A stretch of DNA of 64,000 nucleotides from Pseudomonadota bacterium. Lineage in GTDB: Bacteria; Pseudomonadota; Alphaproteobacteria; Geminicoccales; Geminicoccaceae. The notes below the pieces were generated by a model. The model had not been told where the DNA came from. It saw only the letters and a list, made by a program, of their open reading frames with translations, and did no database searches. Shown here piece by piece: positions 1 to 64,000 of the stretch. The translations under genes and the position numbers were made by a program. The stretch covers positions 1,436-65,435 of the forward strand of contig JAUQQO010000055.1 in the NCBI GenBank assembly GCA_030549795.1. The letters run 5' to 3'. How positions within the stretch are numbered: position 1 is the first letter of the stretch; each line of letters starts with the position of its first letter.

Positions 1-420
1 GCTCGGCACGCCCTGCGGCGCTTTTGTTTTTGGGCGAGAGCGCGTCGGGACGAGCCCCCCTTCACCGAGGGCTTTGCTTCCTTCACGCAGGAGCGGTCAT
101 AAGTCCGCAAAAGATCCGCGCGCTTTCCGCTGCTTTTTCGTGCGCGCTTGCGAGCCTTATCAGCGGCTGATCGCCCTACCCGCAGCTCTCGAGAGCCGTT
201 TGAAGGTTCTTGGCATTGGGCATGGGCTCTCGACCCTGTGCCGAGGCGCCGCGGCGCAGCGCGCCAGCAAGGAGCGGGGGATCGCCTTTATCGGATCGCA
301 GCGGGGGCAACGGCGCGTCGGGGGTTCGCCGGACAGGGATCGGCGGTTTTCTTGCTGGGCGGTGCGGGGCCGGGGGCTATGCGGCGGCCGCGCGGGCGGC
401 TCAGCGTTCGAGTTTTGCGA

Positions 421-520
421 TCATGTCCCTAAAATGCTTTCAGTCTTTGCATTGTCTTTCCAAGTAAAACACTTCGAATCGAAATCGAAAGTTCTTGCGC
501 TATCGTGTGTGGTGAATTAA
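421..520 (+). promoter_or_regulatory. AT-rich island upstream of the RpfF-like gene; probable promoter/operator region with three TCGAA units (474-478, 479-483, 485-489)
   Basis: Locally AT-rich stretch (ccctaaaatgctttcagtctttgcattgtctttccaagtaaaacacttcgaatcgaaatcgaaagttc) in an otherwise GC-rich window, about 80-180 nt upstream of the ATG at 602. No convincing CDS covers it. Confidence 0.3.
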
Positions 521-601
521 CCAAGACGGCGAGAGCAGTATCGCAGACCCGCGAGGAGGGTGACCCCGGGCGCGAAGCCTTATGGTCGAGGGAGAAGGAC
601 G

Positions 602-1549
602 ATGGCCGTCTCTAAGCGTTCTCTGCACGCTTTGCTCGGTCGCATGGACAACGACAATCTTCCCAGTCGTGAACAAGCGAGCGTCCTGTCGTTCCCGCTG
701 CGGCAACGGACGCTCGACCTCGACTATCCCAACCTCGCCACCCGCTTCGAGCCCGAAACCGGTATCTTGTGGGCGCGCATGAAGCATCGCGAGCGCGCAT
801 GCTATACGCCCGAGATCATGCGCGACATGCGCGACTTCCAGCTGCACTTGCGGGATCTTTATGCCGGCGCTTCGCTCGAGGAATGCCCGATCCGCTGGCT
901 CGTGTGGGCTTCAGATGCGCCAAGGGCCTGGAGCTTGGGCGGTGATCTGCAGACCTTCACGCGCCTCATTCGCGCCGGCGACGAAGCCGGCTTGCGGGCT
1001 TATGCCCATCTCGCGATCGACATTCTCTACGACAATCTCATCAATATGGATTTGCCACTGCTTTCGGTCGCCCTCATCACCGGTGATGCGATCGGAGGCG
1101 GCTTCGAAGCGATGCTCACCGACGACATCGTGATCGCCGAACGCGGGGCCAAGTTCGGCTTGCCGGAGATCCTCTTCAACCTGTTCCCCGGCATGGGAGC
1201 GTACAGCTTCCTCGAGCGCAGACTCGGCCCCAACCTCGCCCGCACGCTCATTACCGACGGTGTCACCCGCAGCGCCGACGAGATGAAGGAGCTCGGTCTC
1301 GTCGACATCGTCTGCGAGCCGGGCCGCGCCGAATCCGCGTTGCGCGCCTTCATCGCCGAGCAAGCGCCCCGCTTCCGCACCCTCAAGACGCTGAGCCAGG
1401 TGCGCCAGCGCGTCCATCCCGTGACCCGGCGCGAACTCTTAGACGTGGTCGATCTCTGGGTCGATCTCGCGATGCAGCTCTCGGATGCGGATCTGCGCCG
1501 GATGGATTGTCTCGCCCGGGTCCAAGAGCGCAAGCGCGCCGCACCTTAA
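602..1549 (+). CDS. rpfF: Crotonase-fold enzyme of the RpfF/DspI (DSF synthase) family, enoyl-CoA hydratase/isomerase superfamily
   Basis: Motifs GDAIGGGFEAML and GLPEILFNLFPGMGAYSFL carry the two crotonase catalytic Glu positions. The C-terminal WVDLAMQLSDADLRRMDCLARVQ closely matches what I remember of Xanthomonas RpfF. The track ORF starts at GTG 560; I prefer ATG 602 (MAVSKRS), preceded by ggagaagga. Stop is TAA at 1547-1549. Confidence 0.75.
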   Translation: MAVSKRSLHALLGRMDNDNLPSREQASVLSFPLRQRTLDLDYPNLATRFEPETGILWARMKHRERACYTPEIMRDMRDFQLHLRDLYAGASLEECPIRWLVWASDAPRAWSLGGDLQTFTRLIRAGDEAGLRAYAHLAIDILYDNLINMDLPLLSVALITGDAIGGGFEAMLTDDIVIAERGAKFGLPEILFNLFPGMGAYSFLERRLGPNLARTLITDGVTRSADEMKELGLVDIVCEPGRAESALRAFIAEQAPRFRTLKTLSQVRQRVHPVTRRELLDVVDLWVDLAMQLSDADLRRMDCLARVQERKRAAP

Positions 1550-2106
1550 GCGCGCTGCAGCGCCTCGAGCCACCGCTCACCCCTTCGATCGGCTGAACGC
1601 CAGGCGCCTATACCGCACGCGATCCGGGCGTGCGCTCGCGGGTATGGCACCGCTCTGGGTCAGCAGGCCAACCGTTGGCGCGCGGGCGGTCGGGTGAGGG
1701 GCGAAGTGGCGGCTTAAGACGAACACCACCGCCCCAGCTGTCGCCTCACCGCGCTGTCGAGCGCGCGACCCCCGCTGCAGGCGTGATAAGAGCGCAGGGA
1801 TGAGCGAAACTTCCGCCGGCTCGAGCCCGCGCTCGACTCTTAACGCATTGGCGCAGTCGCCTCAGCTTTGGCCGATCGAGGCGTGCGCTCTTCTGTGGTC
1901 CCAAAAACGACAGTGGCTTTGGGCAGAACCGTTCGGGCAGGACCGTTCGAGAGCGGTCCTGCGCATCCCCTAAGCTGAGCCCGCGCTCGCGCCGCCGGCT
2001 GAGGCTCACGGCGCGATGCTGGGGGGTTCTTTTCGTTCGGTGATGCGCGCACACTACGGCAGCTCGCGGCGGCCGGCATTGCGCGTGTAGGGTTTTTTTT
2101 TGGCTT

Positions 2107-4629
2107 TTAGGGGTGGCGCGAGGCGGCAGCGCGCTCGCTTAGATAATCGCGAAGGGCGGTTTCGAGTTTGGCGAGCTCCTCGTGCAAGCGCAAAAGCTCG
2201 GCGCGGCCGCGCATGAGGAGGGCTGCATCGTCGAGACCCCGCCAGGACAAACAGAGCTCGAACACGCCCACTCCACCCATGTGCGCTGCACTCGAGCGCA
2301 ATGCATGGGCATGCTGACGGAAGGCGTGGGCATCACCCGCGCGGAGTGCAGCCTGCATGCGCTCGAGGCTCTCGCGGCTGTCGGCGAGGAAGTCCTCGAC
2401 CAGTTCTGCAAAGAAACCCTGACCATCGTCGAGTTGCTCGAGCGCCTTGAGCCGGGTGGGATCGAGCACCCGACCATCCTCGTTTGCGTGGCGCGCCGGA
2501 GGAGGGGCCTGGCCCGCAGCCGGCTCCTGCAAGGCGGCGTTCAAAAGACGATCGATGGTGGACAAGAGCTCGGCGGTTTCGACCGGTTTGGTGAGATAGG
2601 CGGAAAAGCCGAGCTTGCGGCAGGTCTCGCGCGATTCCGGGGTCGCATCGGCGCTCAAGGCCACGATCGGCGGCAGCTCCGCGGGGTCGTTGAGAAAGCG
2701 CAACAGCTTGACGGCATCGGTGCCGCTCGTGCCGGGCATGCTCAAGTCCATCAGCACGAGGTCGAACCGCTCGCGCTCGAGCCATTCGAGGGCAGCTTGA
2801 CCATCGTCCGCCAACACGACGCGATGACCGGCCCGCTCCAAGATGGCTTTGATCACCCGCTGGTTGGTGCGGTTGTCCTCAGCGACCAGGATCCGTGCCG
2901 TCCGCTGGGCCTTGGGAAGGGAGGGTCGATCGGTCGACCAGCCCTCGGGTGCTGCAAGCGCCGCGCGCAAGCAGCGCCATAAGCTCTCTTGCGGGACATC
3001 GCGGGCGAGCATGACAAGCGCTGGCAGCTGCGAAGCGAGCGCAGGGGGGCCGAAGGCGATCACTTCAAGCGGATCCCGCACTGCGGCCAAAACCGCATTG
3101 AGCCGCTCGGCTTCGATCCGTTCGCTGTCAACCAAGAGCACCCGAGGCTTGGCTATGCGCTCGAGCGTTTGGGATAGGGCCGCAAGGCTGTGAACCAAAA
3201 CCGTATCGAGCCCCAAGGCGCGCACGCGCTCGGCAATCTCATCGGGCACGGCAAGGAGCACCGCAGTCCCGAACAGGCGCGCAGCCGTTCCCTCAACATC
3301 GTGCAGCGGCTCGAAAGGAGCCTCGATCCAGAACACCGAGCCGTGTCCCGGCTCGCTCACGACGCCGATTTTCCCACCCATGAGGGTCACGAGCTCGCGG
3401 GCAATCGCAAGTCCAAGTCCTGAGCCGCCGTAGAGGCGATGGATCGTATCGTCGGCCTGGGTGAACCGCTCGAAGATGGCCTTTTGCCGCTCCAGAGGGA
3501 TGCCGATGCCGGTGTCGCGCACTTCAAAGCGCAACCAGATGCGTCCTTTTTGTTCCAGAACCGGCCTCACGGCGAGGGTGACGCCGCCTGAATGGGTGAA
3601 CTTCACCGCATTGGCGAGCAGGTTGAGAAGGATCTGGTGGAGCGACTGGACGGCCCCTTTCAAACGCACAGGCGTGCGCGGATCGATCTCGAGCCGCAGG
3701 AAAAGGTCTTTCTCTTGCGCCTGCGGGCGGATGAGGGAGCGCAAGAGAGCGAGGCGGGCATCAAGCTCGAAGGGGATTTCTTCGACGGTAAAGCGCCCCT
3801 CTTCGAGCCGTGCGAGATCGAGGATCTCGTTAACGAGGGAAAGAAGCGTGCGCCCGGCGCTGCGGATGGTCGCGGTCATGCTCGCCTGTTCGGGATCGAG
3901 CCGGCTCGTGGCGAGCAGATCGGCCATGCCGATGATAGCGTTGAGCGGCGTGCGCAACTCATGGCTCATCATGGCAAGAAAGCGGCTCTTGACGCGGCTC
4001 GCTTCCTCGGCCCTTGCGATCGCGGCGTTGAGTTTGCCGATGAGCACCGAGCAATAGGCGGGCAAGACGACGAGGGCGAGCAAAAGGGCCACATCGAGCG
4101 CCGGCACGGTGCGCCATTCCGAGTTCCAGGCGATAACAAGGGCGAACAAGAGAAAGGAAGTCCCGGCAGCGGCGAAGAGATAGGGTTTGCCGAAGCGGAA
4201 CCCGTGGCCGAGGATCACCCAGAGCAGAATGGGGTAAAAGGGAGCGGTGGCGAAGCCGCCTACCACCATCATCGCGTTGAGGCCGACCGTGTCGACGAGC
4301 ATGCCGGCGATCCGCCGGGGCGGGCGCACGCGCGGATCGACGAGAATGTGCAAAAAGAGCAAAACCGCGAGGAGAAGACAAACTCCGCTGATGAGCAGGC
4401 CCATCGAGACGATATGGTCGCGATCGGGCAAGTCACTGGGCAGGAAAAATACATAGACGGCGATGAAGAGCGCAAAAAAGATTCTGATAATCGCTTGCTC
4501 GTGTTCGCTGTCCGCGCGCTGGCGCAGCCGTTGCCGCACCCAGCGGAGAACCAGCCGCACCGAGCCGGCCACAAGGCCACGCGCTCGACGCGACTGATTG
4601 CTGCTCTCGTCTCGCGCTGCGGTGGCCAC
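2107..4629 (-). CDS. Hybrid sensor histidine kinase, RpfC-like architecture: multi-pass membrane input, HisKA, HATPase_c, REC, HPt
   Basis: 840 aa. The N-terminus has several hydrophobic helices plus DSEHEQAIIRIFF and LLWVILGHGFRFG. H-box is SRFLAMMSHELRTPLNAIIG. The ATP-binding lid is GGSGLGLAIARELVTLMGG. Receiver is ILVAEDNRTNQ...DLVLMDLSMPGTSG. C-terminal HPt is HAHALRSSAAHMGG. The GTG start at 4629 lies 14 nt after the stop of the upstream regulator gene. Confidence 0.9.
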   Translation of the reverse strand: MATAARDESSNQSRRARGLVAGSVRLVLRWVRQRLRQRADSEHEQAIIRIFFALFIAVYVFFLPSDLPDRDHIVSMGLLISGVCLLLAVLLFLHILVDPRVRPPRRIAGMLVDTVGLNAMMVVGGFATAPFYPILLWVILGHGFRFGKPYLFAAAGTSFLLFALVIAWNSEWRTVPALDVALLLALVVLPAYCSVLIGKLNAAIARAEEASRVKSRFLAMMSHELRTPLNAIIGMADLLATSRLDPEQASMTATIRSAGRTLLSLVNEILDLARLEEGRFTVEEIPFELDARLALLRSLIRPQAQEKDLFLRLEIDPRTPVRLKGAVQSLHQILLNLLANAVKFTHSGGVTLAVRPVLEQKGRIWLRFEVRDTGIGIPLERQKAIFERFTQADDTIHRLYGGSGLGLAIARELVTLMGGKIGVVSEPGHGSVFWIEAPFEPLHDVEGTAARLFGTAVLLAVPDEIAERVRALGLDTVLVHSLAALSQTLERIAKPRVLLVDSERIEAERLNAVLAAVRDPLEVIAFGPPALASQLPALVMLARDVPQESLWRCLRAALAAPEGWSTDRPSLPKAQRTARILVAEDNRTNQRVIKAILERAGHRVVLADDGQAALEWLERERFDLVLMDLSMPGTSGTDAVKLLRFLNDPAELPPIVALSADATPESRETCRKLGFSAYLTKPVETAELLSTIDRLLNAALQEPAAGQAPPPARHANEDGRVLDPTRLKALEQLDDGQGFFAELVEDFLADSRESLERMQAALRAGDAHAFRQHAHALRSSAAHMGGVGVFELCLSWRGLDDAALLMRGRAELLRLHEELAKLETALRDYLSERAAASRHP

Positions 4630-4643
4630 GGCTCGGCTTTCGA

Positions 4644-6770
4644 TTAGAACCAGCGGTTGTCGAGCATCCGCTGTTCGAACTCGCCGGCGCTAAGAGGCGG
4701 GCTCAGGAAGTCGCCCTGCACTTCATCGCAACCGAATTCCTCGAGGCGGGCGAGCTGGCCCGCGGTTTCGACCCCTTCGGCGATGACGGTAAGCCCGAGG
4801 CTGTGGCCGAGATTGATGATCGCGCGCACGATGACCTCGTCGTTGACGCTGTGTTCGAGGTTCTGCACGAAGGATTGGTCGATCTTCAGTCGACGGACGG
4901 GCAGGCGCTTGACGTAGGCGAGGGAAGAATATCCGGTGCCGAAATCGTCGAGCGACAAAGACACGCCCAGTTGATGGAGGTAGCGCAGGCTCGCAAGCGC
5001 GGTTTGGCTGTGCTCGATGATAGCATTCTCGGTCAGCTCGACGTCCAGCTGATGGGGCGAAAGGCCGGTTTCTTTGAGCACGCGTTCGATCAACAGTTCG
5101 ACCCCGCGCTCGCGGAACTGCACGGGCGACAAATTGACGGAGAGCTGCAACGGTCCAAGGCCGCGATCCAACCAGCGACGGTGCTGGGCGCAGGCGGTCT
5201 GCAGGACCCAGGCGGTCAACGGCGCAATAAGGCCGATTTCCTCGGCCATGCGGATGAACTCGCCCGGCCGCAACAGACCACGGTGGGGATGGTTCCAGCG
5301 CACGAGCGCTTCTACCCCGACGATCCGACGCGTCTTGAGCTCCATTTGTGGTTGATAGTAGACCAGGAACTGGTCGGCGGCCAGGGCTTGGCGCAGCTCG
5401 CGCTCGAGGGTAACAGCCCGGCGCGCGGCGAGGTTCATCTCGCGGGCGAAGAAGCGGTAGGCATCGCGGCCCGAGGCTTTCGCCCGGTACATCGCAAGAT
5501 CGGCGTTCTTAAGGAGCGTCTCCGCGGTACGACCGTCGGTCGGAAAGAGGGTGACACCGATGCTCGCCGAGAGATGGATCTCTTGGCCGTCGGCGTGGAA
5601 CGGTTCGGCGAAGGCCTCGCCCAGGCGGCGGCAGAGTTCGGCGGCATCGTCGGGGCGACTGATCTCGGTCTGAAGGATCACGAATTCGTCACTTCGCAGG
5701 CGCGCGATGCGGTCGGTCTCGCGCAACCGGGACGAGAGCCGGCGTGCAACCGCGCGCAGCAATTTGTCCCCCGTTTCTTCCCCGAACGCCTCGTTTACGC
5801 CCTTGAAGCGGTCGAGGTCGAGGTGCAACAGGGCGAACAGCTCGTTGCGTCGGCGTGCGCGCGCGATGGTCTGTTCGAGCCGCTCGCGGAACCAGGGCAA
5901 TGTCTCAAGGCCGGTTAGGGGATCGTGGCGGGCGGCCACACCCTCCTGTGTCTCGGCGACCTTGAGCTCGGAGATGTCGAGCGCCACCGTGACCACGCGT
6001 TCGGGCCCGCCGGGTCGCTCGGCGAGCAAGCCCTTGGTCACGGCAAGCCAGCGCAGACCCGTGGCCCCGAGCATGGTATCGAACCGAGGCACGAGCAGCG
6101 GCTGGCCGCTTTCCCGAACTTTGGCATCCAATACGCCGTGGCGGGTGGCGAACTCTTCCCCATGCACTTCGATGAGCGGACGACCGAGGATTTGGGCGCG
6201 CTCGACCCCGAAGAGGGCCTCATAGGCGCGGTTGACGAAGAGGATCCGGCCGCGCTCATCGGTGGTGCTGATCGCCACCGGCAAGCGGTCGAGTAGGACG
6301 GACACAGCATCCTCGATTTGGGCCAAAGCGCCGCTTCGCTCTTGAAGCGCCATCTCGAGCTCGGCCGCGCGGCGGGCCAACATCTGACGCTGGCGCCTGA
6401 GGGATAAGAGATTGCGCGCGCGAGCGCGGAACTCCAAATGGTCGACGGGGCTTAAGAGAAAATCGGTAGCGCCGGCTTCGAGCGCTCGATAACGGAACTC
6501 TTTGTCCTCATAGACGGTGATCACGACGATGGGGACGTCGGCGAGCCGATCATGCGCGCGGATTTTGCCGATCAGCGTCGCTCCGTCCATCTCCGGCATG
6601 TTGAAATCGGTGATGACGAGGTCGGGGGAAAGATCGCTCGTCATCCGCGTGAGCGCTTCGCTTGGGCTCGCGAAGGCGTGCACCTGGATCCCCTCCTCGA
6701 CCGAGCGCGCGAGCCGGGTCAAGATGTTCCGACCGGTCACGCGGTCGTCGATCACGACGATCGTGGCCAT
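4644..6770 (-). CDS. Response regulator REC-PAS-GGDEF(degenerate)-EAL; predicted c-di-GMP phosphodiesterase
   Basis: 708 aa. REC: IVVIDD...DLVITDFNMPEMDG. A PAS-like segment follows (RLPVAISTTDERGRILFVNRAYEALFG). The GGDEF domain has RSDEF in place of GGDEF, with RETD five residues upstream. EAL-domain motifs are intact: VGVEALVRW, ELTEN, DDFGTGYSSL, KIDQSFV, AEGVET, QGDF. Confidence 0.9.
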   Translation of the reverse strand: MATIVVIDDRVTGRNILTRLARSVEEGIQVHAFASPSEALTRMTSDLSPDLVITDFNMPEMDGATLIGKIRAHDRLADVPIVVITVYEDKEFRYRALEAGATDFLLSPVDHLEFRARARNLLSLRRQRQMLARRAAELEMALQERSGALAQIEDAVSVLLDRLPVAISTTDERGRILFVNRAYEALFGVERAQILGRPLIEVHGEEFATRHGVLDAKVRESGQPLLVPRFDTMLGATGLRWLAVTKGLLAERPGGPERVVTVALDISELKVAETQEGVAARHDPLTGLETLPWFRERLEQTIARARRRNELFALLHLDLDRFKGVNEAFGEETGDKLLRAVARRLSSRLRETDRIARLRSDEFVILQTEISRPDDAAELCRRLGEAFAEPFHADGQEIHLSASIGVTLFPTDGRTAETLLKNADLAMYRAKASGRDAYRFFAREMNLAARRAVTLERELRQALAADQFLVYYQPQMELKTRRIVGVEALVRWNHPHRGLLRPGEFIRMAEEIGLIAPLTAWVLQTACAQHRRWLDRGLGPLQLSVNLSPVQFRERGVELLIERVLKETGLSPHQLDVELTENAIIEHSQTALASLRYLHQLGVSLSLDDFGTGYSSLAYVKRLPVRRLKIDQSFVQNLEHSVNDEVIVRAIINLGHSLGLTVIAEGVETAGQLARLEEFGCDEVQGDFLSPPLSAGEFEQRMLDNRWF

Positions 6771-6825
6771 GAGGAGCTCGCAGGTTCTCGCCGGAGCATG
6801 GAACGCCCCGATTCATTCCACTACG

Positions 6826-6854
6826 AGGTTAAACGCTACGCGAAGAGATATCAA
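6826..6854 (-). promoter_or_regulatory. Candidate sigma-70 type promoter for the regulator/kinase operon: TTGATA-N17-TAACCT
   Basis: The minus strand reads ttttccTTGATAtctcttcgcgtagcgttTAACCTcg, 56 nt or more upstream of the ATG at 6770, inside a locally AT-richer patch. Pattern match only. Confidence 0.3.
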
Positions 6855-6860
6855 GGAAAA

Positions 6861-6874
6861 GGCGAAAATTCGCC
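6861..6874. promoter_or_regulatory. Inverted repeat GGCGAA-AA-TTCGCC just upstream of the candidate -35; possible operator
   Basis: Perfect 6-bp arms with a 2-nt centre, in the divergent intergenic region between the regulator (minus) and NUDIX (plus) genes. Confidence 0.25.
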
Positions 6875-7107
6875 GAAAATGCCATCGATCTTCCCCGCCC
6901 AGGGCGCCGGAAACGGCCCGGGTCCGCCCTTCGCCCTGCAACCGGCGGCGATCGGCCGCGGTTCGCTGCGCCTGCGGTGGCGGAAATCCGGGACGTTTCG
7001 GCTGCCGCGCTGCCACTGGAAGCGGTAGCGGTGGGTGACCTAGGAACCAGGATGCCAGGGCCGGCGATGGTGATCACACGGGGCCTGCGAGCAGGGAAAA
7101 CCGTACC

Positions 7108-7596
7108 ATGAGCCGTGAGCATCCGAGCCGTCCGGTCGTCGGTGTCGGCGCAGTGATCTTGCGCGACGATCGGGTCCTCTTGGTGCGCAGGGGGCGTCCG
7201 CCGCGTGCAGGCCAGTGGTCGCTTCCCGGTGGCGCGCAGAAGCTCGGCGAAACCGTCGAGGAAGCGGTGCGCCGTGAGATCCGTGAAGAAACCGGACTCG
7301 AGCTTGCGCGCATCGAACTGTTGGCGGTGGTCGATTCGATCCACCGCGATCCCGACGGGCGGATACGCTACCACTACACCTTGATCGATGTTCTCGGCGA
7401 GGCCGCACCGGGAGAGGTGCGGCCCGGCGATGATGCGCAAGAGGTGGCGTGGTTCCCCTTGTCCGAGCTCGAGCGTCTCGACTTATGGGACGAGACGCTG
7501 CGGGTGATCCGGCTCGCCAGCGAGCGCCGCAGCGGGGCTCAGTCCTCTTTGCCGTCGCCCGCGAGCGCTCGGGCGAGGTTGCAGAGTGCCTCTTGA
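7108..7596 (+). CDS. NUDIX hydrolase
   Basis: Nudix box GGAQKLGETVEEAVRREIREETGLE. ATG at 7108. The 3' end overlaps the convergent XRE gene by 58 nt. Confidence 0.85.
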   Translation: MSREHPSRPVVGVGAVILRDDRVLLVRRGRPPRAGQWSLPGGAQKLGETVEEAVRREIREETGLELARIELLAVVDSIHRDPDGRIRYHYTLIDVLGEAAPGEVRPGDDAQEVAWFPLSELERLDLWDETLRVIRLASERRSGAQSSLPSPASARARLQSAS

Positions 7597-7964
7597 TGCT
7601 TGCGGTTGGGGATGTTGGCGAAATTGCGGGCGAGCTCGAGGAGCATGCGCTGCTGCGGCATGAGCTCGGTCGGCTTCGACTTGAGCTTGTTCTCGGGGTC
7701 GGCGTCTTCGAAGAAGTAACCGATGTCGACACCGAGCGCTTGCGCGATCTGGTAGAGCCGGCCAGCCGAGATTCGGTTGATGCCGGTCTCGTATTTATGC
7801 GCTTGCTGATAGGTTACTCCGATGAGCTCGGCCATCTGCTGTTGGGTGAGGCCGAGCATGATCCGCCGCTGGCGGATGCGCATGCTCACATAGTGATCGA
7901 TGTCGAGAGCGCGACTACGCCCGCCGGCGCCGCGGCCGACGACCTTGCTCGCGAGCTGGTTCAT
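7539..7964 (-). CDS. XRE-family helix-turn-helix transcriptional regulator
   Basis: HTH_3-like segment RIRQRRIMLGLTQQQMAELIGVTYQQAHKYETGINRISAGRLYQIAQALGV. The track ORF extends to 8063; I prefer ATG 7964 (MNQLASK), which has GGAG upstream. Confidence 0.8.
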   Translation of the reverse strand: MNQLASKVVGRGAGGRSRALDIDHYVSMRIRQRRIMLGLTQQQMAELIGVTYQQAHKYETGINRISAGRLYQIAQALGVDIGYFFEDADPENKLKSKPTELMPQQRMLLELARNFANIPNRKHQEALCNLARALAGDGKED

Positions 7965-8078
7965 GAGGCGTGGACTCCGCAGGCTAGGGGTAGGTTCGTG
8001 GACCCGACTCGTCACCGATCGGATTTCGCTAAAATACAACCCTTTTTTTAGATAGCTAGCCACGAAGAGAATTTCTCA

Positions 8079-8702
8079 TCAACCCGTAGAGGCCTGCTCG
8101 TTCTCCTCCGCGGGCAGCTGGAACGCCTCGGGCCACACCGCGCCGAGCACCGCCTTGACCGCGACGAGCGTCACCCCGGCGAGCACGGGAGCGTTCCAGG
8201 CGGCAAGATCGAAGAGATCGGCGCGCGCGCTCGGCAACAGCCGCCGCAACAGCTGCCGACCGTCGGCGAGCTGGGCCAGCACGGGGCGACCGAGGAGCTC
8301 TGCGGGCGGGCTCTCAAGGCTCGCCACGAGCGCGATCTGCCCGGGCGCAAAGACCGGCAGCATGGTCGTGTCCTCGATCCGCCAAGCCTCGAGCTGGTCC
8401 TCTTTGAGCGCGAGCGGACCGAGCTCGAGCCGCTCGGCAAGGCCCCCGGGCGCGATGCGCCCGGCAAGCGCAACGGCTGTGCGCCGCGGGTGCCGGCCGA
8501 ACAAGAGATACTCGGCGGAGGTGTCGAGGGCGCGCGCGAGCCGCTCGAGCACCGCCGGCGACGGAATGTACTCATCGCGCTCATAAGGGCCGATCGCCGT
8601 CTGGTGCCGTCCGATCAGCCGCGCGAGCTCGGCTTGCTTGAGGCCCTTGGCGAGCCGCAACCAGCGCAACCGCTGACCGAAAGACGATCCCGAGCCGATC
8701 AC
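8079..8702 (-). CDS. XRE-family HTH regulator with a C-terminal S24 (LexA/CI)-like domain
   Basis: N-terminal HTH: FGQRLRWLRLAKGLKQAELARLIGRHQTAIGPYERDEYIPSPAVLERLARAL. The C-terminal region RIEDTTMLPVFAPGQIALV...GRQLLRRLL resembles the GDSMxP...KRL layout of S24 peptidase domains. GTG start at 8702. Confidence 0.7.
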   Translation of the reverse strand: MIGSGSSFGQRLRWLRLAKGLKQAELARLIGRHQTAIGPYERDEYIPSPAVLERLARALDTSAEYLLFGRHPRRTAVALAGRIAPGGLAERLELGPLALKEDQLEAWRIEDTTMLPVFAPGQIALVASLESPPAELLGRPVLAQLADGRQLLRRLLPSARADLFDLAAWNAPVLAGVTLVAVKAVLGAVWPEAFQLPAEENEQASTG

Positions 8703-8765
8703 CCGACCACATCCCTTATGGGTTAGCTTCGAGCTTTGCTCTTAGAGCAAAAGAGCATAGCACGT

Positions 8766-11132
8766 CTACCCTGAGTCGCCCGGCAGGAGCCGCTGATGGC
8801 GCAGAGGAACGTGCGGCGAGGGCTGCGGCAGGAGCCGGATCAACCGGCCTTCCGCCCACAGGGTGGTGAGATCGCGGTAGTGCCGTGAGAGCGGATGGCC
8901 GACTTGCCCGGTCGCCGCGACCACCCACACCCCCGGCTCCGCCAGATCGACGACCAGCCGCAAACCCGGACCGTGGTGCGCCGGGAACGGACCGCCGATC
9001 CCAAGCGCGCGATAGGCGGCAACGGCGAGCGTCGTCGCATCGCCCCCGATCGGCACCCGCAGCGAGACGAACGCCCCCAACAGGGGCAACTCGCCCAACA
9101 GGCGGTGGGGCATCACGGCGGGATGCTCGTTTCCCCAGCGCCAGCGCCGCCAGTCGTCGCCGAGCCGCTCGCTGAGCGCGGCGAAGGCTTCGCCAAAGGC
9201 GGCGGCCACCATCTGCGCGCAGCTCTCTCCAGCAGCGGTGCGGACATCATCGCACCAGGGCGCGCGCGTCACTTCGGCGAGGAGCTCGGGACGCGCGGCA
9301 AGGAGTGGGCGGGCGAGCGCGCCGAGCTCGTCTTCGAGCAGGCGTCGTGCGAGGGCCTCCTGCCAAGCCGCGAACAGAAGAGGCTCCGGACGATCGGGGG
9401 CCATGGTCGCATCCCACCCGGCAAGCGCCTCAGCCGCCGCATCGCCCTGCGCGAGCGGCCGCGCTGCGTTCAACAGCGGCACGAGCACAGGCAGAAGCGT
9501 ACGCGCCGCAGCCGAGACGAGATCGAGCTGGATCGTGCGGGCCGCTTCGCCATCGAGCCCAGGATGCGCCTTTAGGAGTTCGTGCAGGCGCCGGCCGCGC
9601 AGCGCCGATTCGGTCAAACGCGGGTGCAGAGAATAACGCTCGGGTGCCTCCCAGGGCTCATTGGCGTTGGCAAGAAATCCCTCCGTTGGGTCGCTTCGGC
9701 GGGGCAGCGAATCGCTCGTGCGAAAGCCGAGCCAATCGGCTTCACCCGTCCAGCTGCGGGGAAGAACGTGGCTCTTGGGACTTCGCCGCAGCGGAACGCG
9801 TCCCGCTACCGCAAGCCCGATGCGGCCGTGACGATCCGCGATCGCCACGTTCTGCACCGGAGAGGCGAAATCGGTAAGGGCAGCAAAGAGCTCCTCGCGG
9901 TCGCGGGCCCGCGCGATCGCAAAGCCGGCGGCGAGTGTTCGATCGTCTCGTCTTGAGCCGATCCACTGGAACGCCAACTCTTCGCCGGGAGCGAGTAATC
10001 CCCGCGCACCCGGCAGAAGGTCGCTTACGATCGGACCGAAGCGCGTTTCGCGCACGCTCAGTTGCTCGGGCTTGCGGCCGCGCACCGCGATCGTCTCGAT
10101 CCGGTAGCGAAACGGCTCGCTTCCCTCCGGCACGAGATAACGGTCGGGATGGCGCGGGTCGATGCGGATCCGCACAAGGTCTTCGCTATCGGCACCGGTC
10201 GTCGTAAGACCCCAAGCGACGTTCTGGTTGCGCCCGATGATCACCGCCGGCAGGCCGGGAATAGTGCCGCCCATGAGCACGCGATCATGAACTTCGAGAA
10301 CCGCGAGATACCACGGCCCCGGAACCTGAAAGGGCAGATGGGGATCGCTTGCGAGCATTGGCACACCTGAGCGGGATCGCGCGCCTGCGACCACGAAGAC
10401 GTTGGAGCCGAGGCCGCTTGTGACCGTTTCGGCCGAGCCAAGACGCGGCAGCGCGCCAAGGCCCTGCGGCTGACCGTCGGGCACCGGCTCGAGCAACGCA
10501 TCATCCTCAGCTGCGATCAGCTCGGCGAGCCGGTCAGGGGGGAGGATGTGCGCGAGGTGCGCCAGCAAGAGCTCGCGCTGCCAGGCGATTGCGAGCTCAA
10601 GAGCCATCAGCCGATGGACGAGAAGGATATCGGCCGGCCGCCAGGGTTCGAGCGTGACGCCGAAGAGCAACAAATCCGGCGGAAGCGGGCGGGCGCGCGC
10701 AAAGGCCGCGCTTACGCCCTCCGCATAGGCCTCAAGCAGCGCCCGCTCATCCGGGGAATAGGCGGCAAGACCCTCTTCGGCGATGCGCGAAAGGTCGAGG
10801 GTGCGAAAGAAGCGGTCGAGCGGCAGGGCGCGCTCGCCAACCCGCTCGGCGAGCTGCCCTCGGCCGATCCGACGCATGAGTTCGAGCTGGGCGGTGCGAT
10901 CGGTGCCGTGGACGAAACCCAGCGCGCGCCAGAGGTCGCGCTCGCTTTGGGCGCGGATGTAGGGGACGGCGAAGGAATCGCGTGCGATCGCAACCGCACC
11001 GTCAAGACCGGCGAGAACAACATCACCCTCGTGCTCGGGTAAAGAAGCCCAAAGCAGCGCGGCGATCCCTCCCGCGGCGAGCACGAAAAGGAAGAGGAGT
11101 AACAAGAGCGAGCGCAAAAGCGCGCGGCGCAT
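8766..11132 (-). CDS. Penicillin acylase / acyl-homoserine-lactone acylase family Ntn-hydrolase (peptidase S45)
   Basis: 788 aa. Hydrophobic N-terminal signal/anchor LLRSLLLLLFLFVLAAGGIAALLWA. GLGSNVFVVAGARSRSGVPMLASDPHL carries the GSN processing/nucleophile context typical of this family. Length is typical of the family. Confidence 0.8.
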   Translation of the reverse strand: MRRALLRSLLLLLFLFVLAAGGIAALLWASLPEHEGDVVLAGLDGAVAIARDSFAVPYIRAQSERDLWRALGFVHGTDRTAQLELMRRIGRGQLAERVGERALPLDRFFRTLDLSRIAEEGLAAYSPDERALLEAYAEGVSAAFARARPLPPDLLLFGVTLEPWRPADILLVHRLMALELAIAWQRELLLAHLAHILPPDRLAELIAAEDDALLEPVPDGQPQGLGALPRLGSAETVTSGLGSNVFVVAGARSRSGVPMLASDPHLPFQVPGPWYLAVLEVHDRVLMGGTIPGLPAVIIGRNQNVAWGLTTTGADSEDLVRIRIDPRHPDRYLVPEGSEPFRYRIETIAVRGRKPEQLSVRETRFGPIVSDLLPGARGLLAPGEELAFQWIGSRRDDRTLAAGFAIARARDREELFAALTDFASPVQNVAIADRHGRIGLAVAGRVPLRRSPKSHVLPRSWTGEADWLGFRTSDSLPRRSDPTEGFLANANEPWEAPERYSLHPRLTESALRGRRLHELLKAHPGLDGEAARTIQLDLVSAAARTLLPVLVPLLNAARPLAQGDAAAEALAGWDATMAPDRPEPLLFAAWQEALARRLLEDELGALARPLLAARPELLAEVTRAPWCDDVRTAAGESCAQMVAAAFGEAFAALSERLGDDWRRWRWGNEHPAVMPHRLLGELPLLGAFVSLRVPIGGDATTLAVAAYRALGIGGPFPAHHGPGLRLVVDLAEPGVWVVAATGQVGHPLSRHYRDLTTLWAEGRLIRLLPQPSPHVPLRHQRLLPGDSG

Positions 11133-11736
11133 GGTTCACCTCGATGGCTCGCCGTCGTTCGGGCTTCGCCGCCATCGAGAGCAGCCTTCGAAGGATTGTC
11201 GAGCCCCGCCCGCTGGGCCCGAGCTCGCAAGCGGCGAGCCAGCGACCCGGCGCTTTATCCCCACCCGCTTAAGGCAGGCGATCACGCCTCGCCGGCTTTC
11301 CTTTCGGCTCGGGCATCCCGCACTGCCAAAAGCCATAAGAGCAATCCGGCAGGTACCGCAAAAGCCGGCTTACTGCGCCGAGAAATAAGGAACACACCCA
11401 AGAGCCGACCCGCGGCGCTTCGCCCGTGATTGCGGTGCGATGCGGGGGGACCCGCAAACAGCAAGCCGATGCATGACCGCGGTACGCGTTTTGAGGGCTT
11501 TTGCACCCGAAGGGCTCGGCCATCCTGCGGATGACTGTTTGCGGGGGTGCGCGGCTCCAAGCGCTCTGTTCCCTTTGGGCGCGTGCAGGGGCACACGAGC
11601 ATCGCTGGCCCCATGGCGCTGTTTTCGTCTCGGCTCGTGCGCCGAGGCGGCGAAGACCGCGGGGAACGACTGGATCTTCGCGAACCTGGGGCGCGGGACA
11701 GGGCTATGAAGGCGATGCCTCTGGTTTGCTTGCCTT

Positions 11737-12219
11737 CTAGCGGATCTCGAGCCGCGCCTCTCCGTCTTGATAGCGGCAATAGCCCTCATAAGAGCGGCCG
11801 CGGCGGCGCAGATCGAGGGTCAGGCGTATGGTATCGCCCACGCGCCGCACGTCGCTTGTGCCGCGGATCTCGTAGCCGCGATCGACCGCCTCCTCGCGGC
11901 AGGCATCGCGCGCGCGAGTCTCGAGCCAATCGTCCCGATCGTCGACGCGCGCGAGATCGAGCCGGGCGCGTCGGCGCTCGCGGTCCCAGCTGCAGGTGCC
12001 CCGATAGTCGCGGTCGCCGCGCCGCGCGCGCATGCGCACGATCACCTGATCGCCGAAGCCCACTTCCGAGACCTCGGTTTCGATCTGGCGAAAGCCCTCG
12101 GCACGCGCTTCGGCGCGGCATTCCTCCTCGGCGCGCTCGGCGACGCGCGGGGGGACGGGCGTACATCCGATCAAAGCGCCGAGCGCAACCGAAAGCGCAA
12201 GGCCGCGCAACGCGAGCAT
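11737..12219 (-). CDS. Small lipoprotein of unknown function made of two tandem Cys-pair repeats
   Basis: Signal peptide with lipobox LIGC (Cys19). Strong RBS GGAGGA 6 nt before the ATG at 12219. Internal duplication with Cys34/Cys76 and Cys107/Cys148. Confidence 0.7.
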   Translation of the reverse strand: MLALRGLALSVALGALIGCTPVPPRVAERAEEECRAEARAEGFRQIETEVSEVGFGDQVIVRMRARRGDRDYRGTCSWDRERRRARLDLARVDDRDDWLETRARDACREEAVDRGYEIRGTSDVRRVGDTIRLTLDLRRRGRSYEGYCRYQDGEARLEIR

Positions 12220-12377
12220 GGCGTTTCCTCCGGACGGTGCACGATGGCCACGACCTTGCGCGCCGCTATCGGCGCGAGCAAGGTGCTCGCTTGCGAGGCA
12301 ATGACCGAAGGAAAGATTTTCCCTAAAGTTCTGTCGTCCTCGGCTCGGCGCAGCGGTCTTTGGGTGGAGGACCGGGG

Positions 12378-12824
12378 ATGGCGAAAAGCTGGCACATCGT
12401 TTGTCCCGCCTGCGCGGCGGTCAACCGCGTCCCCGACGATCGACCGCCCGAACGCGCCAAATGCGGCCGCTGTCGGGCCCAGCTGTTCGCGGGACGACCC
12501 ATCGAGCTCGACCCGGCAACCTTCGAGGTCCACATCACGCGCTCCGAGATCCCGGTGCTCGTGGATTTCTGGGCGCCCTGGTGCGGCCCCTGCCGAGCGA
12601 TGGCACCTGTCCTCGAACAGGCGGCCCAACGTCTCGAACCTACAGTGCGGGTCGCGAAGGTGAACATCGACGCCGCTGAGGACATCGCGGCGCGCTTTGG
12701 GATCACCGCCGTGCCGACGCTCGTGCTCTTCGCCAAGGGGCGCGAGATCGCCCGCAGAAGCGGTGCGATGCCGCTCGCTGCGCTGCTCGCATGGCTCAAG
12801 AGCGCGCTCGAGGAGCACACGTGA
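12378..12824 (+). CDS. trxC: Thioredoxin 2 type thioredoxin with N-terminal zinc-finger extension
   Basis: N-terminal CPACAAVNRV...CGRC followed by the active site WAPWCGPC. ATG at 12378 is preceded by GGAGGA. Confidence 0.85.
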   Translation: MAKSWHIVCPACAAVNRVPDDRPPERAKCGRCRAQLFAGRPIELDPATFEVHITRSEIPVLVDFWAPWCGPCRAMAPVLEQAAQRLEPTVRVAKVNIDAAEDIAARFGITAVPTLVLFAKGREIARRSGAMPLAALLAWLKSALEEHT

Positions 12825-13546
12825 AGTCAGCTCCGCGACTTGCGGAGCCCAAAGGGCTCGCAGAGCTCTTGCGCGGCGTCGACATCTTAAGCGGGCTCGA
12901 CGAACGCGGCTTGGCGGCGCTTCTTCCGCTCGTGCGCATCCGGCACGTCGATGCCGGCCAGATCATCGTCGGCCGATCGGATCCGGGGCGAGAGGTCTAT
13001 TTTGTCCTCTCGGGCGCGGTCCGTGTCACCACCTTCGCCGAGAACGGGCGCGAAGTGGCCTTTCGCGATCTTCACGCAGGGGCTTCCTTCGGCGAGATCG
13101 CTGCCATCGACGGCGAGCCGCGCTCTGCGGATGTGTTGGCGCTGTGCGATACGCTTCTCGGCGTCTTGAGCGCCGCCGATTTTTGGGCGCTGTTGCGGCG
13201 CGAGCCGGCGGTCAACGAGGCGGTTCTCTTGAAACTCGCGCGGCTCGTGCGGGCGCTTTCGCAGCGTATCCACGACTTCGCGTCACCTGTGCCAGCGCGC
13301 ATTTGCGCTGAGCTGTTGCGCCTTGCGCGCGCGCGCGAAACCGAGGACGGCCTGTTGCGCATCGCGCCCGTGCCCCGCCATGCCGATCTTGCCGCCAAAC
13401 TCGTCACCCACCGCGAGGCGGTCTCACGGGTGATCAGCGAACTGGTGCGCCGCGGCGTGCTCGCCAAGCGACGGGGCGAGCTCATCGTGCAGGACCCCCG
13501 AGCCCTTGCGGCCTATGCCGCCAACAGCGAGCGCCTGATCGACTAG
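12821..13546 (+). CDS. Crp/Fnr family transcriptional regulator
   Basis: cNMP-binding-like N-terminal domain (FVLSGAVRVT...FGEIAAIDGEPRSADV) and C-terminal HTH (THREAVSRVISELVRRGVL). The GTG at 12821 overlaps the trxC stop (GTGA) and has GAGGAG upstream. The track ORF starts at 12791. Confidence 0.8.
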   Translation: MKSAPRLAEPKGLAELLRGVDILSGLDERGLAALLPLVRIRHVDAGQIIVGRSDPGREVYFVLSGAVRVTTFAENGREVAFRDLHAGASFGEIAAIDGEPRSADVLALCDTLLGVLSAADFWALLRREPAVNEAVLLKLARLVRALSQRIHDFASPVPARICAELLRLARARETEDGLLRIAPVPRHADLAAKLVTHREAVSRVISELVRRGVLAKRRGELIVQDPRALAAYAANSERLID

Positions 13547-13549
13547 AGC

Positions 13550-14539
13550 TCAGCTGCGCGGCGGATAACAGCCGGCTACCCTGCCGGTGAGGGTCACAAG
13601 CGCGTGCACGGTGGCGATGGTCGGGGTCGGCACCTCCACGAGCCGGGCGAGCTCGAGCACGGCGGTGACCAGGGCGTCGATCTCCATCGGACGGCCGCGC
13701 TCGAGATCCTGCAGCATCGAGGTCTTGTGCGCGCCCACTGCGGCTGCGCCGGCGATGCGCTTGTCAACGTCGATGGCAAAGCGCACGCCGAGCTTTTCCG
13801 CCACCTCTTGGGCTTCGAGCATCATCGCGCGGGCCACGGCCCGCGTTCCGGGATCGGCGCAAATGACATCGAGTGTGGCACGGGTGAGCGCGCTGATCGG
13901 GTTGAAGGCGAGATTGCCCCACAGCTTGACCCAGATCTCGTCGCGGATCTTGGGTCGGATGGGGGCTTTGAGCCCGGCTGCCATAAGCGCCCTTGCCAGC
14001 CGTTCGACGCGCGCGCTCTTCGAGCCATCGGGCTCGCCCAAGGAGAAGCGGTCGCCCTCGACGAGCCGCACCACCCCGGGTTCGTCGACCTCGGCGGCCG
14101 GATAGACGACGCAGCCGATCGCGCGCTCCGGGCGGAGTCGATCCCAGATCACCCCGCCGGGATCGACGCTCTCGAGCCGCCGATCCCGCCACGGTCCCTC
14201 AAGACCGAAGAAATACCACCAGGGAACGCCGTTGATGGCCCATACGATCGCCGTCTCGGGACCGAGCAGCGATTCGATCGCCGGCACCGCCGCCGGGACC
14301 TGATGCGCCTTTAAGGTGACGATGACATAGTCCTGGGGACCGAGTTCGCCCGCATCGGCAGTCGCTTTCGGGTGGGCGAGCAAGCGCTGCTCGCCCTCGA
14401 TCAACACGAGGCCACGGGAACGGATCGCCTCGAGGTGCGCCCCACGGGCGACGAGCGAGACCTCGTTTTCTTGGGTGCTCGCGAGCTTGGCGGCGAGGTA
14501 ACCGCCGATGGCTCCGGCGCCGAAAACACAGATCCGCAT
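13550..14539 (-). CDS. 2-dehydropantoate 2-reductase (ApbA/PanE) family oxidoreductase
   Basis: Begins MRICVFGAGAIGGYLAAKLA (Rossmann GxGxxG). The track ORF (to 14767) carries an Arg-rich extension that overlaps the upstream gene. The ATG at 14539 overlaps that gene's stop codon by 1 nt. Confidence 0.8.
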   Translation of the reverse strand: MRICVFGAGAIGGYLAAKLASTQENEVSLVARGAHLEAIRSRGLVLIEGEQRLLAHPKATADAGELGPQDYVIVTLKAHQVPAAVPAIESLLGPETAIVWAINGVPWWYFFGLEGPWRDRRLESVDPGGVIWDRLRPERAIGCVVYPAAEVDEPGVVRLVEGDRFSLGEPDGSKSARVERLARALMAAGLKAPIRPKIRDEIWVKLWGNLAFNPISALTRATLDVICADPGTRAVARAMMLEAQEVAEKLGVRFAIDVDKRIAGAAAVGAHKTSMLQDLERGRPMEIDALVTAVLELARLVEVPTPTIATVHALVTLTGRVAGCYPPRS

Positions 14540-16068
14540 CAGGCAAGACCCAGACGCTGCGCGAGACCGATCCGCTGCAACTTGCCCGTCGGCCCCTTCG
14601 GAATTTCCGGTACGATCACGATCTTGCGGGGAACTTTGAAGTCCGCGAGGTGCTTGGCGGCGAAGGCGCGGATCTCCTGCTCGGTGGCGGTGGCGCCTTC
14701 GCGCAGCACAACCGCAGCGCCCACTTCTTCGCCGAGCTTCTCGTGCGGGATGGCGAAGGTCACGCACTGCGCTACCGCCGGATGGTCCATGAGCACTTCG
14801 TCGACCTCGAGCGGGCTCACCTTCTCACCGCCGCGGTTGATGATCTCTTTGAGCCGCCCGGTGATGCGCAAGTAACCGTCGGCATCGAAGCGGCCCTGAT
14901 CACCGGTGCGGAACCAGCGCCGACCCTCGGCTTCGAAGAAGGCCTTGGCGTTGGCCTCGGGGTTGGCCTCGTAGCCGCGGGTCACATTCGGTCCCGAGAT
15001 GACCACCTCGCCTTCCGCTTCGCCTTCTAAGAACACGGGCGCTGAGGGATCGGCGATCCGCACGAGCGGGCCCGCCGGCAATCCCACCGAACCCGGCTTG
15101 CGCGGTCTGGGCGGCAAGGGGTTGCTCGTCATCTGGTGGGCTGCTTCGGTCATCCCGTAGCTTTCGATTACGGGACAACGGAAGGTCTCTTCGAGCGCGC
15201 GCATGACTTGAGGCGGCAGCGACGCCGAGCTCGAGCGGATCAAGCGCAGCGCGGTTCGGGCTAGGATCTCGGGGTTGCGCTCGGCACGGGCGAGGATCGC
15301 CTGGTGCATCGTCGGCACCGCCGTGTACCAGTTCGCCCGCGATTCCTCGAGCCAGGCAAAAAAGCGCAGCGCGTTGAAACCCGGCGTGCAGAACACCGAA
15401 CCGCCGGCAGAAAGCGAAGCGAGGACCGCCGCCACGAGCCCGTGGATGTGGAAGAGCGGCATGATGTTGAGGCAGCGGTCGGCGGGCTCGAGCGCGAGCG
15501 TGGTCTTGATGTGCCGTGCCGAGGCGACGAGGTTGGCATGGCTCAGCGGCACGAGTTTGGGCCGACTCGTGGTGCCCGAGGTGTGCAAGAAAAGGGCCGT
15601 GGCCTCAGGCGAAGGCGCGGGCTCGAGCGCTCCTGCTTCACCCAAGCGGAAATAGCCGGCGCTCGCCCCGGTCGGCACCTCTAGGCGCAAAAGCGTAAGG
15701 CCGCGCCGTTCGGCGACCCTCACCGCAGGGCCGCGTTCCTCGGCCGTGACCAGCACCGCTTTCGCCTTGAGGTCCTCCAAGTAGAAGTCGAGCTCTTCTT
15801 CACGATAGGCAGGATTGAGCGGTGCGGTGGCCGCTGCACAGGCGACGGCCAAAAAGGAGGTCGCTGCCTCGGGACCGTTCGGCAGCACGATCGCTACCCG
15901 ATCCTCGGGGCCGATCCCGCGCGCCCGCAGGGCAGCTGTGGTCTCGCACACGAGCCGGCGCAGCTCACCAAAGGAAAGAGGAGGCCGGTCGGGCGCCAGG
16001 ATCGCCGGATCGTCCGCGCGGCCAACGCCTAACAGCTCGAAGACGGTCGTAAAGCCATCCGCCGCCAT
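14539..16068 (-). CDS. AMP-forming acyl-CoA synthetase/ligase (resembles the oxalate-CoA ligase subgroup)
   Basis: AMP-binding motif LHTSGTTSRPKLVPLSH. Also TGDQGRFDADGYLRITGRLKEIINRGGEKVSP. LNPAYREEELDFYLEDLKAKAVL resembles plant/yeast oxalyl-CoA synthetases as I remember them. GGAGG RBS before the ATG at 16068. Confidence 0.8.
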   Translation of the reverse strand: MAADGFTTVFELLGVGRADDPAILAPDRPPLSFGELRRLVCETTAALRARGIGPEDRVAIVLPNGPEAATSFLAVACAAATAPLNPAYREEELDFYLEDLKAKAVLVTAEERGPAVRVAERRGLTLLRLEVPTGASAGYFRLGEAGALEPAPSPEATALFLHTSGTTSRPKLVPLSHANLVASARHIKTTLALEPADRCLNIMPLFHIHGLVAAVLASLSAGGSVFCTPGFNALRFFAWLEESRANWYTAVPTMHQAILARAERNPEILARTALRLIRSSSASLPPQVMRALEETFRCPVIESYGMTEAAHQMTSNPLPPRPRKPGSVGLPAGPLVRIADPSAPVFLEGEAEGEVVISGPNVTRGYEANPEANAKAFFEAEGRRWFRTGDQGRFDADGYLRITGRLKEIINRGGEKVSPLEVDEVLMDHPAVAQCVTFAIPHEKLGEEVGAAVVLREGATATEQEIRAFAAKHLADFKVPRKIVIVPEIPKGPTGKLQRIGLAQRLGLA

Positions 16069-16192
16069 GGAACCTCCGCTACTGAGCGCGCGCGATCAAG
16101 CCGGTTCTTTTGGGTCTCGGCAAGTCTATCTTGAAGCCTGCCAAACGCTCGGCACGAGCCCCCTCAAGGCGGCTTTGGGCAAGGAGAGAACC

Positions 16193-17377
16193 ATGCGACG
16201 TCGGCGGCTCCTCGCTTCGCTTCCCACGCTTGCCCTGTTCGGGAGCTTCGCGACCTCCTGTGGAGGGCTGCACTTCGGCGTTGGAGCGCGCGCGCTCGCG
16301 GCACAGGACCGCGAACGGGTGCGCATCGACGGCCTCGAGCTCGAGCTCGCGCGGCTCGCGGGACCGCTCGAACATCCCTGGGGGCTCGCCTTTCTTCCCG
16401 AGGGTGGCGCACTCGTCACCGAGCGCCCGGGCCGCCTGCGGCGCATTGACGCCACCGGCCGGCTGGATCCGCAGCCGATCGCGGGCGTACCAGAGGTGTG
16501 GGCCCGCGGCCAGGGCGGGCTGCTCGATGTTGCCCTCCATCCGCACTTTACGACCAACCGCCTTGTCTACCTTTCCTACGCCGCGCCGATCGGCCGCGGC
16601 GCCGCGACGCGGGTCGCCCGCGCGCGCCTTGAGGGCCATCGCCTGGTTGATCTGCAGGTGCTCGTGACGTGCGATCCCCCGAGCACGGGCGGGCGCCATT
16701 TCGGCTCGCGCCTCGTTTTCGCGCGCGACGGCAGGCTGTTCGTCTCCACCGGCGACCGCGGCGAGATGGAGCGGGCGCAAAAGCTCGATGATCTCGCCGG
16801 CAAGATCTTGCGGATCGAGGCCGACGGGCGGGTGCCGGCCGACAACCCCTTCGTGGGCAGGCCGAACGCGCGTCCCGAGATCTGGGCCTATGGGATCCGC
16901 AACGCACAGGGCCTCTCACTTCATCCCGCAACCGGAGAACTGTGGGAACATGAGCATGGACCGCGCGGTGGCGATGAGGTCAACGTGATCGAACCCGGCG
17001 CCAACTACGGCTGGCCGCTCGTCACCCACGGTATCGACTATACCGGCCTTCCCATCGGCTATGGCAAAACGATGCCCGGGGTGGTCGATCCGATCTGGGT
17101 GTGGGTGCCCTCGATCGCTCCATCGGGCATGGCGTTTTACGATGCGCCGGCGATCCCGAGCTGGCGGGGCAGCCTGTTCGTGGGAGCACTTGCCGGGCAA
17201 ATGCTGGTCCGTCTCGAGCTCGATGGCCGACGGGTGGTGCGCGAACAGCGGCTGCTCGTGGGCGAGATCGGTCGCATCCGCGACGTCCGCGTCGGCCCGG
17301 ACGGCGCCCTCTATCTTCTCGAGGACGCTGCGAACGGTGCGGTTTGGCGCTTCGGTCCGCCCGCCACGCGCAGCTGA
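16193..17377 (+). CDS. PQQ-dependent soluble sugar (glucose/sorbosone) dehydrogenase family protein, exported
   Basis: MRRRRLLASLPTLALFGS is a signal with twin-arginine character. Also HPWGLAFLPEGGALVTER, HFGSRLVFARDGRLFVSTGDRG, GKILRIEADGRVPADNPF, EIWAYGIRNAQGL and GANYGWP. ATG at 16193 is preceded by AAGGAGAG. The track ORF start at 15815 is antisense to the previous gene. Confidence 0.85.
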   Translation: MRRRRLLASLPTLALFGSFATSCGGLHFGVGARALAAQDRERVRIDGLELELARLAGPLEHPWGLAFLPEGGALVTERPGRLRRIDATGRLDPQPIAGVPEVWARGQGGLLDVALHPHFTTNRLVYLSYAAPIGRGAATRVARARLEGHRLVDLQVLVTCDPPSTGGRHFGSRLVFARDGRLFVSTGDRGEMERAQKLDDLAGKILRIEADGRVPADNPFVGRPNARPEIWAYGIRNAQGLSLHPATGELWEHEHGPRGGDEVNVIEPGANYGWPLVTHGIDYTGLPIGYGKTMPGVVDPIWVWVPSIAPSGMAFYDAPAIPSWRGSLFVGALAGQMLVRLELDGRRVVREQRLLVGEIGRIRDVRVGPDGALYLLEDAANGAVWRFGPPATRS

Positions 17378-17743
17378 TGCGCAAGCGCGCAGCGGCTCGA
17401 AGCCTGCCCAAGACAAGCCGGAGGGTTCCCGCGCGGCCAAAGAGCCTGCATCCGCGTTGATGGGCGCAAGGGCTCCAAAGCCGAAATCGCGCAGATTCGC
17501 AGGCAAGGGGCCAAGGCGCCAGCGCTGGCCAAGGTGCAAACGATGCTTCGGTGACCTACCCTAGAGCTGGAGTGGGACGCGTCCGAGGCGGTGAAACGTC
17601 CGTACTCGTGCCTGCGCCGAGGACAGGTACGCGGCGGCTGCCGAGGTGGCGACCATGAACCCGTTCCCGCGCCCGCGCCGAGGACAGATCACGCCTCGGG
17701 CGCGCCAAAAGGTGCGCAGCGCAAAAAGGGCGCTTGCCTCCGA

Positions 17744-18664
17744 TCACACCGGCCGGTGCTCGGCCCAGCGCTCGATGAGCTGCAAGAGCTCGGCTTCCTT
17801 GGGCAGCTCGATGAGCACCCGCACGAGCTGATCGCCTTGGCGGCCGCTGCGGGCGTCTTTGATCCCCTTGCCCTTGAGGCGCAAAAGCGTGCCCGAATCG
17901 GTGCGCGGCGGAACGGTCAACGCCACCTCGCCGTCGAGGGTCGGCACCCGCACCTTGCCGCCCTTGACCGCGACCGCGAGCGGGACGCGTTGGTCGACGA
18001 TGACGTCGAGCCCCTCGCGCTTGAACAGCGGATGCGGGGCCACTTTGACCTCGACGAGCGCGTCTCCCGGCCCGCCTGGACCGGGGCGGCCCTTGCCCTT
18101 AAGGCGCAGCACAGTGCCATCGCTCGTGCCCGCGGGAATGGTCACATCGACCGCGCTGCCGTCGGGCAGCACCACCCGGCGGGTGCCGCCGCGGGCGGCG
18201 GTGAGGAAGTCGACTTCGGTCGCGATGCGGACATCCTCGCCCGCTTCGGCTTCGAAGCCACCTCCGAAGCCGCCTGCGAAGCCGCCGAAGGGGCCGCCGG
18301 CGCGCCGCCTGCGCCCGAAGAGGTCGCCTAAGATCTCGTCTAAATTGAACCCGGCGCCGCCGAACTCGAAGCGCATGCCTCCGCCGCCGGGGCGGAAACC
18401 ACCCGCGGCCTCGAAGCCGCCGCCGGCGAAGACGCGTTCGCGGCCCATCTCGTCGATCTCGCCGCGATCGTAGCGGGCACGCTTGTTCTTGTCGGAGAGG
18501 ATCTCGTAGGCCGCCGAGATCCGCTTGAACTTCTCTTCGGCCGCCTTATCGCCGGGATGGAGATCGGGATGGCAGGTCTTGGCGAGCCGGCGGAAGGCGC
18601 GGGCGATCTCTTCCTCGCTCGCGTTGCGGGGAACACCGAGCTCATCGTAGAGCGAGCGGCTCAT
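17744..18664 (-). CDS. J-domain co-chaperone, CbpA-like (J domain, G/F region, DnaJ C-terminal domains, no zinc finger)
   Basis: J domain: LYDELGVPRNASEEEIARAFRRLAKTCHPDLHPGDKAAEEKFKRISAAYEILSD, with HPD. Gly/Phe-rich linker. No CxxCxGxG repeats. ATG at 18664. Confidence 0.85.
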   Translation of the reverse strand: MSRSLYDELGVPRNASEEEIARAFRRLAKTCHPDLHPGDKAAEEKFKRISAAYEILSDKNKRARYDRGEIDEMGRERVFAGGGFEAAGGFRPGGGGMRFEFGGAGFNLDEILGDLFGRRRRAGGPFGGFAGGFGGGFEAEAGEDVRIATEVDFLTAARGGTRRVVLPDGSAVDVTIPAGTSDGTVLRLKGKGRPGPGGPGDALVEVKVAPHPLFKREGLDVIVDQRVPLAVAVKGGKVRVPTLDGEVALTVPPRTDSGTLLRLKGKGIKDARSGRQGDQLVRVLIELPKEAELLQLIERWAEHRPV

Positions 18665-18681
18665 AACCCGGTCTCCCAACG

Positions 18682-18719
18682 GCAAGAAGGGCGACGGTTG
18701 CAGGCGTCGCCCTTCTGCC
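18682..18719 (-). terminator. Strong GC hairpin between hsp20 and the J-protein gene; weak intrinsic terminator or attenuator
   Basis: An 11-bp perfect stem gaagggcgacg / cgtcgcccttc (18686-18696 and 18705-18715) with an 8-nt loop. The tail on the minus strand is TTGCCGTTGGG, which is U-poor, so termination is probably partial. Confidence 0.4.
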
Positions 18720-18758
18720 TCTCACGCGCTCTTAAGACGATCAAGCCGGGCGTGCACC

Positions 18759-19199
18759 TCAAGCGGCCTTTGCTACGCTCTCGGTGCTCGAGGCGATCGG
18801 GATGATGCGCGGCTTAAGCGCTTCCGGCAGCTCGCGAGCGAGATCGATCACCAACACACCGTTCTCGAGCCGAGCGCCTTTGACCTCGACATGCTCGGCG
18901 AGCGCAAAACGCCGCTCGAACGGCTGCCGGGAAATGCCGCGCTGGATCCAGCGAACTTCTTCCTTCTCGGGCTGCGGCTCACCCTTGACGACGAGCACGC
19001 CGTTCTCGACCGTGATCGTGAGCTCGTCTTGCCGCCAACCGGGAACGGCGAGCCGAACCGCATAGCGGTCTGTTGCGAGCTCAACGATGTCGAAGGCAGG
19101 TCCGGTGTCGACCGCCGCCACGCTGGCCACAAGACGGCTGGCCAGACGGTCGAATTCGCGCACCGTGCGATAGAAGGGACGCAGGTCGATGGTTGTCAT
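18759..19199 (-). CDS. Hsp20/alpha-crystallin family small heat-shock protein
   Basis: Alpha-crystallin domain: YAVRLAVPGWRQDELTITVENGVLVVKGE...FERRFALAEHVEVKGARLENGVLVIDL. ATG at 19199 (MTTIDLRPF) is preceded by GGAGGA. Confidence 0.9.
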   Translation of the reverse strand: MTTIDLRPFYRTVREFDRLASRLVASVAAVDTGPAFDIVELATDRYAVRLAVPGWRQDELTITVENGVLVVKGEPQPEKEEVRWIQRGISRQPFERRFALAEHVEVKGARLENGVLVIDLARELPEALKPRIIPIASSTESVAKAA

Positions 19200-19264
19200 C
19201 CGATCCTCCATTGAGCGATCGCGACGTAAAGGCGCTCCTTAAAGGACACGCCGAACCTCAACGC

Positions 19265-19293
19265 GAGCCGGACCCGCGTGCGGCATCCGGCTC
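19265..19293 (-). promoter_or_regulatory. 5'-leader stem-loop of the hsp20 transcript
   Basis: Perfect 8-bp stem gagccgga / tccggctc (19265-19272 and 19286-19293), with further pairing inside the loop. It is located immediately downstream of the sigma-32-like -10 element. Confidence 0.4.
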
Positions 19294-19302
19294 CAGCGAT
19301 CG

Positions 19303-19333
19303 AGATGGGAAGCCCGGGCTTTCGATCAAGGGC
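19303..19333 (-). promoter_or_regulatory. Sigma-32 (RpoH)-type heat-shock promoter for hsp20
   Basis: The minus strand reads ggCCCTTGATcgaaagcccgggctTCCCATCTcg. The enterobacterial consensus is CCCTTGAA-N13-15-CCCCATNT. Both elements match at 7 of 8 positions with a 14-nt spacer, about 100 nt upstream of the hsp20 ATG. Confidence 0.5.
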
Positions 19334-19387
19334 CTCGCCCGCACCGAGAGCCTGCGCTAGAGCGCAAGGCATCGCGGAGGATCGATC

Positions 19388-20656
19388 ATGACCGTCCTTT
19401 TGGGCGCGATCGCGGACGATTTCACCGGTGCTACTGATCTGTGCGGCATGCTCGTGCGCAACGGCATGCGCGCGGTGCAGCTGATCGGCGTGCCGCGGCC
19501 CGACCTCGAGCTCGAGGAAGTGGATGCGGTAACCATCGCGCTCAAATCGCGCACCGCACCGGTCAAGGAAGCGGTCGAAGACTCGCTTCTTGCCCTCGAC
19601 TGGCTGCAGAGCCGCGGCGTTCACCAACTGTTCTTCAAATATTGCTCGACCTTCGACAGCACGCCGAAGGGAAACATCGGCCCGGTGGGCGATGCGCTCG
19701 CCGACCGCCTCGGTGCGTCGATCGTGATCGCCTGTCCGGCTTTTCCTGAAAACGGACGAACCGTGTACATGGGGCACCTCTTCGTGGGCGATCGGCTGTT
19801 GAGCGAGACCCACATGGCCCACCACCCGCTCACGCCGATGACCGATTCCGACCTCGTGCGCGTGCTCGGCCGGCAGACACCGCACAAAGTGGGGCTCGTT
19901 GCCTATCCGACGGTGCGCCGTGGCCCCGCCTTTATTCGCGACCGCCTGACCGAGCTGCGCCACGAGGGCTGCCGTTGGGCGATCGTCGATTGTCTCGAGA
20001 ACGAGGATCTGTTGGCGATCGGCGAAGCGGTGGCCGACCAGCGGCTGGTGAGCGGGGGCTCGGGCATCGCGATGGGCCTGCCGGCGAACTTCCGCCGCAA
20101 GGGGTTGCTCCCACCCCGCGAGGATGCCGCGGCGCTGCCGAGCGTCACAGGGCCCGAGGTGGTGCTCGCCGGATCCTGCTCGGCCGTGACGCTCGCGCAG
20201 ATCGAGGCCTTCCGCAGCGAGCGGCCGGCGCGCAAGCTCGATCCCTTGGCGCTCGCCCGCGGCGCTGAGCTGCCCGAGGTGATCGCCTGGGCGCGCGAGC
20301 ACATGGCCTCGGGTCCGGTGCTGATCTATGCGAGCGCACCGCCCGAGGAGGTCCGCCGCATCCAACAGGAGCTCGGGCGCGAGCGGGCGAGCGCGATCGT
20401 AGAAGAGGCGATGGCGGTGTTCGCGCGCGAGCTCGTGGCGGCCGGGGCGCGGCGGCTGGTCGTGGCGGGCGGTGAAACGAGTGGGGCGGTGGTCAAGGCG
20501 CTCGGCATCGAAGGGCTCGCGATCGGGCGCGAGATCGATCCGGGCGTGCCGGCGACCGTGACCATCGGCCGCGGCCCGCGCTTGGCGCTTGCGCTCAAAA
20601 GCGGCAACTTCGGCAGGCGCGACTTCTTCTTACGCGCGCTTGCGACGATGCCCTAA
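19388..20656 (+). CDS. otnK: Four-carbon acid sugar kinase family protein (3-oxo-tetronate kinase, DUF1537/YgbK type)
   Basis: N-terminus LLGAIADDFTGATDL is typical of the family. 422 aa. GGAGGA RBS before the ATG at 19388. Confidence 0.7.
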   Translation: MTVLLGAIADDFTGATDLCGMLVRNGMRAVQLIGVPRPDLELEEVDAVTIALKSRTAPVKEAVEDSLLALDWLQSRGVHQLFFKYCSTFDSTPKGNIGPVGDALADRLGASIVIACPAFPENGRTVYMGHLFVGDRLLSETHMAHHPLTPMTDSDLVRVLGRQTPHKVGLVAYPTVRRGPAFIRDRLTELRHEGCRWAIVDCLENEDLLAIGEAVADQRLVSGGSGIAMGLPANFRRKGLLPPREDAAALPSVTGPEVVLAGSCSAVTLAQIEAFRSERPARKLDPLALARGAELPEVIAWAREHMASGPVLIYASAPPEEVRRIQQELGRERASAIVEEAMAVFARELVAAGARRLVVAGGETSGAVVKALGIEGLAIGREIDPGVPATVTIGRGPRLALALKSGNFGRRDFFLRALATMP

Positions 20657-20672
20657 AGGGAAGGGGGAAGAG

Positions 20673-21311
20673 GTGAGCGAGGAAGCGCAGCTGCGCGAGG
20701 CGGTGTGCAAAATCGGCCGCTCGCTTTACGCCCGCGGGCTCACCTTCGGCAGCTCCGGCAATATTTCCGTGCGCCTTGCGGACGGGAGCATTCTCGCCAC
20801 GCCGACCAACGTCGCGCTCGGCGAGCTTGATCCCGCGCGTTTGGCCAAACTCGACCCCACAGGGCGGCAGCTTTCCGGCGATCCGCCGACCAAGGAAGTG
20901 CCGATGCACCTCGGCATGTACCGCGCCCGGCCGAACGCGCGCGCGGTCGTACACCTCCACTCCACCTGGTCGGTCGCGGTGAGCCTCCTCGACGGGCTCG
21001 ACCCCGACGAGCCGATCCCGCCTTTGACCGCCTATTACGTCATGCGGGTGGGGCGTCTTAAGCTCTTGCCCTATATCCCGCCCGGCGATCCCGAACTCGG
21101 GCGCGCCGTGGAAGCGGTGGCCGATCGCCACCATGCGATCCTCCTTGCCAACCACGGGCCGGTCGTCGCGGGAACCAGCCTCGAGGCGGCAACCTATGCG
21201 CTCGAAGAGCTCGAGGAGACGGCCAAGCTCTTCCTCATCGTCAAGGACCGACCGATCCGCCCGCTCACCCGCGCGCAAGTGGAGGAGCTGAACCGCCGCT
21301 TTGCGAGCTGA
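20673..21311 (+). CDS. otnC: Class II aldolase/adducin family protein (3-oxo-tetronate 4-phosphate decarboxylase type)
   Basis: GRSLYARGLTFGSSGNISVRL and HLHSTWSVAVS are class II aldolase fold motifs. Lies directly downstream of the kinase. I prefer the GTG at 20673 (VSEEAQL) over the track start at 20589, which overlaps otnK. Confidence 0.65.
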   Translation: MSEEAQLREAVCKIGRSLYARGLTFGSSGNISVRLADGSILATPTNVALGELDPARLAKLDPTGRQLSGDPPTKEVPMHLGMYRARPNARAVVHLHSTWSVAVSLLDGLDPDEPIPPLTAYYVMRVGRLKLLPYIPPGDPELGRAVEAVADRHHAILLANHGPVVAGTSLEAATYALEELEETAKLFLIVKDRPIRPLTRAQVEELNRRFAS

Positions 21312-21406
21312 GCGGCTGAGCGCGAGAGCAATCCCGTTCGGCTGGCGGAATTTGCGCGCCGATCACCGCGCGCCGGCCGACCGGTGTGGCCCTGCACAGC
21401 TGGTCC

Positions 21407-22189
21407 CTAACGGCGACGGTAGGGCGCGAACCAGCCGAGCCCGTCCTCGGTGCGGCCTTTGGGGCGATATTCACAGCCGACCCAGCCCGAATAGCCGACG
21501 CGGTCGAGCACCGCGAAGAGATAGGGGTAGTTGATCTCGCCCACATCCGGCTCGTGGCGTTCGGGTACGCCCGCGATCTGCACGTGCGCGATGATGTCGG
21601 CGTAAGCTTCGATGTGGCGGGTGAGATCCCCTTCCATGATTTGGCAGTGGTAGAGGTCGAGTTGCAGCTTGAGGTTGGCTTCACCCACTCGTTCGATGAT
21701 TCGCCGCGCCTGTGCCTGATAGTTCAAGAAATAACCCGGGATGTCGCGCGTGTTGATCGGTTCGATGACCAGTGTGATCCCTTCTTCGGCGCAGCGACGT
21801 GCGGCGAAGCGCAAATTCTCGACATAGATCTCCTCGCAGGCGGCCAGATCCGCCCCCGCCGGCAACACCCCCGCCATGCAGTGCAGGGTGCGGCAACCCA
21901 GCGCTGAGGCATAGCGCAGGGCGGTTTCGACGCTTTGCCGGAACTCGTCGCGCCGACCGGGAAGGGCAGCCAAGCCCCGCTCGCCCCTGGCCCAATCGCC
22001 CGGGGGCAAATTGAAGAGCGCTTGGGTAAGGCTAAAACGGCGCAGCTCGGCCGCCAGCGCCTCGGGCGGAAACTCGTACGGGAAGAGGAACTCGACCGCT
22101 TCGAAGCCGGCGGCATGGGCGCGCGCGAAGCGTTCGAGAAAGGGGCTGTCGGCGAACATCATCGAGAGATTGGCGGCAAAGCGCGGCAC
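21407..22189 (-). CDS. otnI: Hydroxypyruvate isomerase family protein (2-oxo-tetronate isomerase type, TIM-barrel xylose-isomerase-like)
   Basis: [35 protein letters not shown] and [13 protein letters not shown] are characteristic of the Hyi/OtnI family. 260 aa. Confidence 0.7.
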
Positions 22190-22237
22190 GACCCCGTCCT
22201 CCCCATCCTTTGCTCCGCGCTTACGCGCCGCGCGCGC

Positions 22238-22885
22238 TCACGACAAGCTCGCGCGCGAGGGATGCCAACCGCGATCGGGCAGACCTCCCGCGCGGATCAA
22301 GAAGGCGATGATCTCGTCAAGGCCCTCGCCAGTCTTGAGGTTAGTCATGACGAAGGGGCGATCGCCGCGCATCCGCCGCGCATCCGCCGCCATGACCTCA
22401 AGCCGTGCCCCCACATAAGGGGCGAGATCGATCTTGTTGATGACCAACAGATCCGAGCGGGTGATCCCGGGACCGCCTTTGCGCGGGATCTTCTCGCCCT
22501 CGGCCACGTCGATCACGTAGAGGGTGAGGTCGACGAGCTCGGGGCTGAAGGTCGCGGCGAGATTATCGCCCCCGGATTCGATCAAGAGCAGCTCGAGCCC
22601 TGGAAAACGGCGACGCATCTCGGCAACGGCGGCGAGGTTGATGGAGCAGTCCTCGCGGATCGCGGTGTGCGGGCACCCACCGGTTTCCACGCCCAAGATC
22701 CGCTCCGGTGGCAAGGCCCCGGCTTCGGTCAGGATCCGCTCGTCTTCTCTGGTGTAAATGTCGTTGGTGATCACCGCCATGTCGTAATACTCGCGCAGCG
22801 CTTTGCACAGCGCTTCGCAGAGCGCCGTCTTACCCGATCCGACGGGGCCGCCGATACCGACGCGCAGAGGACCATGCGAGCTCAT
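22238..22885 (-). CDS. ureG: Urease accessory GTPase UreG
   Basis: [18 protein letters not shown]-loop, [16 protein letters not shown]. The ATG overlaps the ureF stop (ATGA). Confidence 0.95.
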
Positions 22886-23574
22886 GAGCGGAACAGCCTC
22901 GTATATTGGGTCTCATGAGAAAGCGAGCACCAATCGAGCACAAGGCTCGCAGTGCCGAGGTCCTCGAGCTGCGCCCCTTGCGCCCGCTGCGCGGCGGCGC
23001 GCACCAAGGGTTCAAGTGCTGCGAGCGCCCGCTGGCCGGCAGTCTGCCCGAGCGGCACGAGGCGGATTGCCGCCGAAACGAGATTGCTCGCGCTCGCATG
23101 GAGGAAGGCGAGGAGCGTGGGCTTTAGGGGCAGCCCGTGCGCCGCTGCGGCGGCGCCCACCGCGAGCGGAAGGACAAGGGGCGGTGGTGCCTCCGGCTCG
23201 CTTAAGAGGGCGCTGAGCACGCCGCGCGGATCGGCCCAAGCGGCAAGGCAGGTGCGGGCGAAGGCCGCGCCTTGGCTCGTCGTCTCGAGCAGGAGCTCGG
23301 CTGTGGCGGGCAGGGCAGCGGCGAGCGCGCGCAAGGAGATGAACGCCTGACGATCCGCGGCCGCGGCGGCGCGGTAAGCAGAAGCGAGAAGAAGCGCGTC
23401 TTGCGCGAGCGTGCCGTGGGCGAGGAGATCCGCGAGCCAGGCGACGAGCTCGGTTTCGTCGCGCAGAAGCCCGGCTTCGACCGCCCACTCGAGACCGTGG
23501 CTGAAGGAGAATGCGCCGGTTGGGAAGGCCGGCGAAAACCAAGTCAACAGCCGAAAGAGCCCACCCTCATCCAT
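22882..23574 (-). CDS. ureF: Urease accessory protein UreF
   Basis: [28 protein letters not shown] is the typical UreF N-terminus. I chose the start at ATG 23574 (MDEGGL); the track ORF extends to 23781 through ureE. Confidence 0.85.
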
Positions 23575-24016
23575 GCGCGTGCCCATGGCCCTGAGGGCCA
23601 TGATCGTACGCACCCGCTTCGGGATCGAAGGCAGCCATGACGTGCTCGAGGCGAGCGCCGAGCCGCGCGAGCATCTCCTCGAGCACATGGTCGGGGCGGA
23701 TGCGCAGCCGGTCGGCGAGGATCTGGGTCGGAGTGTGTCGGTTGCCGAGATGCCAGGCGAGGCGCGCGAGCGTGCGCGCATCTGGGGCCAGCACCTCGAC
23801 CACAGGCTCGGCTGCGGCGCGCACGAGGATGCGTCTGCCGTCCTCGAGCACCAGACGGTCGCCGTTGCGCAGATGCCGCGCAGCGGGAAGATCGAGTAGG
23901 ATGTTCTCTCCTGAGTCGGTCACGAGCGCCATGCGACGGCGATGGCGGTGATCGTAGGTCAAGGTTACGCTGTCCGTCCACGCGCCCTCTTCTGCGACGG
24001 CAATAGCGCGCAGCAT
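23567..24016 (-). CDS. ureE: Urease accessory metallochaperone UreE
   Basis: LAWHLGNRHTPTQI core and His-rich tail [14 protein letters not shown] at 24016 (MLRAIAV); an alternative TTG at 24028 overlaps the ureC stop. Confidence 0.85.
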   Translation of the reverse strand: MLRAIAVAEEGAWTDSVTLTYDHRHRRRMALVTDSGENILLDLPAARHLRNGDRLVLEDGRRILVRAAAEPVVEVLAPDARTLARLAWHLGNRHTPTQILADRLRIRPDHVLEEMLARLGARLEHVMAAFDPEAGAYDHGPQGHGHAHG

Positions 24017-24024
24017 AAAAGACC

Positions 24025-25743
<1,719 letters not shown>

Positions 25744-25756
25744 GCCTCCCTCGCTG

Positions 25757-26068
25757 CTATGGGTCGAGTGGGCCCATCACTTTTTGGTTGAAGCCGAACA
25801 CGCGCCGCGCGCCGGAAAAGGGTACAAGGCGCACCTCGCGGCGCTGCCCGGGCTCGAAGCGGATCGCGGTTCCGGCCGGAATGTCCAACCGCATGCCGCG
25901 CGCTTTCTCGCGGTCGAAGATAAGGGCGGAATTGACCTCGAAGAAATGGTAGTGCGAGCCGACTTGGATCGGGCGATCCCCGGTGTTCGCGACTTCGAGT
26001 GTGACGCTCGGGCGATCAGCGTTGAGCTCGATCTCGCCCTCGAGCGTGTGGATCTCACCTGGGATCAT
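25757..26068 (-). CDS. ureB: Urease beta subunit UreB
   Basis: [19 protein letters not shown]...[16 protein letters not shown] at 26068 with GAGG upstream. The track start at 26080 would overlap ureA. Confidence 0.95.
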
Positions 26069-26076
26069 CGAAGACC

Positions 26077-26379
26077 TCAACGGATGGGTTTGTGCACGGT
26101 GACGAGTTTGGTGCCGTCGGGGAAGGTCGCTTCTACTTGAACTTCCTCGATCATCTCGGCGACACCTTCCATCACCTGCTCACGAGAAAGCACTTGGGCT
26201 CCGAGTTGCATGAGCTCCGCGACCGACTTGCCGTCGCGGGCTCCTTCGAGCACGGCATCGGTAATCAATGCCACCGCCTCGGGGTGGTTGAGCTTGACAC
26301 CCCGCTCGAGACGTCGCCGCGCGACCATCGCCGCCATTGCGATCAAGAGCTTGTCCTTTTCCCGGGGCGTGAGGTGCAT
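26077..26379 (-). CDS. ureA: Urease gamma subunit UreA
   Basis: [39 protein letters not shown]; 100 aa from the ATG at 26379. The track ORF has an upstream extension. Confidence 0.95.
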
Positions 26380-26556
26380 GCTCGGCTTCGCTCTCCACGA
26401 TCGGTTCGGCTGGGCGCCGGACTGTCCCAGCATTAACGGATGCAAGAGGCGGGCCAGCGCCCGAAGCCGCAACCGCCGGCGGCCTGGGCTGCCTTTTTGC
26501 TGCATGCGCGGGCACGGGCTGCCCATTCGGTAAGCAGAATAGGCGGCGCTGCGGGT

Positions 26557-27453
26557 TCAGCAGGTCCACACCCGCGGCAGGCCGGGCATGACGCCCATCC
26601 GGCGCAAGAGGATTTCGAGCGCGGGCAAAAGGCCGCGCCGGAGTTCGAAGCCGTCCGAAGCCAGCAGGCGGCAAAGGAGAAGCGGACCGCGCAGCCCGCA
26701 GGCGGCGCGCACCGGCACGACGGCGAGAGCCGCCCGCACAGCCTCGCAGGCAGCGGCGTCGAGTTCGGGACCAACGGCGAGAATGGTCGCAAAGGCACGC
26801 GCTCCGCCCAAGAGCGCCGGGCGCTCGGCGAGCCTGCCGATCGGCCCCTCGATACGAAAAGGATCGACGAGCAGGAAATTGCCCGAGCGGCGCAGCACGC
26901 GCTGATCGACCAGGCGTCCAAAGCGCAGCTCTTCGCCGCGCGCGGTACGACCGAGCACCGCTGCTTCGACGAGCAACAGCCGCGCCTTTTCGCCCAGGTC
27001 CACCTCAGTGCGCCGCACCAATCGCGCACCGTCGAAGAGAATGGTTTCTTGAGGTAGCCAGAAAAGCGACGCACCGTTGTCGACCCAAAGCGATGTCAAC
27101 ACTTCTGCGTCGGCGCCCTTACAGCGATAGACTTTTTCTGCCGCTTGGCCGGAGACTATAAGCGAGCCAGCTTCGTGCACCCGCACGCGTTGTTCGATGC
27201 GGTCGCCCGCCGTCATGCCGCCCGCGGTGTTGATGAGCACCGCCTCGAAGACCTGTGGAACGGCGGGCCGCGGAAACCGCGCCTTTGCGCATCCCCGCTC
27301 GCGGTGAAGGCGCAACGCGCTGCGCCCGTCTCGCCAGCCGATCTCGAGTTCGAGCGATCCGTGCGCGCGCTCGAGGGCGCGCGGATCGACCGCGGCCGGT
27401 CGTTCTGCGCAATCTTCAGCGAGAGTCACCGCGCTGAAATTTCCGCATAACAT
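26557..27453 (-). CDS. ureD: Urease accessory protein UreD
   Basis: Position directly upstream of ureA and a UreD-like sequence (LINTAGGMTAGDRIE, LFWLPQETILFDGARL). The start is uncertain: ATG 27453, or GTG 27429, which overlaps the carbamoylase stop as GTGA. The track ORF runs to 27633. Confidence 0.8.
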   Translation of the reverse strand: MLCGNFSAVTLAEDCAERPAAVDPRALERAHGSLELEIGWRDGRSALRLHRERGCAKARFPRPAVPQVFEAVLINTAGGMTAGDRIEQRVRVHEAGSLIVSGQAAEKVYRCKGADAEVLTSLWVDNGASLFWLPQETILFDGARLVRRTEVDLGEKARLLLVEAAVLGRTARGEELRFGRLVDQRVLRRSGNFLLVDPFRIEGPIGRLAERPALLGGARAFATILAVGPELDAAACEAVRAALAVVPVRAACGLRGPLLLCRLLASDGFELRRGLLPALEILLRRMGVMPGLPRVWTC

Positions 27454-28331
27454 TCCGGGCGACGGTGTAACTTGAAGTTGAAAATATGATCTTTGATCTC
27501 TTTTGTTCGATCGAGATCGATTTCCGCTGTAATGAGCTCGTCGTCGAGCGTGCTGCACATCGCCACGATTTCTCCAGTCGGCGCGACGATGCAGCTCTGG
27601 CCGATGAGAAGACAGCCGTCTTCGACCCCGCATTTGGCGGTGGCGACGACCCAGGTTCCGTTCTGATAGGCCCCGGCTTGCAGCACGAGGTGGTTGTGAA
27701 AGTTCTGCAGATGATCGTGTTGTGGCACCGGAGGATAGTGCTGCGGCGTGTTGTAGCCCACCGCCACCAGCTCGACGCCCTTAAGACCCAGGACCCGCCA
27801 GGCTTCCGGCCAGCGCCGATCATTACAGATCAACATGCCAAGCTTGCCACCCAAAGCATCGAAGACCGGAAAGCCGAGATCACCGGGCTCGAAATAGCGC
27901 TTCTCGAGGTGCTGGAAGGGACGCCAGGGTTCGTGCTCGCGATGACCGGGCAAATGTACTTTGCGGTATTTCCCGACGATGCGCCCGGATCCGTCGACTA
28001 GGATGGCTGTATTGAAGCGCCGGCCCTCGGGGGTGAGCTCGGCATAGCCCAATACGAAGCCGCAGCCGGTTTCCGCCGCCAGCTCGAAGAGCGGGCGCGT
28101 CGTCGGATTCGGCATCGCTCGCTCGAAGAACGTAAGGAGCTCTTCGTCGCGCTCGAACCAATAGCGGGGGAAAAAGGTGGTAAGCGCCAATTCCGGGAAG
28201 ACGACCAGGCGGGCTTTGCGCGCCGTCGCCTCGCGCAAGAGGGCAACGAGCCGCCGCACCACCGCTTGTCGGCTCTCGCTGCGTCCGATCGGACCCATCT
28301 GCGCGGCGGCGACGACGAGCTTGCGGCTCAT
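27426..28331 (-). CDS. N-carbamoyl-D-amino-acid hydrolase (D-carbamoylase, nitrilase superfamily)
   Basis: Near-colinear with my memory of Agrobacterium DCase: VVFPELALTTFFPR (Glu), GKYRKVHLPGH (Lys), LICNDRRWPEAWRV (Cys), NTPQHYPPVPQHDHL, SCIVAPTGEIVA, HIFNFKLHRRPE. The ATG overlaps the upstream stop (ATGA). Confidence 0.9.
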   Translation of the reverse strand: MSRKLVVAAAQMGPIGRSESRQAVVRRLVALLREATARKARLVVFPELALTTFFPRYWFERDEELLTFFERAMPNPTTRPLFELAAETGCGFVLGYAELTPEGRRFNTAILVDGSGRIVGKYRKVHLPGHREHEPWRPFQHLEKRYFEPGDLGFPVFDALGGKLGMLICNDRRWPEAWRVLGLKGVELVAVGYNTPQHYPPVPQHDHLQNFHNHLVLQAGAYQNGTWVVATAKCGVEDGCLLIGQSCIVAPTGEIVAMCSTLDDELITAEIDLDRTKEIKDHIFNFKLHRRPECYAEISAR

Positions 28332-29500
28332 TGAGGCCTCTTCGCGATCGGCGGTTCCTTTGTCTCGTCCACGAGCTGCGCATAGAGCTCGGGGTCGGTC
28401 GCCCCCTCGGTTCCGAACAGAAGCACGCGGCTGTGCGGGCCGAGATCGAGCTTTCCGCGCAGTTCGGGATGGTGGGCGAGGGCGACGAGCGCGGCAAGGC
28501 CGGCAACCGCACTCTCGCCGGCAACGATCGGCGGGTCGCCCGCTGTTCCGCGCGCGAGCAGCCGCATGGCCGCGATCGCGGCTTCATCGGGCACCGTGAG
28601 GAAGACGTGCGCGAGCTCGTCGAGAACCGGCCAGGCGAGCGAAGACGGCTCACCACAGGCAAGTCCGGCCATGAGGGTGGCGAGATCGCCGCTTACGGCG
28701 GTGCGCGTTCCCGCCGCGCAGCTCGCAAAGCAACCCGCGGCCCGCTCGGGCTCGACGACGAGGACGAGCGGCCGCTGATCGGGAAAGCGCCGCGCGAAAC
28801 TCCATGCGATCGCCGCCGCAAACGAACCCACACCAGCCTGCAGCACGAGATGGGTGGGCGGGGCAGTCAGGGCCTGCACCGCTTCTTCGGCAAGGACTGT
28901 ATAACCTTCCATGACCCGGCGCGGGATCTCCTCATAGCCCGGCCATGCGGTATCGGCGACGATGTGCCAACCATTGCGGTGGGCTTCGGCAGCGCAGGCG
29001 CTGACCGCTTGGTCGTAACTCGCGCCCGCTACGCGCACTTCCGCACCGAAGCCGGCGATGGCGCGTTTGCGCCCCTCACTCACTTTCTCGTGGACGAAGA
29101 TCACCGCGCGACAGCCGAAGCGCCGAGCGGCCCAGGCGACGGCGCGGCCGTGGTTGCCGTCGGTGGCGGCGGTCACCGTAAGATCGGTCCCGTGACGGGC
29201 CACCAACCAGCCGACGGCGCGCGCCCCGCCCAGGGCCTTGAAACTGCCGAGCCCGAAGCGGCCACTCTCGTCCTTGTAGAGGAGCTCGCCCAAGCCGAGC
29301 GCGTCTGCGAGCCCATCGAGGCGACGCAAGGGCGAGGGTGCGTAGCCGGGCCAACTGCGGATGAAGATCTGCGCTTCGCGCACCTCTTCCGCGTCGAGAA
29401 GAGCGAGAACCGCCGGGCTCGGGCGGCGCCGCACTCGGGGGTTGAAGAGCACCCTAAGTGCGTGCGGATGAAAGGCCTCTAGCGCGATCGGTACTGACAC
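28328..29500 (-). CDS. Diaminopropionate ammonia-lyase-like PLP enzyme (fold type II)
   Basis: YKDESGRFGLGSFKALGGA (PLP lysine) and ATDGNHGRAVAWAARRFG match the YgeX/DpaL pattern. I prefer the GTG at 29500 (GGAG 5 nt upstream; the length then fits homologs). The maximal ORF reaches 29608. Confidence 0.8.
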   Translation of the reverse strand: MSVPIALEAFHPHALRVLFNPRVRRRPSPAVLALLDAEEVREAQIFIRSWPGYAPSPLRRLDGLADALGLGELLYKDESGRFGLGSFKALGGARAVGWLVARHGTDLTVTAATDGNHGRAVAWAARRFGCRAVIFVHEKVSEGRKRAIAGFGAEVRVAGASYDQAVSACAAEAHRNGWHIVADTAWPGYEEIPRRVMEGYTVLAEEAVQALTAPPTHLVLQAGVGSFAAAIAWSFARRFPDQRPLVLVVEPERAAGCFASCAAGTRTAVSGDLATLMAGLACGEPSSLAWPVLDELAHVFLTVPDEAAIAAMRLLARGTAGDPPIVAGESAVAGLAALVALAHHPELRGKLDLGPHSRVLLFGTEGATDPELYAQLVDETKEPPIAKRPQ

Positions 29501-29685
29501 GACACTCCGGATCGACAACCACGCCGCGCGCTGTTTGAGACGCGCCGGCCTCGCGCGGGCAGCGCGCCTGTTCTCGGTGAGCGATTTAAGCCGCGCAAGC
29601 CCCCGCACGCGCGTTTAGGGCACGCGCGAGCGATCGGGTTCTCGAACCGCGCGTCTTGCGCTAGGCGCAGCAGCGCAGCTCGGAG

Positions 29686-30546
29686 GTGGCGGTGCCGATC
29701 GCAGGCGATCTCGATCACGCGGTCTTTTTGGTGCAGGATCTCGATAAGGCCGAGCGGCAAGCAGAGCGGCTCGGTTTTCGCCCGACTCCGCGCGGCGTTC
29801 ATTCTGCGCACATGGGCACAGCCAACGCCACCATCGTCTTTCCCGACCGCCGCACCTACGTCGAGCTCTTGGGCATCGTTGCGCCCACACCCGCCAATGC
29901 CGTGCAACGCGCACGACTTGCGCGCGGCGAGGGGCTCTTCGGCCTCGCGTTTAAGAGCTCTGACGCACGCGTTGATGCCGCCGAGCTCACGCGGATTGGA
30001 GCAGCAGACGGCGAGGCGGTGGACTTCGCGCGCCCGGTCGCCTTGCCCTCAGGCGTAAAGAACGCGCGCTTTACCGTCGCCCGTGCGCGGCCGGAAGTGA
30101 CGCCCGCGGCGTGGTGCTTCGTCTGTCAGCACCACACCCCCGAGCTCGTCTGGCGCGCGGACTATCTCGAGCATCCCAACGGCGCCCTCGCCTTGAGCGA
30201 GATCATCGGTGCAGCACCGGATCCAAGGGCGATCGAGCCCGCCTGGCGCGCGGTGTTCGGTGAGCGGGTCACCGCGATCCAAGGCGGCTTTCGGCTCGCA
30301 AGCGCCACCGCGCCGATCACCATGCTCGCTCCTGATGCGCTCGTCGCGCGGCTGGGTGCGCTCGCGCGGAAGGTTAAGGTTGAAGAACCGCAGCTGATCG
30401 CCGCGTGCTTTGCGCTGCGTGCGGCGGCGCCGGCCGAAGCGCTGTGGGAGCGGGCTCGAATACCCGTCTCCCGAGGCCCCGGGGGCACTCTTCTCGTGGG
30501 CCCCGAAGACGGGTTCGGAGCGGTGCTCTGTTTCCACGTCCCGTGA
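29686..30546 (+). CDS. VOC/glyoxalase-like domain protein
   Basis: LDHAVFLVQDLDKAERQAERLGFRPTPRGVHSAHMGTANATIVFPDRRTYVELLGI is typical of the glyoxalase-like domain family. Start is GTG 29686 or 29692. Confidence 0.6.
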   Translation: MAVPIAGDLDHAVFLVQDLDKAERQAERLGFRPTPRGVHSAHMGTANATIVFPDRRTYVELLGIVAPTPANAVQRARLARGEGLFGLAFKSSDARVDAAELTRIGAADGEAVDFARPVALPSGVKNARFTVARARPEVTPAAWCFVCQHHTPELVWRADYLEHPNGALALSEIIGAAPDPRAIEPAWRAVFGERVTAIQGGFRLASATAPITMLAPDALVARLGALARKVKVEEPQLIAACFALRAAAPAEALWERARIPVSRGPGGTLLVGPEDGFGAVLCFHVP

Positions 30547-31838
30547 GCCAGGCGAACGCAGGCATCGGGTCGCTGTGGGAGGTCACGGCGCCGCCGGCGC
30601 CGAGCTTCCCGGCGCTCGCTCAAGAGCTCGAGGTCGAGGTGGCGATCGTCGGCGCCGGGCTCACCGGCCTTTCGACTGCGCTGCACCTCGCGGAGCGGGC
30701 TCCTGCGTGCACGATCGCCGTTCTCGAAGCGGAAGAACCCGGCTTTGGCGCCTCGGGCCGCAATAACGGGCAAGTGATCCCGACCCTCACCGCGCTCGAC
30801 CCTAACGACATCGTTGCTCGCTTGGGACCCGAGCGCGGCGAGCGCTTCGTCGCGCTGGTTCGCGATTCGGCGGCTTTTACCTTCGATCTTATCCGCCGGC
30901 TCGGCATTTCCTGCGATGCGGAGCAAACCGGCTGGATCCAGCCCGCCCACAGTCCCTCCCGCTTCGAGCAGATCTCCAAACCGCGCTTCGCCCAGTGGGC
31001 GCAGCGCGGGGCGGATGTCGTCCTGCTCGAGCCGAACCAGCTCGCCCAAATGCTGGGAAGCCGAGCGTGGCATGGCGGCTGGATGGCGCGCACGGGCGGG
31101 CATCTCAATCCGCTCGCCTTCGTTCGCGGCCTCGCGCGCGCGGTGGCGGAGCGCGGGGTTCGCCTGTTCTGTCGCTCGCCCGTGGTGCGGCTCGAGCGCA
31201 CGGGCGCGCGCTGGCGCCTCGCCACGCCCGAAGGCGCGCTCACCGCCCGCCGGGTGCTGCTCGCCACCGCTGCCTATTCCGGTAGGGTGACGGGTGCGCT
31301 CGCCCGCTCGTACCTTCCGTTCTACCCGTGGATGCTCGCTACCGAGCCGCTGCCAGAGGCCGTTCGCCAACAGGTGATCCCGGGCCGCCAGGCGGTCTCG
31401 GATACCCGCGCGGATCTGCGCTTTATGCGCTGGACGGCGGACGGTCGGCTGGTCTCGGGCGGTGCGCTCGCCCTTCCCGTATTGGAGCGGGTGCGCCTTG
31501 AGCGGCGGGTCGGAGCCATCTTGGCCGAGGCCTTCCCCGCCCTGCGGGGCGTACGCTTCGCGTTCGCCTGGAGCGGGGCGATCGCGCTCACCCCCGACCG
31601 CGGACCCCATCTGGTGCGGCTCGGACCCGAGCTGTTTGCCTGGATCGGCTGCAACGGCCGCGGCGTGGCGCTCGCGACCGCGCTCGGACCGCACCTTGCG
31701 GCCTTGCTCAGCGGTGCCCCCGAAACCGAGCTACCGCTTCCACTCGAGCCGGTGCGCAGCATACCGGCGCGGGCGTTGCTCGCGCCGTTGGGGCGGCTGG
31801 CGCTCGTGTACTACCGCTGGCGCGATTGGCGCGCGTGA
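30543..31838 (+). CDS. FAD-dependent oxidoreductase (DAO/DadA-like family)
   Basis: Dinucleotide fold VEVAIVGAGLTGLSTALHLAE. The GTG at 30543 overlaps the upstream stop (GTGA). The track ORF start at 30405 lies inside the VOC gene. Confidence 0.8.
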   Translation: MSQANAGIGSLWEVTAPPAPSFPALAQELEVEVAIVGAGLTGLSTALHLAERAPACTIAVLEAEEPGFGASGRNNGQVIPTLTALDPNDIVARLGPERGERFVALVRDSAAFTFDLIRRLGISCDAEQTGWIQPAHSPSRFEQISKPRFAQWAQRGADVVLLEPNQLAQMLGSRAWHGGWMARTGGHLNPLAFVRGLARAVAERGVRLFCRSPVVRLERTGARWRLATPEGALTARRVLLATAAYSGRVTGALARSYLPFYPWMLATEPLPEAVRQQVIPGRQAVSDTRADLRFMRWTADGRLVSGGALALPVLERVRLERRVGAILAEAFPALRGVRFAFAWSGAIALTPDRGPHLVRLGPELFAWIGCNGRGVALATALGPHLAALLSGAPETELPLPLEPVRSIPARALLAPLGRLALVYYRWRDWRA

Positions 31839-32593
31839 GAACCGCCTCGCGAGCTTTGGGCGAGGGCGACCCCGCCCACCGCCTGGTCGGTGGGCAAGAG
31901 ATCGATGCGGGTGAGATCGACGTGCGCGGGGAGCCGCAGTGCCGCGACCACGACGCGGGCGACCTCCGACGGTTCGAGGGGACGGATGGGACGGTAGAGT
32001 TGCTCTTCGACCCGGCTGCGGTCGCCTAAGGCCTCGAGGTAGATGTCGGTGCGCACCCGCCCGGGGTTGATCTCGCTCACCCGGATCCCGCTGCCGAGAA
32101 GATCGAGGCGCAAGCTCTGCGCGAACATGGAGAGGGCGGCTTTGCTCGCGCCATAGACCGCAAGCTGCGGATAGGGGGTGTGGGCGGCGATCGACGACAC
32201 GAAGAAAATATGGCCGCGGCGGCGTGCGATCATGCCCGGAAGCACCACCCGCACGGTGTGCATCGCCGCCTTGAGGTTGAGATCGAGCACCGCATCGACG
32301 TCGTACCGGCTCGCCTCGGCGAACGAGCGAAGGGCGGTGATCCGACCGGCATTGATGACGAGGACATCGATCGAGAGTGTGGCCAAGGCGCGCTCGAGCG
32401 CATCCGTATCAGTAAGATCGAGCGGCAGCGCTCTGCAGCCGGTGGCGCGCGCAAGAGCCTCAAGCGCATCCTGGGATCGTGCCACCGCCCACACCGCGAG
32501 GCCTTCGGCCCGTAAGGCTTCGACGATCGCCGCGCCGATGCCGCGCGAGGCACCGGTCACAAGCGCGGTGCTGTAAGCGAGCTCTGCGCCCAC
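31811..32593 (-). CDS. Short-chain dehydrogenase/reductase (SDR)
   Basis: ALVTGASRGIGAAIVEAL cofactor motif, NAG, and YGASKAAL catalytic YxxxK. GTG start at 32593. Confidence 0.9.
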   Translation of the reverse strand: MGAELAYSTALVTGASRGIGAAIVEALRAEGLAVWAVARSQDALEALARATGCRALPLDLTDTDALERALATLSIDVLVINAGRITALRSFAEASRYDVDAVLDLNLKAAMHTVRVVLPGMIARRRGHIFFVSSIAAHTPYPQLAVYGASKAALSMFAQSLRLDLLGSGIRVSEINPGRVRTDIYLEALGDRSRVEEQLYRPIRPLEPSEVARVVVAALRLPAHVDLTRIDLLPTDQAVGGVALAQSSRGGSHARQSRQR

Positions 32594-32783
32594 GCCTCAT
32601 CCCTTAAGCTCGACCGCAGGATCGCTTAGCGGGTTGTGACTTGGCGATCCAGACCCCAAGGACGCCGCAGCAGAGCGCAATCGGCGTTGCGTGCACACAA
32701 GCGTAACGAAGCGGAGGCATCGGCCACACGCAAAGGGCAGGGCTTGAGGCTTGGCGGGCAAGCCAAGGCGCGAACCGGGTGCT

Positions 32784-35024
32784 CTAAGTGAGCTCGCGCG
32801 CGCGCTTGGTCGGATCGGCTTGATTGAGAACTGCGCCAAAGAGCTTGGGGGCGAGCTCGGGTGCGCGGGAAAGCGCGGCTGCGATCGTATCCCGTTCGGT
32901 CGTCTTCCAGCGCAGGACGAGGATGACGCAGTCGACTGAGGGGGCGATCAGGCGCGCGTCGGCGTAGGCGAGAAGGGCCGGCGTGTCGACGAGGACGAGG
33001 TCGAAGCGCGCGCGCGCCGAACCCAACAGCCGCCCGAGGCCCTCAGCACCGAGCAGCCGGGTGGGCCGGTTGGCATCGGCGGTACCCGGCAGCACCACAA
33101 GGCCGCTTTCGGGATCGACTCCGAGTGCCGCATCGAGGCGGGCCTCGCCGCGCAGGACCTGGGCGAGCCCCGGCCGCGGCGGCGCACCCAGCCGCGCGTT
33201 CGCGGCGGGGCGGTGGACGTCGGCATCGACGAGGAGCGTTTTGAGGCCCTCGCGCGCAGCCAGCCGTCCGAGCGCGAGGGCGAAGGTGGTCTTGCCTTCG
33301 CCCGCCAACGCCGAGGCGATCATGACGACGAGCCCCTCTGTCGGTCGACGCGAAGCGAGCAGGCTCGCGAGGATGCTGCGCACGCTTTCGGTGAAGCGAC
33401 TGTCCGGTCGCTCGAGGACCATGCGTTCCGGTGCCGGCTGCGAACGGCCGATGAGCCGGGGCAATACGGCGACGGTGGCCACACCGAGGGTGTCGTGCAC
33501 GTCGCTGACGCTGCGCAAACCGCGCGCGCCGATCTCCCGCAAATAGACGGCGACCGTTGCAATCAGGAGCGATACGGTTGCAGAAACCGAGAAGGCGAGG
33601 TTGATGCGCGGAAAGACCGGCGCATCCGGCGGCACCGCTTCCGAGATCACCCGCGCATCGGGTCGGTGCACGGCTTCGCTTTGGGCGATGCGCTCGACGA
33701 GTGCAAGGTAGGATTCGTAATTGCGGCGGCTGGCATCGGCCCGCTGTTCGAGCGCTGCGAGCTCGCGCGCTGTACGCTCGGCATCGAGGACACGTGCCTT
33801 AAGCCGCTCGATCTCGCGCAGAAGCGTCTGCTCGCGGCTGCGTAGCGTCTGAACGGCGGCTTCCTGCTCGCGCAACAGACTAGCCTGTTCATATTCGATG
33901 CGGGCCTCGAGTTCGGCCCGCTCGCGGCGCACATCGAGAATCTTGGGATGTTTATCGCCATAATGTGCCTTGAGCTCGGCCTCACGGCGCAGCGTCTGGG
34001 CCTTGAGTGCGGCGAGGTTCTGTAAAAACGCCGATGATGCGAGCTCATCGAGCGCGGGCAAGGGCTCGCCTTTGCGCATCAGTTCGCGCAGGCGCTTAAG
34101 CCGCGCCTCTTTGGCTTCGCGCTCGGCGGCGAGTGCAATGAGATCGCGCTCGAGCTGGGCGATCCGCTCCGCCTCGCGCCGGAGGTCGATGGTGCCGTTG
34201 GGAAGATGCCGAGCGCGGAACTCGGCCATAGCGGCGAGATCGGCTTCATGCTGGGCCTTAAGCGCCGCCAGGCGCTCGTTGAGCCATGCGCGGTTGCGCT
34301 TTGCCGCCTCGGCTTTGCTCTCGAGCTGGGCAAGTTGGTACTGTTCGGCGATGGCATTTGCTATGCGTGCCGCCTTGGCGGCGTCGTGGGCACGGAAGGC
34401 GACGGCGATCACATAGCTGCGCCCCTCGCGGGTGACCGCAAGGCGCTCCAAGAAGCGATCGACGAGCCGTTCGATGGGATCCTCTTGGCCATCGGCCACG
34501 CCATTCGGCGAGGTTTTTTCACGCGCGCGGGCAAGGCCTGCGCGCAGCGCGGCGAACAGGGGAGCGGGTGCCGCGAGCGGGGTGGCGAACTCGGGATCCT
34601 CGTGGAGAGCGAGGTTGACGACGGTCGCGCGCACGAGCGCGCGCGAGGTGAGCACGCGCAGCTGGCTCTCGATGAAGGCGTTGTCGAGCGCGCCGCCGCT
34701 GATCGGCGCCGGGTCGCCGCCGCGGCTGCGATCGGGGTCGATAAGGAGCAGCACGCGCGCCTCGTAGACCGCCGGCAGAAGGGCCGCGATGCCGGTCGTA
34801 AGGCCGCATCCCAAAAGAAGAATGACGGCAACGAGCAGGCGATGGCGCCACAGCACGCGCAAAAGATCGAGCAGCGTAAGCTCGCGCGTCTGTTTACCGC
34901 TCACCGCACGAACCACACCGCACCGCCCTGTGTTGGAAGCCTGCCGGCGAACGCGCGCGGCAAGAGGGGCCTTGCGAGCGGGCGCGCGAAGGCTAAAGCG
35001 AGTGCGGCTAAGACCGCACCGCAC
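32784..35024 (-). CDS. Polysaccharide chain-length determinant / BY-type tyrosine autokinase (GumC/ExoP/Wzc-like)
   Basis: N-terminal Wzz-like domain with a TM helix (LLVAVILLLGCGLTTGIAALL), a long coiled-coil, a second TM, and a C-terminal kinase with Walker A SALAGEGKTT, A' LLVDADVHRP and B DLVLVDTPAL. The exact start is uncertain. Confidence 0.8.
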   Translation of the reverse strand: MRCGLSRTRFSLRAPARKAPLAARVRRQASNTGRCGVVRAVSGKQTRELTLLDLLRVLWRHRLLVAVILLLGCGLTTGIAALLPAVYEARVLLLIDPDRSRGGDPAPISGGALDNAFIESQLRVLTSRALVRATVVNLALHEDPEFATPLAAPAPLFAALRAGLARAREKTSPNGVADGQEDPIERLVDRFLERLAVTREGRSYVIAVAFRAHDAAKAARIANAIAEQYQLAQLESKAEAAKRNRAWLNERLAALKAQHEADLAAMAEFRARHLPNGTIDLRREAERIAQLERDLIALAAEREAKEARLKRLRELMRKGEPLPALDELASSAFLQNLAALKAQTLRREAELKAHYGDKHPKILDVRRERAELEARIEYEQASLLREQEAAVQTLRSREQTLLREIERLKARVLDAERTARELAALEQRADASRRNYESYLALVERIAQSEAVHRPDARVISEAVPPDAPVFPRINLAFSVSATVSLLIATVAVYLREIGARGLRSVSDVHDTLGVATVAVLPRLIGRSQPAPERMVLERPDSRFTESVRSILASLLASRRPTEGLVVMIASALAGEGKTTFALALGRLAAREGLKTLLVDADVHRPAANARLGAPPRPGLAQVLRGEARLDAALGVDPESGLVVLPGTADANRPTRLLGAEGLGRLLGSARARFDLVLVDTPALLAYADARLIAPSVDCVILVLRWKTTERDTIAAALSRAPELAPKLFGAVLNQADPTKRARELT

Positions 35025-35277
35025 CTGCCGAGGGCTCGATGATCGGTACTCTGATGAGCGCCCGGGGTCCGAAGCGCGCGTCGAGGCGTAGCCCGTTTCC
35101 TTGCGCTTTCCTCACAGGCCGTCGCGGTCGCTGCAGGAGGTGCCGCCACGCGCGCACTAAGCGAGGCAGGGGCGCTGCCGGTTCGAACCACCAACCGGGG
35201 TGGAGCGGGCATGCTTCTACCATTACGAGATGCGCCGGGCGTTTATAACGCGTAAGTAGATAAACGCTCAACCGTCG

Positions 35278-37401
35278 TCAGCGTTCGCGAAGGTGCGCCC
35301 AGGGCCATCGTCCCCGCGCTTGCGCGACGCTACGGGTGAGGACGGTGCCGTCTGCCTCGATCCGGAGCGCGAGCCCGCCGGAGCGCGACAGCGCGCGCGG
35401 GCCCACGAGCGCCGCCGTGCCGTTCGGACAGGATTCGGGTCCGAGGCGGGCGACGACGTACGCGGCCGTGCGGCAATCCTCGAGCAGCGCGTCGATGCGC
35501 CGGGCAAGAGCGATCGCGGTCGGCGCCTGCGCCAGCCGGCAGCCGGCGCGATCGCAGCGCAAGGGATGGGGGGTGTCTGGCGCGGCGGCACCGCCGAGGG
35601 CGGCAAGCAACGCCGCGCCGCGACGGAGGTCCGGATCGAAGGCCGCGAGGTGGGCGCCTTCGGCTGCGCGTACGGCGACGAGATCGAGATAAGGGGTCAC
35701 CGCGAGATCGGGCGGGCGGTTGAGGGCGATCACGAGCCCGGCGAAGGGGATCGCGAGCAAGCCGAACAAGCGCAGTCCGCCGCGCCAGAGGGCGAGCCAC
35801 AGACCGCCGAGCCAGAGGGCCACGAGGGCGGAGGCGGGCCAGATCGGCACGGTGAGCACGGCCCCCGGAAGAGACGCGGCCGCGCGGGCGAGGGCGAGCA
35901 AAAGCGACAGCCCAGCACCCATAACGGCAACCGGCAGCGCATCCAACCCGAACGGCATGAGCAAAAGCGCCAACAAGCCGCTCGGCATGATCCACAAGCT
36001 CGTAAGCGGAACGGCGAGCAGGTTGGCAAGCGTGCTCCAGGTCGGAAGGTTATGGAAGTGGAAGGCGACGAGGGGCGTGGTGGCGAGACCAGCAATCAAA
36101 GTGGTGCCCGCCAAGGCGGCAAGATAGCGCGCGATGCGGGCGAAAAAGCCGAGTTCGCCGATCGTGCGCCTCTTGCCCAACTGTTCCCAGACGACGATCA
36201 GCGCGAGCACAGCGGCAAAGGAGAGCTGAAAGGAGGGGCCGATCACCGCCTCGGGCTGCAGCACCAAGACGATGGATGCCGCCACGGCGAGCAGGCGCAG
36301 CGAGAGGGGGTTGCGGTCGAGGAGGATGGCGCCGAGCGCGGCGGCGAGCATGAGAAAGGCGCGTTGCGTTGGAACCGAGCCGCCGGCGAGCGCGAGGTAG
36401 AAGGCGGCTGCGAGGAGTGCGAGGACGGCGGCCGGTTTGCGGGCCGGAACCCGAAGCGCGAGCGCTGGGATGAGCGCGAACAGCCAGCGCCCCGCGAGCA
36501 ACACTGTGCCGGCGACGAGGGTCATGTGCAGCCCGGAGATCGAGAGGAGGTGGGCAAGGCCAGAAGCTTGAAAGGCGCGCCAGAGCGATTCGTCGATGCC
36601 GGCCCTGATCCCGGTGAGGAGCGCAGTGGCGAGCGCATCTTCCGGTTCGGGCAGCAGTTGCGTGAGCCGTCGGGCAACCTGCGTGCGCAGCTCGGCGATC
36701 ACGAGCGCAAGGCTGTGGGGTTCCTCGAACGCGAGCAGCTCGGGCCGGCCGAGCGTCCAACCAACCGCGCCGATGCGCTCGAACCAGGCATGGCGGGCGA
36801 AGTCGAAGGCGCCCGGAACGACCGGTCCTTCCGGGGCGCGCAACTGGGCGCGCAGCCGGATCCATTGCCCCACGGCCAGGGCCTCGGCGCCCAAGCGGAC
36901 CGTAAGGCGCACCCGCGCCGGGGTGCGCTCGGCAGCGAGTCCCTCAATCGTCACTTGATCGAGCAGAAGGCGTATCCCGTCTTCGCCTCGGGGCTCGAGT
37001 TCGACGACCCTTCCCGCAACCCGATAGACACCGTCGCGCTCGAGGACGGGAGCCGCCACCTGAGCGAGCCGCACGCCCAAGGCCGTAGTACCGATCGCAA
37101 CGGAGGCGAGCGCAGCGAGCGCCAGGCCCAAAAGCGGGCGTTGGGGGCGCACGAGCCAGGCGCCCACGATTGCGCTCACTGCGATGCAGAACGCGAGCCC
37201 ATAGACGGCGCCGGGAGGAGGTTCGAAGCAGAGCAAGGGCAGCAGGATGCCGAGTGCGATCCCGACCGGCATCCAGAGGAACCAGCGGTCCGCTTGGGCG
37301 AGGAATGCGCGGCCGCAGACCACCAGGGCGCGGGCGAACAGCGCAGCGGGGGTCGCCCGCGCGTGGCGGTCGGGCGTGGAGGGCGCGGCCGCGGCGTGCA
37401 T
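35278..37401 (-). CDS. comEC: ComEC/Rec2 family DNA-uptake channel protein
   Basis: Multi-pass membrane protein with PGAFDFARHAWFERIGAVG and LLTGIRAGIDESLWRAFQASGLAHLLSISGLHMTLVAG, which are ComEC signatures. I prefer the ATG at 37401. The track start at 37464 is a TTG only 2 nt from the gltX ATG. Confidence 0.8.
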   Translation of the reverse strand: MHAAAAPSTPDRHARATPAALFARALVVCGRAFLAQADRWFLWMPVGIALGILLPLLCFEPPPGAVYGLAFCIAVSAIVGAWLVRPQRPLLGLALAALASVAIGTTALGVRLAQVAAPVLERDGVYRVAGRVVELEPRGEDGIRLLLDQVTIEGLAAERTPARVRLTVRLGAEALAVGQWIRLRAQLRAPEGPVVPGAFDFARHAWFERIGAVGWTLGRPELLAFEEPHSLALVIAELRTQVARRLTQLLPEPEDALATALLTGIRAGIDESLWRAFQASGLAHLLSISGLHMTLVAGTVLLAGRWLFALIPALALRVPARKPAAVLALLAAAFYLALAGGSVPTQRAFLMLAAALGAILLDRNPLSLRLLAVAASIVLVLQPEAVIGPSFQLSFAAVLALIVVWEQLGKRRTIGELGFFARIARYLAALAGTTLIAGLATTPLVAFHFHNLPTWSTLANLLAVPLTSLWIMPSGLLALLLMPFGLDALPVAVMGAGLSLLLALARAAASLPGAVLTVPIWPASALVALWLGGLWLALWRGGLRLFGLLAIPFAGLVIALNRPPDLAVTPYLDLVAVRAAEGAHLAAFDPDLRRGAALLAALGGAAAPDTPHPLRCDRAGCRLAQAPTAIALARRIDALLEDCRTAAYVVARLGPESCPNGTAALVGPRALSRSGGLALRIEADGTVLTRSVAQARGRWPWAHLRER

Positions 37402-37466
37402 GGCGCGTCGGTCCGTGCTAGAGGCGCAGCAACCGACTCTCAGGCACTCTGCGAGCTTTTTCAACC

Positions 37467-38894
37467 ATGAGTGTAGTCGTTCGCTTCGCGCCCTCGCCTA
37501 CGGGCTATCTCCACATCGGTGGGGCGCGGACGGCCCTCTTCAACTGGCTCTTCGCCCGTCACCACAAGGGCAAGTATCTCCTGCGCATCGAGGACACCGA
37601 TCCGGTGCGTTCGACCAAGGAGGCGGTGGACGCAATCCTCGATGGCTTGCACTGGCTCGGGCTGGATCCGGACGAGCCGCCGGTCTTCCAATCTACGCGC
37701 TTTGCGCGCCACCGCGAGGTGGCGATGCGCCTGCTCGCCGAAGGCAAGGCCTATCGGTGCTATGCGACCCCCGAAGAGCTCGAGGCGATGCGCGAGAAGG
37801 CGCGCGCCGAGGGGCGGCCGATGCGCTACGACGGGCGCTGGCGCGATCGCGATCCTTCAGAAGCGCCGCCCGGGGTACCGCCGGTCATCCGCTTCAAGGC
37901 CCCGCGGACCGGCGAGACGGTCATCGAGGACCTGGTCCAGGGCACCGTGCGGGTGGCCAATGAGCAGCTCGACGACATGGTGCTTTTGCGCTCCGACGGC
38001 ACACCCACCTACATGCTCTCGGTCGTGGTCGACGACATCGACATGGGGATCACCCACATTATTCGGGGCCACGACCATCTCACCAACGCCTTCCGGCAAA
38101 AGCAGCTCTATGATGCGATCGGAGCGCCCTGCCCAGCTTTCGCCCACATCCCCCTCATCCACGGTCCCGACGGGACGAAATTGTCGAAGCGCCATGGTGC
38201 GCTCGCGGTGACCGAATATCGTGCGATGGGCTTTCTGCCCGAGGCCATGCGCTGTTACTTGCTGCGCCTCGGCTGGTCTTACGGAGACAAGGAGTTCTTC
38301 ACTGACGAGGAGGCGATCGCACTCTTCGACATCTCGGGAGTTGGGCGCTCGCCTTCGCGCTTCGACATGGCCAAGCTGCTCAGCGTCAATGCCCATTTCT
38401 TGCGGCTCAAGAGTGATGCCGAGCTGATCGAACTCGTGCGGCCGTTTTTGGCCGAACTCGGCCTTACGGCAGAAGGCGAAGGAGCGCGACGCCTCGCCGC
38501 CGGAATGCCGGGGCTTAAAGCGCGGGCGCGCACACTCGTCGAGCTGGCGCGCGGTGCCGCCTTTTATCTGCGGCCGCGTCCCTTGCCGGTGCAGCCGGAG
38601 GGCGCGCAGCGGCTGGACGCTGCGATGCGCGAGGCTTTGCGCGCGCTCGTGCCGGTGCTCGAGGCTCAGGAGGTGTGGGAGGAGACGGCGCTTGAGGCCA
38701 CCTGTCGCGCCTTCGCTGAGACCCACGGGCTCAAATTCGCCAATCTCGCGCAGGCGGTGCGGGTCGCGCTCACCGGCTCCTTGGTCTCGCCGGGTCTGTT
38801 CGAGGTCATGGTCATCCTCGGCAAAGACGAGGTGATCGGGCGGCTCGAGGACGCAGCGGCGGGGCGCAACCCCATCGCAGATGGGGCGAATTGA
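37467..38894 (+). CDS. gltX: Glutamate--tRNA ligase
   Basis: VVRFAPSPTGYLHIGGARTALFNWLFARHH (HIGH) and KLSKRHG (KMSKS). 475 aa. Confidence 0.97.
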   Translation: MSVVVRFAPSPTGYLHIGGARTALFNWLFARHHKGKYLLRIEDTDPVRSTKEAVDAILDGLHWLGLDPDEPPVFQSTRFARHREVAMRLLAEGKAYRCYATPEELEAMREKARAEGRPMRYDGRWRDRDPSEAPPGVPPVIRFKAPRTGETVIEDLVQGTVRVANEQLDDMVLLRSDGTPTYMLSVVVDDIDMGITHIIRGHDHLTNAFRQKQLYDAIGAPCPAFAHIPLIHGPDGTKLSKRHGALAVTEYRAMGFLPEAMRCYLLRLGWSYGDKEFFTDEEAIALFDISGVGRSPSRFDMAKLLSVNAHFLRLKSDAELIELVRPFLAELGLTAEGEGARRLAAGMPGLKARARTLVELARGAAFYLRPRPLPVQPEGAQRLDAAMREALRALVPVLEAQEVWEETALEATCRAFAETHGLKFANLAQAVRVALTGSLVSPGLFEVMVILGKDEVIGRLEDAAAGRNPIADGAN

Positions 38895-38981
38895 AGGCCT
38901 TCGACCGCGCTGCTACCGTCGCGGTCGATCGTGCTGCAGGTGCGAAGAGAGCGAATCGGACGAGCGGGTAGGAGACCAGGC

Positions 38982-40289
38982 ATGAGCGACGCCACGAGCC
39001 CGCGGACCGCGCGCCTATCTGTTCCCGGACGCGAGCCGGTCGAGTTGCCAATCCTCGAGAGCACGATGGGCCCGGGGGTCATCGATGTCCGCGGCCTTTA
39101 TTCGGCCACGGGCCTATTCACCTATGATCCTGGCTACACCTCGACCGCCAGCTGTCAATCCAAGATCACCTTCATCGACGGCGAGAAGGGTATACTCCTC
39201 CATCGAGGCTATCGCATCGAGGACCTCGCCGAGAAATGTTCCTATCTCGAAGTCTGCTATCTTTTGTTGCGCGGCGAGTTGCCGACGCGGGCACAGCTCG
39301 ATGAGTTCGTGCATCACATCACCTACCATACGATGGTGCACGAGCAGATCAGCTATCTGTTCCGCGGCTTCCGCCGCGACTCGCACCCGATGGCGGTGAT
39401 GATCGGCGTCGTCGGTGCGCTCTCGGCTTTCTATTACGAAGATCTGGATGTCGACGATCCGCACCAAAGGATGATCGTTACCCATCGCTTGATCGCCAAG
39501 GTGCCGACGATCGCAGCGATGGCCTACAAATATTCGGTCGGCCAACCGTTCATGTATCCGCGTAACGATCTCGATTACGCGTCCAATTTCCTGCACATGA
39601 TGTTCGCGGTGCCCTGCGAGCCCTACAAAGTCAATCCGGTGATGGCGCGGGCACTCGACAAGATCCTGATTCTGCACGCCGATCACGAGCAGAACGCGTC
39701 GACCTCCACGGTGCGCCTTGTCGGTTCCACCGGTGCCAGCCCCTATGCCGCCATCGCCGCCGGCATCGCGGCCCTGTGGGGGCCGGCGCACGGCGGTGCC
39801 AACGAAGCCGTGCTCAACATGCTCAAGCAGATCGGCTCGGTCTCGAACATCAAATCCTTCCTCGAAAAGGTCAAAGACAAAGACTCCAACACGCGGCTCA
39901 TGGGGTTCGGCCATCGCGTCTACAAGAACTACGATCCGCGCGCAGCCGTTTTGAAGAAAAGTGCGGATGAAGTCCTGGCCGAACTCGGCAAGAAGCACAA
40001 TCCATTGCTTGAGATTGCCAAGGAGCTCGAGAAGATCGCGCTCGAGGATGAATATTTTGTCAAACGCAAACTGTTCCCGAATGTAGACTTCTACTCAGGA
40101 ATCATCCTCGAGGCACTCGGCATTCCGACTCGGATGTTCACCGCGATCTTCGCCATGGCGCGCACGGTGGGATGGATCGCCCAGTGGAACGAGATGATCG
40201 AGGATCCCCAGCAGAAGATCGGACGCCCGCGGCAGCTCTATGTCGGCGAGCGCGAGCGTCCCTTCGTGCCGATCGAGGCGCGCGGGTAA
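38982..40289 (+). CDS. gltA: Citrate synthase (type II)
   Basis: [27 protein letters not shown] and [18 protein letters not shown] at 38982 after GGAGACC. The track start at 38931 adds 17 poor residues. Confidence 0.97.
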
Positions 40290-40308
40290 ACGTAAAGCCC
40301 AAGAGCCA

Positions 40309-40794
40309 TCAGCCGGCCGCGCGTCCCGCCATGACCTTGGCGCTGAAGCTGCATTCGGTCGCGACCTCGTCCCGAACCCGCGCAAGGCCGCGGAACTTCC
40401 AGATCCCGAGGCGCTGACGGAGGAGCTCGACCTCGAGCGCGAGGGTGTCGCCCGGGCGCACCGGGCGGCGAAAGCGCGCCTCTTCGACGGTGGTGAAGTA
40501 GACCGTGGTGCCCTCGGCGCTCGGCCCCAGGCTCGCCACCGCGAGAACCGCCGCCGCTTGGGCGAGGGCCTCGACCACGAGCACTCCCGGCATGATCGGG
40601 TCGTTGGGAAAATGGCCGGGAAAGAAGGGTTCATTAAAGGTCACGTTCTTGATCCCCACCGCGCGCTTGAAGGCCTCGACCTCGGTGAGGCGATCGACGA
40701 GCAGCATGGGGTAGCGGTGAGGGAGCGCGCGCATGATCCCGAGATAGTCGACATCGGGCAATCGCGTGCCCACCGCAACGGTCTCATTGCCCAT
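40309..40794 (-). CDS. fabZ: 3-hydroxyacyl-ACP dehydratase FabZ
   Basis: [12 protein letters not shown] and [32 protein letters not shown]. Confidence 0.95.
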
Positions 40795-40849
40795 GGGCGT
40801 CGTCCTCCATTTCGTTTGTTCGCGATCGGTACGAAAGGAAAAAGGGCGC

Positions 40850-41449
40850 TTATTCGCTGCTCGCGATCTCTGGGACCTTTACCGTCGGCAACTTGCGATC
40901 GAGCCGCGCCAGCACCTCGTCCGTGATGTCGATCTTGGGCGAGTAGAGGAGGACGCCCGAAGCCGGCAAGACGAGGTTGAAGCCGCGGGTCTCGGCGAGT
41001 TCGTCGACGATCTCTTTGAGCGCTTGGCGCACGACATTGTTGGCGGCGGCGAGCGCCTCGTCGAGCTGACGCCGCCGTTCGTTCGAGGCGCGTTGTAGCG
41101 CTTGCACCGCCTCTTCATATTCCTTGCGCTTTTGCGCGAAGGCCTCGGCCGAGAGAACGCCGCGCTGGCGGGCGAGTTCCTTGCCGACTTCGTTGAGCCT
41201 TTGCTCTTCTTTGGCGAGTTGGTCGAGATAGAGCCGGCGTCGGACTTCGAGTTGCTGTTGAATGCTCTTGGCGGCCTTGGATTCGCGCAAGATCCGCTGG
41301 TGGTCGACCACGGCTGCGACCGCAGGCGGTAGCGGTTGGCCAACCGCCGCCCGCGGTAGCCGGACAAGAGTCGTCGCGGCGACGAGGGCCGCTGAGCCCA
41401 CGAGCGCAGTGCGCCGCTTGATCCCGCCTCGTCCGCGCCGTGACCGCAA
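40850..41449 (-). CDS. OmpH/Skp family periplasmic chaperone
   Basis: Signal-like ALVGSAALVAATTLV followed by a coiled-coil rich in Q/E/R/K (ILRESKAAKSIQQQLEVRRRLYLDQLAKEEQRL...) ending LDRKLPTVKV. Lies between bamA and fabZ. The start is uncertain (TTG 41449 proposed); the track ORF runs back into bamA. Confidence 0.75.
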   Translation of the reverse strand: MRSRRGRGGIKRRTALVGSAALVAATTLVRLPRAAVGQPLPPAVAAVVDHQRILRESKAAKSIQQQLEVRRRLYLDQLAKEEQRLNEVGKELARQRGVLSAEAFAQKRKEYEEAVQALQRASNERRRQLDEALAAANNVVRQALKEIVDELAETRGFNLVLPASGVLLYSPKIDITDEVLARLDRKLPTVKVPEIASSE

Positions 41450-41459
41450 GCTCGTTCCC

Positions 41460-43745
41460 TTAGAACCGGGTACCGAAGGACAGCCGGAAGGTTTCGGTCT
41501 CGTCGCCACGGTCTTTGAGGAAGGCGAAGCCGAGATCGATGGCAAGCGGCCCCAAAGGCGACAGCCAGGAAAGACCGAAGCCGGCTGAGGCGCGCAAGTT
41601 GCCACTGTCTTCGATCCGCGGGTCGTTGATGTCGATGTCGGTAAGCGTGCCGACATCGACGAAGGTGCGACCGAAGATCCGAAGCTCTTTGGGCAGCCCC
41701 AAGGGGAAGCGCAGCTCGGCCGTGCCGACATAATAGAAGTTGCCGCCGAGCGCGTCTTCGGTCCTGCGGTCGCGTGGCCCGATGCCGGCGAAGGAGAAGC
41801 CGCGGAAGTTCGTACCGCCAACGAAGAAACGTTCGGTCAGGGTGACTTTTTCGCCGGCAAAGGCGAAGATGTAACCAGCCGACAACCCGAGGTTGAGTAC
41901 CCAGTCGGGCGCGAAACTGTAGTACCAGTCGGCGCGGCCTTCGTGCCGCAGGTAGCGGCTGTCGCCGCCGAGGCCGGCGATCTCTTGATCGATGCGTACG
42001 GCATAGCCTTCGCTCGGCAAGAAACGCTGGTCGCGGCGGTCATAAGTGAAGGTTTGGCCGACCGCCGACGTCCAGCGCGCGCCCTGCTCGCGGCGAATGA
42101 AGGGCGAGGCGTCATCGTCGACGTCTTGGATCTGGGTTCGGCGCAGGCTGTAGCGCACAGCGTGCCGCAGGTCTTCGGTGAGCGCATAAGAGCCGCGCAC
42201 CGTCGCACCCGCCACCGCTTCGTCGAAATTGGCTTCGGTCTGATAGTTGGTCTTGGTTCGATAGATATCGAAGCCGGCGGCGAGCTCGCGATCGAGGAAC
42301 CAGGGCTCGGTGAAGCTGAACTGGGCGTTCTGGCGGCGCCCGGAAATCGTGAGGTTGGCGATCACTTCCTGACCGCGACCCAAGAGATTGCGCTCGCGAA
42401 AACGCACATCCGCAAGCGGACCATCGACGGTCGAGAAGCCGGCTCCGAAGGACAGCTCGCCCGTTGAACGTTCAGCAACGCGGACGTTGATGACGATCTT
42501 GTCGGGGGCGCTGCCCTGCGCGGTCGTGATGTCGACCGTCTCGAAGAAGCCCAAGTTGATGAGCCGCTGGCGCGAGCGCCGCAGCAGTGCAGCGTTGAAG
42601 GCATCGCCCTCGGCGAGGCGGAACTCGCGCCGAATGACGGAATCGAGGGTGCGAACGTTGCCGCGGATCTCGATCCGCTCGACATAGACCCGTGGCCCTT
42701 CGCTCACTTCGAAGACGAGGTCGACTGTGAGTTCCTCGCGGTTCAGCCGCTGGACCGGCTCCACCCGCGTAAACGCGTAGCCGAGAGCACCCAGCCGATC
42801 GGTGAGCCGTTGAATCGAGGTCTCGATCTCCTCGGCGTTGTAGACCGTGCCCTCGCGCACGGTCACGGCAGCGCGCAACTCTTCCGGGGCGAGATCGGGG
42901 ACGGTCGAACGGACGTCGATCGTGCCGAACCGGTAGCGGGGGCCTTCGTCAATGGTGAAGGTGATGTAGAACTCGCGCCCATCCGGGGTGAGCTCGGCCA
43001 CCGCCGAGACGACCTGCATCTCGGCATAGCCGCGCGCCAGGTAGAACCGACGCAACAGTTCCTTGTCGACTTCGAGGCGATCCGGATCGTAGGTGTCGTC
43101 GGAGGTGAACAGTCGCCACCAGGCGGTCTCGACGGTCTGGATAGCCCCGCGCAAGGTCGAGTCCGAGAACGCCTCGTTGCCGATGAAGCTGATGCCGCGC
43201 ACCTTGGTCAGTGGCCCCTCGTCGATCTCGAAGACGAGATCGACGCGGTTCTGGTCGAGCTCGATCACCTTGGGCTCGACGCGTGCCGAAAAACGGCCGC
43301 TGCGTCGATAGAGCTCGAGGATCCGCGTCACCGCTTCTTGCACCCGCGCCCGGCTGAAGATCTGGCGCGGCCGCAACGCGACTTCGGCTTCCAGGATCGT
43401 GTCTTGGATGGCGCGATTGCCCTCGAAGGCGATGCGGTTGATGAGCGGGTTCTCGACCACTTCGACGATCAGCTGGTCGCCTTCGCGCCGGATGCGCACG
43501 TCCTCGAACAGTCCGGTTTGGAACAGCGCCTTGAGCGATTCGTCGAGGGCGGCGGGGCTGAACGGCTCGCCGCGCCGTACCGCGATGTAGCTTTCGATTG
43601 TCGCCTGTTCGATCCGCTGGTTACCGACGACCCGGATCTCGCGGATGCGCCCCCCGTCTTGCGCGAGCCCGGGCTCGATCGGCAAAAGCGCAAGCCCGCT
43701 CAATAAGGCCACTCCGCTCACAAGGCGATGCAAGCGCGCGCGCAT
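41460..43745 (-). CDS. bamA: Outer membrane protein assembly factor BamA
   Basis: Signal peptide, POTRA repeats (IREIRVVGNQRIEQATIESYI..., GYAEMQV...), a C-terminal beta-barrel, and terminal aromatic residue (SFGTRF). ATG at 43745; TTG 43769 is the alternative. Confidence 0.93.
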   Translation of the reverse strand: MRARLHRLVSGVALLSGLALLPIEPGLAQDGGRIREIRVVGNQRIEQATIESYIAVRRGEPFSPAALDESLKALFQTGLFEDVRIRREGDQLIVEVVENPLINRIAFEGNRAIQDTILEAEVALRPRQIFSRARVQEAVTRILELYRRSGRFSARVEPKVIELDQNRVDLVFEIDEGPLTKVRGISFIGNEAFSDSTLRGAIQTVETAWWRLFTSDDTYDPDRLEVDKELLRRFYLARGYAEMQVVSAVAELTPDGREFYITFTIDEGPRYRFGTIDVRSTVPDLAPEELRAAVTVREGTVYNAEEIETSIQRLTDRLGALGYAFTRVEPVQRLNREELTVDLVFEVSEGPRVYVERIEIRGNVRTLDSVIRREFRLAEGDAFNAALLRRSRQRLINLGFFETVDITTAQGSAPDKIVINVRVAERSTGELSFGAGFSTVDGPLADVRFRERNLLGRGQEVIANLTISGRRQNAQFSFTEPWFLDRELAAGFDIYRTKTNYQTEANFDEAVAGATVRGSYALTEDLRHAVRYSLRRTQIQDVDDDASPFIRREQGARWTSAVGQTFTYDRRDQRFLPSEGYAVRIDQEIAGLGGDSRYLRHEGRADWYYSFAPDWVLNLGLSAGYIFAFAGEKVTLTERFFVGGTNFRGFSFAGIGPRDRRTEDALGGNFYYVGTAELRFPLGLPKELRIFGRTFVDVGTLTDIDINDPRIEDSGNLRASAGFGLSWLSPLGPLAIDLGFAFLKDRGDETETFRLSFGTRF

Positions 43746-43796
43746 CCTCGGGTCCTTCTCGTTGGGCAAGGGCGGAACCCTGATGGTGGGGCGATC

Positions 43797-44918
43797 TCAC
43801 GAGATCAAACCGGTGATGAACTCGACGATCTTGAGATGCACGATGTCGTTCCAGGTCGCAAAGAGCATCAGGCTCAAGACCATCGCGAGCCCGAGCCGGA
43901 AGGCGATCTCCTGGCTGCGTTCGGTCAAGGGGCGGCCGCGCACCGCTTCCACCGCGTAAAGGGCGAGGTGTCCGCCGTCGAGCAGGGGGATCGGGAAGAG
44001 GTTGATGAGGCCGAGGTTGATCGACAGCACTGCGGTGAACCAAAGCGCCGGCACGAGCCCGTCGCGCGCGATCTCGCCCGACATCTGGGCGATCCGCAAG
44101 GGGCCTCCGAGTTCCTGCGTCCCCCGCGTGCCGATCACCATTTCGGCGAGGCCCTTTAAGGTGGCCCCGATCATCCGCACCGTCTCCGCCCCGGCTTCGA
44201 TGAGCGCCTCAAGCGGCCCGCTGCGCTTGAACTCGATGCCCGAACGGCTCACCCCGATAAGACCGATGCGGTGCACGACACCGAAGCGATCGGTGAACTC
44301 GCTGAGTGCCGGGACCACGGTGACATCGAGCTCCCGCTCTTCGCGCAGGACGGTAAAGCGAAGCGGGGTTTCCGGCGCGGCCCGGACGATCGCTTGCAAC
44401 TCTTCGAAGCTCTCGATCGGTTGGCCGTCGACCGCGAGCACTCGGTCCCCGGGCCGCAGCCCAGCCGCGGCAGCCGGACTTTCCGGTTGCACCGCGCCGA
44501 TCTCGGCTGGGGTGAAGGGGCGTCCGCTCACCATGAAGAGGATTGCGAGCAAGACCACCGCGAAGAGGAAGTTGGCAAGCGGCCCGGCCGCGACGATGGC
44601 TGCTCGCCGGCCGACGGTCTGCGCGGGGAAGCTCTCGGGATCGCCGATCGCCCGAACATCGACGGTCGCGCTCGTCGCATCCGCGTCGCCCAACATCTTG
44701 ACATAGCCGCCGAGCGGAATCGCCGAGATCTTCCAGCGGGTGCCGCGGCGATCGGTGAAGCCGACGAGCTCGGGCCCGAAGCCGATCGAGAATACTTCGA
44801 CGCGTACGCCACAGGCACGAGCCACGCGATAGTGACCCCACTCGTGTACGAACACGACGATCGACAGGATGATCAAGAAGGGGATCAGATACTGACCGAC
44901 GAGGCTGAATAAATCCAT
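43797..44918 (-). CDS. rseP: RIP zinc metalloprotease RseP (site-2 protease) with PDZ domain
   Basis: MDLFSLVGQYLIPFLIILSIVVFVHEWGHYRVAR (HExxH), PDZ-like PAAAAGLRPGDRVLAVDG, and NLFPIPLLDGGH. ATG at 44918. The track ORF has a 121-aa Arg/Gly-rich extension. Confidence 0.93.
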   Translation of the reverse strand: MDLFSLVGQYLIPFLIILSIVVFVHEWGHYRVARACGVRVEVFSIGFGPELVGFTDRRGTRWKISAIPLGGYVKMLGDADATSATVDVRAIGDPESFPAQTVGRRAAIVAAGPLANFLFAVVLLAILFMVSGRPFTPAEIGAVQPESPAAAAGLRPGDRVLAVDGQPIESFEELQAIVRAAPETPLRFTVLREERELDVTVVPALSEFTDRFGVVHRIGLIGVSRSGIEFKRSGPLEALIEAGAETVRMIGATLKGLAEMVIGTRGTQELGGPLRIAQMSGEIARDGLVPALWFTAVLSINLGLINLFPIPLLDGGHLALYAVEAVRGRPLTERSQEIAFRLGLAMVLSLMLFATWNDIVHLKIVEFITGLIS

Positions 44919-44929
44919 CACGCTCCCTC

Positions 44930-46132
44930 TCACCGGTTGTACGAGGAAAGCCGGGCGATGATCATTTCTGCTTTTGCCCTTGCCTCGCGGTCGCGGTCGA
45001 GCACCTCCTCGAGTGAATGGGTCGGACCGTTCGGTAAGCTCTCGACCACCTGCTCGACCGTGCGCACGATGTCGAGGAAGCCGATGCGCCCGGCCAGAAA
45101 GGCCCCCACCGCTACCTCGTTGGCAGCGTTGAGGATAGTAGGGGCGGCCCCCCCGCGCCGCAAGGCGCGGCGCGCCAAGCCCAGAGCCGGAAAACGGTGC
45201 TCGGAGGGCGGCTCGAAGTCCAACCGGCCGATCGTCGCCAGATCCAGCCGCGGTGCCCGCGTGGTCAAACGCTCGGGCCAACCGAGGGTGTGCGCGATCG
45301 GGATCCGCATGTCCGGGGCGGCGAGCTGGGCGAGCAGCGAACCATCACTTAAGGCGACAAGACCGTGGACGATCGATTGCGGGTGCAGAACCACCTCGAT
45401 GCGCGCCTCGGGCACCCCGAACAGCCGGTGCGCCTCGATGATCTCGAGGCCCTTGTTCATCATCGTGGCGCTGTCGACGCTGATCTTGGCGCCCATCTGC
45501 CAGTTCGGATGGGCGACCGCTTGCGCCGGGGTGGCCTGCGCCATCTCCTCGAGCGACCAGGTGCGAAACGGCCCGCCCGAGGCGGTCAAGATCAGCCGTT
45601 CGATCGCATCGCGGGGCGTGTCACCGAGCGCCTGCCAGATGGCATTGTGCTCGGAATCGACCGGCAACAGCACCGCACCGCCGCGGCGGGCTGCGGCGAG
45701 CATGAGCTCACCGGCCGAGACGAGGGGTTCTTTGTTGGCGATGGCGACGATCGCTCCACGCTCGAGTGCGGCAAGGGTGGGGGCGAGCCCGGCCATGCCG
45801 ACGATCGCCGCCATCACCCAATCGGTGGGTCTGCGCGCAGCCTCGACGATCGCCTCGGCACCCGCTGCGACCTCGATCCCGGTGCCGGCGAGATGGTCTT
45901 TAAGCGTGCGATAGGCGCGCGCATCGGCGACGACGGCGCAACGGGCGCGATGCCGGACGGCGAGTTGGGCGAGCAGCTCGGCGTTGCGTCCGGCTGTGAG
46001 CACGTCGACGCAGTAGAGCTCGGGCCGTTCAGCGACGAGGGCGAGTGTGTTGCGGCCGATCGAGCCCGTCGCGCCGAGAATGGTAAGCGAGCGCGGACGA
46101 TCCCTACTCGGGGGAAAGCGCGCGGCGCTCAT
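44930..46132 (-). CDS. dxr: 1-deoxy-D-xylulose 5-phosphate reductoisomerase
   Basis: LTILGATGSIGRNTL, LLPVDSEHNAIWQ and HPNWQMG. The ATG overlaps the cdsA stop. Confidence 0.95.
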   Translation of the reverse strand: MSAARFPPSRDRPRSLTILGATGSIGRNTLALVAERPELYCVDVLTAGRNAELLAQLAVRHRARCAVVADARAYRTLKDHLAGTGIEVAAGAEAIVEAARRPTDWVMAAIVGMAGLAPTLAALERGAIVAIANKEPLVSAGELMLAAARRGGAVLLPVDSEHNAIWQALGDTPRDAIERLILTASGGPFRTWSLEEMAQATPAQAVAHPNWQMGAKISVDSATMMNKGLEIIEAHRLFGVPEARIEVVLHPQSIVHGLVALSDGSLLAQLAAPDMRIPIAHTLGWPERLTTRAPRLDLATIGRLDFEPPSEHRFPALGLARRALRRGGAAPTILNAANEVAVGAFLAGRIGFLDIVRTVEQVVESLPNGPTHSLEEVLDRDREARAKAEMIIARLSSYNR

Positions 46133-46944
46133 GCGGTCGTCGCAAGAACGAACGCAAGGAAAGGCGCAGCGATCAACAGACCGTCGATGCGGTCGAGGAT
46201 CCCGCCGTGCCCGGGGACGAGCGTGCCGCTGTCCTTGGCGCCGATCTGACGCTTAAGCCAGGATTCGAAGAGATCGCCGCTCTGCGCCACGACGGCGACG
46301 AGGGTAGCGAGCGCCGCTGCGCGCGCGAAGGACCAGCCCAGGAGGATGCCGCTCGCCCCGCCCAAAAGAAGCGCCATCGCCACGCCACCCACGAGCCCGG
46401 CCCAGGTCTTGCCCGGGCTGATGGTGGGCGCAAGCCGCGCTCCTCCGATCAACCGCCCGGCGGCATAGGCCGCGGTGTCGGTGGTCGCGACCACGAACAG
46501 GAGCCAAAGGACCACCTGCGCTCCAAAGCGTGGATCGCTCCTAAGCCACAACAGGCTCGCAAACGGAGCGGCGAGATAGGCGATGCCGGCCGCGGTGCGT
46601 TGGGGACGACCTTGGGGAACGAGAGCCGCGACACCAGCGGCAAGGATGGGGGCGGTTGCGAGGACCAAGCCGGCCAGGGCGGTCCGACCGAGCGCCAACG
46701 CGGCAAGGGCCGGACCTCCTGCGAGGATGGGGGCGAGCAACACGCACAGCCGCGCGGGATCGGGCAGAGGCCCGGCGAGCCGGGTCCACTCCAGCGCCGC
46801 GAGGATCAAGACCAAGAAGAGCGCGATCGCCAGCCAAGCGCCACCGGCGAGGACGGCGGCAGTGGCGAGGATCGCGAGCACCACACCCGAGGCGATCCTT
46901 TGGCCGAGCACCGGGTCGCGCGCGCTAGCCGGGACGAGCGCCAT
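46129..46944 (-). CDS. cdsA: Phosphatidate cytidylyltransferase CdsA
   Basis: Membrane protein with SPGKTWAGLVGG and SGDLFESWLKRQIGAKDSGTLVPGHGGILDRIDG. The start is uncertain: ATG 46944 overlaps the uppS end, and GTG 46911 is the alternative. The track ORF runs far into uppS. Confidence 0.85.
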   Translation of the reverse strand: MALVPASARDPVLGQRIASGVVLAILATAAVLAGGAWLAIALFLVLILAALEWTRLAGPLPDPARLCVLLAPILAGGPALAALALGRTALAGLVLATAPILAAGVAALVPQGRPQRTAAGIAYLAAPFASLLWLRSDPRFGAQVVLWLLFVVATTDTAAYAAGRLIGGARLAPTISPGKTWAGLVGGVAMALLLGGASGILLGWSFARAAALATLVAVVAQSGDLFESWLKRQIGAKDSGTLVPGHGGILDRIDGLLIAAPFLAFVLATTA

Positions 46945-47680
46945 AGCGTCGCTCGCGACGCGCATATTCGGCGATCGCCGCATCGAGATGGTGCTCGTCG
47001 AATTCGGGCCAGCCGATCGGCAAGAAGACGAGCTCAGTATAGGCGAGCTGCCACAACAAAAAATTCGAGATGCGCTGCTCGCCGCTCGTGCGGATGAGGA
47101 GATCGGGATCGGGAATGTCGGCGGCGTAGAGCGCGCGCGCAAACGTCTTCTCGTCGATCTCGTCGGGGTCGAGGACCCGGTCGCGGGCCATGCGGGCGAG
47201 GGTGCGCACCGCCCGCAAGATCTCCTGGCGGCCGCCATAGTCGAGGGCGATGATGAGATCCATGCGCTCGTGATGGCGCGTGCGCGCTTCCGCCTCTTCG
47301 ATCAGCCGGACGATATCCGGATCGATCCGACTGCGCTCGCCGATCACCCGCAGCCGCACCTGATTTTCGTCGAGAGCGTCGACCTCGCGCTCGAGGTAGA
47401 AGCGCAACAGCCGCATGAGCTCGCCGATCTCGGCTTGAGGACGACGCCAGTTCTCGCTCGAGAAGGCGAACAGGGTGAGATAGCGGATGCCACGCCGCGC
47501 ACAGCCTTCAACGGCGCGGCGGACTGCCTTGGCGCCTTGGCGATGGCCGGCGGAGGTGGGCAAGCCCCGGGCGCGGGCCCAGCGGCGATTGCCGTCCATG
47601 ATGATCGCGACGTGGACCGGAAGGCGCGCAGGTGGCACCGAATCCGGTTGCGCGGTCTCGACCGCGGCGAGCACGCTCAT
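46925..47680 (-). CDS. uppS: Isoprenyl transferase (undecaprenyl-diphosphate synthase)
   Basis: HVAIIMDGNRRWA, FAFSSENWRRP and RTSGEQRISNFLLWQLAY. Confidence 0.95.
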   Translation of the reverse strand: MSVLAAVETAQPDSVPPARLPVHVAIIMDGNRRWARARGLPTSAGHRQGAKAVRRAVEGCARRGIRYLTLFAFSSENWRRPQAEIGELMRLLRFYLEREVDALDENQVRLRVIGERSRIDPDIVRLIEEAEARTRHHERMDLIIALDYGGRQEILRAVRTLARMARDRVLDPDEIDEKTFARALYAADIPDPDLLIRTSGEQRISNFLLWQLAYTELVFLPIGWPEFDEHHLDAAIAEYARRERRYGARPG

Positions 47681-48243
47681 CAGAACTGTCGAATGTCCTT
47701 TTCTTTCTGCTCGAGGAGTTTATTGATCGCTTCGATATGGCGATCGGTGAGTTTCTGGATCTCGTCGCTTATGCGTTTGAACTCGTCATCAGAAAGATGC
47801 GCCTCGCGATCGGCTCGTTTGAGCTGGTTGAGTCCTTCGTGACGAATGTTGCGCACCGCGACGCGCGCCTGCTCGGCATATTTGTGCGCTGCCTTGACGA
47901 GCTCGTTGCGGCGCTCCTGCGTGAGTTCGGGAAGCGGTACTTTAATGCTCGCACCTTCGGTCACCGGATTGAGCCCGAGCCCGGCGTTGCGGATCGCCTT
48001 TTCGACCGCCTTGACCAGGCTCTTGTCCCACACGCTCACGACCAGAAGGCGCGGCTCGGGTGCGGTGATCGAAGCCAGTTCCTTAAGCGACATGTGCCCG
48101 CCATAGGCTTCGACCTGGATCGGCTCCAACAGAGCCGAACTCGCTCGGCCGGCGCGCAGACCCTGCAATTCCTTTCGCAAGACTTCGACGGCCCCGTCCA
48201 TGCGCCGAGCGAGTTCCTTAAGATCGGGTGGAGCGGCACTCAT
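47680..48243 (-). CDS. frr: Ribosome recycling factor
   Basis: 187 aa. [31 protein letters not shown] and [10 protein letters not shown]. Overlaps both neighbours by 1-4 nt. Confidence 0.95.
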
Positions 48244-48971
48244 GCGGCCTCCTCCGTGATGATCGTATGCGGACCCTCGCCCAAGAGCACGCGCGGAAAA
48301 GACCCCGGCGCTCGCACTTTGAAGACGATGATCGGGATGCGGCTCTCGCGCGCGAGCGCGATCGCCGATGCGTCCATGACTTTGAGGTCTTTAGCCAGGA
48401 CTTCGAGATAGGTGAGCCGATCGTAACGGCGGGCCGTGGGGTCGCGCTTGGGATCGGCGGAATAGACTCCGTCGACCTGGGTGCCCTTGAGGATACAGTC
48501 ACATCCCGTCTCTGCCGCGCGCAACGCAGCGGCGGTATCGGTGGTGAAGAACGGATTGCCGGTACCGGCAGCGAAGATGACGATCCGCCCCTTTTCCATG
48601 TGCCGCACGGCACGGCGGCGGATGTAGGGCTCGCACACCGCCGCCATGGGAATGGCGGACATCACACGGGTGGGGATTCCGGTCTGCTGCTCGATGACGC
48701 TTTGAACGGCGAGCGCGTTGATGATCGTCGCCAGCATGCCCATGTAATCGGCGGTCGCACGCTCCACTCCTGCTGCGGCGAGAGTGCTGCCCCGTATGAT
48801 GTTGCCACCGCCGATCACCAGACAAACTTGCACGCCCAAGGCGTGAACCGCCGCCACATCACGCGCCAACTGTTGCAGGACTTCGCGGTCGTGGCCGTAT
48901 TCACGCTCGCCCAAGAGCGCTTCGCCCGACATCTTGAGAAGCACGCGTCGAAAGCGGAGGCTCGAGCTCAT
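48240..48971 (-). CDS. pyrH: UMP kinase
   Basis: [23 protein letters not shown] and [23 protein letters not shown] at 48971. The track ORF is extended. Confidence 0.95.
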
Positions 48972-49017
48972 CGAGCCGGTCCTCTCAAGGGCCATGGGCG
49001 AGCGCTCCCGAACCGCT

Positions 49018-49944
49018 TTAGGAGCCCGCGAGTTTGGCGACTTCGGCAGCCAGGTCGGTGGTCTCCTTCTCGATCCCTTCGCCGAGCTGCATGCGCACAA
49101 AACCAGCAACCGTGATCGGACTGCCGGCGGCTTTGGCGGCAGCTGCGACCACCTCCCGGACCCGTTTGTTCGGATCCATCACGAACGGCTGCTCCATGAG
49201 CACGGATTCTTCATAGAATTTCTTCAGGCGGCCCTCGACCATTTTCTCGACGATGTTCTCGGGCTTGCCCGAAGCCCGCGCCTGCTCGAGGAAGATCGAC
49301 CGCTCGCGTGCTACCACCGCGGGATCGAGAGCCGCGATCTCGATCGCAAGCGGATTGGCAGCAGCGATGTGCATGGCGAGCTGCTTGCCGAGCTCGACGA
49401 GCGCCGCGGGTTCGGCTTCAGAAGCAAGGGCGACCAGCACACCGAGCTTGCCGAGGCCGACGGCCACCTGGTTGTGCAGATAGCCGGCGACCAATCCGCG
49501 CTCGACTTCGAGAAAAGCGGTGCGGCGGAGCACGAGGTTCTCGCCAATTACCGCCACCGCCTGGGTGATCTCGTCCGCCACCGTGCGGCCGGTAGCCGAG
49601 ATCACCATGTGTTTTAAGGCTTCGAGATCGCCGCGCGCACCGAGCGCAAGACCAGCGATATGCCGGACCAGTGCTTGGAAGGTCTCGTTGCGGGCGACGA
49701 AATCGGTCTCGGAATTGACCTCGACGAGGGCGCCTAGAGTGCCCTCCACGCGCATGCCGATAAGACCCTCGGCCGCCACCCGCCCGGCTTTCTTGGCGGC
49801 GGTAGCAAGGCCTTTTTTACGCAGCCAATCGGTCGCCGCCTCGAGATCACCGTTGGTCTCTTCAAGCGCGCGCTTGCAGTCCATCATTCCGGCGCCGGTC
49901 CGCTCGCGCAGCTGCTTAACGAGAGAAGGTGAGATCGCACTCAT
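49018..49944 (-). CDS. tsf: Translation elongation factor Ts
   Basis: [42 protein letters not shown]. 308 aa. Confidence 0.97.
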
Positions 49945-50021
49945 GATCCATCCAATCGCGCTTGCGCCGAGTCCAGCCAGCTACGCGCGGACCCGGCCGG
50001 ATGCGGGGTCTCGAACAGGTT

Positions 50022-50822
<801 letters not shown>

Positions 50823-51000
50823 CGCCCTGTGATCCGTTTTTCCGGTTGATCCGCCGCGGGTGAGCACCCGGTCACAGCCGGGCACCGGAAACGGGGCGCA
50901 CAATGCCGCCCGCACCCGCGTGAGAGGTCCGCCGGTATTTACGTTCGCCTTCGCCCGCTTGCAAGCGCCCCGCCTGCGCGAGCACAGGAGATGCTTCTGC

Positions 51001-52407
51001 TCAGCGCGGGACCAGGCGAAACGGCAGGCGGCGGTCGGGATGCGTGGTGACGACCGCCACCGGCAGGACCCGTTTCGGGCCGGCGAGCCGCAGCTGATAG
51101 CGGGCGAGCAGGACCGCGAGTACCGTCGTCGCCTCGATGAGCGCGAACTGCGCTCCGATACACACCCGCGGGCCGGCCCCGAAGGGCAAATAGGCAAAGC
51201 GATCGATGGCGGGCGCGCCGGGTAGAAAGCGTCGGGGGTCGAAGCGCTCCGGCTCGTCCCACAGCTTGCGATGACGGTGGAGCACCCAAGGTGCGATCAC
51301 GACGAGATCGCCCGGCGCCAAGCGATGCCCAGCGACCTCATCCGGCGCTCTCGCTTCCCGCACGATCGCAAAGGCCGGCGGATAGAGGCGCAAGGCCTCC
51401 TGGACCACTGCGCGCACAACCGGCAGCGCCGCGCGCGGCGCCGCTTCCCCAACAAGGTTCTGAGCGCGCGCTTCCGCTGCCGCCACCTCTTGCACTTCGC
51501 AAGCGAGCGCAAGCAGATAAGCCGACCAAAAGAGCGCCAGAGCCGTGGTCTCGTGGCCGGCGATGAGGAGCGTTGCGAACTGTTCGACGAGCTCTTTTGA
51601 AGAAAAGCCCCGCCCGGTTTCGGGGTCACAAGCGAGCGCGAGCGCATCGAAGAGATCACGCGGCGGGTCTTCGATGCCGCGGGCGCGACGCGTCGCGACG
51701 ATCTCTTCCAGAAGTGCGAACCAGGAGCGGGCGAAGCGTCGGCGCGCGAGTTCAGCCGGTGTCGTCCAGCCGGCAGGAAGGAGAAGGTCGAGGAAGGAGG
51801 GCCGGGCCAAGCCCTCGCCATAGCGCTGCAACAGCGCCCGCAAGCGCGCCGAAAACGGTTCGAGAGAGCAGGAGAAGAGGGCTTCTCCGGCGATCTCGAG
51901 CGTGAGGTGCTGGAAAAAGGCCAAGAGATCGACGACCGATCGCCCCTCGCGCGCAAGGCGATCGAGCGCTCTTTCTGTACGCTTTGCAGCGATGGCGGCG
52001 AGCAGCCCGAGTTGGCGCGGCGCGAACGCCGGGGCGACGACGCGCCGTTGGCGGCGCCAGGCTTCGCCTTCGGCGAGGAACAGACCGTCGCCGATCATCG
52101 GGTGGAGAATGCGCAGCGTCGAGGCGCTGCGGCCATAGGCCTCGGCATTGTCGACCAGCACGTGGCGGATCGCGCCGGGCTCGTTGAGCAACAGGCTCAA
52201 GCGGCCAAGAAAAGGGCCGGCGATCACGAGCTCGCGATAGGCCGGCTCGCCCCAACTCGCGAGCGCGTTGCGACGCAACTGCAAGAAGGTCCGCCACTGT
52301 GGTCGCGGCACCGGAAGCGGTCGCGGCCGCGGCGGCCGCGGCAGGAACCATTCCTCGATAAAGCCGGAACGGAGATCGGAACCTGGCGCCGCAGCCGTGG
52401 CGCTCAC
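51001..52407 (-). CDS. Cytochrome P450
   Basis: Heme-binding [15 protein letters not shown], an EALRLYPP (ExxR region) and an I-helix [10 protein letters not shown]. The GTG at 52407 has GGAGG 6 nt upstream. The track start at 52524 overlaps the neighbouring gene. Confidence 0.9.
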
Positions 52408-52483
52408 CTCAAGGCCTCCTTTTACGCAGCTGTTCTTCACCACACGAAGACGGACCGCCCTCGAGCCTTCGCTCGCAGCTGGC

Positions 52484-53140
52484 TTAAAGATCGAGGATGA
52501 GGTCGAAACGGCCGAAGAGCGCACCGGGCTCGAGCGTATCGGCGGGAAGGAGCGTTACGGTAAGCGCTGTGCGGTCGCGCGGATCGCGAAGCGAACGGTA
52601 AAGGAAATCGCGCTCATTTAAGGGCTCGCCTGCAACGTACATCTGGGTGATGAAGCGCATCCGTCGCGGGATGAGGACGGCGAAATGGATGTGCGGGGTT
52701 CGACCGGGATAGGGAACCGGGCGGATGGTTCGAAAGCGATAGCCGCCCTTTTGATCGACGAGCGTGCGGCCATAACCCTGGAAACCGGGATCGGCCAACT
52801 CTTGGTGCGGAGCGCGCGGATGGCGGTAGATACCGTGCGCATCGCACTGCCAGATCTCAACCAGCGCTTCTGGAACCGGCCGCCCCCAACGGTCGAGAAC
52901 CCGCCCCTCGAGGTGGAGGATCGTACCAAGAGCTTGCGCCGCTTGGCCACGGACGCGAACGAGGTCGTTGTCGTGATCGTCGGGCAGCGCAGTCGGATAA
53001 AACGGCCCTTCGGTCTGCGCTGGCGTCGGTCGAAGCGGGCTTAGAGCCGATGCTGGGGACACTTTTGCGAGAGCGGTCAGGGTGAAGGCGGCGCCGGTGG
53101 CAACCATCTCGCGGCGGGAAACACGTTTCGCGCACTCCAT
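52484..53140 (-). CDS. Secreted intradiol ring-cleavage dioxygenase family protein
   Basis: Twin-arginine-like signal SRREMVATGAAFTLTAL, QTEGPFYP, and YPGRTPHIHFAV (dioxygenase_C type). Confidence 0.8.
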   Translation of the reverse strand: MECAKRVSRREMVATGAAFTLTALAKVSPASALSPLRPTPAQTEGPFYPTALPDDHDNDLVRVRGQAAQALGTILHLEGRVLDRWGRPVPEALVEIWQCDAHGIYRHPRAPHQELADPGFQGYGRTLVDQKGGYRFRTIRPVPYPGRTPHIHFAVLIPRRMRFITQMYVAGEPLNERDFLYRSLRDPRDRTALTVTLLPADTLEPGALFGRFDLILDL

Positions 53141-53376
53141 CGACGTCTCCTCGTTCCCGATCGAGTAGAACGCAATGATAGGACGGGCACGAGCCGGGAA
53201 AAGCCCAAAGACGCGCGAGGGCTGCTGAGCGGGCCCGACAGGCGCACCTCCAGCTCGCCCGATCGGTGCAGCACGCGGCGCTAGCGGCTCACGTACCGAT
53301 GCTCACAAGCTCACCTGTTCGAGCTGTTTTGGCCCTTTGCGCCTTTAAGCGCTGTTTTGGGTGCAGAATGCTGCGC

Positions 53377-53877
53377 TCAGCGGTGCTTCAAGTCGGGTAA
53401 GAGTTCGCGGCAGCGCTCGATGTGCTCGATGCGACCGACCGCGCCCTCAAGGAAACGGCTAAGCCCGAGCTGATCATTTTCGAGCACCACCGCCTCAACC
53501 TTGAGCCGGCAGCGCGCAGCGTCGAGGAGGCCGCGGGCGCGCACCTGAGCCGTATGGTCGAAGAGCGTCACTTCCGAGCCCAGAAGCCCGCCCAATCCGG
53601 CGGGAACGGTCTGGACGTGGCGGCTGCGCAGGCTCGCTTCGCCCTCGACGCGAAAACGCTCGCCGCCAAGGGGCAGCACCGTAACCCGGCGCAGCCGCGC
53701 CTCGCGCCGGTTGCCCTGGCAGAAGCGGGCGCAAGCCGCATCGAGCTTGGCAACGAGATCGGGACGAGCGCGGATGCGATCGGTGATGTCGATGGCGCGC
53801 TCGGCGAAGGCGAAGCGCGCTGCAAGCGTAAGCAGCATCAGCGCGAGTGCGACGCCGGCGCGCTCAATGCGCCTCAC
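53377..53877 (-). CDS. Hypothetical exported protein
   Basis: GTG start at 53877. N-terminal signal GVALALMLLTLAARFAFA. Overlaps the polA stop by 14 nt (co-transcription likely). I recognise no family motif. Confidence 0.5.
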   Translation of the reverse strand: MRRIERAGVALALMLLTLAARFAFAERAIDITDRIRARPDLVAKLDAACARFCQGNRREARLRRVTVLPLGGERFRVEGEASLRSRHVQTVPAGLGGLLGSEVTLFDHTAQVRARGLLDAARCRLKVEAVVLENDQLGLSRFLEGAVGRIEHIERCRELLPDLKHR

Positions 53878-56593
53878 CCCAGTTCTTCCCGACCCCGGTT
53901 TCGACGACGAGCGGCACCGAGAGCTGTGCTGCTCCCTCCATCACCCGTTTGACGAGCGCCGCAAGGGCGGCGACCTCCGCCTCGGGGACCTCGAACAGCA
54001 GCTCGTCGTGTACCTGCAGGAGCATGCGCGCCTTCGATCCCTCGCGCTCGAGGGCGCGCGCGACGCGGATCATCGCCCGCTTCATGATGTCGGCGGCAGT
54101 GCCCTGGATGGGCGCGTTGATCGCCTGGCGTTCCGCGTAGCCCCGACGCGAGGGAAGTCGGCTGTTGATATCCTGGATCCAGCACCGCCGGCCGAAAAGG
54201 GTGGTGACATAGCCTTTCTCGCGCGCCTCGGCCTTGGCTCGCTCCATATAGTCGCGAATACCAGGATACTGCTCGAAGTAGCGATCGATATAGGCCTTGG
54301 CCTCGGCCTGCGGGATTCCCAGCCGTTGCGAGAGACCATAGGCACCGATGCCGTAGACGATGCCGTAGTTGATGGTCTTGGCCGAACGCCGCAGCTCGGG
54401 GCCGACTTCCGAGATCGGCACTTTGAACATTTGGGAAGCGGTGAGCGCATGGATGTCGAGGTTCTCTGCGAACGCCCGCTTTAAGGGTTCGATGTCGGCG
54501 ATGTGCGCGAGGATCCTGAGTTCGATCTGCGAATAGTCGGCCGAGAGCAAGAGATGCCCCGGTTCGGCAACGAAAGCCTCGCGGATGCGCCGGCCCTCTT
54601 GGGTGCGAATGGGAATATTTTGCAAATTGGGCTCGGAAGAGGAAAGGCGCCCGGTGTTCGTCGCAGCCAGCATATAGGCCGTGTGGACGCGCTTGGTCTT
54701 GGGGTCGATTTGCTCGAGAAGCGCATCCGTATAAGTTCGGGTGAGTTTTTGTAGCTGCCGCCACTCGAGGATCACGCGCGGCAATTCGTGTCCTTGCGCG
54801 GCCAGTTCTTCGAGAACTTCGGCGCCGGTGGCGTAGGCGCCGGTCTTGGTCTTGCGGCCGGGCCCACCCAGGCCCAGCTCGTCGAACAGCACCTCCCCGA
54901 GCTGCTTGGGGGAGCCCAAGTTGAACGGGCGGCCGGCGAGCTGGATCGCTTTGGCCTCGAGCTCGGCCATCTCTCGGCCGAACTCGGCCGAGAGCGCGCG
55001 CAATCGGGCGGCGTCGACCTTGACGCCGGCCTGCTCCATCGCCGCGATGATGGGAGGCAGGGGCCGCTCGATCCGCTCGTAGAGGGTAAGTAGACGCTCC
55101 TCGCGCAGGCGCGGGCGCATCGCCAACCACAGCCTGAGCGTCACTTCGGCGTCCTCGGCGGCATAGTCGGTGGCGCGCTCGATCGCCACCCGCTCGAAAC
55201 CGATCGCCTGCGCGCCCTTGCCGCACACCGCCTCGTAGGGAATGGTCTCGTAGTCGAGCCAGCGTTTGGCGAGCTCGTCGAGGCCGTGCCCGTGGCGCCC
55301 GCCATCGAGCACGTAGGAGATCAAGAGCGTGTCGTCGAACGGCGCGATGTGCGGGCAGCCGGCGCGCGCGAGCACCGTGAGGTCGTATTTGATGTTGTGT
55401 CCGATCTTGAGGACCGAGGGGTCCTCGAGAACGGGACGCAAGCGCGCGAAGACCGCAGCAGGCTCGAGTTGGCCCGGAACCAGAGCACCGAAGGCGTCGC
55501 GGTGGCCAAGAGGCACATAGAAGGCCTGCTCGGGCTCGACCGCTAGGGCCACGCCCACGAGCTCGGCTTTCATGACGTCGAGTGCGGTCGTCTCGGTGTC
55601 GATGGCGAGCCGCCCGAGCTCACGGGCCCGCGCGAGCACCGCTTCGAGCGCGGAAAGCGTGGTGATCGTCACCCGCCGGCCGGCGGTGGCCTGCGCCTGC
55701 GCCTTGCGACGCTCGGCTTCCGCTGCCTTGGCGAGCTCTTCGATGCGCCCGACGAGCGAGCGGAAGCCGTTGGCGCGACAGAAGGCCAAGAGCTCGTGCG
55801 GGTCGAACGGTTGGCGGTGGAGGTCTTCGACCGCAACGGGTAAGGGGACGCGGTCCTCGAGCCCCACGAGTCGGAAGGAAAGTCGCGCATCCTCGGCGTG
55901 GCGGGCGAGCGTTTCGCGCCGTTTGGGCTGCTCGATGCGCTCGAGATTGGCGAGCAGCTCCTCAAGCGAGCCGAACCGTTCCAAGAGTTGCGCCGCGGTC
56001 TTGGGTCCCACCCCCGGTACCCCCGGCACATTGTCGGAGCTGTCGCCGGTGAGGGCCAAAAGGTCGCGCAGCTTCTCCGGAGGGACCCCGAATCGTTCGA
56101 TCACCGCCGCGCGGTCGATGGGTTTTTGTTTCAAGGGGTCCCACATCGCGACCCCGGGACCAATGAGCTGCATGAGGTCCTTATCGGAAGAGACGATCAG
56201 GACCTCTTTTCCCTTCTCGCGGGCAGCGCGCACAAAAGAAGCGATGACATCATCCGCCTCGAAGCCCTCGAGTTCGACCACCGGGAGCCCGAAGGCGCGT
56301 GCCGCTTCGCGCACGAGTGGGAACTGGACGACGAGTTCGCGGGGCGCTTCTTCGCGATTGGCCTTGTAAGGCGCGTAGATCTCGTTCCTGAAGCTCTTCT
56401 TGCCGGCGTCGAAGACGACGACGATCGGCTCCTTAGGATGCTCTTGGAGGAGCTTCCAGAGCATGTTGGTGAAACCGAAGACAGCGTTCACGGGCGTGCC
56501 GTCGGGCCGCGTAAGCGGCGGCAACGCGAAGAAGGCCCGGTAGATGTAGCCCGAGCCGTCAACCAGGATGAGCTTCGGCTTCGCTTCGGCCAT
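53864..56593 (-). CDS. polA: DNA polymerase I
   Basis: 909 aa. 5'-nuclease LILVDGSGYIYRAFFAL and GDSSDNVPGVPGVGPKTA. 3'-5' exo region IDTETTALD. Polymerase motifs LLSADYSQIELRILAH, RRSAKTINYGIVYG and LLQVHDELLFE. Confidence 0.97.
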   Translation of the reverse strand: MAEAKPKLILVDGSGYIYRAFFALPPLTRPDGTPVNAVFGFTNMLWKLLQEHPKEPIVVVFDAGKKSFRNEIYAPYKANREEAPRELVVQFPLVREAARAFGLPVVELEGFEADDVIASFVRAAREKGKEVLIVSSDKDLMQLIGPGVAMWDPLKQKPIDRAAVIERFGVPPEKLRDLLALTGDSSDNVPGVPGVGPKTAAQLLERFGSLEELLANLERIEQPKRRETLARHAEDARLSFRLVGLEDRVPLPVAVEDLHRQPFDPHELLAFCRANGFRSLVGRIEELAKAAEAERRKAQAQATAGRRVTITTLSALEAVLARARELGRLAIDTETTALDVMKAELVGVALAVEPEQAFYVPLGHRDAFGALVPGQLEPAAVFARLRPVLEDPSVLKIGHNIKYDLTVLARAGCPHIAPFDDTLLISYVLDGGRHGHGLDELAKRWLDYETIPYEAVCGKGAQAIGFERVAIERATDYAAEDAEVTLRLWLAMRPRLREERLLTLYERIERPLPPIIAAMEQAGVKVDAARLRALSAEFGREMAELEAKAIQLAGRPFNLGSPKQLGEVLFDELGLGGPGRKTKTGAYATGAEVLEELAAQGHELPRVILEWRQLQKLTRTYTDALLEQIDPKTKRVHTAYMLAATNTGRLSSSEPNLQNIPIRTQEGRRIREAFVAEPGHLLLSADYSQIELRILAHIADIEPLKRAFAENLDIHALTASQMFKVPISEVGPELRRSAKTINYGIVYGIGAYGLSQRLGIPQAEAKAYIDRYFEQYPGIRDYMERAKAEAREKGYVTTLFGRRCWIQDINSRLPSRRGYAERQAINAPIQGTAADIMKRAMIRVARALEREGSKARMLLQVHDELLFEVPEAEVAALAALVKRVMEGAAQLSVPLVVETGVGKNWGEAH

Positions 56594-56829
56594 GGCGAAA
56601 GCCTAGCGCGAGCTTCCGGCTTCGACCATCCCGAGCCCTTTAAAGCGCGCGCGATGGCGGCGTTTGTGCGCGCTACGACCACCTCTGCCGCTGCGCTCGG
56701 TGTGACGATCGGCGCATGGAGGGCACGCTCGAGCCGCAGCTCAGGCCGCTTTGCGGCGAAGCCGCCTCCGTGCTCGCCCCCTCGGATGCCCCTACCCGGG
56801 CGGGACCGGCGGCAACAACGCAGCGCTGC

Positions 56830-57552
56830 TCACCGAGCGGGTGCCGCCTCGAGCTGGGCCAGGATCGCTTCGGCCGCGGCCACGGGATCCGAGGCCGCCG
56901 TAATTGGCCGACCGACGACGATGAGATCGGCTCCGGCTGCGCGCGCTTGAGAGGGCGAAGCGGTGCGCTTTTGATCGCCCAAACCACTCTGCTCGGGGCG
57001 AATGCCGGGCACGACGAGGATGGGCTCGGGCCCGACCGCGGCGCGGATCGCCGCGATTTCCGCAGGTGAACAGACGATCCCCTCGATCCCGCAGGCAACC
57101 GCAAGGCGCGCGAGGTGAACCGCTTGCGCGAGCGGTTCGCGTTCGATGCCGATGGCGGCGAGATCCTCGCCGTCGAGGCTGGTTAAGACGGTGACCGCGA
57201 GCAGGCGCATGGAGGAATTGGCGCTGCGCGCCGCTTCCGCAGCGGCGCGCAGCATGGCGGGGCCGCCGGAAGCGTGGACCGTCAGGAGCGCAGGGCCGAG
57301 CACGGCGGCGCGTCGGACCGCGGCGGCAACGGTGTTCGGGATGTCGTGGAGCTTGAGATCGAGGAAGATCGGCGTGCGCAAGGCCGTGAAGGCGCGAACC
57401 GCAGCAGGCCCTTCGGCCACGAACAGCTCGAGCCCGAGCTTAAAGCAGCCTGCGACCCCCCGCAGCCTGTGCGCGAGCGAAAGTGCGCTTGCGAGATCCG
57501 GCCGGTCGATCGCGACCACAAGGGGATTGGCAAAGCCGGCGGGCAGCGGCAC
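56830..57552 (-). CDS. pyrF: Orotidine 5'-phosphate decarboxylase
   Basis: LVVAIDRPD, FLDLKLHDIPNTV and LIVVGRPI. GTG start. Confidence 0.93.
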   Translation of the reverse strand: MPLPAGFANPLVVAIDRPDLASALSLAHRLRGVAGCFKLGLELFVAEGPAAVRAFTALRTPIFLDLKLHDIPNTVAAAVRRAAVLGPALLTVHASGGPAMLRAAAEAARSANSSMRLLAVTVLTSLDGEDLAAIGIEREPLAQAVHLARLAVACGIEGIVCSPAEIAAIRAAVGPEPILVVPGIRPEQSGLGDQKRTASPSQARAAGADLIVVGRPITAASDPVAAAEAILAQLEAAPAR

Positions 57553-57579
57553 GGATCAAGCCTCCTTGGGTGGCTCGGA

Positions 57580-58338
57580 TCAGGCGCGACGGCGTACCGT
57601 AGAGGGGCCCTCCGCTTCCGCGCGGCGCGCGCGGCCGCGGCCGGCGCGCTTGGCCGCATAAAGAGCCGCGTCCGCGCGCGAGAAGAGGCCGTCGAGATCA
57701 AGACCGGGCTCGAGAACGGCAAGCCCGGCGCTCACGCTCAACGGTACCCGCTCCCCACCGCGCTCGAAGTCCAACAAGCGGACGGCCGAGACGATGCGCT
57801 CGGCCACGAGCGCCGCTTCGTCGGGCGCCGCCCCGTCGAGCAGAACGGCGAACTCTTCCCCGCCGATACGGCCGACGACATCGGAGCGCCGGGTCGCCGC
57901 GAGCAGGGTGCGCGCGATCAGCCGTAGCGCCTCGTCTCCCGCGGCATGTCCATAAGAGTCGTTGATGCTCTTGAAGTGGTCGGCGTCCAACACGAGGAGC
58001 GTGAGCGGACGGGAACTGCGCCGCGCGCGTTGGATCGCGGCTTCCGCGGCCTCAAAGAAGGCCCGGCGGTTGAGAAGCCCGGTCATCGAATCGCGCCGCG
58101 CCAATTCCTCGAGCTCGAGCTTGGCGCGCGCAAGGCGCCGCAGGAGCTCCAAAAGGTAGGCCACCATGGGGCCGGCCATCACGATCGGCGCCGCACCGGC
58201 GAAGGCGAGCCAAAAGGGATCGATCGGATCCTCGCGCAGATGGGCCACGGTAGCGAACAGCCCCATCGAGGCGAGCGAGGAGAGCCCGCTCGCGATGAGC
58301 GTTCCGAGCACCACATCGCGTCCTCGACGGACGAGCAT
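57580..58338 (-). CDS. Membrane-anchored diguanylate cyclase (GGDEF domain)
   Basis: Two or more N-terminal hydrophobic helices, then DSMTGLLNRRAF, LLVLDADHFKSINDSYGH and RIGGEEFAVLL (intact GGEEF, with RRSD at the I-site position). ATG at 58338; the track TTG start is at 58410. Confidence 0.88.
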   Translation of the reverse strand: MLVRRGRDVVLGTLIASGLSSLASMGLFATVAHLREDPIDPFWLAFAGAAPIVMAGPMVAYLLELLRRLARAKLELEELARRDSMTGLLNRRAFFEAAEAAIQRARRSSRPLTLLVLDADHFKSINDSYGHAAGDEALRLIARTLLAATRRSDVVGRIGGEEFAVLLDGAAPDEAALVAERIVSAVRLLDFERGGERVPLSVSAGLAVLEPGLDLDGLFSRADAALYAAKRAGRGRARRAEAEGPSTVRRRA

Positions 58339-59162
58339 CGACCCCCCGCCACTCGGCCCAGCCTTGATCCTATAACGCGAACCGGCCCTTGGCCACAGTC
58401 GCCCGAGCAACCGTGGCGTGAGGGAATCCCGCTACGCTCCTACTTCGGACTGTCGACAGCGTGCCAATCCCGCCCGGCCCGGCTTCTGCCCTGCGCGTCT
58501 CGCTCGCAGCCGCTGCCCCGGGCTCTCGGCACGGAGGGCAGCCGGTGCCCGTGGCGCCTCGCGCGCCTTTGCTGCAGGTGCGCCAAGGCCAACCCGTTTA
58601 CGCTCGGGTGCGCGAAGCGTTTCGCTCGTGAAAAGCGGCCTTCCGCTAAGCGGGTCATTGACCCGATCGGCCGCGGCGCGCATGGAGCGCCGATCGGCAG
58701 GCTGCGTTTTTCGTCGATGAGCGGCTCCTCGATCGCTTGCTCGAAGGCGGCGGGCTTGCGCGCGGCGCTTGGGATCTCGTCGCGCGCACCGGAGCCTCTC
58801 CCCTCGAGAGTGAAAGCACATGCCCTGCGCCCCGCGCGGATGGCTTCTGGGCATGTTGGGGCCGCAACGGGTGGGCCCTTTGTGCGCTTGCGCGCGCGTC
58901 GGCCCCGAGGGGCCGCGGTTCGCCATCGCACCGGGGTAGAGCGCCTTCTGTGATGTTCGCCGTTCGGACGAGTGATTGCCGCCTGCGGGCAAGACTTGCG
59001 GCAGTGGCTTCGGCTTTGCGCGATTTGCTTTTCGACACAAGCGCGATATTGGCGCTCTTCAGACGAAAAGGGGAACCTAGATGGAACAGGCTTCGTTCTT
59101 TACACGATTATGCTTGGTTTGTCCACCTGAGGCTACGACCGAATCCGAGATTTTCTGTGTCT

Positions 59163-59177
59163 ATGCTAGGCTAGCAT
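59163..59177. promoter_or_regulatory. Perfect palindrome ATGCTAG-G-CTAGCAT in the AT-richer region upstream of kamA; candidate operator
   Basis: 7-bp arms around a single central G. Sits in the only AT-rich patch (about 59040-59260) of a 0.9-kb gene-less interval, about 160 nt upstream of the kamA ATG. Confidence 0.3.
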
Positions 59178-59336
59178 GAGCAATGGCGCAATTTCCCTAA
59201 TATTCGCGCATCCGGTATTGGACGAGTGCTGAATTCGCAGACGTGATCCGCAATCGTCGCTTGCAAGTTCTCTTGGCGGCCATATAACCCCTGCGGACCG
59301 GCGCACGGTCGCGTCGGCTGCATTTCGGGGGACGGC

Positions 59337-60650
59337 ATGTCGGAGCTCGAGACCGCGGAAACGCTCCGCCTTCCCAGTCCCGAGGCCTCCGATCGCGGGA
59401 TCGAAGCGGACCACGATGCATGCTCTCAGCCGGGCTCGCCTTTTGGGCACCGTGCGAAGATACGGCGCGCCCGCTTTCCGATCGGTCCGCGCGCGCGGGC
59501 GTTCAAGCGGCGGTTGTTTCCGGAAGTCAGCCGCAGCGAATGGGACGACTGGCGCTGGCAGCTGCGGAATCGTCTGCGCACGCTCGCGCAACTCGAGCGT
59601 GTCTTCCTTTTAAGTGAGGACGAGCGGGAAGCGATACGGCGCCATGAGGGGACGCTGCCCGTCGGCATCACGCCCTATTACGCCGCGCTCATGGACCCCG
59701 AGGATCCAACAGAGCCTTTGCGGCGCACCCACATCCCGGTCGGCGCGGAATATCTCATAAATCCCGGCGAGACCGAGGACCCGCTCGGTGAAGACTCGCA
59801 CATGGTGGCACCCGGTCTCGTCCATCGCTACCCCGATCGGGTGCTGTTCTTGGCCACCGCCTTTTGTTCCACTTATTGCCGCTATTGCACGCGTTCGCGC
59901 ATGGTCGGCGAGGTCGGCGGTGCCCATCGTTTCGCTTACCGCGAGTGGGAACAGGCGCTCGCCTATATCGAAGCCACGCCTTCGGTGCGCGACGTCCTTA
60001 TTTCCGGCGGGGATCCTTTAACACTCGGCGATGAGCGGCTGGATTGGCTGTTGGGACGCCTCAAGCGCATCCGCCACGTCGAGTTCGTGCGCATCGGCAG
60101 CAAAGTCCCCTTCGTCTTGCCGCAACGGATCACCCGCGAGCTCGTGCGCGTGCTGCGCCGGCATCGCCCGATCTGGTTGAGCCTGCACGCCACACATCCC
60201 AAGGAGCTCACTCCCGAGGTCGAAGAAGCCTGCAACCGGCTCGCCGACGCCGGAGTGCCGCTCGGCTCGCAGACCGTGCTGCTCAAGGGTGTCAACGACG
60301 AGGTCACAACGCTCAAGGCGCTCTTCCAGGGTCTGTTGCGGCTGCGCGTGCGCCCCTACTACCTCTTCCAGTGCGACCCCATCCGCGGCTCGGCGCATTT
60401 CCGGACCACCGTCGAGAAAGGCCTCGAGATCATCGCCGGCTTGCGCGGCCACACGAGCGGTTACGCGATCCCTCACTTCGTGGTCGATCTTCCGGGCGGC
60501 GGCGGCAAAGTTCCGCTCGTTCCCGAGTATCTCGTCGGCCGTGAAGGCGAGGATCTCGTCTTCCGCAACTTCGAAGGGCGTCAGTTCCGCTACCATGATC
60601 CCGACGGTCGGCTGGGCCGGTCGGCGGGTGGCGGAGAGGCGCCGTGCTGA
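59337..60650 (+). CDS. kamA: Lysine 2,3-aminomutase (KamA/AblA type radical-SAM, PLP enzyme)
   Basis: Colinear with my memory of Bacillus KamA: EWDDWRWQLRNR, ITPYYAALMDPEDP, HRYPDRVLFLATAFCSTYCRYCTRSRMVG (CxxxCxxC at 59865-59888), ISGGDPL, RPYYLFQCD, GLRGHTSGYAIPHFVVDLPGGGGKVPL (PLP Lys). About 50 N-terminal residues may be an extension. Confidence 0.9.
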   Translation: MSELETAETLRLPSPEASDRGIEADHDACSQPGSPFGHRAKIRRARFPIGPRARAFKRRLFPEVSRSEWDDWRWQLRNRLRTLAQLERVFLLSEDEREAIRRHEGTLPVGITPYYAALMDPEDPTEPLRRTHIPVGAEYLINPGETEDPLGEDSHMVAPGLVHRYPDRVLFLATAFCSTYCRYCTRSRMVGEVGGAHRFAYREWEQALAYIEATPSVRDVLISGGDPLTLGDERLDWLLGRLKRIRHVEFVRIGSKVPFVLPQRITRELVRVLRRHRPIWLSLHATHPKELTPEVEEACNRLADAGVPLGSQTVLLKGVNDEVTTLKALFQGLLRLRVRPYYLFQCDPIRGSAHFRTTVEKGLEIIAGLRGHTSGYAIPHFVVDLPGGGGKVPLVPEYLVGREGEDLVFRNFEGRQFRYHDPDGRLGRSAGGGEAPC

Positions 60651-61651
60651 TCGGTCTCACTTACGATCTGCGCGAGGAGTATCGGGTCCTGGGCCTGTCG
60701 GAGGAGCAGCTCGCCGAGTTCGATTCGGCCGAGACCATCGCCCAATTGCAAGCAACGCTCGAGCGGCTCGGCCATCGCGTCGAGCGCATCGGCAATGTGC
60801 GGCGATTGGCCGAGCGGCTGGTCGCCGGGGACCGCTGGGACCTCGTGTTCAACATCTGCGAAGGCATCGCCGGGCGCGCGCGCGAAGCGCAGGTACCGGC
60901 GCTGCTGGAGGCCTTCGGCCAACCCTACACCTTCGCCGATCCGCTCGTGATGGCGGCGACCTTGGACAAGGCGGTGGCCAAGCGGCTGGTGCGCGACCAT
61001 GGCCTTGCGACCGCACCCTTTGCGGTGGTCGCTCGACCCTCCGACGTCGCCGCGGTCGATCTACCCTTTCCCCTCTTCGTCAAGCCGATCGCCGAGGGGA
61101 CCGGCAAGGGCGTGTCGCCGGCTTCGCTCGTCCGCTCGCGCAAGGAGCTCAAGCGCGCCTGCGCGGTTCTGCTTCTCCGCTTCGCTCAGCCCGTGTTGGT
61201 CGAGACTTACCTTCCGGGTCGCGAGTTCACGGTCGGGATCGTGGGAACCGGGCCGCGTGCGCGCGTGCTGGGCACGCTCGAGATCGAGCTTCTGCCCGGC
61301 GCCGAGCCCGGCGTGTATTCTTTTGCGAACAAGGAGCGGTGCGAGGAACTGGTCCGCTACGTGCTCGTCGATGATGCCGAAGCTAAGGCGGCAGCCGAAC
61401 TCGCCTTGGCCTGCTATCGGGCGCTCGAATGTCGCGACGCCGGGCGGGTGGATCTGCGCAGCGATGCGAGCGGCAAACCGCAGTTTTTGGAAGTGAACCC
61501 GCTTGCGGGTCTCCACCCGACTCACTCCGATCTGCCGATCCTCGCCCAGAAAGTGGGGCTCGGCTATGATGGCTTGATCGGTGCGATCGTCGAGTCCGCA
61601 GCCGAGCGGGTGGGGCTGGCGCGTGCCGGCTTGCGCCGCGCCGGTCGCTGA
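60644..61651 (+). CDS. ATP-grasp ligase, D-alanine--D-alanine ligase-like family (paralog 1)
   Basis: The GTG at 60644 overlaps the kamA stop by 7 nt. DLVFNICEGIAGRAREAQVPALLEAFGQPYTF, DKAVAKRLV, FPLFVKPIAEGTGKGV and AGRVDLRSDASGKPQFLEVNPLAG (Mg/ATP-binding D...E-x-N). Confidence 0.8.
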   Translation: MLIGLTYDLREEYRVLGLSEEQLAEFDSAETIAQLQATLERLGHRVERIGNVRRLAERLVAGDRWDLVFNICEGIAGRAREAQVPALLEAFGQPYTFADPLVMAATLDKAVAKRLVRDHGLATAPFAVVARPSDVAAVDLPFPLFVKPIAEGTGKGVSPASLVRSRKELKRACAVLLLRFAQPVLVETYLPGREFTVGIVGTGPRARVLGTLEIELLPGAEPGVYSFANKERCEELVRYVLVDDAEAKAAAELALACYRALECRDAGRVDLRSDASGKPQFLEVNPLAGLHPTHSDLPILAQKVGLGYDGLIGAIVESAAERVGLARAGLRRAGR

Positions 61652-62649
61652 TGGAGCGGATCGTCATCCTCCACGGCGCGCTCGATCCCGGCGAGCGTCC
61701 GGACGAGCACGATACGCTCGTTCAGGTGCGCGAGGTCGAAGCGATCCTGGTCGCGCTCGGTTTTCGCACCGAGATCGTGGGCGTGGGGCTTGATCTGCGG
61801 GCGCTTTTGGCGCTCGCGCGCGATCCGCCGGCGGCCGTCTTCTACCTCGTCGAGGCGCTCGACGGCCGCGCCGCGCTCCAGCATCTGCCGGCGGCGGTGC
61901 TCGAAAGCCTGGGTATCGCCTTCACGGGAGCCCCAGCAACGGCGCTCGCCCTCACCACCGACAAGATCGCCGCCAAGCGGCTGATGCGGGAAGTCGGCCT
62001 GCCCACCCCCGAGTGGTGCGAAGGCCCGGCTCTTGCCGATCCCAAACGGCTGTGGATCGTCAAAGCGGTGGATGAGGACGCTTCGCTCGGTCTCGATGCC
62101 GGTGCGGTGGTGCCGGGATTTGCGGTGGCGGCGCGCATGGCCTGCATGCGGGCGCGTTGGGGCGGGCGGTGGTTCGCCGAGGCGTTCATAGAGGGGCGGG
62201 AATTCAACGTCCCCTTGCTCGAGGGGCCAAACGGGGTCGCGGTGATGCCGATAGGCGAAATCGACTTCAGCGACTATCCCCGCGACCGTCCGGCCATCGT
62301 CGACTACGACGCCAAATGGCGGCCGGGCTCGATCACCTGGAAGACGACACCGCGGATCTTCACCTCGCGCCCCGAAGACGGCGCTTTGCGGGCCGAACTC
62401 GCTGGGCTCGCGCGCCGCTGTTGGGATCTCTTCGGTCTGCGCGGCTACGCGCGTGTCGATTTTCGGGTCGACAGCCAAGGTCGGCCCTGGATCCTCGAGG
62501 TCAACGCCAACCCCTGTCTTTCCGCCGACGCTGGCTTCATCGCTGCGCTCGAAGAAGCCGGGTTCGATCAGCGCGAGGCGGTTGCGCGCATCCTCGGCCT
62601 CGCCTTGCGCGCCAAAGGCGGCTCGCGCGCGCCTTGCGCCGCCGAATGA
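61651..62649 (+). CDS. ATP-grasp ligase, D-alanine--D-alanine ligase-like family (paralog 2)
   Basis: The ATG at 61651 overlaps the upstream TGA by 1 nt. LVEALDGRAALQHLPAVLESLGIAFTG region, DKIAAKRLM, WIVKAVDEDASLG and YARVDFRVDSQGRPWILEVNANPCL. Confidence 0.8.
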   Translation: MERIVILHGALDPGERPDEHDTLVQVREVEAILVALGFRTEIVGVGLDLRALLALARDPPAAVFYLVEALDGRAALQHLPAAVLESLGIAFTGAPATALALTTDKIAAKRLMREVGLPTPEWCEGPALADPKRLWIVKAVDEDASLGLDAGAVVPGFAVAARMACMRARWGGRWFAEAFIEGREFNVPLLEGPNGVAVMPIGEIDFSDYPRDRPAIVDYDAKWRPGSITWKTTPRIFTSRPEDGALRAELAGLARRCWDLFGLRGYARVDFRVDSQGRPWILEVNANPCLSADAGFIAALEEAGFDQREAVARILGLALRAKGGSRAPCAAE

Positions 62650-63185
62650 GCGGAAGCGGCGTGAGCATTTCTTTTCTGCGCGCACCGTGCGGCTTTCGAT
62701 CGTGCGTGCGCGCCGAGGACGCAGGCGCGGTTGCCGAGCTCGTCAAAGCGACCGGCTTCTTTCGGCCGAGCGAGATCGCCATCGCGCGCGAGCTGGTCGA
62801 AGAGGCCTGCGCGCGCGGAGCCGAGGGTTCGGGCTATCATTTCCTCTTTGCCGACGACGAGGTCGGTCTTGCCGGCTATGTCTGCTTCGGCCCGATCGCG
62901 GGCACGGAGGCGAGCTTCGATCTCTATTGGATCGCGGTCCACCCCGACCGGCAAAGGCGCGGTCTTGGGCGCGCGCTGTTGGGAGCTGCCGAAGCGCGCA
63001 TCGCCGCCATGGGCGGGCGACGCATCTATATCGAGACCTCGACGAGCCCGCTCTACGCCGCCACGCGCGCCTTCTACGCCGCCTGCGGTTATCGCCACGA
63101 AGCGACGCTCCCCGACTTCTACGCGCCCGGCGACGGCAAGCTGTTTTTCGTCAAAGTTCTGGGTTCGCAGGAGCAGAAGAGGTGA
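62646..63185 (+). CDS. GNAT family N-acetyltransferase
   Basis: The ATG at 62646 overlaps the upstream stop (ATGA). Acetyl-CoA motif A: WIAVHPDRQRRGLGRALLGAAEARIAAMGGRRIYIETS, plus AFYAACGYRHE. The track ORF from 62157 is an extension in the same frame. Confidence 0.85.
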   Translation: MSGSGVSISFLRAPCGFRSCVRAEDAGAVAELVKATGFFRPSEIAIARELVEEACARGAEGSGYHFLFADDEVGLAGYVCFGPIAGTEASFDLYWIAVHPDRQRRGLGRALLGAAEARIAAMGGRRIYIETSTSPLYAATRAFYAACGYRHEATLPDFYAPGDGKLFFVKVLGSQEQKR

Positions 63186-63555
63186 AGATCGGGCGCATCG
63201 CCATCCGGCCGGCGGGCAAAAAGGGCCTCGGCGTCTTCGCAGCCGAGCCGATCGCGCGGTGCGATGCTGGAGAGCCGAGCGGTCTTCGAGCTCGCGGTTG
63301 AGGACGCGCCGCTCATCGAGGGCACGCGCTTTCGCCACCACTGTTGCGTGCATCCCGAGGAGGAGCGAGGCGTGGTCGTTTCTCGGCTGGCTCACCCTCG
63401 TCAATCCCGGCGCAGCGCCCTCGCTCGCGCCCATTTGGTCGCGTGATCTCGAGGTGGGTTGGGTGGTCGCGCCCAAGGCCACGGGTGATCTTACGGCGCG
63501 GGTCGAGCTTACGATCGACTACGGCTGTCCGCTCTGGTTCGATCCCTTGCCCTAA
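63182..63555 (+). pseudogene. SET-domain (lysine methyltransferase-like) gene apparently interrupted by two frameshifts
   Basis: The GTG at 63182 overlaps the GNAT stop (GTGA). Frame a reads VKIGRIAIRPAGKKGLGVFAAEPIAR. Frame b, from about 63258, reads GAMLESRAVFELAVEDAPLIEGTRFRHHCCVHPEEERGVVV. Frame c, from about 63380, reads FLGWLTLVNPGAAPSLAPIW...VVAPKATGDLTARVELTIDYGCPLWFDPLP and stops at 63555. Joined together, these resemble small bacterial SET proteins (GxGVFA ... NHSxxPN ... ELTxDYG ... WF). Confidence 0.35.
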
Positions 63556-63929
63556 GGCGAAGGACAGGCCCGAAGCCGCACCGCTTCGATCGGAGCATCG
63601 GGCGGCAAAAGCTCGGCGAGTGATCGGCATTCCGCGTGCGCACTGCACAGCTGCCAATCCTCGACCTCGCGCGAGCGCGAAAGACGAAGTTCAAAAACGG
63701 GCGCGAGCGTGGGGCGAAAGCGGAACACACCGCCCTTGAGCTGCGCGTCGGCGCCGGGCTCCATGCCGGCACCGCTTCCCAGAACACGGCTCTCGACCAA
63801 GACGAGTGCCCCCTCCACTGCCTGCCAATCCTCTTCCCAGCGCGTATGCTCGACCGAGTGGGTCCAAAGCAGGGTGAAGGCGGAAAGCGCGAGACGAACG
63901 GCGACGCCCGGGGCTTCGAGGCAGATCAC
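63552..63929 (-). CDS. Small DUF1850-like protein (family usually associated with TRAP-type transporters)
   Basis: 125 aa, GTG start. WTHSVEHTRWEEDWQ and LGSGAGMEP resemble the DUF1850 pattern as I remember it. A further minus-strand gene appears to end just upstream at the window edge. Confidence 0.45.
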   Translation of the reverse strand: MICLEAPGVAVRLALSAFTLLWTHSVEHTRWEEDWQAVEGALVLVESRVLGSGAGMEPGADAQLKGGVFRFRPTLAPVFELRLSRSREVEDWQLCSAHAECRSLAELLPPDAPIEAVRLRACPSP

Positions 63930-64000
63930 GGGGCGTAATCGCTCACGACGTCACAGCAGCGGGGCGGGCGCGCCGCGTGCGCCAGAAATGATGGGCGAAG

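Follow-up and report, generated by a model that had tools for sequence, protein, structure and literature searches.

A putative DSF-type signalling locus of the Geminicoccaceae carries a REC-PAS-GGDEF-EAL regulator in the place of the HD-GYP protein RpfG

The locus analyzed here raises the question whether a crotonase, a hybrid histidine kinase and a REC-PAS-GGDEF-EAL protein encoded side by side constitute a DSF-type signalling module in which an RpfC-type kinase is wired to an effector other than an HD-GYP regulator. It lies in a 64,000-nucleotide stretch of contig JAUQQO010000055.1 (assembly GCA_030549795.1, positions 1,436 to 65,435; hereafter the window), from a genome that a first-pass annotation had judged alphaproteobacterial in appearance and that belongs to the family Geminicoccaceae. 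The three open reading frames were found at the positions given in that annotation, and ORF and Pfam analysis bore out their layout and domains. The crotonase gene (602..1549, plus strand; 315 aa) is convergent with the kinase gene (2107..4629, minus strand), and the regulator gene (4644..6770, minus strand; 708 aa) lies directly upstream of the latter and is co-directional with it. If the kinase starts at the GTG at 4629 (840 aa), 14 nt separate it from the stop codon of the regulator gene (4644). Metagenome gene callers place the start at the GTG at 4572, which yields a protein of 821 aa, a gap of 71 nt and a pre-membrane sensor of 26 residues, nearer to the 22 residues of Xanthomonas campestris (Xcc) RpfC. 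An AMP-binding ligase and further metabolic genes are encoded within 15 kb.

The crotonase was assigned by Pfam to ECH_1 and contains the strings on which its earlier identification as RpfF-like had been based (GGGFEA, LPEILFNLFPGMGAYSF and WVDLAMQL...LRRMDCLARVQ). With NCBIfam model NF006452 (PRK08788 family; cut-off 177) it scores 312 bits; Xcc RpfF (427 bits) and Bcam0581, a BDSF synthase (393 bits), belong to the same family. When compared with proteins of known structure using phmmer, the crotonase matched the solved DSF synthases 7zq7, 3m6m, 5fus and 6dgn with E-values from 5.7e-51 to 2.6e-46 (7zq7, 5.7e-51; Xcc RpfF, 9e-47; Bcam0581, 2e-46), whereas the best ordinary hydratase reached 8.8e-15 and DspI (5wyb) 1e-14. 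It thus groups with characterized DSF synthases and not with beta-oxidation hydratases or DspI, in line with the RpfF-like identity proposed earlier. The crotonase does not pass the RpfF equivalog model NF053515 (186 bits, cut-off 550). Since the proven BDSF synthase Bcam0581 likewise remains below this cut-off (184 bits), the model covers the Xanthomonadales type only.

Alignment with Xcc RpfF, for which the catalytic and acyl-pocket residues have been listed (PMC9864630), revealed identity at both catalytic glutamates (E141 and E161) and at pocket residues G85, G137, G138, M170, W258 and L276, the sole change among the residues compared being the replacement of L136 by Ile. Over the whole protein, the identity of the crotonase is approximately 35% with Xcc RpfF and 34% with Bcam0581. 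In a midpoint-rooted neighbor-joining tree, the crotonase and the Xanthomonadales set fall in separate halves.

The kinase is 39% identical to Xcc RpfC over 439 aa (E 2e-92). Its multi-pass membrane input domain (aa 1-205; 4015..4629, minus strand, as all features of the kinase and regulator below) is likewise a homologue of the one in Xcc RpfC, with which it shares 34% identity over 177 aa (E 1e-30). Both strings quoted earlier for this region, DSEHEQA and LWVILGHGFRFG, are present, and the LWVILGHGFRFG motif (signature WV..G.G.R.G) is kept in kinases of both the alpha type (60) and the Xanthomonadales type (62). Directly ahead of the first transmembrane helix lies the sensor motif R-A-D-S-E-H-E-Q (aa 39-46; 4492..4515), the counterpart of R15-A-D17-S18-E19-H-A-Q22 in Xcc RpfC (Xcc sequence from L087). 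All five residues reported to be essential for DSF sensing in Xcc RpfC, R15, D17, S18, E19 and Q22 (PMC5391125), are therefore present, and the motif is conserved among the kinases compared.

Pfam confirmed the hybrid order HisKA-HATPase-REC-HPt that is typical of RpfC. The HisKA (DHp) domain (PF00512, 73.9 bits; aa 214-278; 3796..3990) carries the phospho-accepting His in MSHELRTPLN and is followed by the HATPase_c catalytic domain (CA; PF02518, 98.7 bits; aa 328-440; 3310..3648), a canonical receiver (PF00072, 86.5 bits; aa 580-692; 2554..2892) and an Hpt domain (PF01627, 31.6 bits; aa 742-823; 2161..2406; HALRSSAAHMG). The canonical receiver, with its Asp in LMDLSMPG and the canonical Lys kept in LTKPV, matches the structure of the Xcc RpfC receiver (3m6m_D) with an E-value of 3e-24. 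The first-pass annotation had missed that HATPase and receiver are separated by a further domain of some 130 aa (2920..3267), which by profile comparison is a degenerate receiver (hhalign with the REC profile: 95.6% probability, E 1.3e-8). This pseudo-receiver is absent from Xanthomonadales RpfC; the median length of the linker from CA to REC is 144 aa in 60 alpha-type kinases versus 31 aa in 63 Xanthomonadales kinases.

In the regulator, Pfam detected a receiver (Response_reg, aa 4-117; 6420..6761), a PAS_4 domain (PF08448, 47.3 bits; aa 160-270; 5961..6293), a GGDEF domain (PF00990; aa 280-436; 5463..5933) and an EAL domain (PF00563, 259.7 bits; aa 457-692; 4695..5402). As there is no HD or HD_5 match in this protein, nor any HD-GYP similarity anywhere in the window, the earlier description of a REC-PAS-GGDEF-EAL effector in place of an HD-GYP regulator stands. 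Its receiver is nonetheless akin to that of Xcc RpfG: receiver and linker, including the post-REC helix, are 34% identical to the corresponding part of RpfG over 169 aa (E 8e-26). With the Xcc RpfG receiver as query, nothing else in the window matches as well as the regulator (4e-23, versus 4e-10 for the kinase's own receiver). Mean identity to the receivers of HD-GYP-type partners amounts to 38-44%; matches of partner receivers to the kinases' own receivers are 25-35% identical. On these similarities we assign the regulator receiver to the RpfG lineage.

Residues D8, D9, D55 and T85 of this receiver are kept and are invariant across its orthologues. The conserved Lys position, however, is occupied by Ser107, a point that had escaped the earlier annotation. 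The substitution is general for this type of partner, Ser or Thr replacing Lys in 47 of 48 alpha-type partner receivers, while Lys is kept in all 59 HD-GYP partners. Receivers without one of the five catalytic residues count as pseudo-receivers, so the regulator receiver is formally one, although substitutions at the Lys position need not abolish phosphorylation. Phosphotransfer to it may consequently be weak or absent. Of the phosphorelay into the regulator that had been proposed, the relay domains of the kinase are thus all present, but the last step is less secure than assumed because the accepting receiver lacks the conserved Lys.

The output half of the regulator finds its best matches of known structure in the GGDEF-EAL entries 5m3c and 4rnh. 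All EAL motifs inspected (EALxR, N, ELTE as ExxE, DDFGTGYSS, KID as KxD, EGVE and QG) are present and invariant across 37 orthologues. In contrast, the GG(D/E)EF active-site motif of diguanylate cyclases was not found in the regulator, which reads RSDEF instead, as do its closest Geminicoccaceae relatives; this degeneracy, too, had previously been overlooked. An RxxD motif (RETD) is found at I-site spacing in the same domain. From the combination of intact EAL motifs and degenerate GGDEF, the regulator is expected to be a c-di-GMP phosphodiesterase. Of the 37 regulator proteins aligned, 24 have the GGDEF motif; it is intact in many orthologues from outside the Geminicoccaceae, and those proteins could therefore be bifunctional. 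PAS_4 is present in all 37. In a search of solved structures with the regulator PAS domain, no PAS matched below E 5.7e-4 and RpfR was absent among the matches at E ≤ 0.1, PAS sequences diverging too far for this result to exclude a similar pocket.

The wiring is not a peculiarity of this one locus. The order crotonase, convergent kinase and upstream regulator recurs in 52 related genomic loci, and the median distance from the regulator stop codon to the kinase sensor motif is 87 nt. Among the 80 closest genomic loci, the partner could be resolved in 52, and in 36 of these, all from Alphaproteobacteria, the kinase is accompanied by a REC-PAS-GGDEF-EAL protein at the same position as here. As 36 other species-level genomes show the same arrangement of three genes, it is not due to chance. 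By comparison, all 54 Xanthomonadales-type loci with a resolved partner carry REC-HD-GYP. In Geminicoccus roseus, no regulator gene adjoins those for synthase and kinase, and an RpfB-type ligase is adjacent in none of the 80 alpha-type loci. The REC-PAS-GGDEF-EAL wiring, dominant across several alphaproteobacterial orders, is thus the prevailing form of the DSF-type module in the Alphaproteobacteria. A further point to emerge is that REC-PAS is the conserved core of the partner, with interchangeable outputs. We found no paper describing an RpfC-type kinase wired to a REC-PAS-GGDEF-EAL regulator.

Every computational check suggested in the first-pass annotation upheld the core of its reading. 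Taken together, we think it probable that the three genes form a quorum-sensing module for a signal of the DSF family (cis-2-unsaturated fatty acids), with the kinase acting on the EAL regulator. Judging from its family membership and conserved catalytic residues, the crotonase would convert a 3-hydroxyacyl-ACP intermediate into a diffusible 2-enoic acid. This signal would be detected by the short N-terminal sensor and the membrane input domain of the kinase, as suggested by the five conserved DSF-sensing residues, and would set off a His-Asp-His relay through DHp, REC and HPt. The phosphoryl group would then presumably pass to the receiver of the co-operonic regulator, which has the position of RpfG both in the genome and in evolution. 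Once activated, the regulator would switch on its intact EAL domain and hydrolyze c-di-GMP, the degenerate GGDEF domain probably having a regulatory role here. The net logic would equal that of RpfC/RpfG, in that high signal leads to low c-di-GMP, but the class of phosphodiesterase would differ and a PAS domain would be inserted between receiver and output.

Other readings of the locus differ widely in how well they accommodate these data. It is scarcely credible that the crotonase is an ordinary hydratase of fatty-acid or CoA metabolism that happens to lie beside an unrelated two-component system. Its Pfam assignment is generic (ECH_1/ECH_2) and metabolic genes such as the ligase are found nearby, but its E-values with DSF synthases are lower by over 30 orders of magnitude than those with any hydratase, and at least 60 of the 80 closest loci, like every complete Xanthomonadales locus, have the crotonase gene convergent with one for an RpfC-type kinase. 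This E-value gap and conserved pairing, together with the NCBIfam scores, effectively refute the ordinary-hydratase explanation. The module might also make or sense an acid other than classical DSF, either through another acyl product of the synthase or through a kinase that responds to host or environmental fatty acids, in which case it would not serve strict quorum sensing. The low identity of the crotonase to Xcc RpfF and Bcam0581, its position apart from the Xanthomonadales set in the tree, the Ile at pocket residue 136 and the lack of an adjacent RpfB turnover gene are compatible with this possibility. We nevertheless regard it as quite improbable, given that the remaining catalytic and pocket residues are identical to those of Xcc RpfF, that the kinase keeps the DSF-binding sensor motif of Xcc, and that Xcc RpfF and Bcam0581, just 38% identical to each other, both produce cis-2-enoic acids (PMC4504480).

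A somewhat stronger case, though still an unlikely one in our estimate, can be made for a DSF-type module in which canonical Asp phosphorylation is not the route by which the kinase controls the regulator. In that case the receiver without Lys would serve for docking or dimerization or take up phosphate as a slow sink, and the real activating input would be a ligand of the PAS domain, perhaps the fatty acid, as in RpfR and RpfS. In favor of this reading are the near-universal Ser/Thr substitution in alpha-type partners, set against the Lys of the kinase's own receiver and of all HD-GYP partners, and the assignment of receivers that have lost one of five catalytic residues to the pseudo-receiver class. 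Moreover, the REC-PAS_4 core is conserved whatever output follows, and DSF-family acids are bound by the PAS domains of RpfR and of RpfS, the latter a PAS_4 domain (PMC4504480, PMC6361424). On the other hand, invariance of D8, D9, D55 and T85 is hard to account for without phosphorylation chemistry, which a substitution at the Lys position need not abolish; the REC-HPt relay of the kinase is complete, with the regulator receiver as its only obvious target; and the PAS domain resembles no solved PAS, the deposited RpfR PAS included, at E ≤ 0.1. We therefore retain kinase control of the EAL regulator as the preferred reading.

Among known systems, RpfF/RpfR of Burkholderia cenocepacia and Cronobacter, which responds to BDSF, likewise combines an RpfF-family synthase with a convergently encoded, c-di-GMP-degrading PAS-GGDEF-EAL protein (PMC4504480, PMC6361424). 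The synthases Bcam0581 and that of the locus have the same outcome on the NCBIfam models, and the regulator shares with RpfR a GGDEF-EAL tandem whose EAL domain is, by its motifs, phosphodiesterase-competent. RpfR, however, is kinase-independent and binds RpfF through an N-terminal FI domain (PMC6361424), whereas the regulator has a receiver instead of FI at its N-terminus and an RpfC-type kinase gene lies between the synthase and regulator genes. The regulator has no FI domain and its PAS domain shows no detectable similarity to that of RpfR at E ≤ 0.1, and we do not regard it as an RpfR relative. The suggestion that the locus merges the logics of RpfC/RpfG and RpfR thus holds as a functional analogy but not as kinship, the regulator being an RpfG-lineage receiver with a swapped output. 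Kinase-activated REC-GGDEF-EAL phosphodiesterases as such are already known: PdeK, the cognate histidine kinase, triggers the phosphodiesterase activity of PdeR in X. oryzae (PMC6637768). The likeness to PdeK/PdeR, and to RavS/RavR of X. campestris, is one of shared REC plus GGDEF-EAL architecture only. PdeK and RavS, unlike the locus kinase, are not of the RpfC type and have no link to an RpfF gene.

For the cytoplasmic part of the kinase, the best match of known structure is ShkA of Caulobacter crescentus (DHp-CA-pseudoREC-REC, PDB 6qrj; E 4e-63), with an alignment that is unbroken through CA, pseudo-receiver and REC. A degenerate receiver separates CA from REC in both proteins, but ShkA lacks a membrane input. 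The residues at which c-di-GMP binds to activate ShkA, Y338, R324 and R344, correspond, in an alignment of low confidence, to Met, a gap and Pro in the locus kinase, whose linker has TDR in place of DDR. Beyond the xanthomonads, an RpfC-like input domain is found in PA1396, a sensor kinase of Pseudomonas aeruginosa that is responsive to signals of the DSF family; the review consulted describes no pairing of PA1396 with a synthase of the RpfF family or with an EAL regulator (PMC4504480).

A further close relation is to RpfF/RpfC/RpfG of Xcc. The genes have the same order and orientation (rpfF convergent with rpfC, rpfG upstream of rpfC), RpfF the same catalytic and pocket residues save L136, RpfC a homologous 177-aa input domain with the same DSF-sensing residues, and RpfG a homologous receiver and linker. 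The locus differs in that its synthase falls below the equivalog cut-off of the Xanthomonadales-type RpfF, its kinase carries an extra pseudo-receiver, its regulator receiver lacks the Lys of HD-GYP-type partners, and neither rpfB nor rpfH is adjacent. The output, predicted to be a c-di-GMP phosphodiesterase as in RpfG, is a PAS-GGDEF-EAL unit with degenerate GGDEF instead of HD-GYP. The locus thus presents itself as a real variant of the known DSF system, in which the sensor kinase is paired with another class of c-di-GMP-degrading regulator.

The three genes described in the first-pass annotation were recovered at the coordinates it had given, and all strings that it quoted are present in the translations. 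A crotonase of 315 aa is encoded on the forward strand (602-1549), convergent with the reverse-strand genes for a hybrid histidine kinase (840 aa from a GTG start; 2107-4629) and a REC-PAS-GGDEF-EAL regulator (708 aa; 4644-6770). The previously noted gap of 14 nt separates the regulator stop from the long kinase start; the short form preferred by metagenome gene callers (821 aa; GTG at 4572, reverse strand) starts 71 nt from that stop. The distance from the kinase sensor motif to the regulator stop is 129 nt in the window versus a median of 87 nt in related loci, an operon-like spacing. The convergent stop codons of the crotonase and kinase genes are separated by a 557-nt spacer (1550-2106), versus a median of 27 nt in 60 related loci. 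An Rfam search of the long intergenic regions, this spacer included, returned no structured RNA at E ≤ 0.1, and promoter and terminator scans of these regions gave background levels only. A 102-aa ORF inside the spacer (1746-2054) has an implausible composition. The exact window locus is also present on several Logan metagenome contigs.

The crotonase (Pfam ECH_1) was compared with all PDB sequences. The best match was a crotonase-family protein (7zq7; 5.7e-51), followed by RpfF of Xanthomonas campestris (Xcc; 3m6m, 9.4e-47), the Burkholderia cenocepacia BDSF synthase Bcam0581 (5fus, 2.3e-46) and a structure deposited as 'RpfF' (6dgn, 2.6e-46). The fifth-ranked match was an ordinary enoyl-CoA hydratase (8.8e-15), and Pseudomonas aeruginosa DspI (5wyb) scored 1e-14. 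With the NCBIfam models, the window crotonase scores above the cut-off for NF006452/PRK08788 (312 bits; cut-off 177) and below that for the 'RpfF' equivalog NF053515 (186 bits; cut-off 550). As a control, reference enzymes were scanned with the same models: Xcc RpfF passes both, and Bcam0581, whose BDSF synthesis is proven, passes NF006452 (393 bits) and stays below the NF053515 cut-off, its 184 bits being nearly equal to the score of the window protein. Since Bcam0581 also fails NF053515, failure indicates that a protein is not of the Xanthomonadales type, not that it is not a DSF synthase.

As a reference for residue-level comparison we used metagenome contig L087, where rpfB, rpfF, rpfC, rpfH and rpfG lie together and the encoded RpfF matches that of Xcc at 100% identity. 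Taking the catalytic and pocket residues from the literature (PMC9864630), both catalytic glutamates (E141 and E161) are identical in the window crotonase, as are pocket positions G85, G137, G138, M170, W258 and L276; only L136 is replaced, by Ile. Over its length the protein shares 35% identity with Xcc RpfF and 34% with Bcam0581, and these two enzymes are no more than 38% identical to each other. The closest named relatives (84-60% identity) belong to the Geminicoccaceae, a family of the order Geminicoccales within the Alphaproteobacteria. The PDB ranking, the NF006452 match and the retained glutamates thus uphold the earlier assignment of this protein to the RpfF family.

In the kinase, about 200 N-terminal residues lacking a Pfam hit precede HisKA, HATPase_c, Response_reg and Hpt domains. 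A word-indexed search with this N-terminus retrieved only five fragments, one of them named RpfC by JGI. Direct comparison of the first 205 residues with the Xcc RpfC input domain gave 34% identity over 177 residues (E 1e-30), and the whole kinase aligned to Xcc RpfC with 39% identity over 439 residues (E 2e-92). In RpfC, DSF binds to an N-terminal sensor of 22 residues, in which R15, D17, S18, E19 and Q22 are essential (Cai et al. 2017, PMC5391125). All five are kept in the window, where the motif reads R-A-D-S-E-H-E-Q versus R-A-D-S-E-H-A-Q in Xcc, and conservation of the motif extends to 60 alpha-type kinases (from loci selected for similarity to the window crotonase) and 62 Xanthomonadales-type kinases (from control loci selected for similarity to Xcc RpfF). 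Both the domain order and the input-domain homology bear out the RpfC-like character first proposed for this protein.

About 130 extra residues lie between the HATPase and REC domains of the window kinase. Across 60 alpha-type kinases the corresponding stretch has a median length of 144 aa, versus 31 aa across 63 Xanthomonadales kinases, and a profile of the region matched a profile of the kinases' own REC with an hhalign probability of 95.6% (E 1.3e-8). Judged by this profile match, the region is a degenerate receiver (2920-3267, reverse strand), a domain that Xanthomonadales RpfC lacks. The best PDB match of the cytoplasmic part, in one continuous alignment, was ShkA (6qrj; DHp-CA-pseudoREC-REC), in which a degenerate receiver likewise separates the catalytic domain from the true receiver. 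The architecture would fit ShkA-like control by c-di-GMP, but the c-di-GMP-contacting residues Y338, R324 and R344 of ShkA are not conserved, and such control is therefore not claimed. Variation in RpfC-type genes was also seen elsewhere. Loci L091-L101 carry RpfC genes with a doubled input domain, presumably the rpf-1 variant of Stenotrophomonas maltophilia. In Inquilinus-type loci the kinase and regulator genes are separated by one or two additional ORFs (L020, 11737-13454; L022, 11686-13678; L027, 11438-11986; L031, 4142-5053), each with an RpfC-type input domain and HisKA and no ATPase; these are RpfH-like, but with a DHp domain.

The regulator contains Response_reg, PAS_4, GGDEF and EAL domains according to Pfam, and no HD-GYP domain was found in it. 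Its residues 1-169, covering the receiver and the next helix, share 34% identity with Xcc RpfG (E 8e-26), and the Xcc RpfG receiver is closer to the regulator receiver (4e-23) than to the kinase's own REC (4e-10). Every catalytic motif of the EAL domain is present and invariant across 37 orthologues. In the window protein and its closest relatives the GGDEF motif is RSDEF, while 24 of the 37 proteins in the alignment have it intact; an RxxD (RETD) stands at canonical I-site spacing. Judged by these motifs, the EAL domain is competent and the GGDEF domain degenerate. A PDB search with the PAS domain gave a best solved relative at E 5.7e-4, RpfR being absent from the matches at E ≤ 0.1, and thus lends no sequence support to an RpfR-like PAS. 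By sequence lineage, the regulator is an RpfG-type receiver with a swapped output and not a relative of RpfR.

Several neighbouring genes of the window were considered as well. Divergent from the regulator is a NUDIX hydrolase gene (7108-7596, forward strand); seven related loci (L007, L008, L010, L013, L019, L036 and L070) also have a NUDIX gene close to the module. Two XRE-type HTH regulators (7539-8063 and 8079-8702, reverse strand) adjoin the gene for a 788-aa Ntn hydrolase of the penicillin-acylase family (8766-11132, reverse strand), also found in L019 and L070. We rejected its interpretation as a quorum-quenching AHL acylase, the best PDB match being a D-succinylase (1e-48) and the AHL acylase PvdQ matching much more weakly and only in part (4e-18). 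A Crp/FNR-family regulator (cNMP_binding and HTH_Crp_2; 12791-13546, forward strand) is encoded 6 kb from the regulator; its top PDB matches are generic Crp/Fnr proteins and no Clp occurs among the 60 matches listed, so a Clp-type c-di-GMP effector was not adopted. Nor was the AMP-binding acyl-CoA ligase-like gene (14539-16068, reverse strand) accepted as rpfB, as its 28% identity to Xcc RpfB reflects generic family similarity and it lies 8 kb away, not adjacent to the module. A separate GGDEF-domain protein of 276 aa is encoded at 57580-58410 (reverse strand).

Conservation of the neighbourhood was assessed with relatives of the crotonase, taking one genome per species. At least 585 loci were obtained, of which the best 80 were analyzed; neighbours were typed using domain queries from the window and the Xcc locus and confirmed with Pfam. 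In 52 of these best 80, both kinase and partner were resolved, and 36 of the 52 encode a REC-PAS_4-GGDEF-EAL partner. These 36 are distributed over Geminicoccaceae, Inquilinus, Rhizobium spp., Pinisolibacter, Propylenella, Aureimonas, Pseudovibrio, Stappia, Agaricicola, Afifellaceae and Acetobacteraceae/Plastoroseomonas/Roseomonas, all Alphaproteobacteria by record title except one, 'Mycobacterium sp. KBS0706' (L020). The gene organisation of the latter equals that of Inquilinus loci L022 and L031, extra input-HisKA ORFs included, and the title of its assembly seems to reflect mislabelling or contamination. Among the carriers are Inquilinus limosus, a cystic-fibrosis isolate, and marine symbionts.

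Nine further loci (L033, L034, L046, L056, L061, L073, L080, L083 and L084; Stellaceae, Kiloniellales and others) have a REC-PAS-HisKA-HATPase partner, a second kinase and not a c-di-GMP enzyme; two have REC-PAS only (L068, Crenalkalicoccus; L086, Roseomonas aerilata), and five, from gamma- and betaproteobacterial MAGs, have REC-HD-GYP. Receivers fused to EAL and those fused to a kinase are as similar across groups (56%) as within them (57% and 66%), identifying REC-PAS as the conserved unit. The control set consisted of the 80 metagenome loci nearest to Xcc RpfF. A REC-HD-GYP protein is the partner in each of the 54 cases resolved there, and most control loci reaching far enough upstream carry an RpfB-type ligase gene there; adjacent rpfB is absent from every alpha-type locus (best 80 of at least 585). 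The two sets fall on opposite sides of a midpoint-rooted neighbour-joining tree of the crotonases, in which the window protein belongs to a sub-clade of 18 whose resolved loci are all EAL-partnered. The crotonase occurs alone, without the module, in about six of the best 80 of at least 585 loci. The type strain Geminicoccus roseus DSM 18922 (L167, 8001-11624) has the crotonase and an RpfC-like kinase; no REC-PAS-GGDEF-EAL gene adjoins them, and upstream, in place of the regulator, lies a MASE1 hybrid kinase.

A sequence-based case for a signalling chain can be assembled from the three protein families, the catalytic and sensing residues, the relay domains, the state of EAL and GGDEF, the operon-like spacing and the conserved synteny. 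Going by what is known of RpfF, RpfC and RpfG, the crotonase would make a cis-2-enoic acid, which the kinase would sense in the manner of RpfC (PMC5391125, PMC4504480); a relay from the kinase would then activate the phosphodiesterase of the regulator, as suggested by PdeK/PdeR (PMC6637768), and c-di-GMP would fall. By analogy, we consider it rather probable that the whole chain operates in this way. Its weakest link is phosphotransfer from kinase to receiver.

At the position of the canonical receiver Lys (CheY K109), the regulator has Ser107 (window 6450-6452), within FLLSPV versus FLVKPI in RpfG. Of the 48 partner receivers examined from alpha-type loci, 47 have Ser or Thr here; all 59 HD-GYP partners have Lys, as do the motifs tallied for the kinases' own receivers. 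A Lys-less receiver might not be controlled by canonical Asp phosphorylation at all; on the other side, D8, D9, D55 and T85 are invariant in the alpha-type partner receivers. By a recent definition, a receiver of this kind is a pseudo-receiver that keeps its Asp, in which phosphorylation is possible and less efficient (bioRxiv 10.1101/2025.06.23.661182). The regulator receiver thus formally belongs to this class, and for that reason we treat phosphotransfer as predicted and carry the non-canonical alternative alongside it. Either way, a large conserved receiver family with a phospho-Asp pocket and without the catalytic Lys bears on how pseudo-receivers work. A wider reading, which we regard as unlikely, is that Alphaproteobacteria use a third, hitherto undescribed DSF-family architecture in which the Lys-less REC-PAS_4 unit would be a coincidence detector that requires the RpfC-type kinase together with another cue bound by the PAS (perhaps the fatty acid itself after entering the cell), with interchangeable outputs (EAL phosphodiesterase, second histidine kinase or none) and the kinase pseudo-receiver as a further input. 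If true, the receiver mechanism would be non-canonical phosphorylation or docking, common to the whole lineage.

To our knowledge, nearly all that has been established about DSF signalling comes from Xanthomonadales (RpfC/RpfG) or from Burkholderia and Enterobacteriaceae (RpfR). JGI automated annotation already labels crotonase relatives as 'DSF synthase' and one kinase relative as 'RpfC', and the presence of DSF-like genes is thus not new. What appears new is the wiring: the pairing of an RpfC-type kinase with a REC-PAS-GGDEF-EAL regulator, a receiver lineage without the Lys, outputs that can replace one another, and a pseudo-receiver in the kinase. No prior description of this wiring was found in the literature searched; for the kinase-regulator pairing this was a full-text search of incomplete coverage, and its result is absence of evidence only. 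The window locus, together with at least 36 species-level genomes, points to a third DSF wiring as the norm in Alphaproteobacteria. Since several carriers are cultured type strains, the predictions are directly testable; carriers in culture include Inquilinus limosus DSM 16000, Pseudovibrio axinellae DSM 24994, Aureimonas altamirensis and Agaricicola taiwanensis.

A 2015 review recognizes two core perception pathways only, RpfCG and RpfR (PMC4504480), and the first-pass annotation had proposed that this locus merges their logics. That view stands as regards the RpfC-type kinase paired with a REC-PAS-GGDEF-EAL protein, and falls as regards RpfR, to which the regulator, with its receiver and without an RpfR match for its PAS, is unrelated. 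The defining features of RpfR are an FI domain at the N-terminus and, after it, a PAS that binds fatty acids (PMC6361424), and it is at the place of this FI domain that the window regulator has its receiver. Compared with RpfCG, the system amounts to a natural domain swap, in which one sensor and one receiver lineage are combined with HD-GYP, PAS-GGDEF-EAL, PAS-HisKA-HATPase or no output.

Follow-up and report, generated by a model that had tools for sequence, protein, structure and literature searches.

A conserved cassette of lysine 2,3-aminomutase, paired Ddl-fold ATP-grasp ligases and an N-acetyltransferase as a candidate pathway to an N-acetylated beta-lysine pseudopeptide

Introduction

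A lysine 2,3-aminomutase and an N-acetyltransferase of the GNAT family form the minimal set for N-epsilon-acetyl-beta-lysine, as known from ablAB of Methanosarcina and yodP-kamA of Bacillus subtilis. In the archaeal AblA/AblB and the Bacillus KamA/YodP systems, a radical-SAM/PLP aminomutase with conserved lysine-binding Asp residues is encoded next to the GNAT, and beta-lysine is the committed intermediate. In the beta-lysylation of EF-P by EpmB/EpmA (YjeK/PoxA), the beta-lysine used in an ATP-dependent ligation comes from a KamA-family aminomutase. Another comparable route is the NAGGN pathway, in which Ngg (a bifunctional GNAT and ATP-grasp protein) and AsnO produce the dipeptide osmolyte N-acetylglutaminylglutamine amide. 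There, the peptide bond is formed by an ATP-grasp enzyme independently of NRPS, and N-acetylation is catalyzed by a GNAT.

The window analyzed here is a stretch of 64,000 nucleotides from a bacterium of the Geminicoccaceae (Alphaproteobacteria). It contains a cassette that shares the aminomutase, the lysine-binding Asp residues, the adjacent GNAT and, presumably, beta-lysine as committed intermediate with AblA/AblB and KamA/YodP, but adds two obligatory ATP-grasp ligases. The earlier note on this DNA knew of no characterized system of this composition; likewise, no description of one was found in the literature searched.

Results

Four genes form the cassette, all on the forward strand. KamA (59337..60650; 437 aa) is a radical-SAM/PLP enzyme of the lysine 2,3-aminomutase type. 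AG1 (60644..61651; 335 aa) is a Ddl-fold ATP-grasp ligase, and AG2 (61651..62649; 332 aa) is its more divergent paralog. The GNAT (62646..63185; 179 aa) is a single-domain N-acetyltransferase of the 2R7H subfamily. The overlaps of 7, 1 and 4 nt described in the earlier note match the reading frames exactly: the AG1 GTG at 60644 precedes the KamA stop at 60648-60650; the AG1 TGA (61649-61651) shares one base with the AG2 ATG (61651-61653); and AG2 and GNAT are joined by ATGA at 62646-62649. Identical gene calls and overlaps were found in two near-identical assemblies (L088 and L089).

The GNAT stop also overlaps the GTG of a SET-like frame at 63182 (GTGA), which had been read as a coupled fifth gene. 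This frame stops after 39 codons. A tblastn search recovered a small SET-domain protein (63182..63555, forward strand) as three segments in three frames (63182-63253, 63258-63380, and 63382-63552). Compared with the intact orthologs in L008, L009, and L005, two 2-bp deletions have occurred. Both are present in L088 and L089, which are independent assemblies; the frame is therefore a real pseudogene. Intact orthologs pass the Pfam SET model (41.8 bits in L008, cut-off 22.4), whereas the window fragments gave no Pfam match. The SET gene is found in 9 of 73 loci, only in alphaproteobacteria. As a lineage-specific accessory that is dead in the window, it cannot be a central argument that a protein is decorated.

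The 926 bp upstream of KamA (58411..59336) carry no genes and are presumed to be a promoter or leader region. Within this region, no Rfam match (E<=1), tRNA, sigma-70-like site or notable repeat was found. Conservation with L008 is limited to the last ~180 bp before KamA.

The cassette is widely distributed. Relatives of AG2 were found in at least 573 species-level genomes of more than 10 phyla, and formed 1034 clusters (50% identity) at E<=1e-30. Among the loci fetched, KamA was found in 74 of 74, and AG1 is present in all; the GNAT adjoins AG2 in 78 of 81 loci and is missing from the adjacent position in three. The gene order is identical in 74/74 loci with enough upstream sequence, and these represent more than 10 phyla. 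Such an arrangement goes far beyond what chance would give. The data support a dedicated, co-inherited module, and the neighbourhood on which the earlier note had built its pathway is conserved. Fusion proteins in other genomes join AG1 to AG2, AG2 to GNAT, and a deacetylase (HDAC) to GNAT. These fusions strengthen the proposed logic of beta-lysine formation, two ligations and acetylation.

The same data bear on an ordinary AblA/AblB-type pathway, with N-epsilon-acetyl-beta-lysine as sole product and the Ddl-like genes as unrelated or dispensable passengers. KamA and GNAT alone would suffice for that product. However, both ligases accompany KamA in every complete locus across these phyla, and the genes are coupled by overlap. 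Of the set, AG1 is the best conserved, with 54-64% identity to its counterpart in the window in most non-Geminicoccaceae loci (51-68% overall), and the ligases take part in the fusions. The GNAT differs as well: it consists of one domain (about 160-180 aa), and the AblB model gave no match to the window protein. This pathway is considered quite unlikely.

The window GNAT matched Pfam Acetyltransf_7 (52 bits) and Acetyltransf_1 (50 bits). The PDB entry 2R7H (E 8e-40), titled 'putative D-alanine N-acetyltransferase', is an uncharacterized ortholog. The best named model was RimI (41 bits, under the cut-off of 86). As judged from these matches, the cassette GNAT is not of the AblB/YodP type.

The KamA motifs CSTYCRYC (residues 177-184) and GGGGK (387-391), on which the earlier note relied, are both present, and the protein matched the L-lysine 2,3-aminomutase structure 2A5H (E 4.8e-128). 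The general KamA family TIGR00238 was the only model passed (346 > 199). The NCBIfam AblA model scored 457 bits, under its cut-off of 525, and EpmB scored 255 bits. Therefore, the enzyme is nearer to AblA than to EpmB, as had been claimed, but it is not a full-length KamA/AblA-type enzyme. It covers only positions 1-60 of the 127 positions of LAM_C, and belongs to a short-tailed clade without the zinc-site cysteines: the C-terminal CxCxxC is found in none of 70 cassette orthologs, and the Cys268 equivalent is likewise lacking. The equivalents of C125/C129/C132 (the CxxxCxxC motif), the lysine-binding R134, D293, and D330, and the PLP-binding K337 are the same in all 72 cassette orthologs. The cassette also differs from EpmB/EpmA in having Ddl-type ligases, without the LysRS-like EpmA ligase or a linked EF-P gene.

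AG1 and AG2 share 28% identity (E 2e-17), and D270/E283/N285 are kept in both, so the paralogy and the D...E-x-N motif noticed earlier are borne out. Proteins of the AG1/AG2 type are named D-alanine--D-alanine ligase in public annotations. AG1 scored 93 bits with Pfam Dala_Dala_lig_C and 151 bits with NCBIfam Ddl; AG2 scored 60 and 90 bits, respectively. The Ddl cut-off is 243 bits. The AF2 model of AG1 (pLDDT 91.7) has Ddl as top PDB matches (TM 0.75-0.82, 23-31% identity), and so does that of AG2 (pLDDT 91.1; TM 0.67-0.77 by query length, 0.69-0.84 by target). Thus, the fold is that of the Ddl/VanA family (TM 0.67-0.84). All 50 matches listed for each ligase are Ddl-type (D-Ala-D-Ala, plus one D-Ala-D-Lac); RimK, LysX, and TTL are not among them.

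In the alignment, both ligases keep all the ATP, Mg, and transition-state/catalytic residues. Since the ATP-binding lysines, K215, R255, D257, E270, and N272 of Ddl are kept, ATP-dependent amide formation via an acyl phosphate is expected of AG1 and AG2. However, by sequence alignment to E. coli DdlB, the D-Ala1 triad and the D-Ala2 site appear to be replaced in both. In AG1, Y216 is replaced by an invariant E231, and L282 by an invariant D296. In AG2, the changes are E15 to D18 (plus E19 and D21), S150 to A, Y216 to W223, G276 to C289, H280 to D293, and S281 to A294; G295 is also at the replaced D-Ala site. The invariant acidic residues suggest that the pockets hold cationic diamino substrates, with beta-lysine itself as one possibility.

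An alternative Ddl function, by which AG1/AG2 make an unusual dipeptide, possibly with beta-lysine, for peptidoglycan precursors, would agree with the best sequence and structure matches and with the public annotation. Against it, both scores are under the Ddl cut-off, and neither the E15/S150/Y216 triad nor the S281/L282 D-Ala2 site is conserved. The ligase genes are linked to KamA and GNAT rather than to cell-wall genes such as Mur ligases or a racemase, and all the cassette proteins appear soluble and cytoplasmic. A cell-wall role is very improbable. The scores and the replaced pockets support the view that AG1 and AG2 are not the ordinary cell-wall Ddl that the earlier note had named as a possible outcome.

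About 40% of the loci add a deacetylase, which is absent from the window. Its best PDB matches are acetylpolyamine amidohydrolases (APAHs; E 1e-58 to 1e-66, 226-199 bits), and its active-site motifs are intact (HH dyad, D-x-H, D, and GGY). It resembles the APAHs that operate with polyamine N-acetyltransferases, but is linked to beta-lysine synthesis and can be fused to the GNAT; the fusion also has a GNAT-like domain, though a weak one, at its N-terminus. Glutathionylspermidine (Gsp) synthetase/amidase, which may be an analogous case, likewise joins two opposing activities in a single protein. The pairing of acetyltransferase and deacetylase also recalls yodP/yodQ, and might indicate that the cassette serves to degrade or detoxify lysine or beta-lysine, like the B. 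subtilis kamA-yodP-yodQ operon. However, two ATP-consuming ligases make no sense in such a route, and no aminotransferase, dehydrogenase, CoA-transferase or 3,5-aminomutase is linked. Such a route is extremely improbable.

In Syntrophia, a membrane protein of the DMT superfamily sits within the cassette; in a spirochaete, one adjoins it. Across the cassette loci, no conserved transporter or regulator was found, and no conserved small ORF, precursor or target gene of any size was found nearby. No riboswitch of the Na+ or any other class was found, which differs from AblA/AblB and KamA/YodP. Given the lack of a conserved transporter, regulator or riboswitch, an osmolyte role has no direct support here, and the carriers come from mixed habitats (marine, hot spring, peat, and digesters). 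The siderophore and antibiotic roles suggested in the earlier note have no direct support here either.

Discussion

The beta-lysine conjugate logic proposed in the earlier note stays the best reading, and its choice between a small molecule and a protein target leans to the former. For a protein target, the ATP-grasp pair would ligate KamA-made beta-lysine to a protein from another locus, at a carboxylate (or amine), in the manner of RimK, TTL or LysX, and GNAT, HDAC, and SET would then edit the amine by acetylation, deacetylation, and methylation. Every family here has protein-modifying members; those of GNAT, HDAC, and SET count against a small-molecule reading. The sub-cut-off RimI match, the recurrence of SET and HDAC domains as accessories, and the lack of a conserved exporter, as would suit an intracellular target, point the same way. 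However, the listed fold matches are all to ligases that act on small molecules, the HDAC domain is nearest to APAHs, and no target gene is conserved. In addition, SET is lineage-restricted and decayed in the window, and the DMT protein is embedded in some loci. Protein modification is therefore unlikely, whereas the Ddl-type fold, the APAH-type deacetylase, the DMT protein in two phyla and the missing peptide or target gene lean toward a small molecule.

It is considered moderately probable that the cassette makes a small N-acetylated beta-lysine pseudopeptide independently of NRPS. From gene content, coupling, conservation, fusions, folds, and active-site residues, we infer the substrates, step order, product, and physiological role as follows. 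The KamA-type enzyme would convert free L-lysine to beta-lysine, as its conserved lysine-binding and cofactor residues suggest. AG1 and AG2, as an obligate pair, might each form one amide bond via an acyl-phosphate intermediate. The dedicated GNAT may N-acetylate beta-lysine or the conjugate at one of its amino groups; this would either neutralize charge, as in N-epsilon-acetyl-beta-lysine, or protect the amine during carboxylate activation. The APAH-type deacetylase, in about 40% of lineages, could remove that acetyl group. Some alphaproteobacteria add a small SET methyltransferase, which is inactivated in the window.

The cassette is predicted to yield an N-acetylated beta-lysine pseudopeptide of two or three components, with a logic that may be analogous to that of N-acetylglutaminylglutamine amide. 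As in that pathway, ligation and acetylation are sometimes combined in one polypeptide (the AG2-GNAT fusions); the cassette differs in using beta-lysine from KamA, two ligases of the Ddl type, and no amidotransferase. The best explanation is that the cassette is a self-contained, translationally coupled system for a small, cytoplasmic beta-lysine conjugate, whose probable role is that of a compatible-solute-like or polyamine-like metabolite.

Organization and surroundings of the cassette

The region 59337-63185 is filled by four same-strand open reading frames with overlapping stop and start codons. The KamA gene (59337-60650, +), encoding a 437-aa lysine 2,3-aminomutase-type protein, has a 7-nt overlap with AG1, the first of two genes for Ddl-fold ATP-grasp ligases. 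AG1 (335 aa, +) starts with a GTG at 60644 and ends with a TGA at 61649-61651, which overlaps the ATG of AG2 (332 aa, +) at 61651. An ATGA at 62646-62649 is common to AG2 and the GNAT gene, which encodes a 179-aa acetyltransferase and ends at 63185 (+). An earlier note had described this overlapping four-gene arrangement, and its coordinates and junctions proved exact. Independent gene calls in two near-identical assemblies (L088 and L089) gave the same four proteins with the same overlaps.

The GNAT stop also overlaps a GTG at 63182, where the note had placed a fifth, SET-like methyltransferase frame. This overlap is real, but the frame is not a working gene. It stops after 39 codons, and DNA alignment with the intact orthologs of L008, L009, and L005 showed two 2-bp deletions. 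The pseudogene (63182-63555, +) is readable via two frame shifts, in the segments 63182-63253, 63258-63380, and 63382-63552. Both deletions are also found in L088 and L089, which come from other samples; the frameshifts thus reflect gene decay and not sequencing error. Intact SET orthologs elsewhere passed the Pfam SET model; the fragments in the window gave no Pfam match and do not form an intact SET domain. The Geminicoccaceae relatives L008, L009, and L005 retain an intact gene, and L005 has two SET genes in tandem.

The genes around the cassette in the window are unrelated housekeeping genes. Upstream are polA (53864-56593), pyrF (56830-57552), and a gene for a GGDEF protein (57580-58410), all on the minus strand; a DUF1850 gene lies downstream, also on the minus strand. 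The closest relatives are MAGs of the Geminicoccaceae, an alphaproteobacterial family. In relatives, minus-strand genes for a DctM-type permease and an NMT1_3-family solute-binding protein are also found downstream, which we read as a TRAP-type transporter.

The divergent GGDEF gene is separated from KamA by a 926-bp stretch (58411-59336) with no credible gene, and its conservation with L008 is confined to the last ~180 bp. In L005, an Amidohydro_2 gene sits at the equivalent position; no remnant of it was detectable upstream of KamA in the window. The region upstream of the cassette contains no tRNA, repeats, or sigma-70-like site, and no Rfam family matched 57000-64000 at E<=1. Among 14 diverse cassette loci, a tRNA was the sole Rfam match at the gathering threshold, and no riboswitch was detected. 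No further Ddl, KamA, or HDAC-family deacetylase copies are present in the 64-kb window, and a tblastn search of AG1 against 72,556 plasmids gave no match.

The lysine 2,3-aminomutase-type enzyme

KamA matched the lysine 2,3-aminomutase structure of Clostridium subterminale (PDB 2A5H) at E 5e-128. The key residues are invariant among 72 cassette-linked orthologs. C177, C181, and C184 correspond to C125, C129, and C132 of the radical-SAM CxxxCxxC motif in 2A5H, and K391 corresponds to the PLP-binding lysine K337 (PGGGGK). R186 corresponds to R134, which binds the alpha-carboxylate; D347 and D384 correspond to D293 and D330, which bind the epsilon-ammonium group. In glutamate 2,3-aminomutase, these two aspartates are swapped for Lys and Asn. 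Since both are kept in KamA, the enzyme likely acts on free lysine or on another basic amino acid much like it.

The general KamA family model, at subfamily level, was the sole curated model passed (346 bits, cut-off 199). The scores were below the cut-offs for the AblA equivalog model TIGR03820 (456.8 bits, cut-off 525.4), the Glu-type model (411, 650), the Arg-type model (385, 600), and the EpmB model (255, 369). By these scores, the cassette enzyme falls between the curated aminomutase families. It matches only positions 1-60 of the 127 in LAM_C, and in the orthologs a median of ~40 residues follows GGGGK. The C-terminal CxCxxC (C375, C377, and C380 of 2A5H) was found in 0 of 70 tails, and the equivalent of C268 is D, S, N, or E. 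The clade lacks counterparts of these cysteines, which make up the zinc site between subunits in the Clostridium enzyme. By these sequence features, it is a distinct short-tailed KamA clade. The earlier description as a full KamA/AblA-type enzyme and not EpmB holds for the AblA score, which is higher than that of EpmB, but not for the full length, given the truncated LAM_C and the missing zinc-site cysteines.

At its N-terminus, the clade also has ~45-60 additional residues that are poorly conserved. In four loci, a gene for a cysteine-cluster protein (CxxCxxCC; PF03692, YkgJ-like; 180-217 aa) lies between KamA and AG1 (L039 5770-6381, L072 6121-6774, L081 6461-7012, and L047 197-655). These insertions occur in Planctomycetota, Myxococcota, and one Desulfobulbaceae MAG. 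The inserted protein may serve the radical-SAM enzyme as a partner for redox or metal chemistry.

The two ATP-grasp ligases

Both AG1 and AG2 carry the Ddl C-terminal ATP-grasp domain, and their sequence matches in the PDB were only Ddl, VanA-type, and D-Ala-D-Lac ligases. The AlphaFold models (pLDDT 91.7 for AG1 and 91.1 for AG2) agree with this assignment: the 50 structural matches listed for each were all Ddl-type ligases, with TM scores of 0.67-0.84. The rimK-related and TTL matches scored only 19-23 bits and covered the C-terminal metal motif, which does not indicate RimK/LysX/TTL kinship. The two proteins share 28% identity, about as distant from each other as each is from Ddl, and are paralogs on the common Ddl fold, as the earlier note had proposed.

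A role in cell-wall synthesis would be the simplest reading of these similarities, but pocket residues, model scores, and gene context all contradict it. AG1 scored 151 and 115 bits and AG2 scored 90 and 75 bits against the Ddl models NF002378 and TIGR01205, respectively, with cut-offs of 243 and 246. For comparison of the pockets, the AG1 and AG2 families were aligned with E. coli D-Ala-D-Ala ligase (DdlB), using a DdlB sequence that has the expected catalytic residues at the published numbers. The ATP, Mg, and transition-state residues K97, K144, E180, E187, K215, R255, D257, E270, and N272 are kept in both families; D257, E270, and N272 (DdlB numbering) form the metal/ATP motif that had been noticed before in both proteins. 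The substrate sites are different. Relative to this DdlB sequence, AG1 has an invariant E231 for Y216, an invariant D296 for L282, and T153 for S150, and retains S281 and G276. By the same comparison, AG2 has invariant D18 and D21 and a nearly invariant E19 at the E15 loop, with the replacements S150 to A144, Y216 to W223, G276 to C289, H280 to D293, S281 to A294, and L282 to G295. Neither protein keeps the D-Ala1 triad (E15/S150/Y216) together with the D-Ala2 site (S281/L282).

The two ligases thus share the fold and catalytic residues of Ddl, but differ from it in the D-Ala1 and D-Ala2 sites and in the family scores. With scores below the cut-offs and replaced D-Ala pockets, the possibility raised earlier that these are ordinary cell-wall Ddl enzymes does not hold, and we conclude that they are not. 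Judging from the conserved residues, we conclude that both are probably active amide ligases that would use the Ddl mechanism on other substrates; we infer that these substrates may be cationic. Three proteins of the representative library (P0384, P0388, and P0402) are single polypeptides of 640-730 aa, with AG1 N-terminal and AG2 C-terminal. Such AG1-AG2 fusions suggest that the two proteins work as a pseudo-heterodimer.

The acetyltransferase and accessory proteins

The GNAT protein is a single domain, with Pfam scores of 50-52 bits, above the cut-offs. It differs from the AblB/YodP acetyltransferase: its 179 aa comprise one GNAT domain, and there was no match to the AblB model TIGR03827 at E<=0.01. 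The best named models, all below cut-off, were RimI, then MshD, then EctA and more distant ones. The subfamily contains more than a thousand proteins with generic names throughout. Its ortholog in the PDB, 2R7H, comes from structural genomics and is matched at E 8e-40 across residues 15-168. The depositors named it "putative D-alanine N-acetyltransferase", and the literature searched gave no study of its function. We suspect that the name was derived from neighbouring "Ddl" genes, and it would be unfounded if the cassette ligases are not Ddl. Public annotations of the cassette proteins are generic or misleading ("D-alanine--D-alanine ligase", "RimI-like", "putative D-alanine N-acetyltransferase"). 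In three loci with KamA-AG1-AG2 (L058, L072, and L078), no GNAT gene is adjacent; in L072, its place is taken by a gene for a large protein that is rich in repeats and looks secreted.

Some cassettes also encode an HDAC-family deacetylase. The best PDB matches of its domain are bacterial acetylpolyamine amidohydrolases (APAH; 226-199 bits, E 8e-66 to 1e-57), and the HH dyad, the D-x-H and D zinc ligands, and the GGY tyrosine are kept. Acetylpolyamine amidohydrolases deacetylate N-acetylated aminoalkyl chains, and beta-lysine acetylated at N-epsilon has a side chain similar to these. In six Syntrophia (Smithella/Syntrophaceae) loci, a small DMT_6 (DUF486) membrane protein is encoded between AG2 and GNAT (L066 9005-9352, 115 aa, Pfam 155 bits; also L051, L053, L073, L082, and L083). 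A DMT_6 gene lies directly 3' of the cassette in one spirochaete locus (L030 11300-11629), and degraded remnants are found in L067 and L085.

The GNAT, HDAC, and SET proteins belong to the classic protein-lysine enzymes, and the cassette could be read as a protein modification system. The evidence leans against this: the ligases are Ddl-type and not RimK- or LysX-type, the deacetylase is APAH-type, no target is linked, a DMT protein is embedded in some loci, and the SET gene is sporadic and decayed in the window. A specific form of this reading, which we consider unlikely, is a new post-translational tagging system. The ligase pair would couple beta-lysine, singly or as a beta-lysyl dipeptide, to a carboxylate on a housekeeping protein whose gene lies outside the cassette. 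The lysine-like amine gained in this way would then be handled by the GNAT (writer), the APAH-like deacetylase (eraser), and the SET protein (methyl-writer), giving a bacterial 'mark' on a non-proteinogenic residue.

Distribution, conservation, and gene fusions

A profile search with AG2 relatives identified at least 573 species-level genomes, and AG2 has matches at E<=1e-30 in 1034 clusters of the representative library (50% identity). The carriers include Alpha- and Gammaproteobacteria, many Desulfobacterota (including Smithella and Syntrophaceae), Planctomycetota, Bacteroidales, Fibrobacter, Spirochaetes, Acidobacteria, Myxococcota, Krumholzibacteriota, and Bdellovibrionota. Ruegeria sediminis (CAU 1488) and Methyloceanibacter marginalis (R-67177) are among the cultured carriers.

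Gene order was compared in 89 fetched loci, with the loci having enough sequence on the relevant side as denominators. The order KamA-AG1-AG2 was found in 74/74, including two loci in which one scan missed AG1. The conservation of kamA with two ATP-grasp genes, proposed earlier as a check, therefore extends in order across many phyla. GNAT follows AG2 in 78 of 81 loci. The HDAC-family deacetylase is present in 28/73, either fused to GNAT, separate, or (in one locus) between KamA and AG1; the SET gene is present in 9/73 and exclusively in Alphaproteobacteria.

Besides the AG1-AG2 proteins, we found AG2-GNAT fusions of 490-546 aa and 755-aa fusions that join an HDAC domain and the cassette GNAT to a weak GNAT-like region at the N-terminus. 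The weak region covers residues ~50-150, with E 2e-4 to 5e-4 for three sequences. This three-part protein occurs at L001 8985-11249, and also in L003, L011, L019, L030, L060, and others; two acyltransferase-like domains and a deacetylase are thus contained in one polypeptide. The intact HDAC-containing cassette of Ruegeria sediminis spans L060 5810-11205. The plain AblAB osmolyte pathway, in which the ligases would be passengers, is contradicted by the strict co-inheritance, the gene coupling, and the fusions of the ligases with cassette parts.

No transporter, regulator, or target protein flanks the cassette across the whole set of 89 loci. GGDEF genes are the sole recurring flank (14-17/89), at scattered distances and orientations, and are immediately adjacent in Geminicoccaceae only; we therefore judged this neighbourhood to be chance or lineage synteny. 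Among small ORFs of 25-95 aa near the loci, which might encode precursor peptides, none was common beyond close relatives. No amidotransferase, such as the AsnO type of the NAGGN osmolyte system, was found in the examined neighbourhoods.

Proposed pathway and implications

The cassette is real, widespread, and uncharacterised. The earlier note had named no characterised system of this composition, and our search of the available literature found no paper describing it. We rate it as a putative NRPS-independent ATP-grasp pathway built on beta-lysine, with its chemistry inferred. The facts point to a four-enzyme module that would start from free lysine and spend two ATP and one acetyl-CoA. Catabolism of lysine or beta-lysine does not fit two ATP-consuming ligases and the lack of downstream degradative enzymes.

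In the proposed pathway, whose order of steps is tentative, KamA would make beta-lysine, and GNAT would acetylate one of its amines. Acetylation may neutralise the charge, as in N-epsilon-acetyl-beta-lysine, or may shield the epsilon-amine from attacking the activated carboxylate, by analogy with N-acetylation in arginine biosynthesis. AG1 and AG2 would then act as a pair, each forming one amide bond via an acyl phosphate. In AG1, the serine for the acceptor carboxylate is retained and an aspartate is added beside it, which fits an amino acid with a cationic side chain as a possible acceptor. AG2 has lost this serine and gained D293 and C289, which would fit another kind of acceptor that possibly lacks a carboxylate. 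In cassettes that have it, the APAH-type domain could remove the acetyl group for maturation or homeostasis. The product is a candidate compatible solute, polyamine-like cation, or other metabolite. There are precedents in logic: the NAGGN dipeptide osmolyte pathway likewise pairs a GNAT with an ATP-grasp enzyme, and glutathionylspermidine synthetase/amidase fuses opposing activities, as the cassette GNAT/deacetylase does.

The question is directly testable, since cultured carriers such as the Ruegeria and Methyloceanibacter strains exist. If the beta-lysine pathway is correct, several thousand database proteins named "D-alanine--D-alanine ligase" would be mis-named, the label of 2R7H would also be wrong, and two new substrate specificities would be defined within the Ddl fold. 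Hundreds of bacterial species in at least 10 phyla, including sulfate reducers, syntrophs, planctomycetes, marine and hot-spring alphaproteobacteria, Bacteroidales, and Fibrobacter, would make an undescribed beta-lysine-based metabolite by a compact NRPS-independent route. The pathway would then contribute a new compatible solute or a compound resembling polyamines; a new type of protein modification is the less likely outcome.
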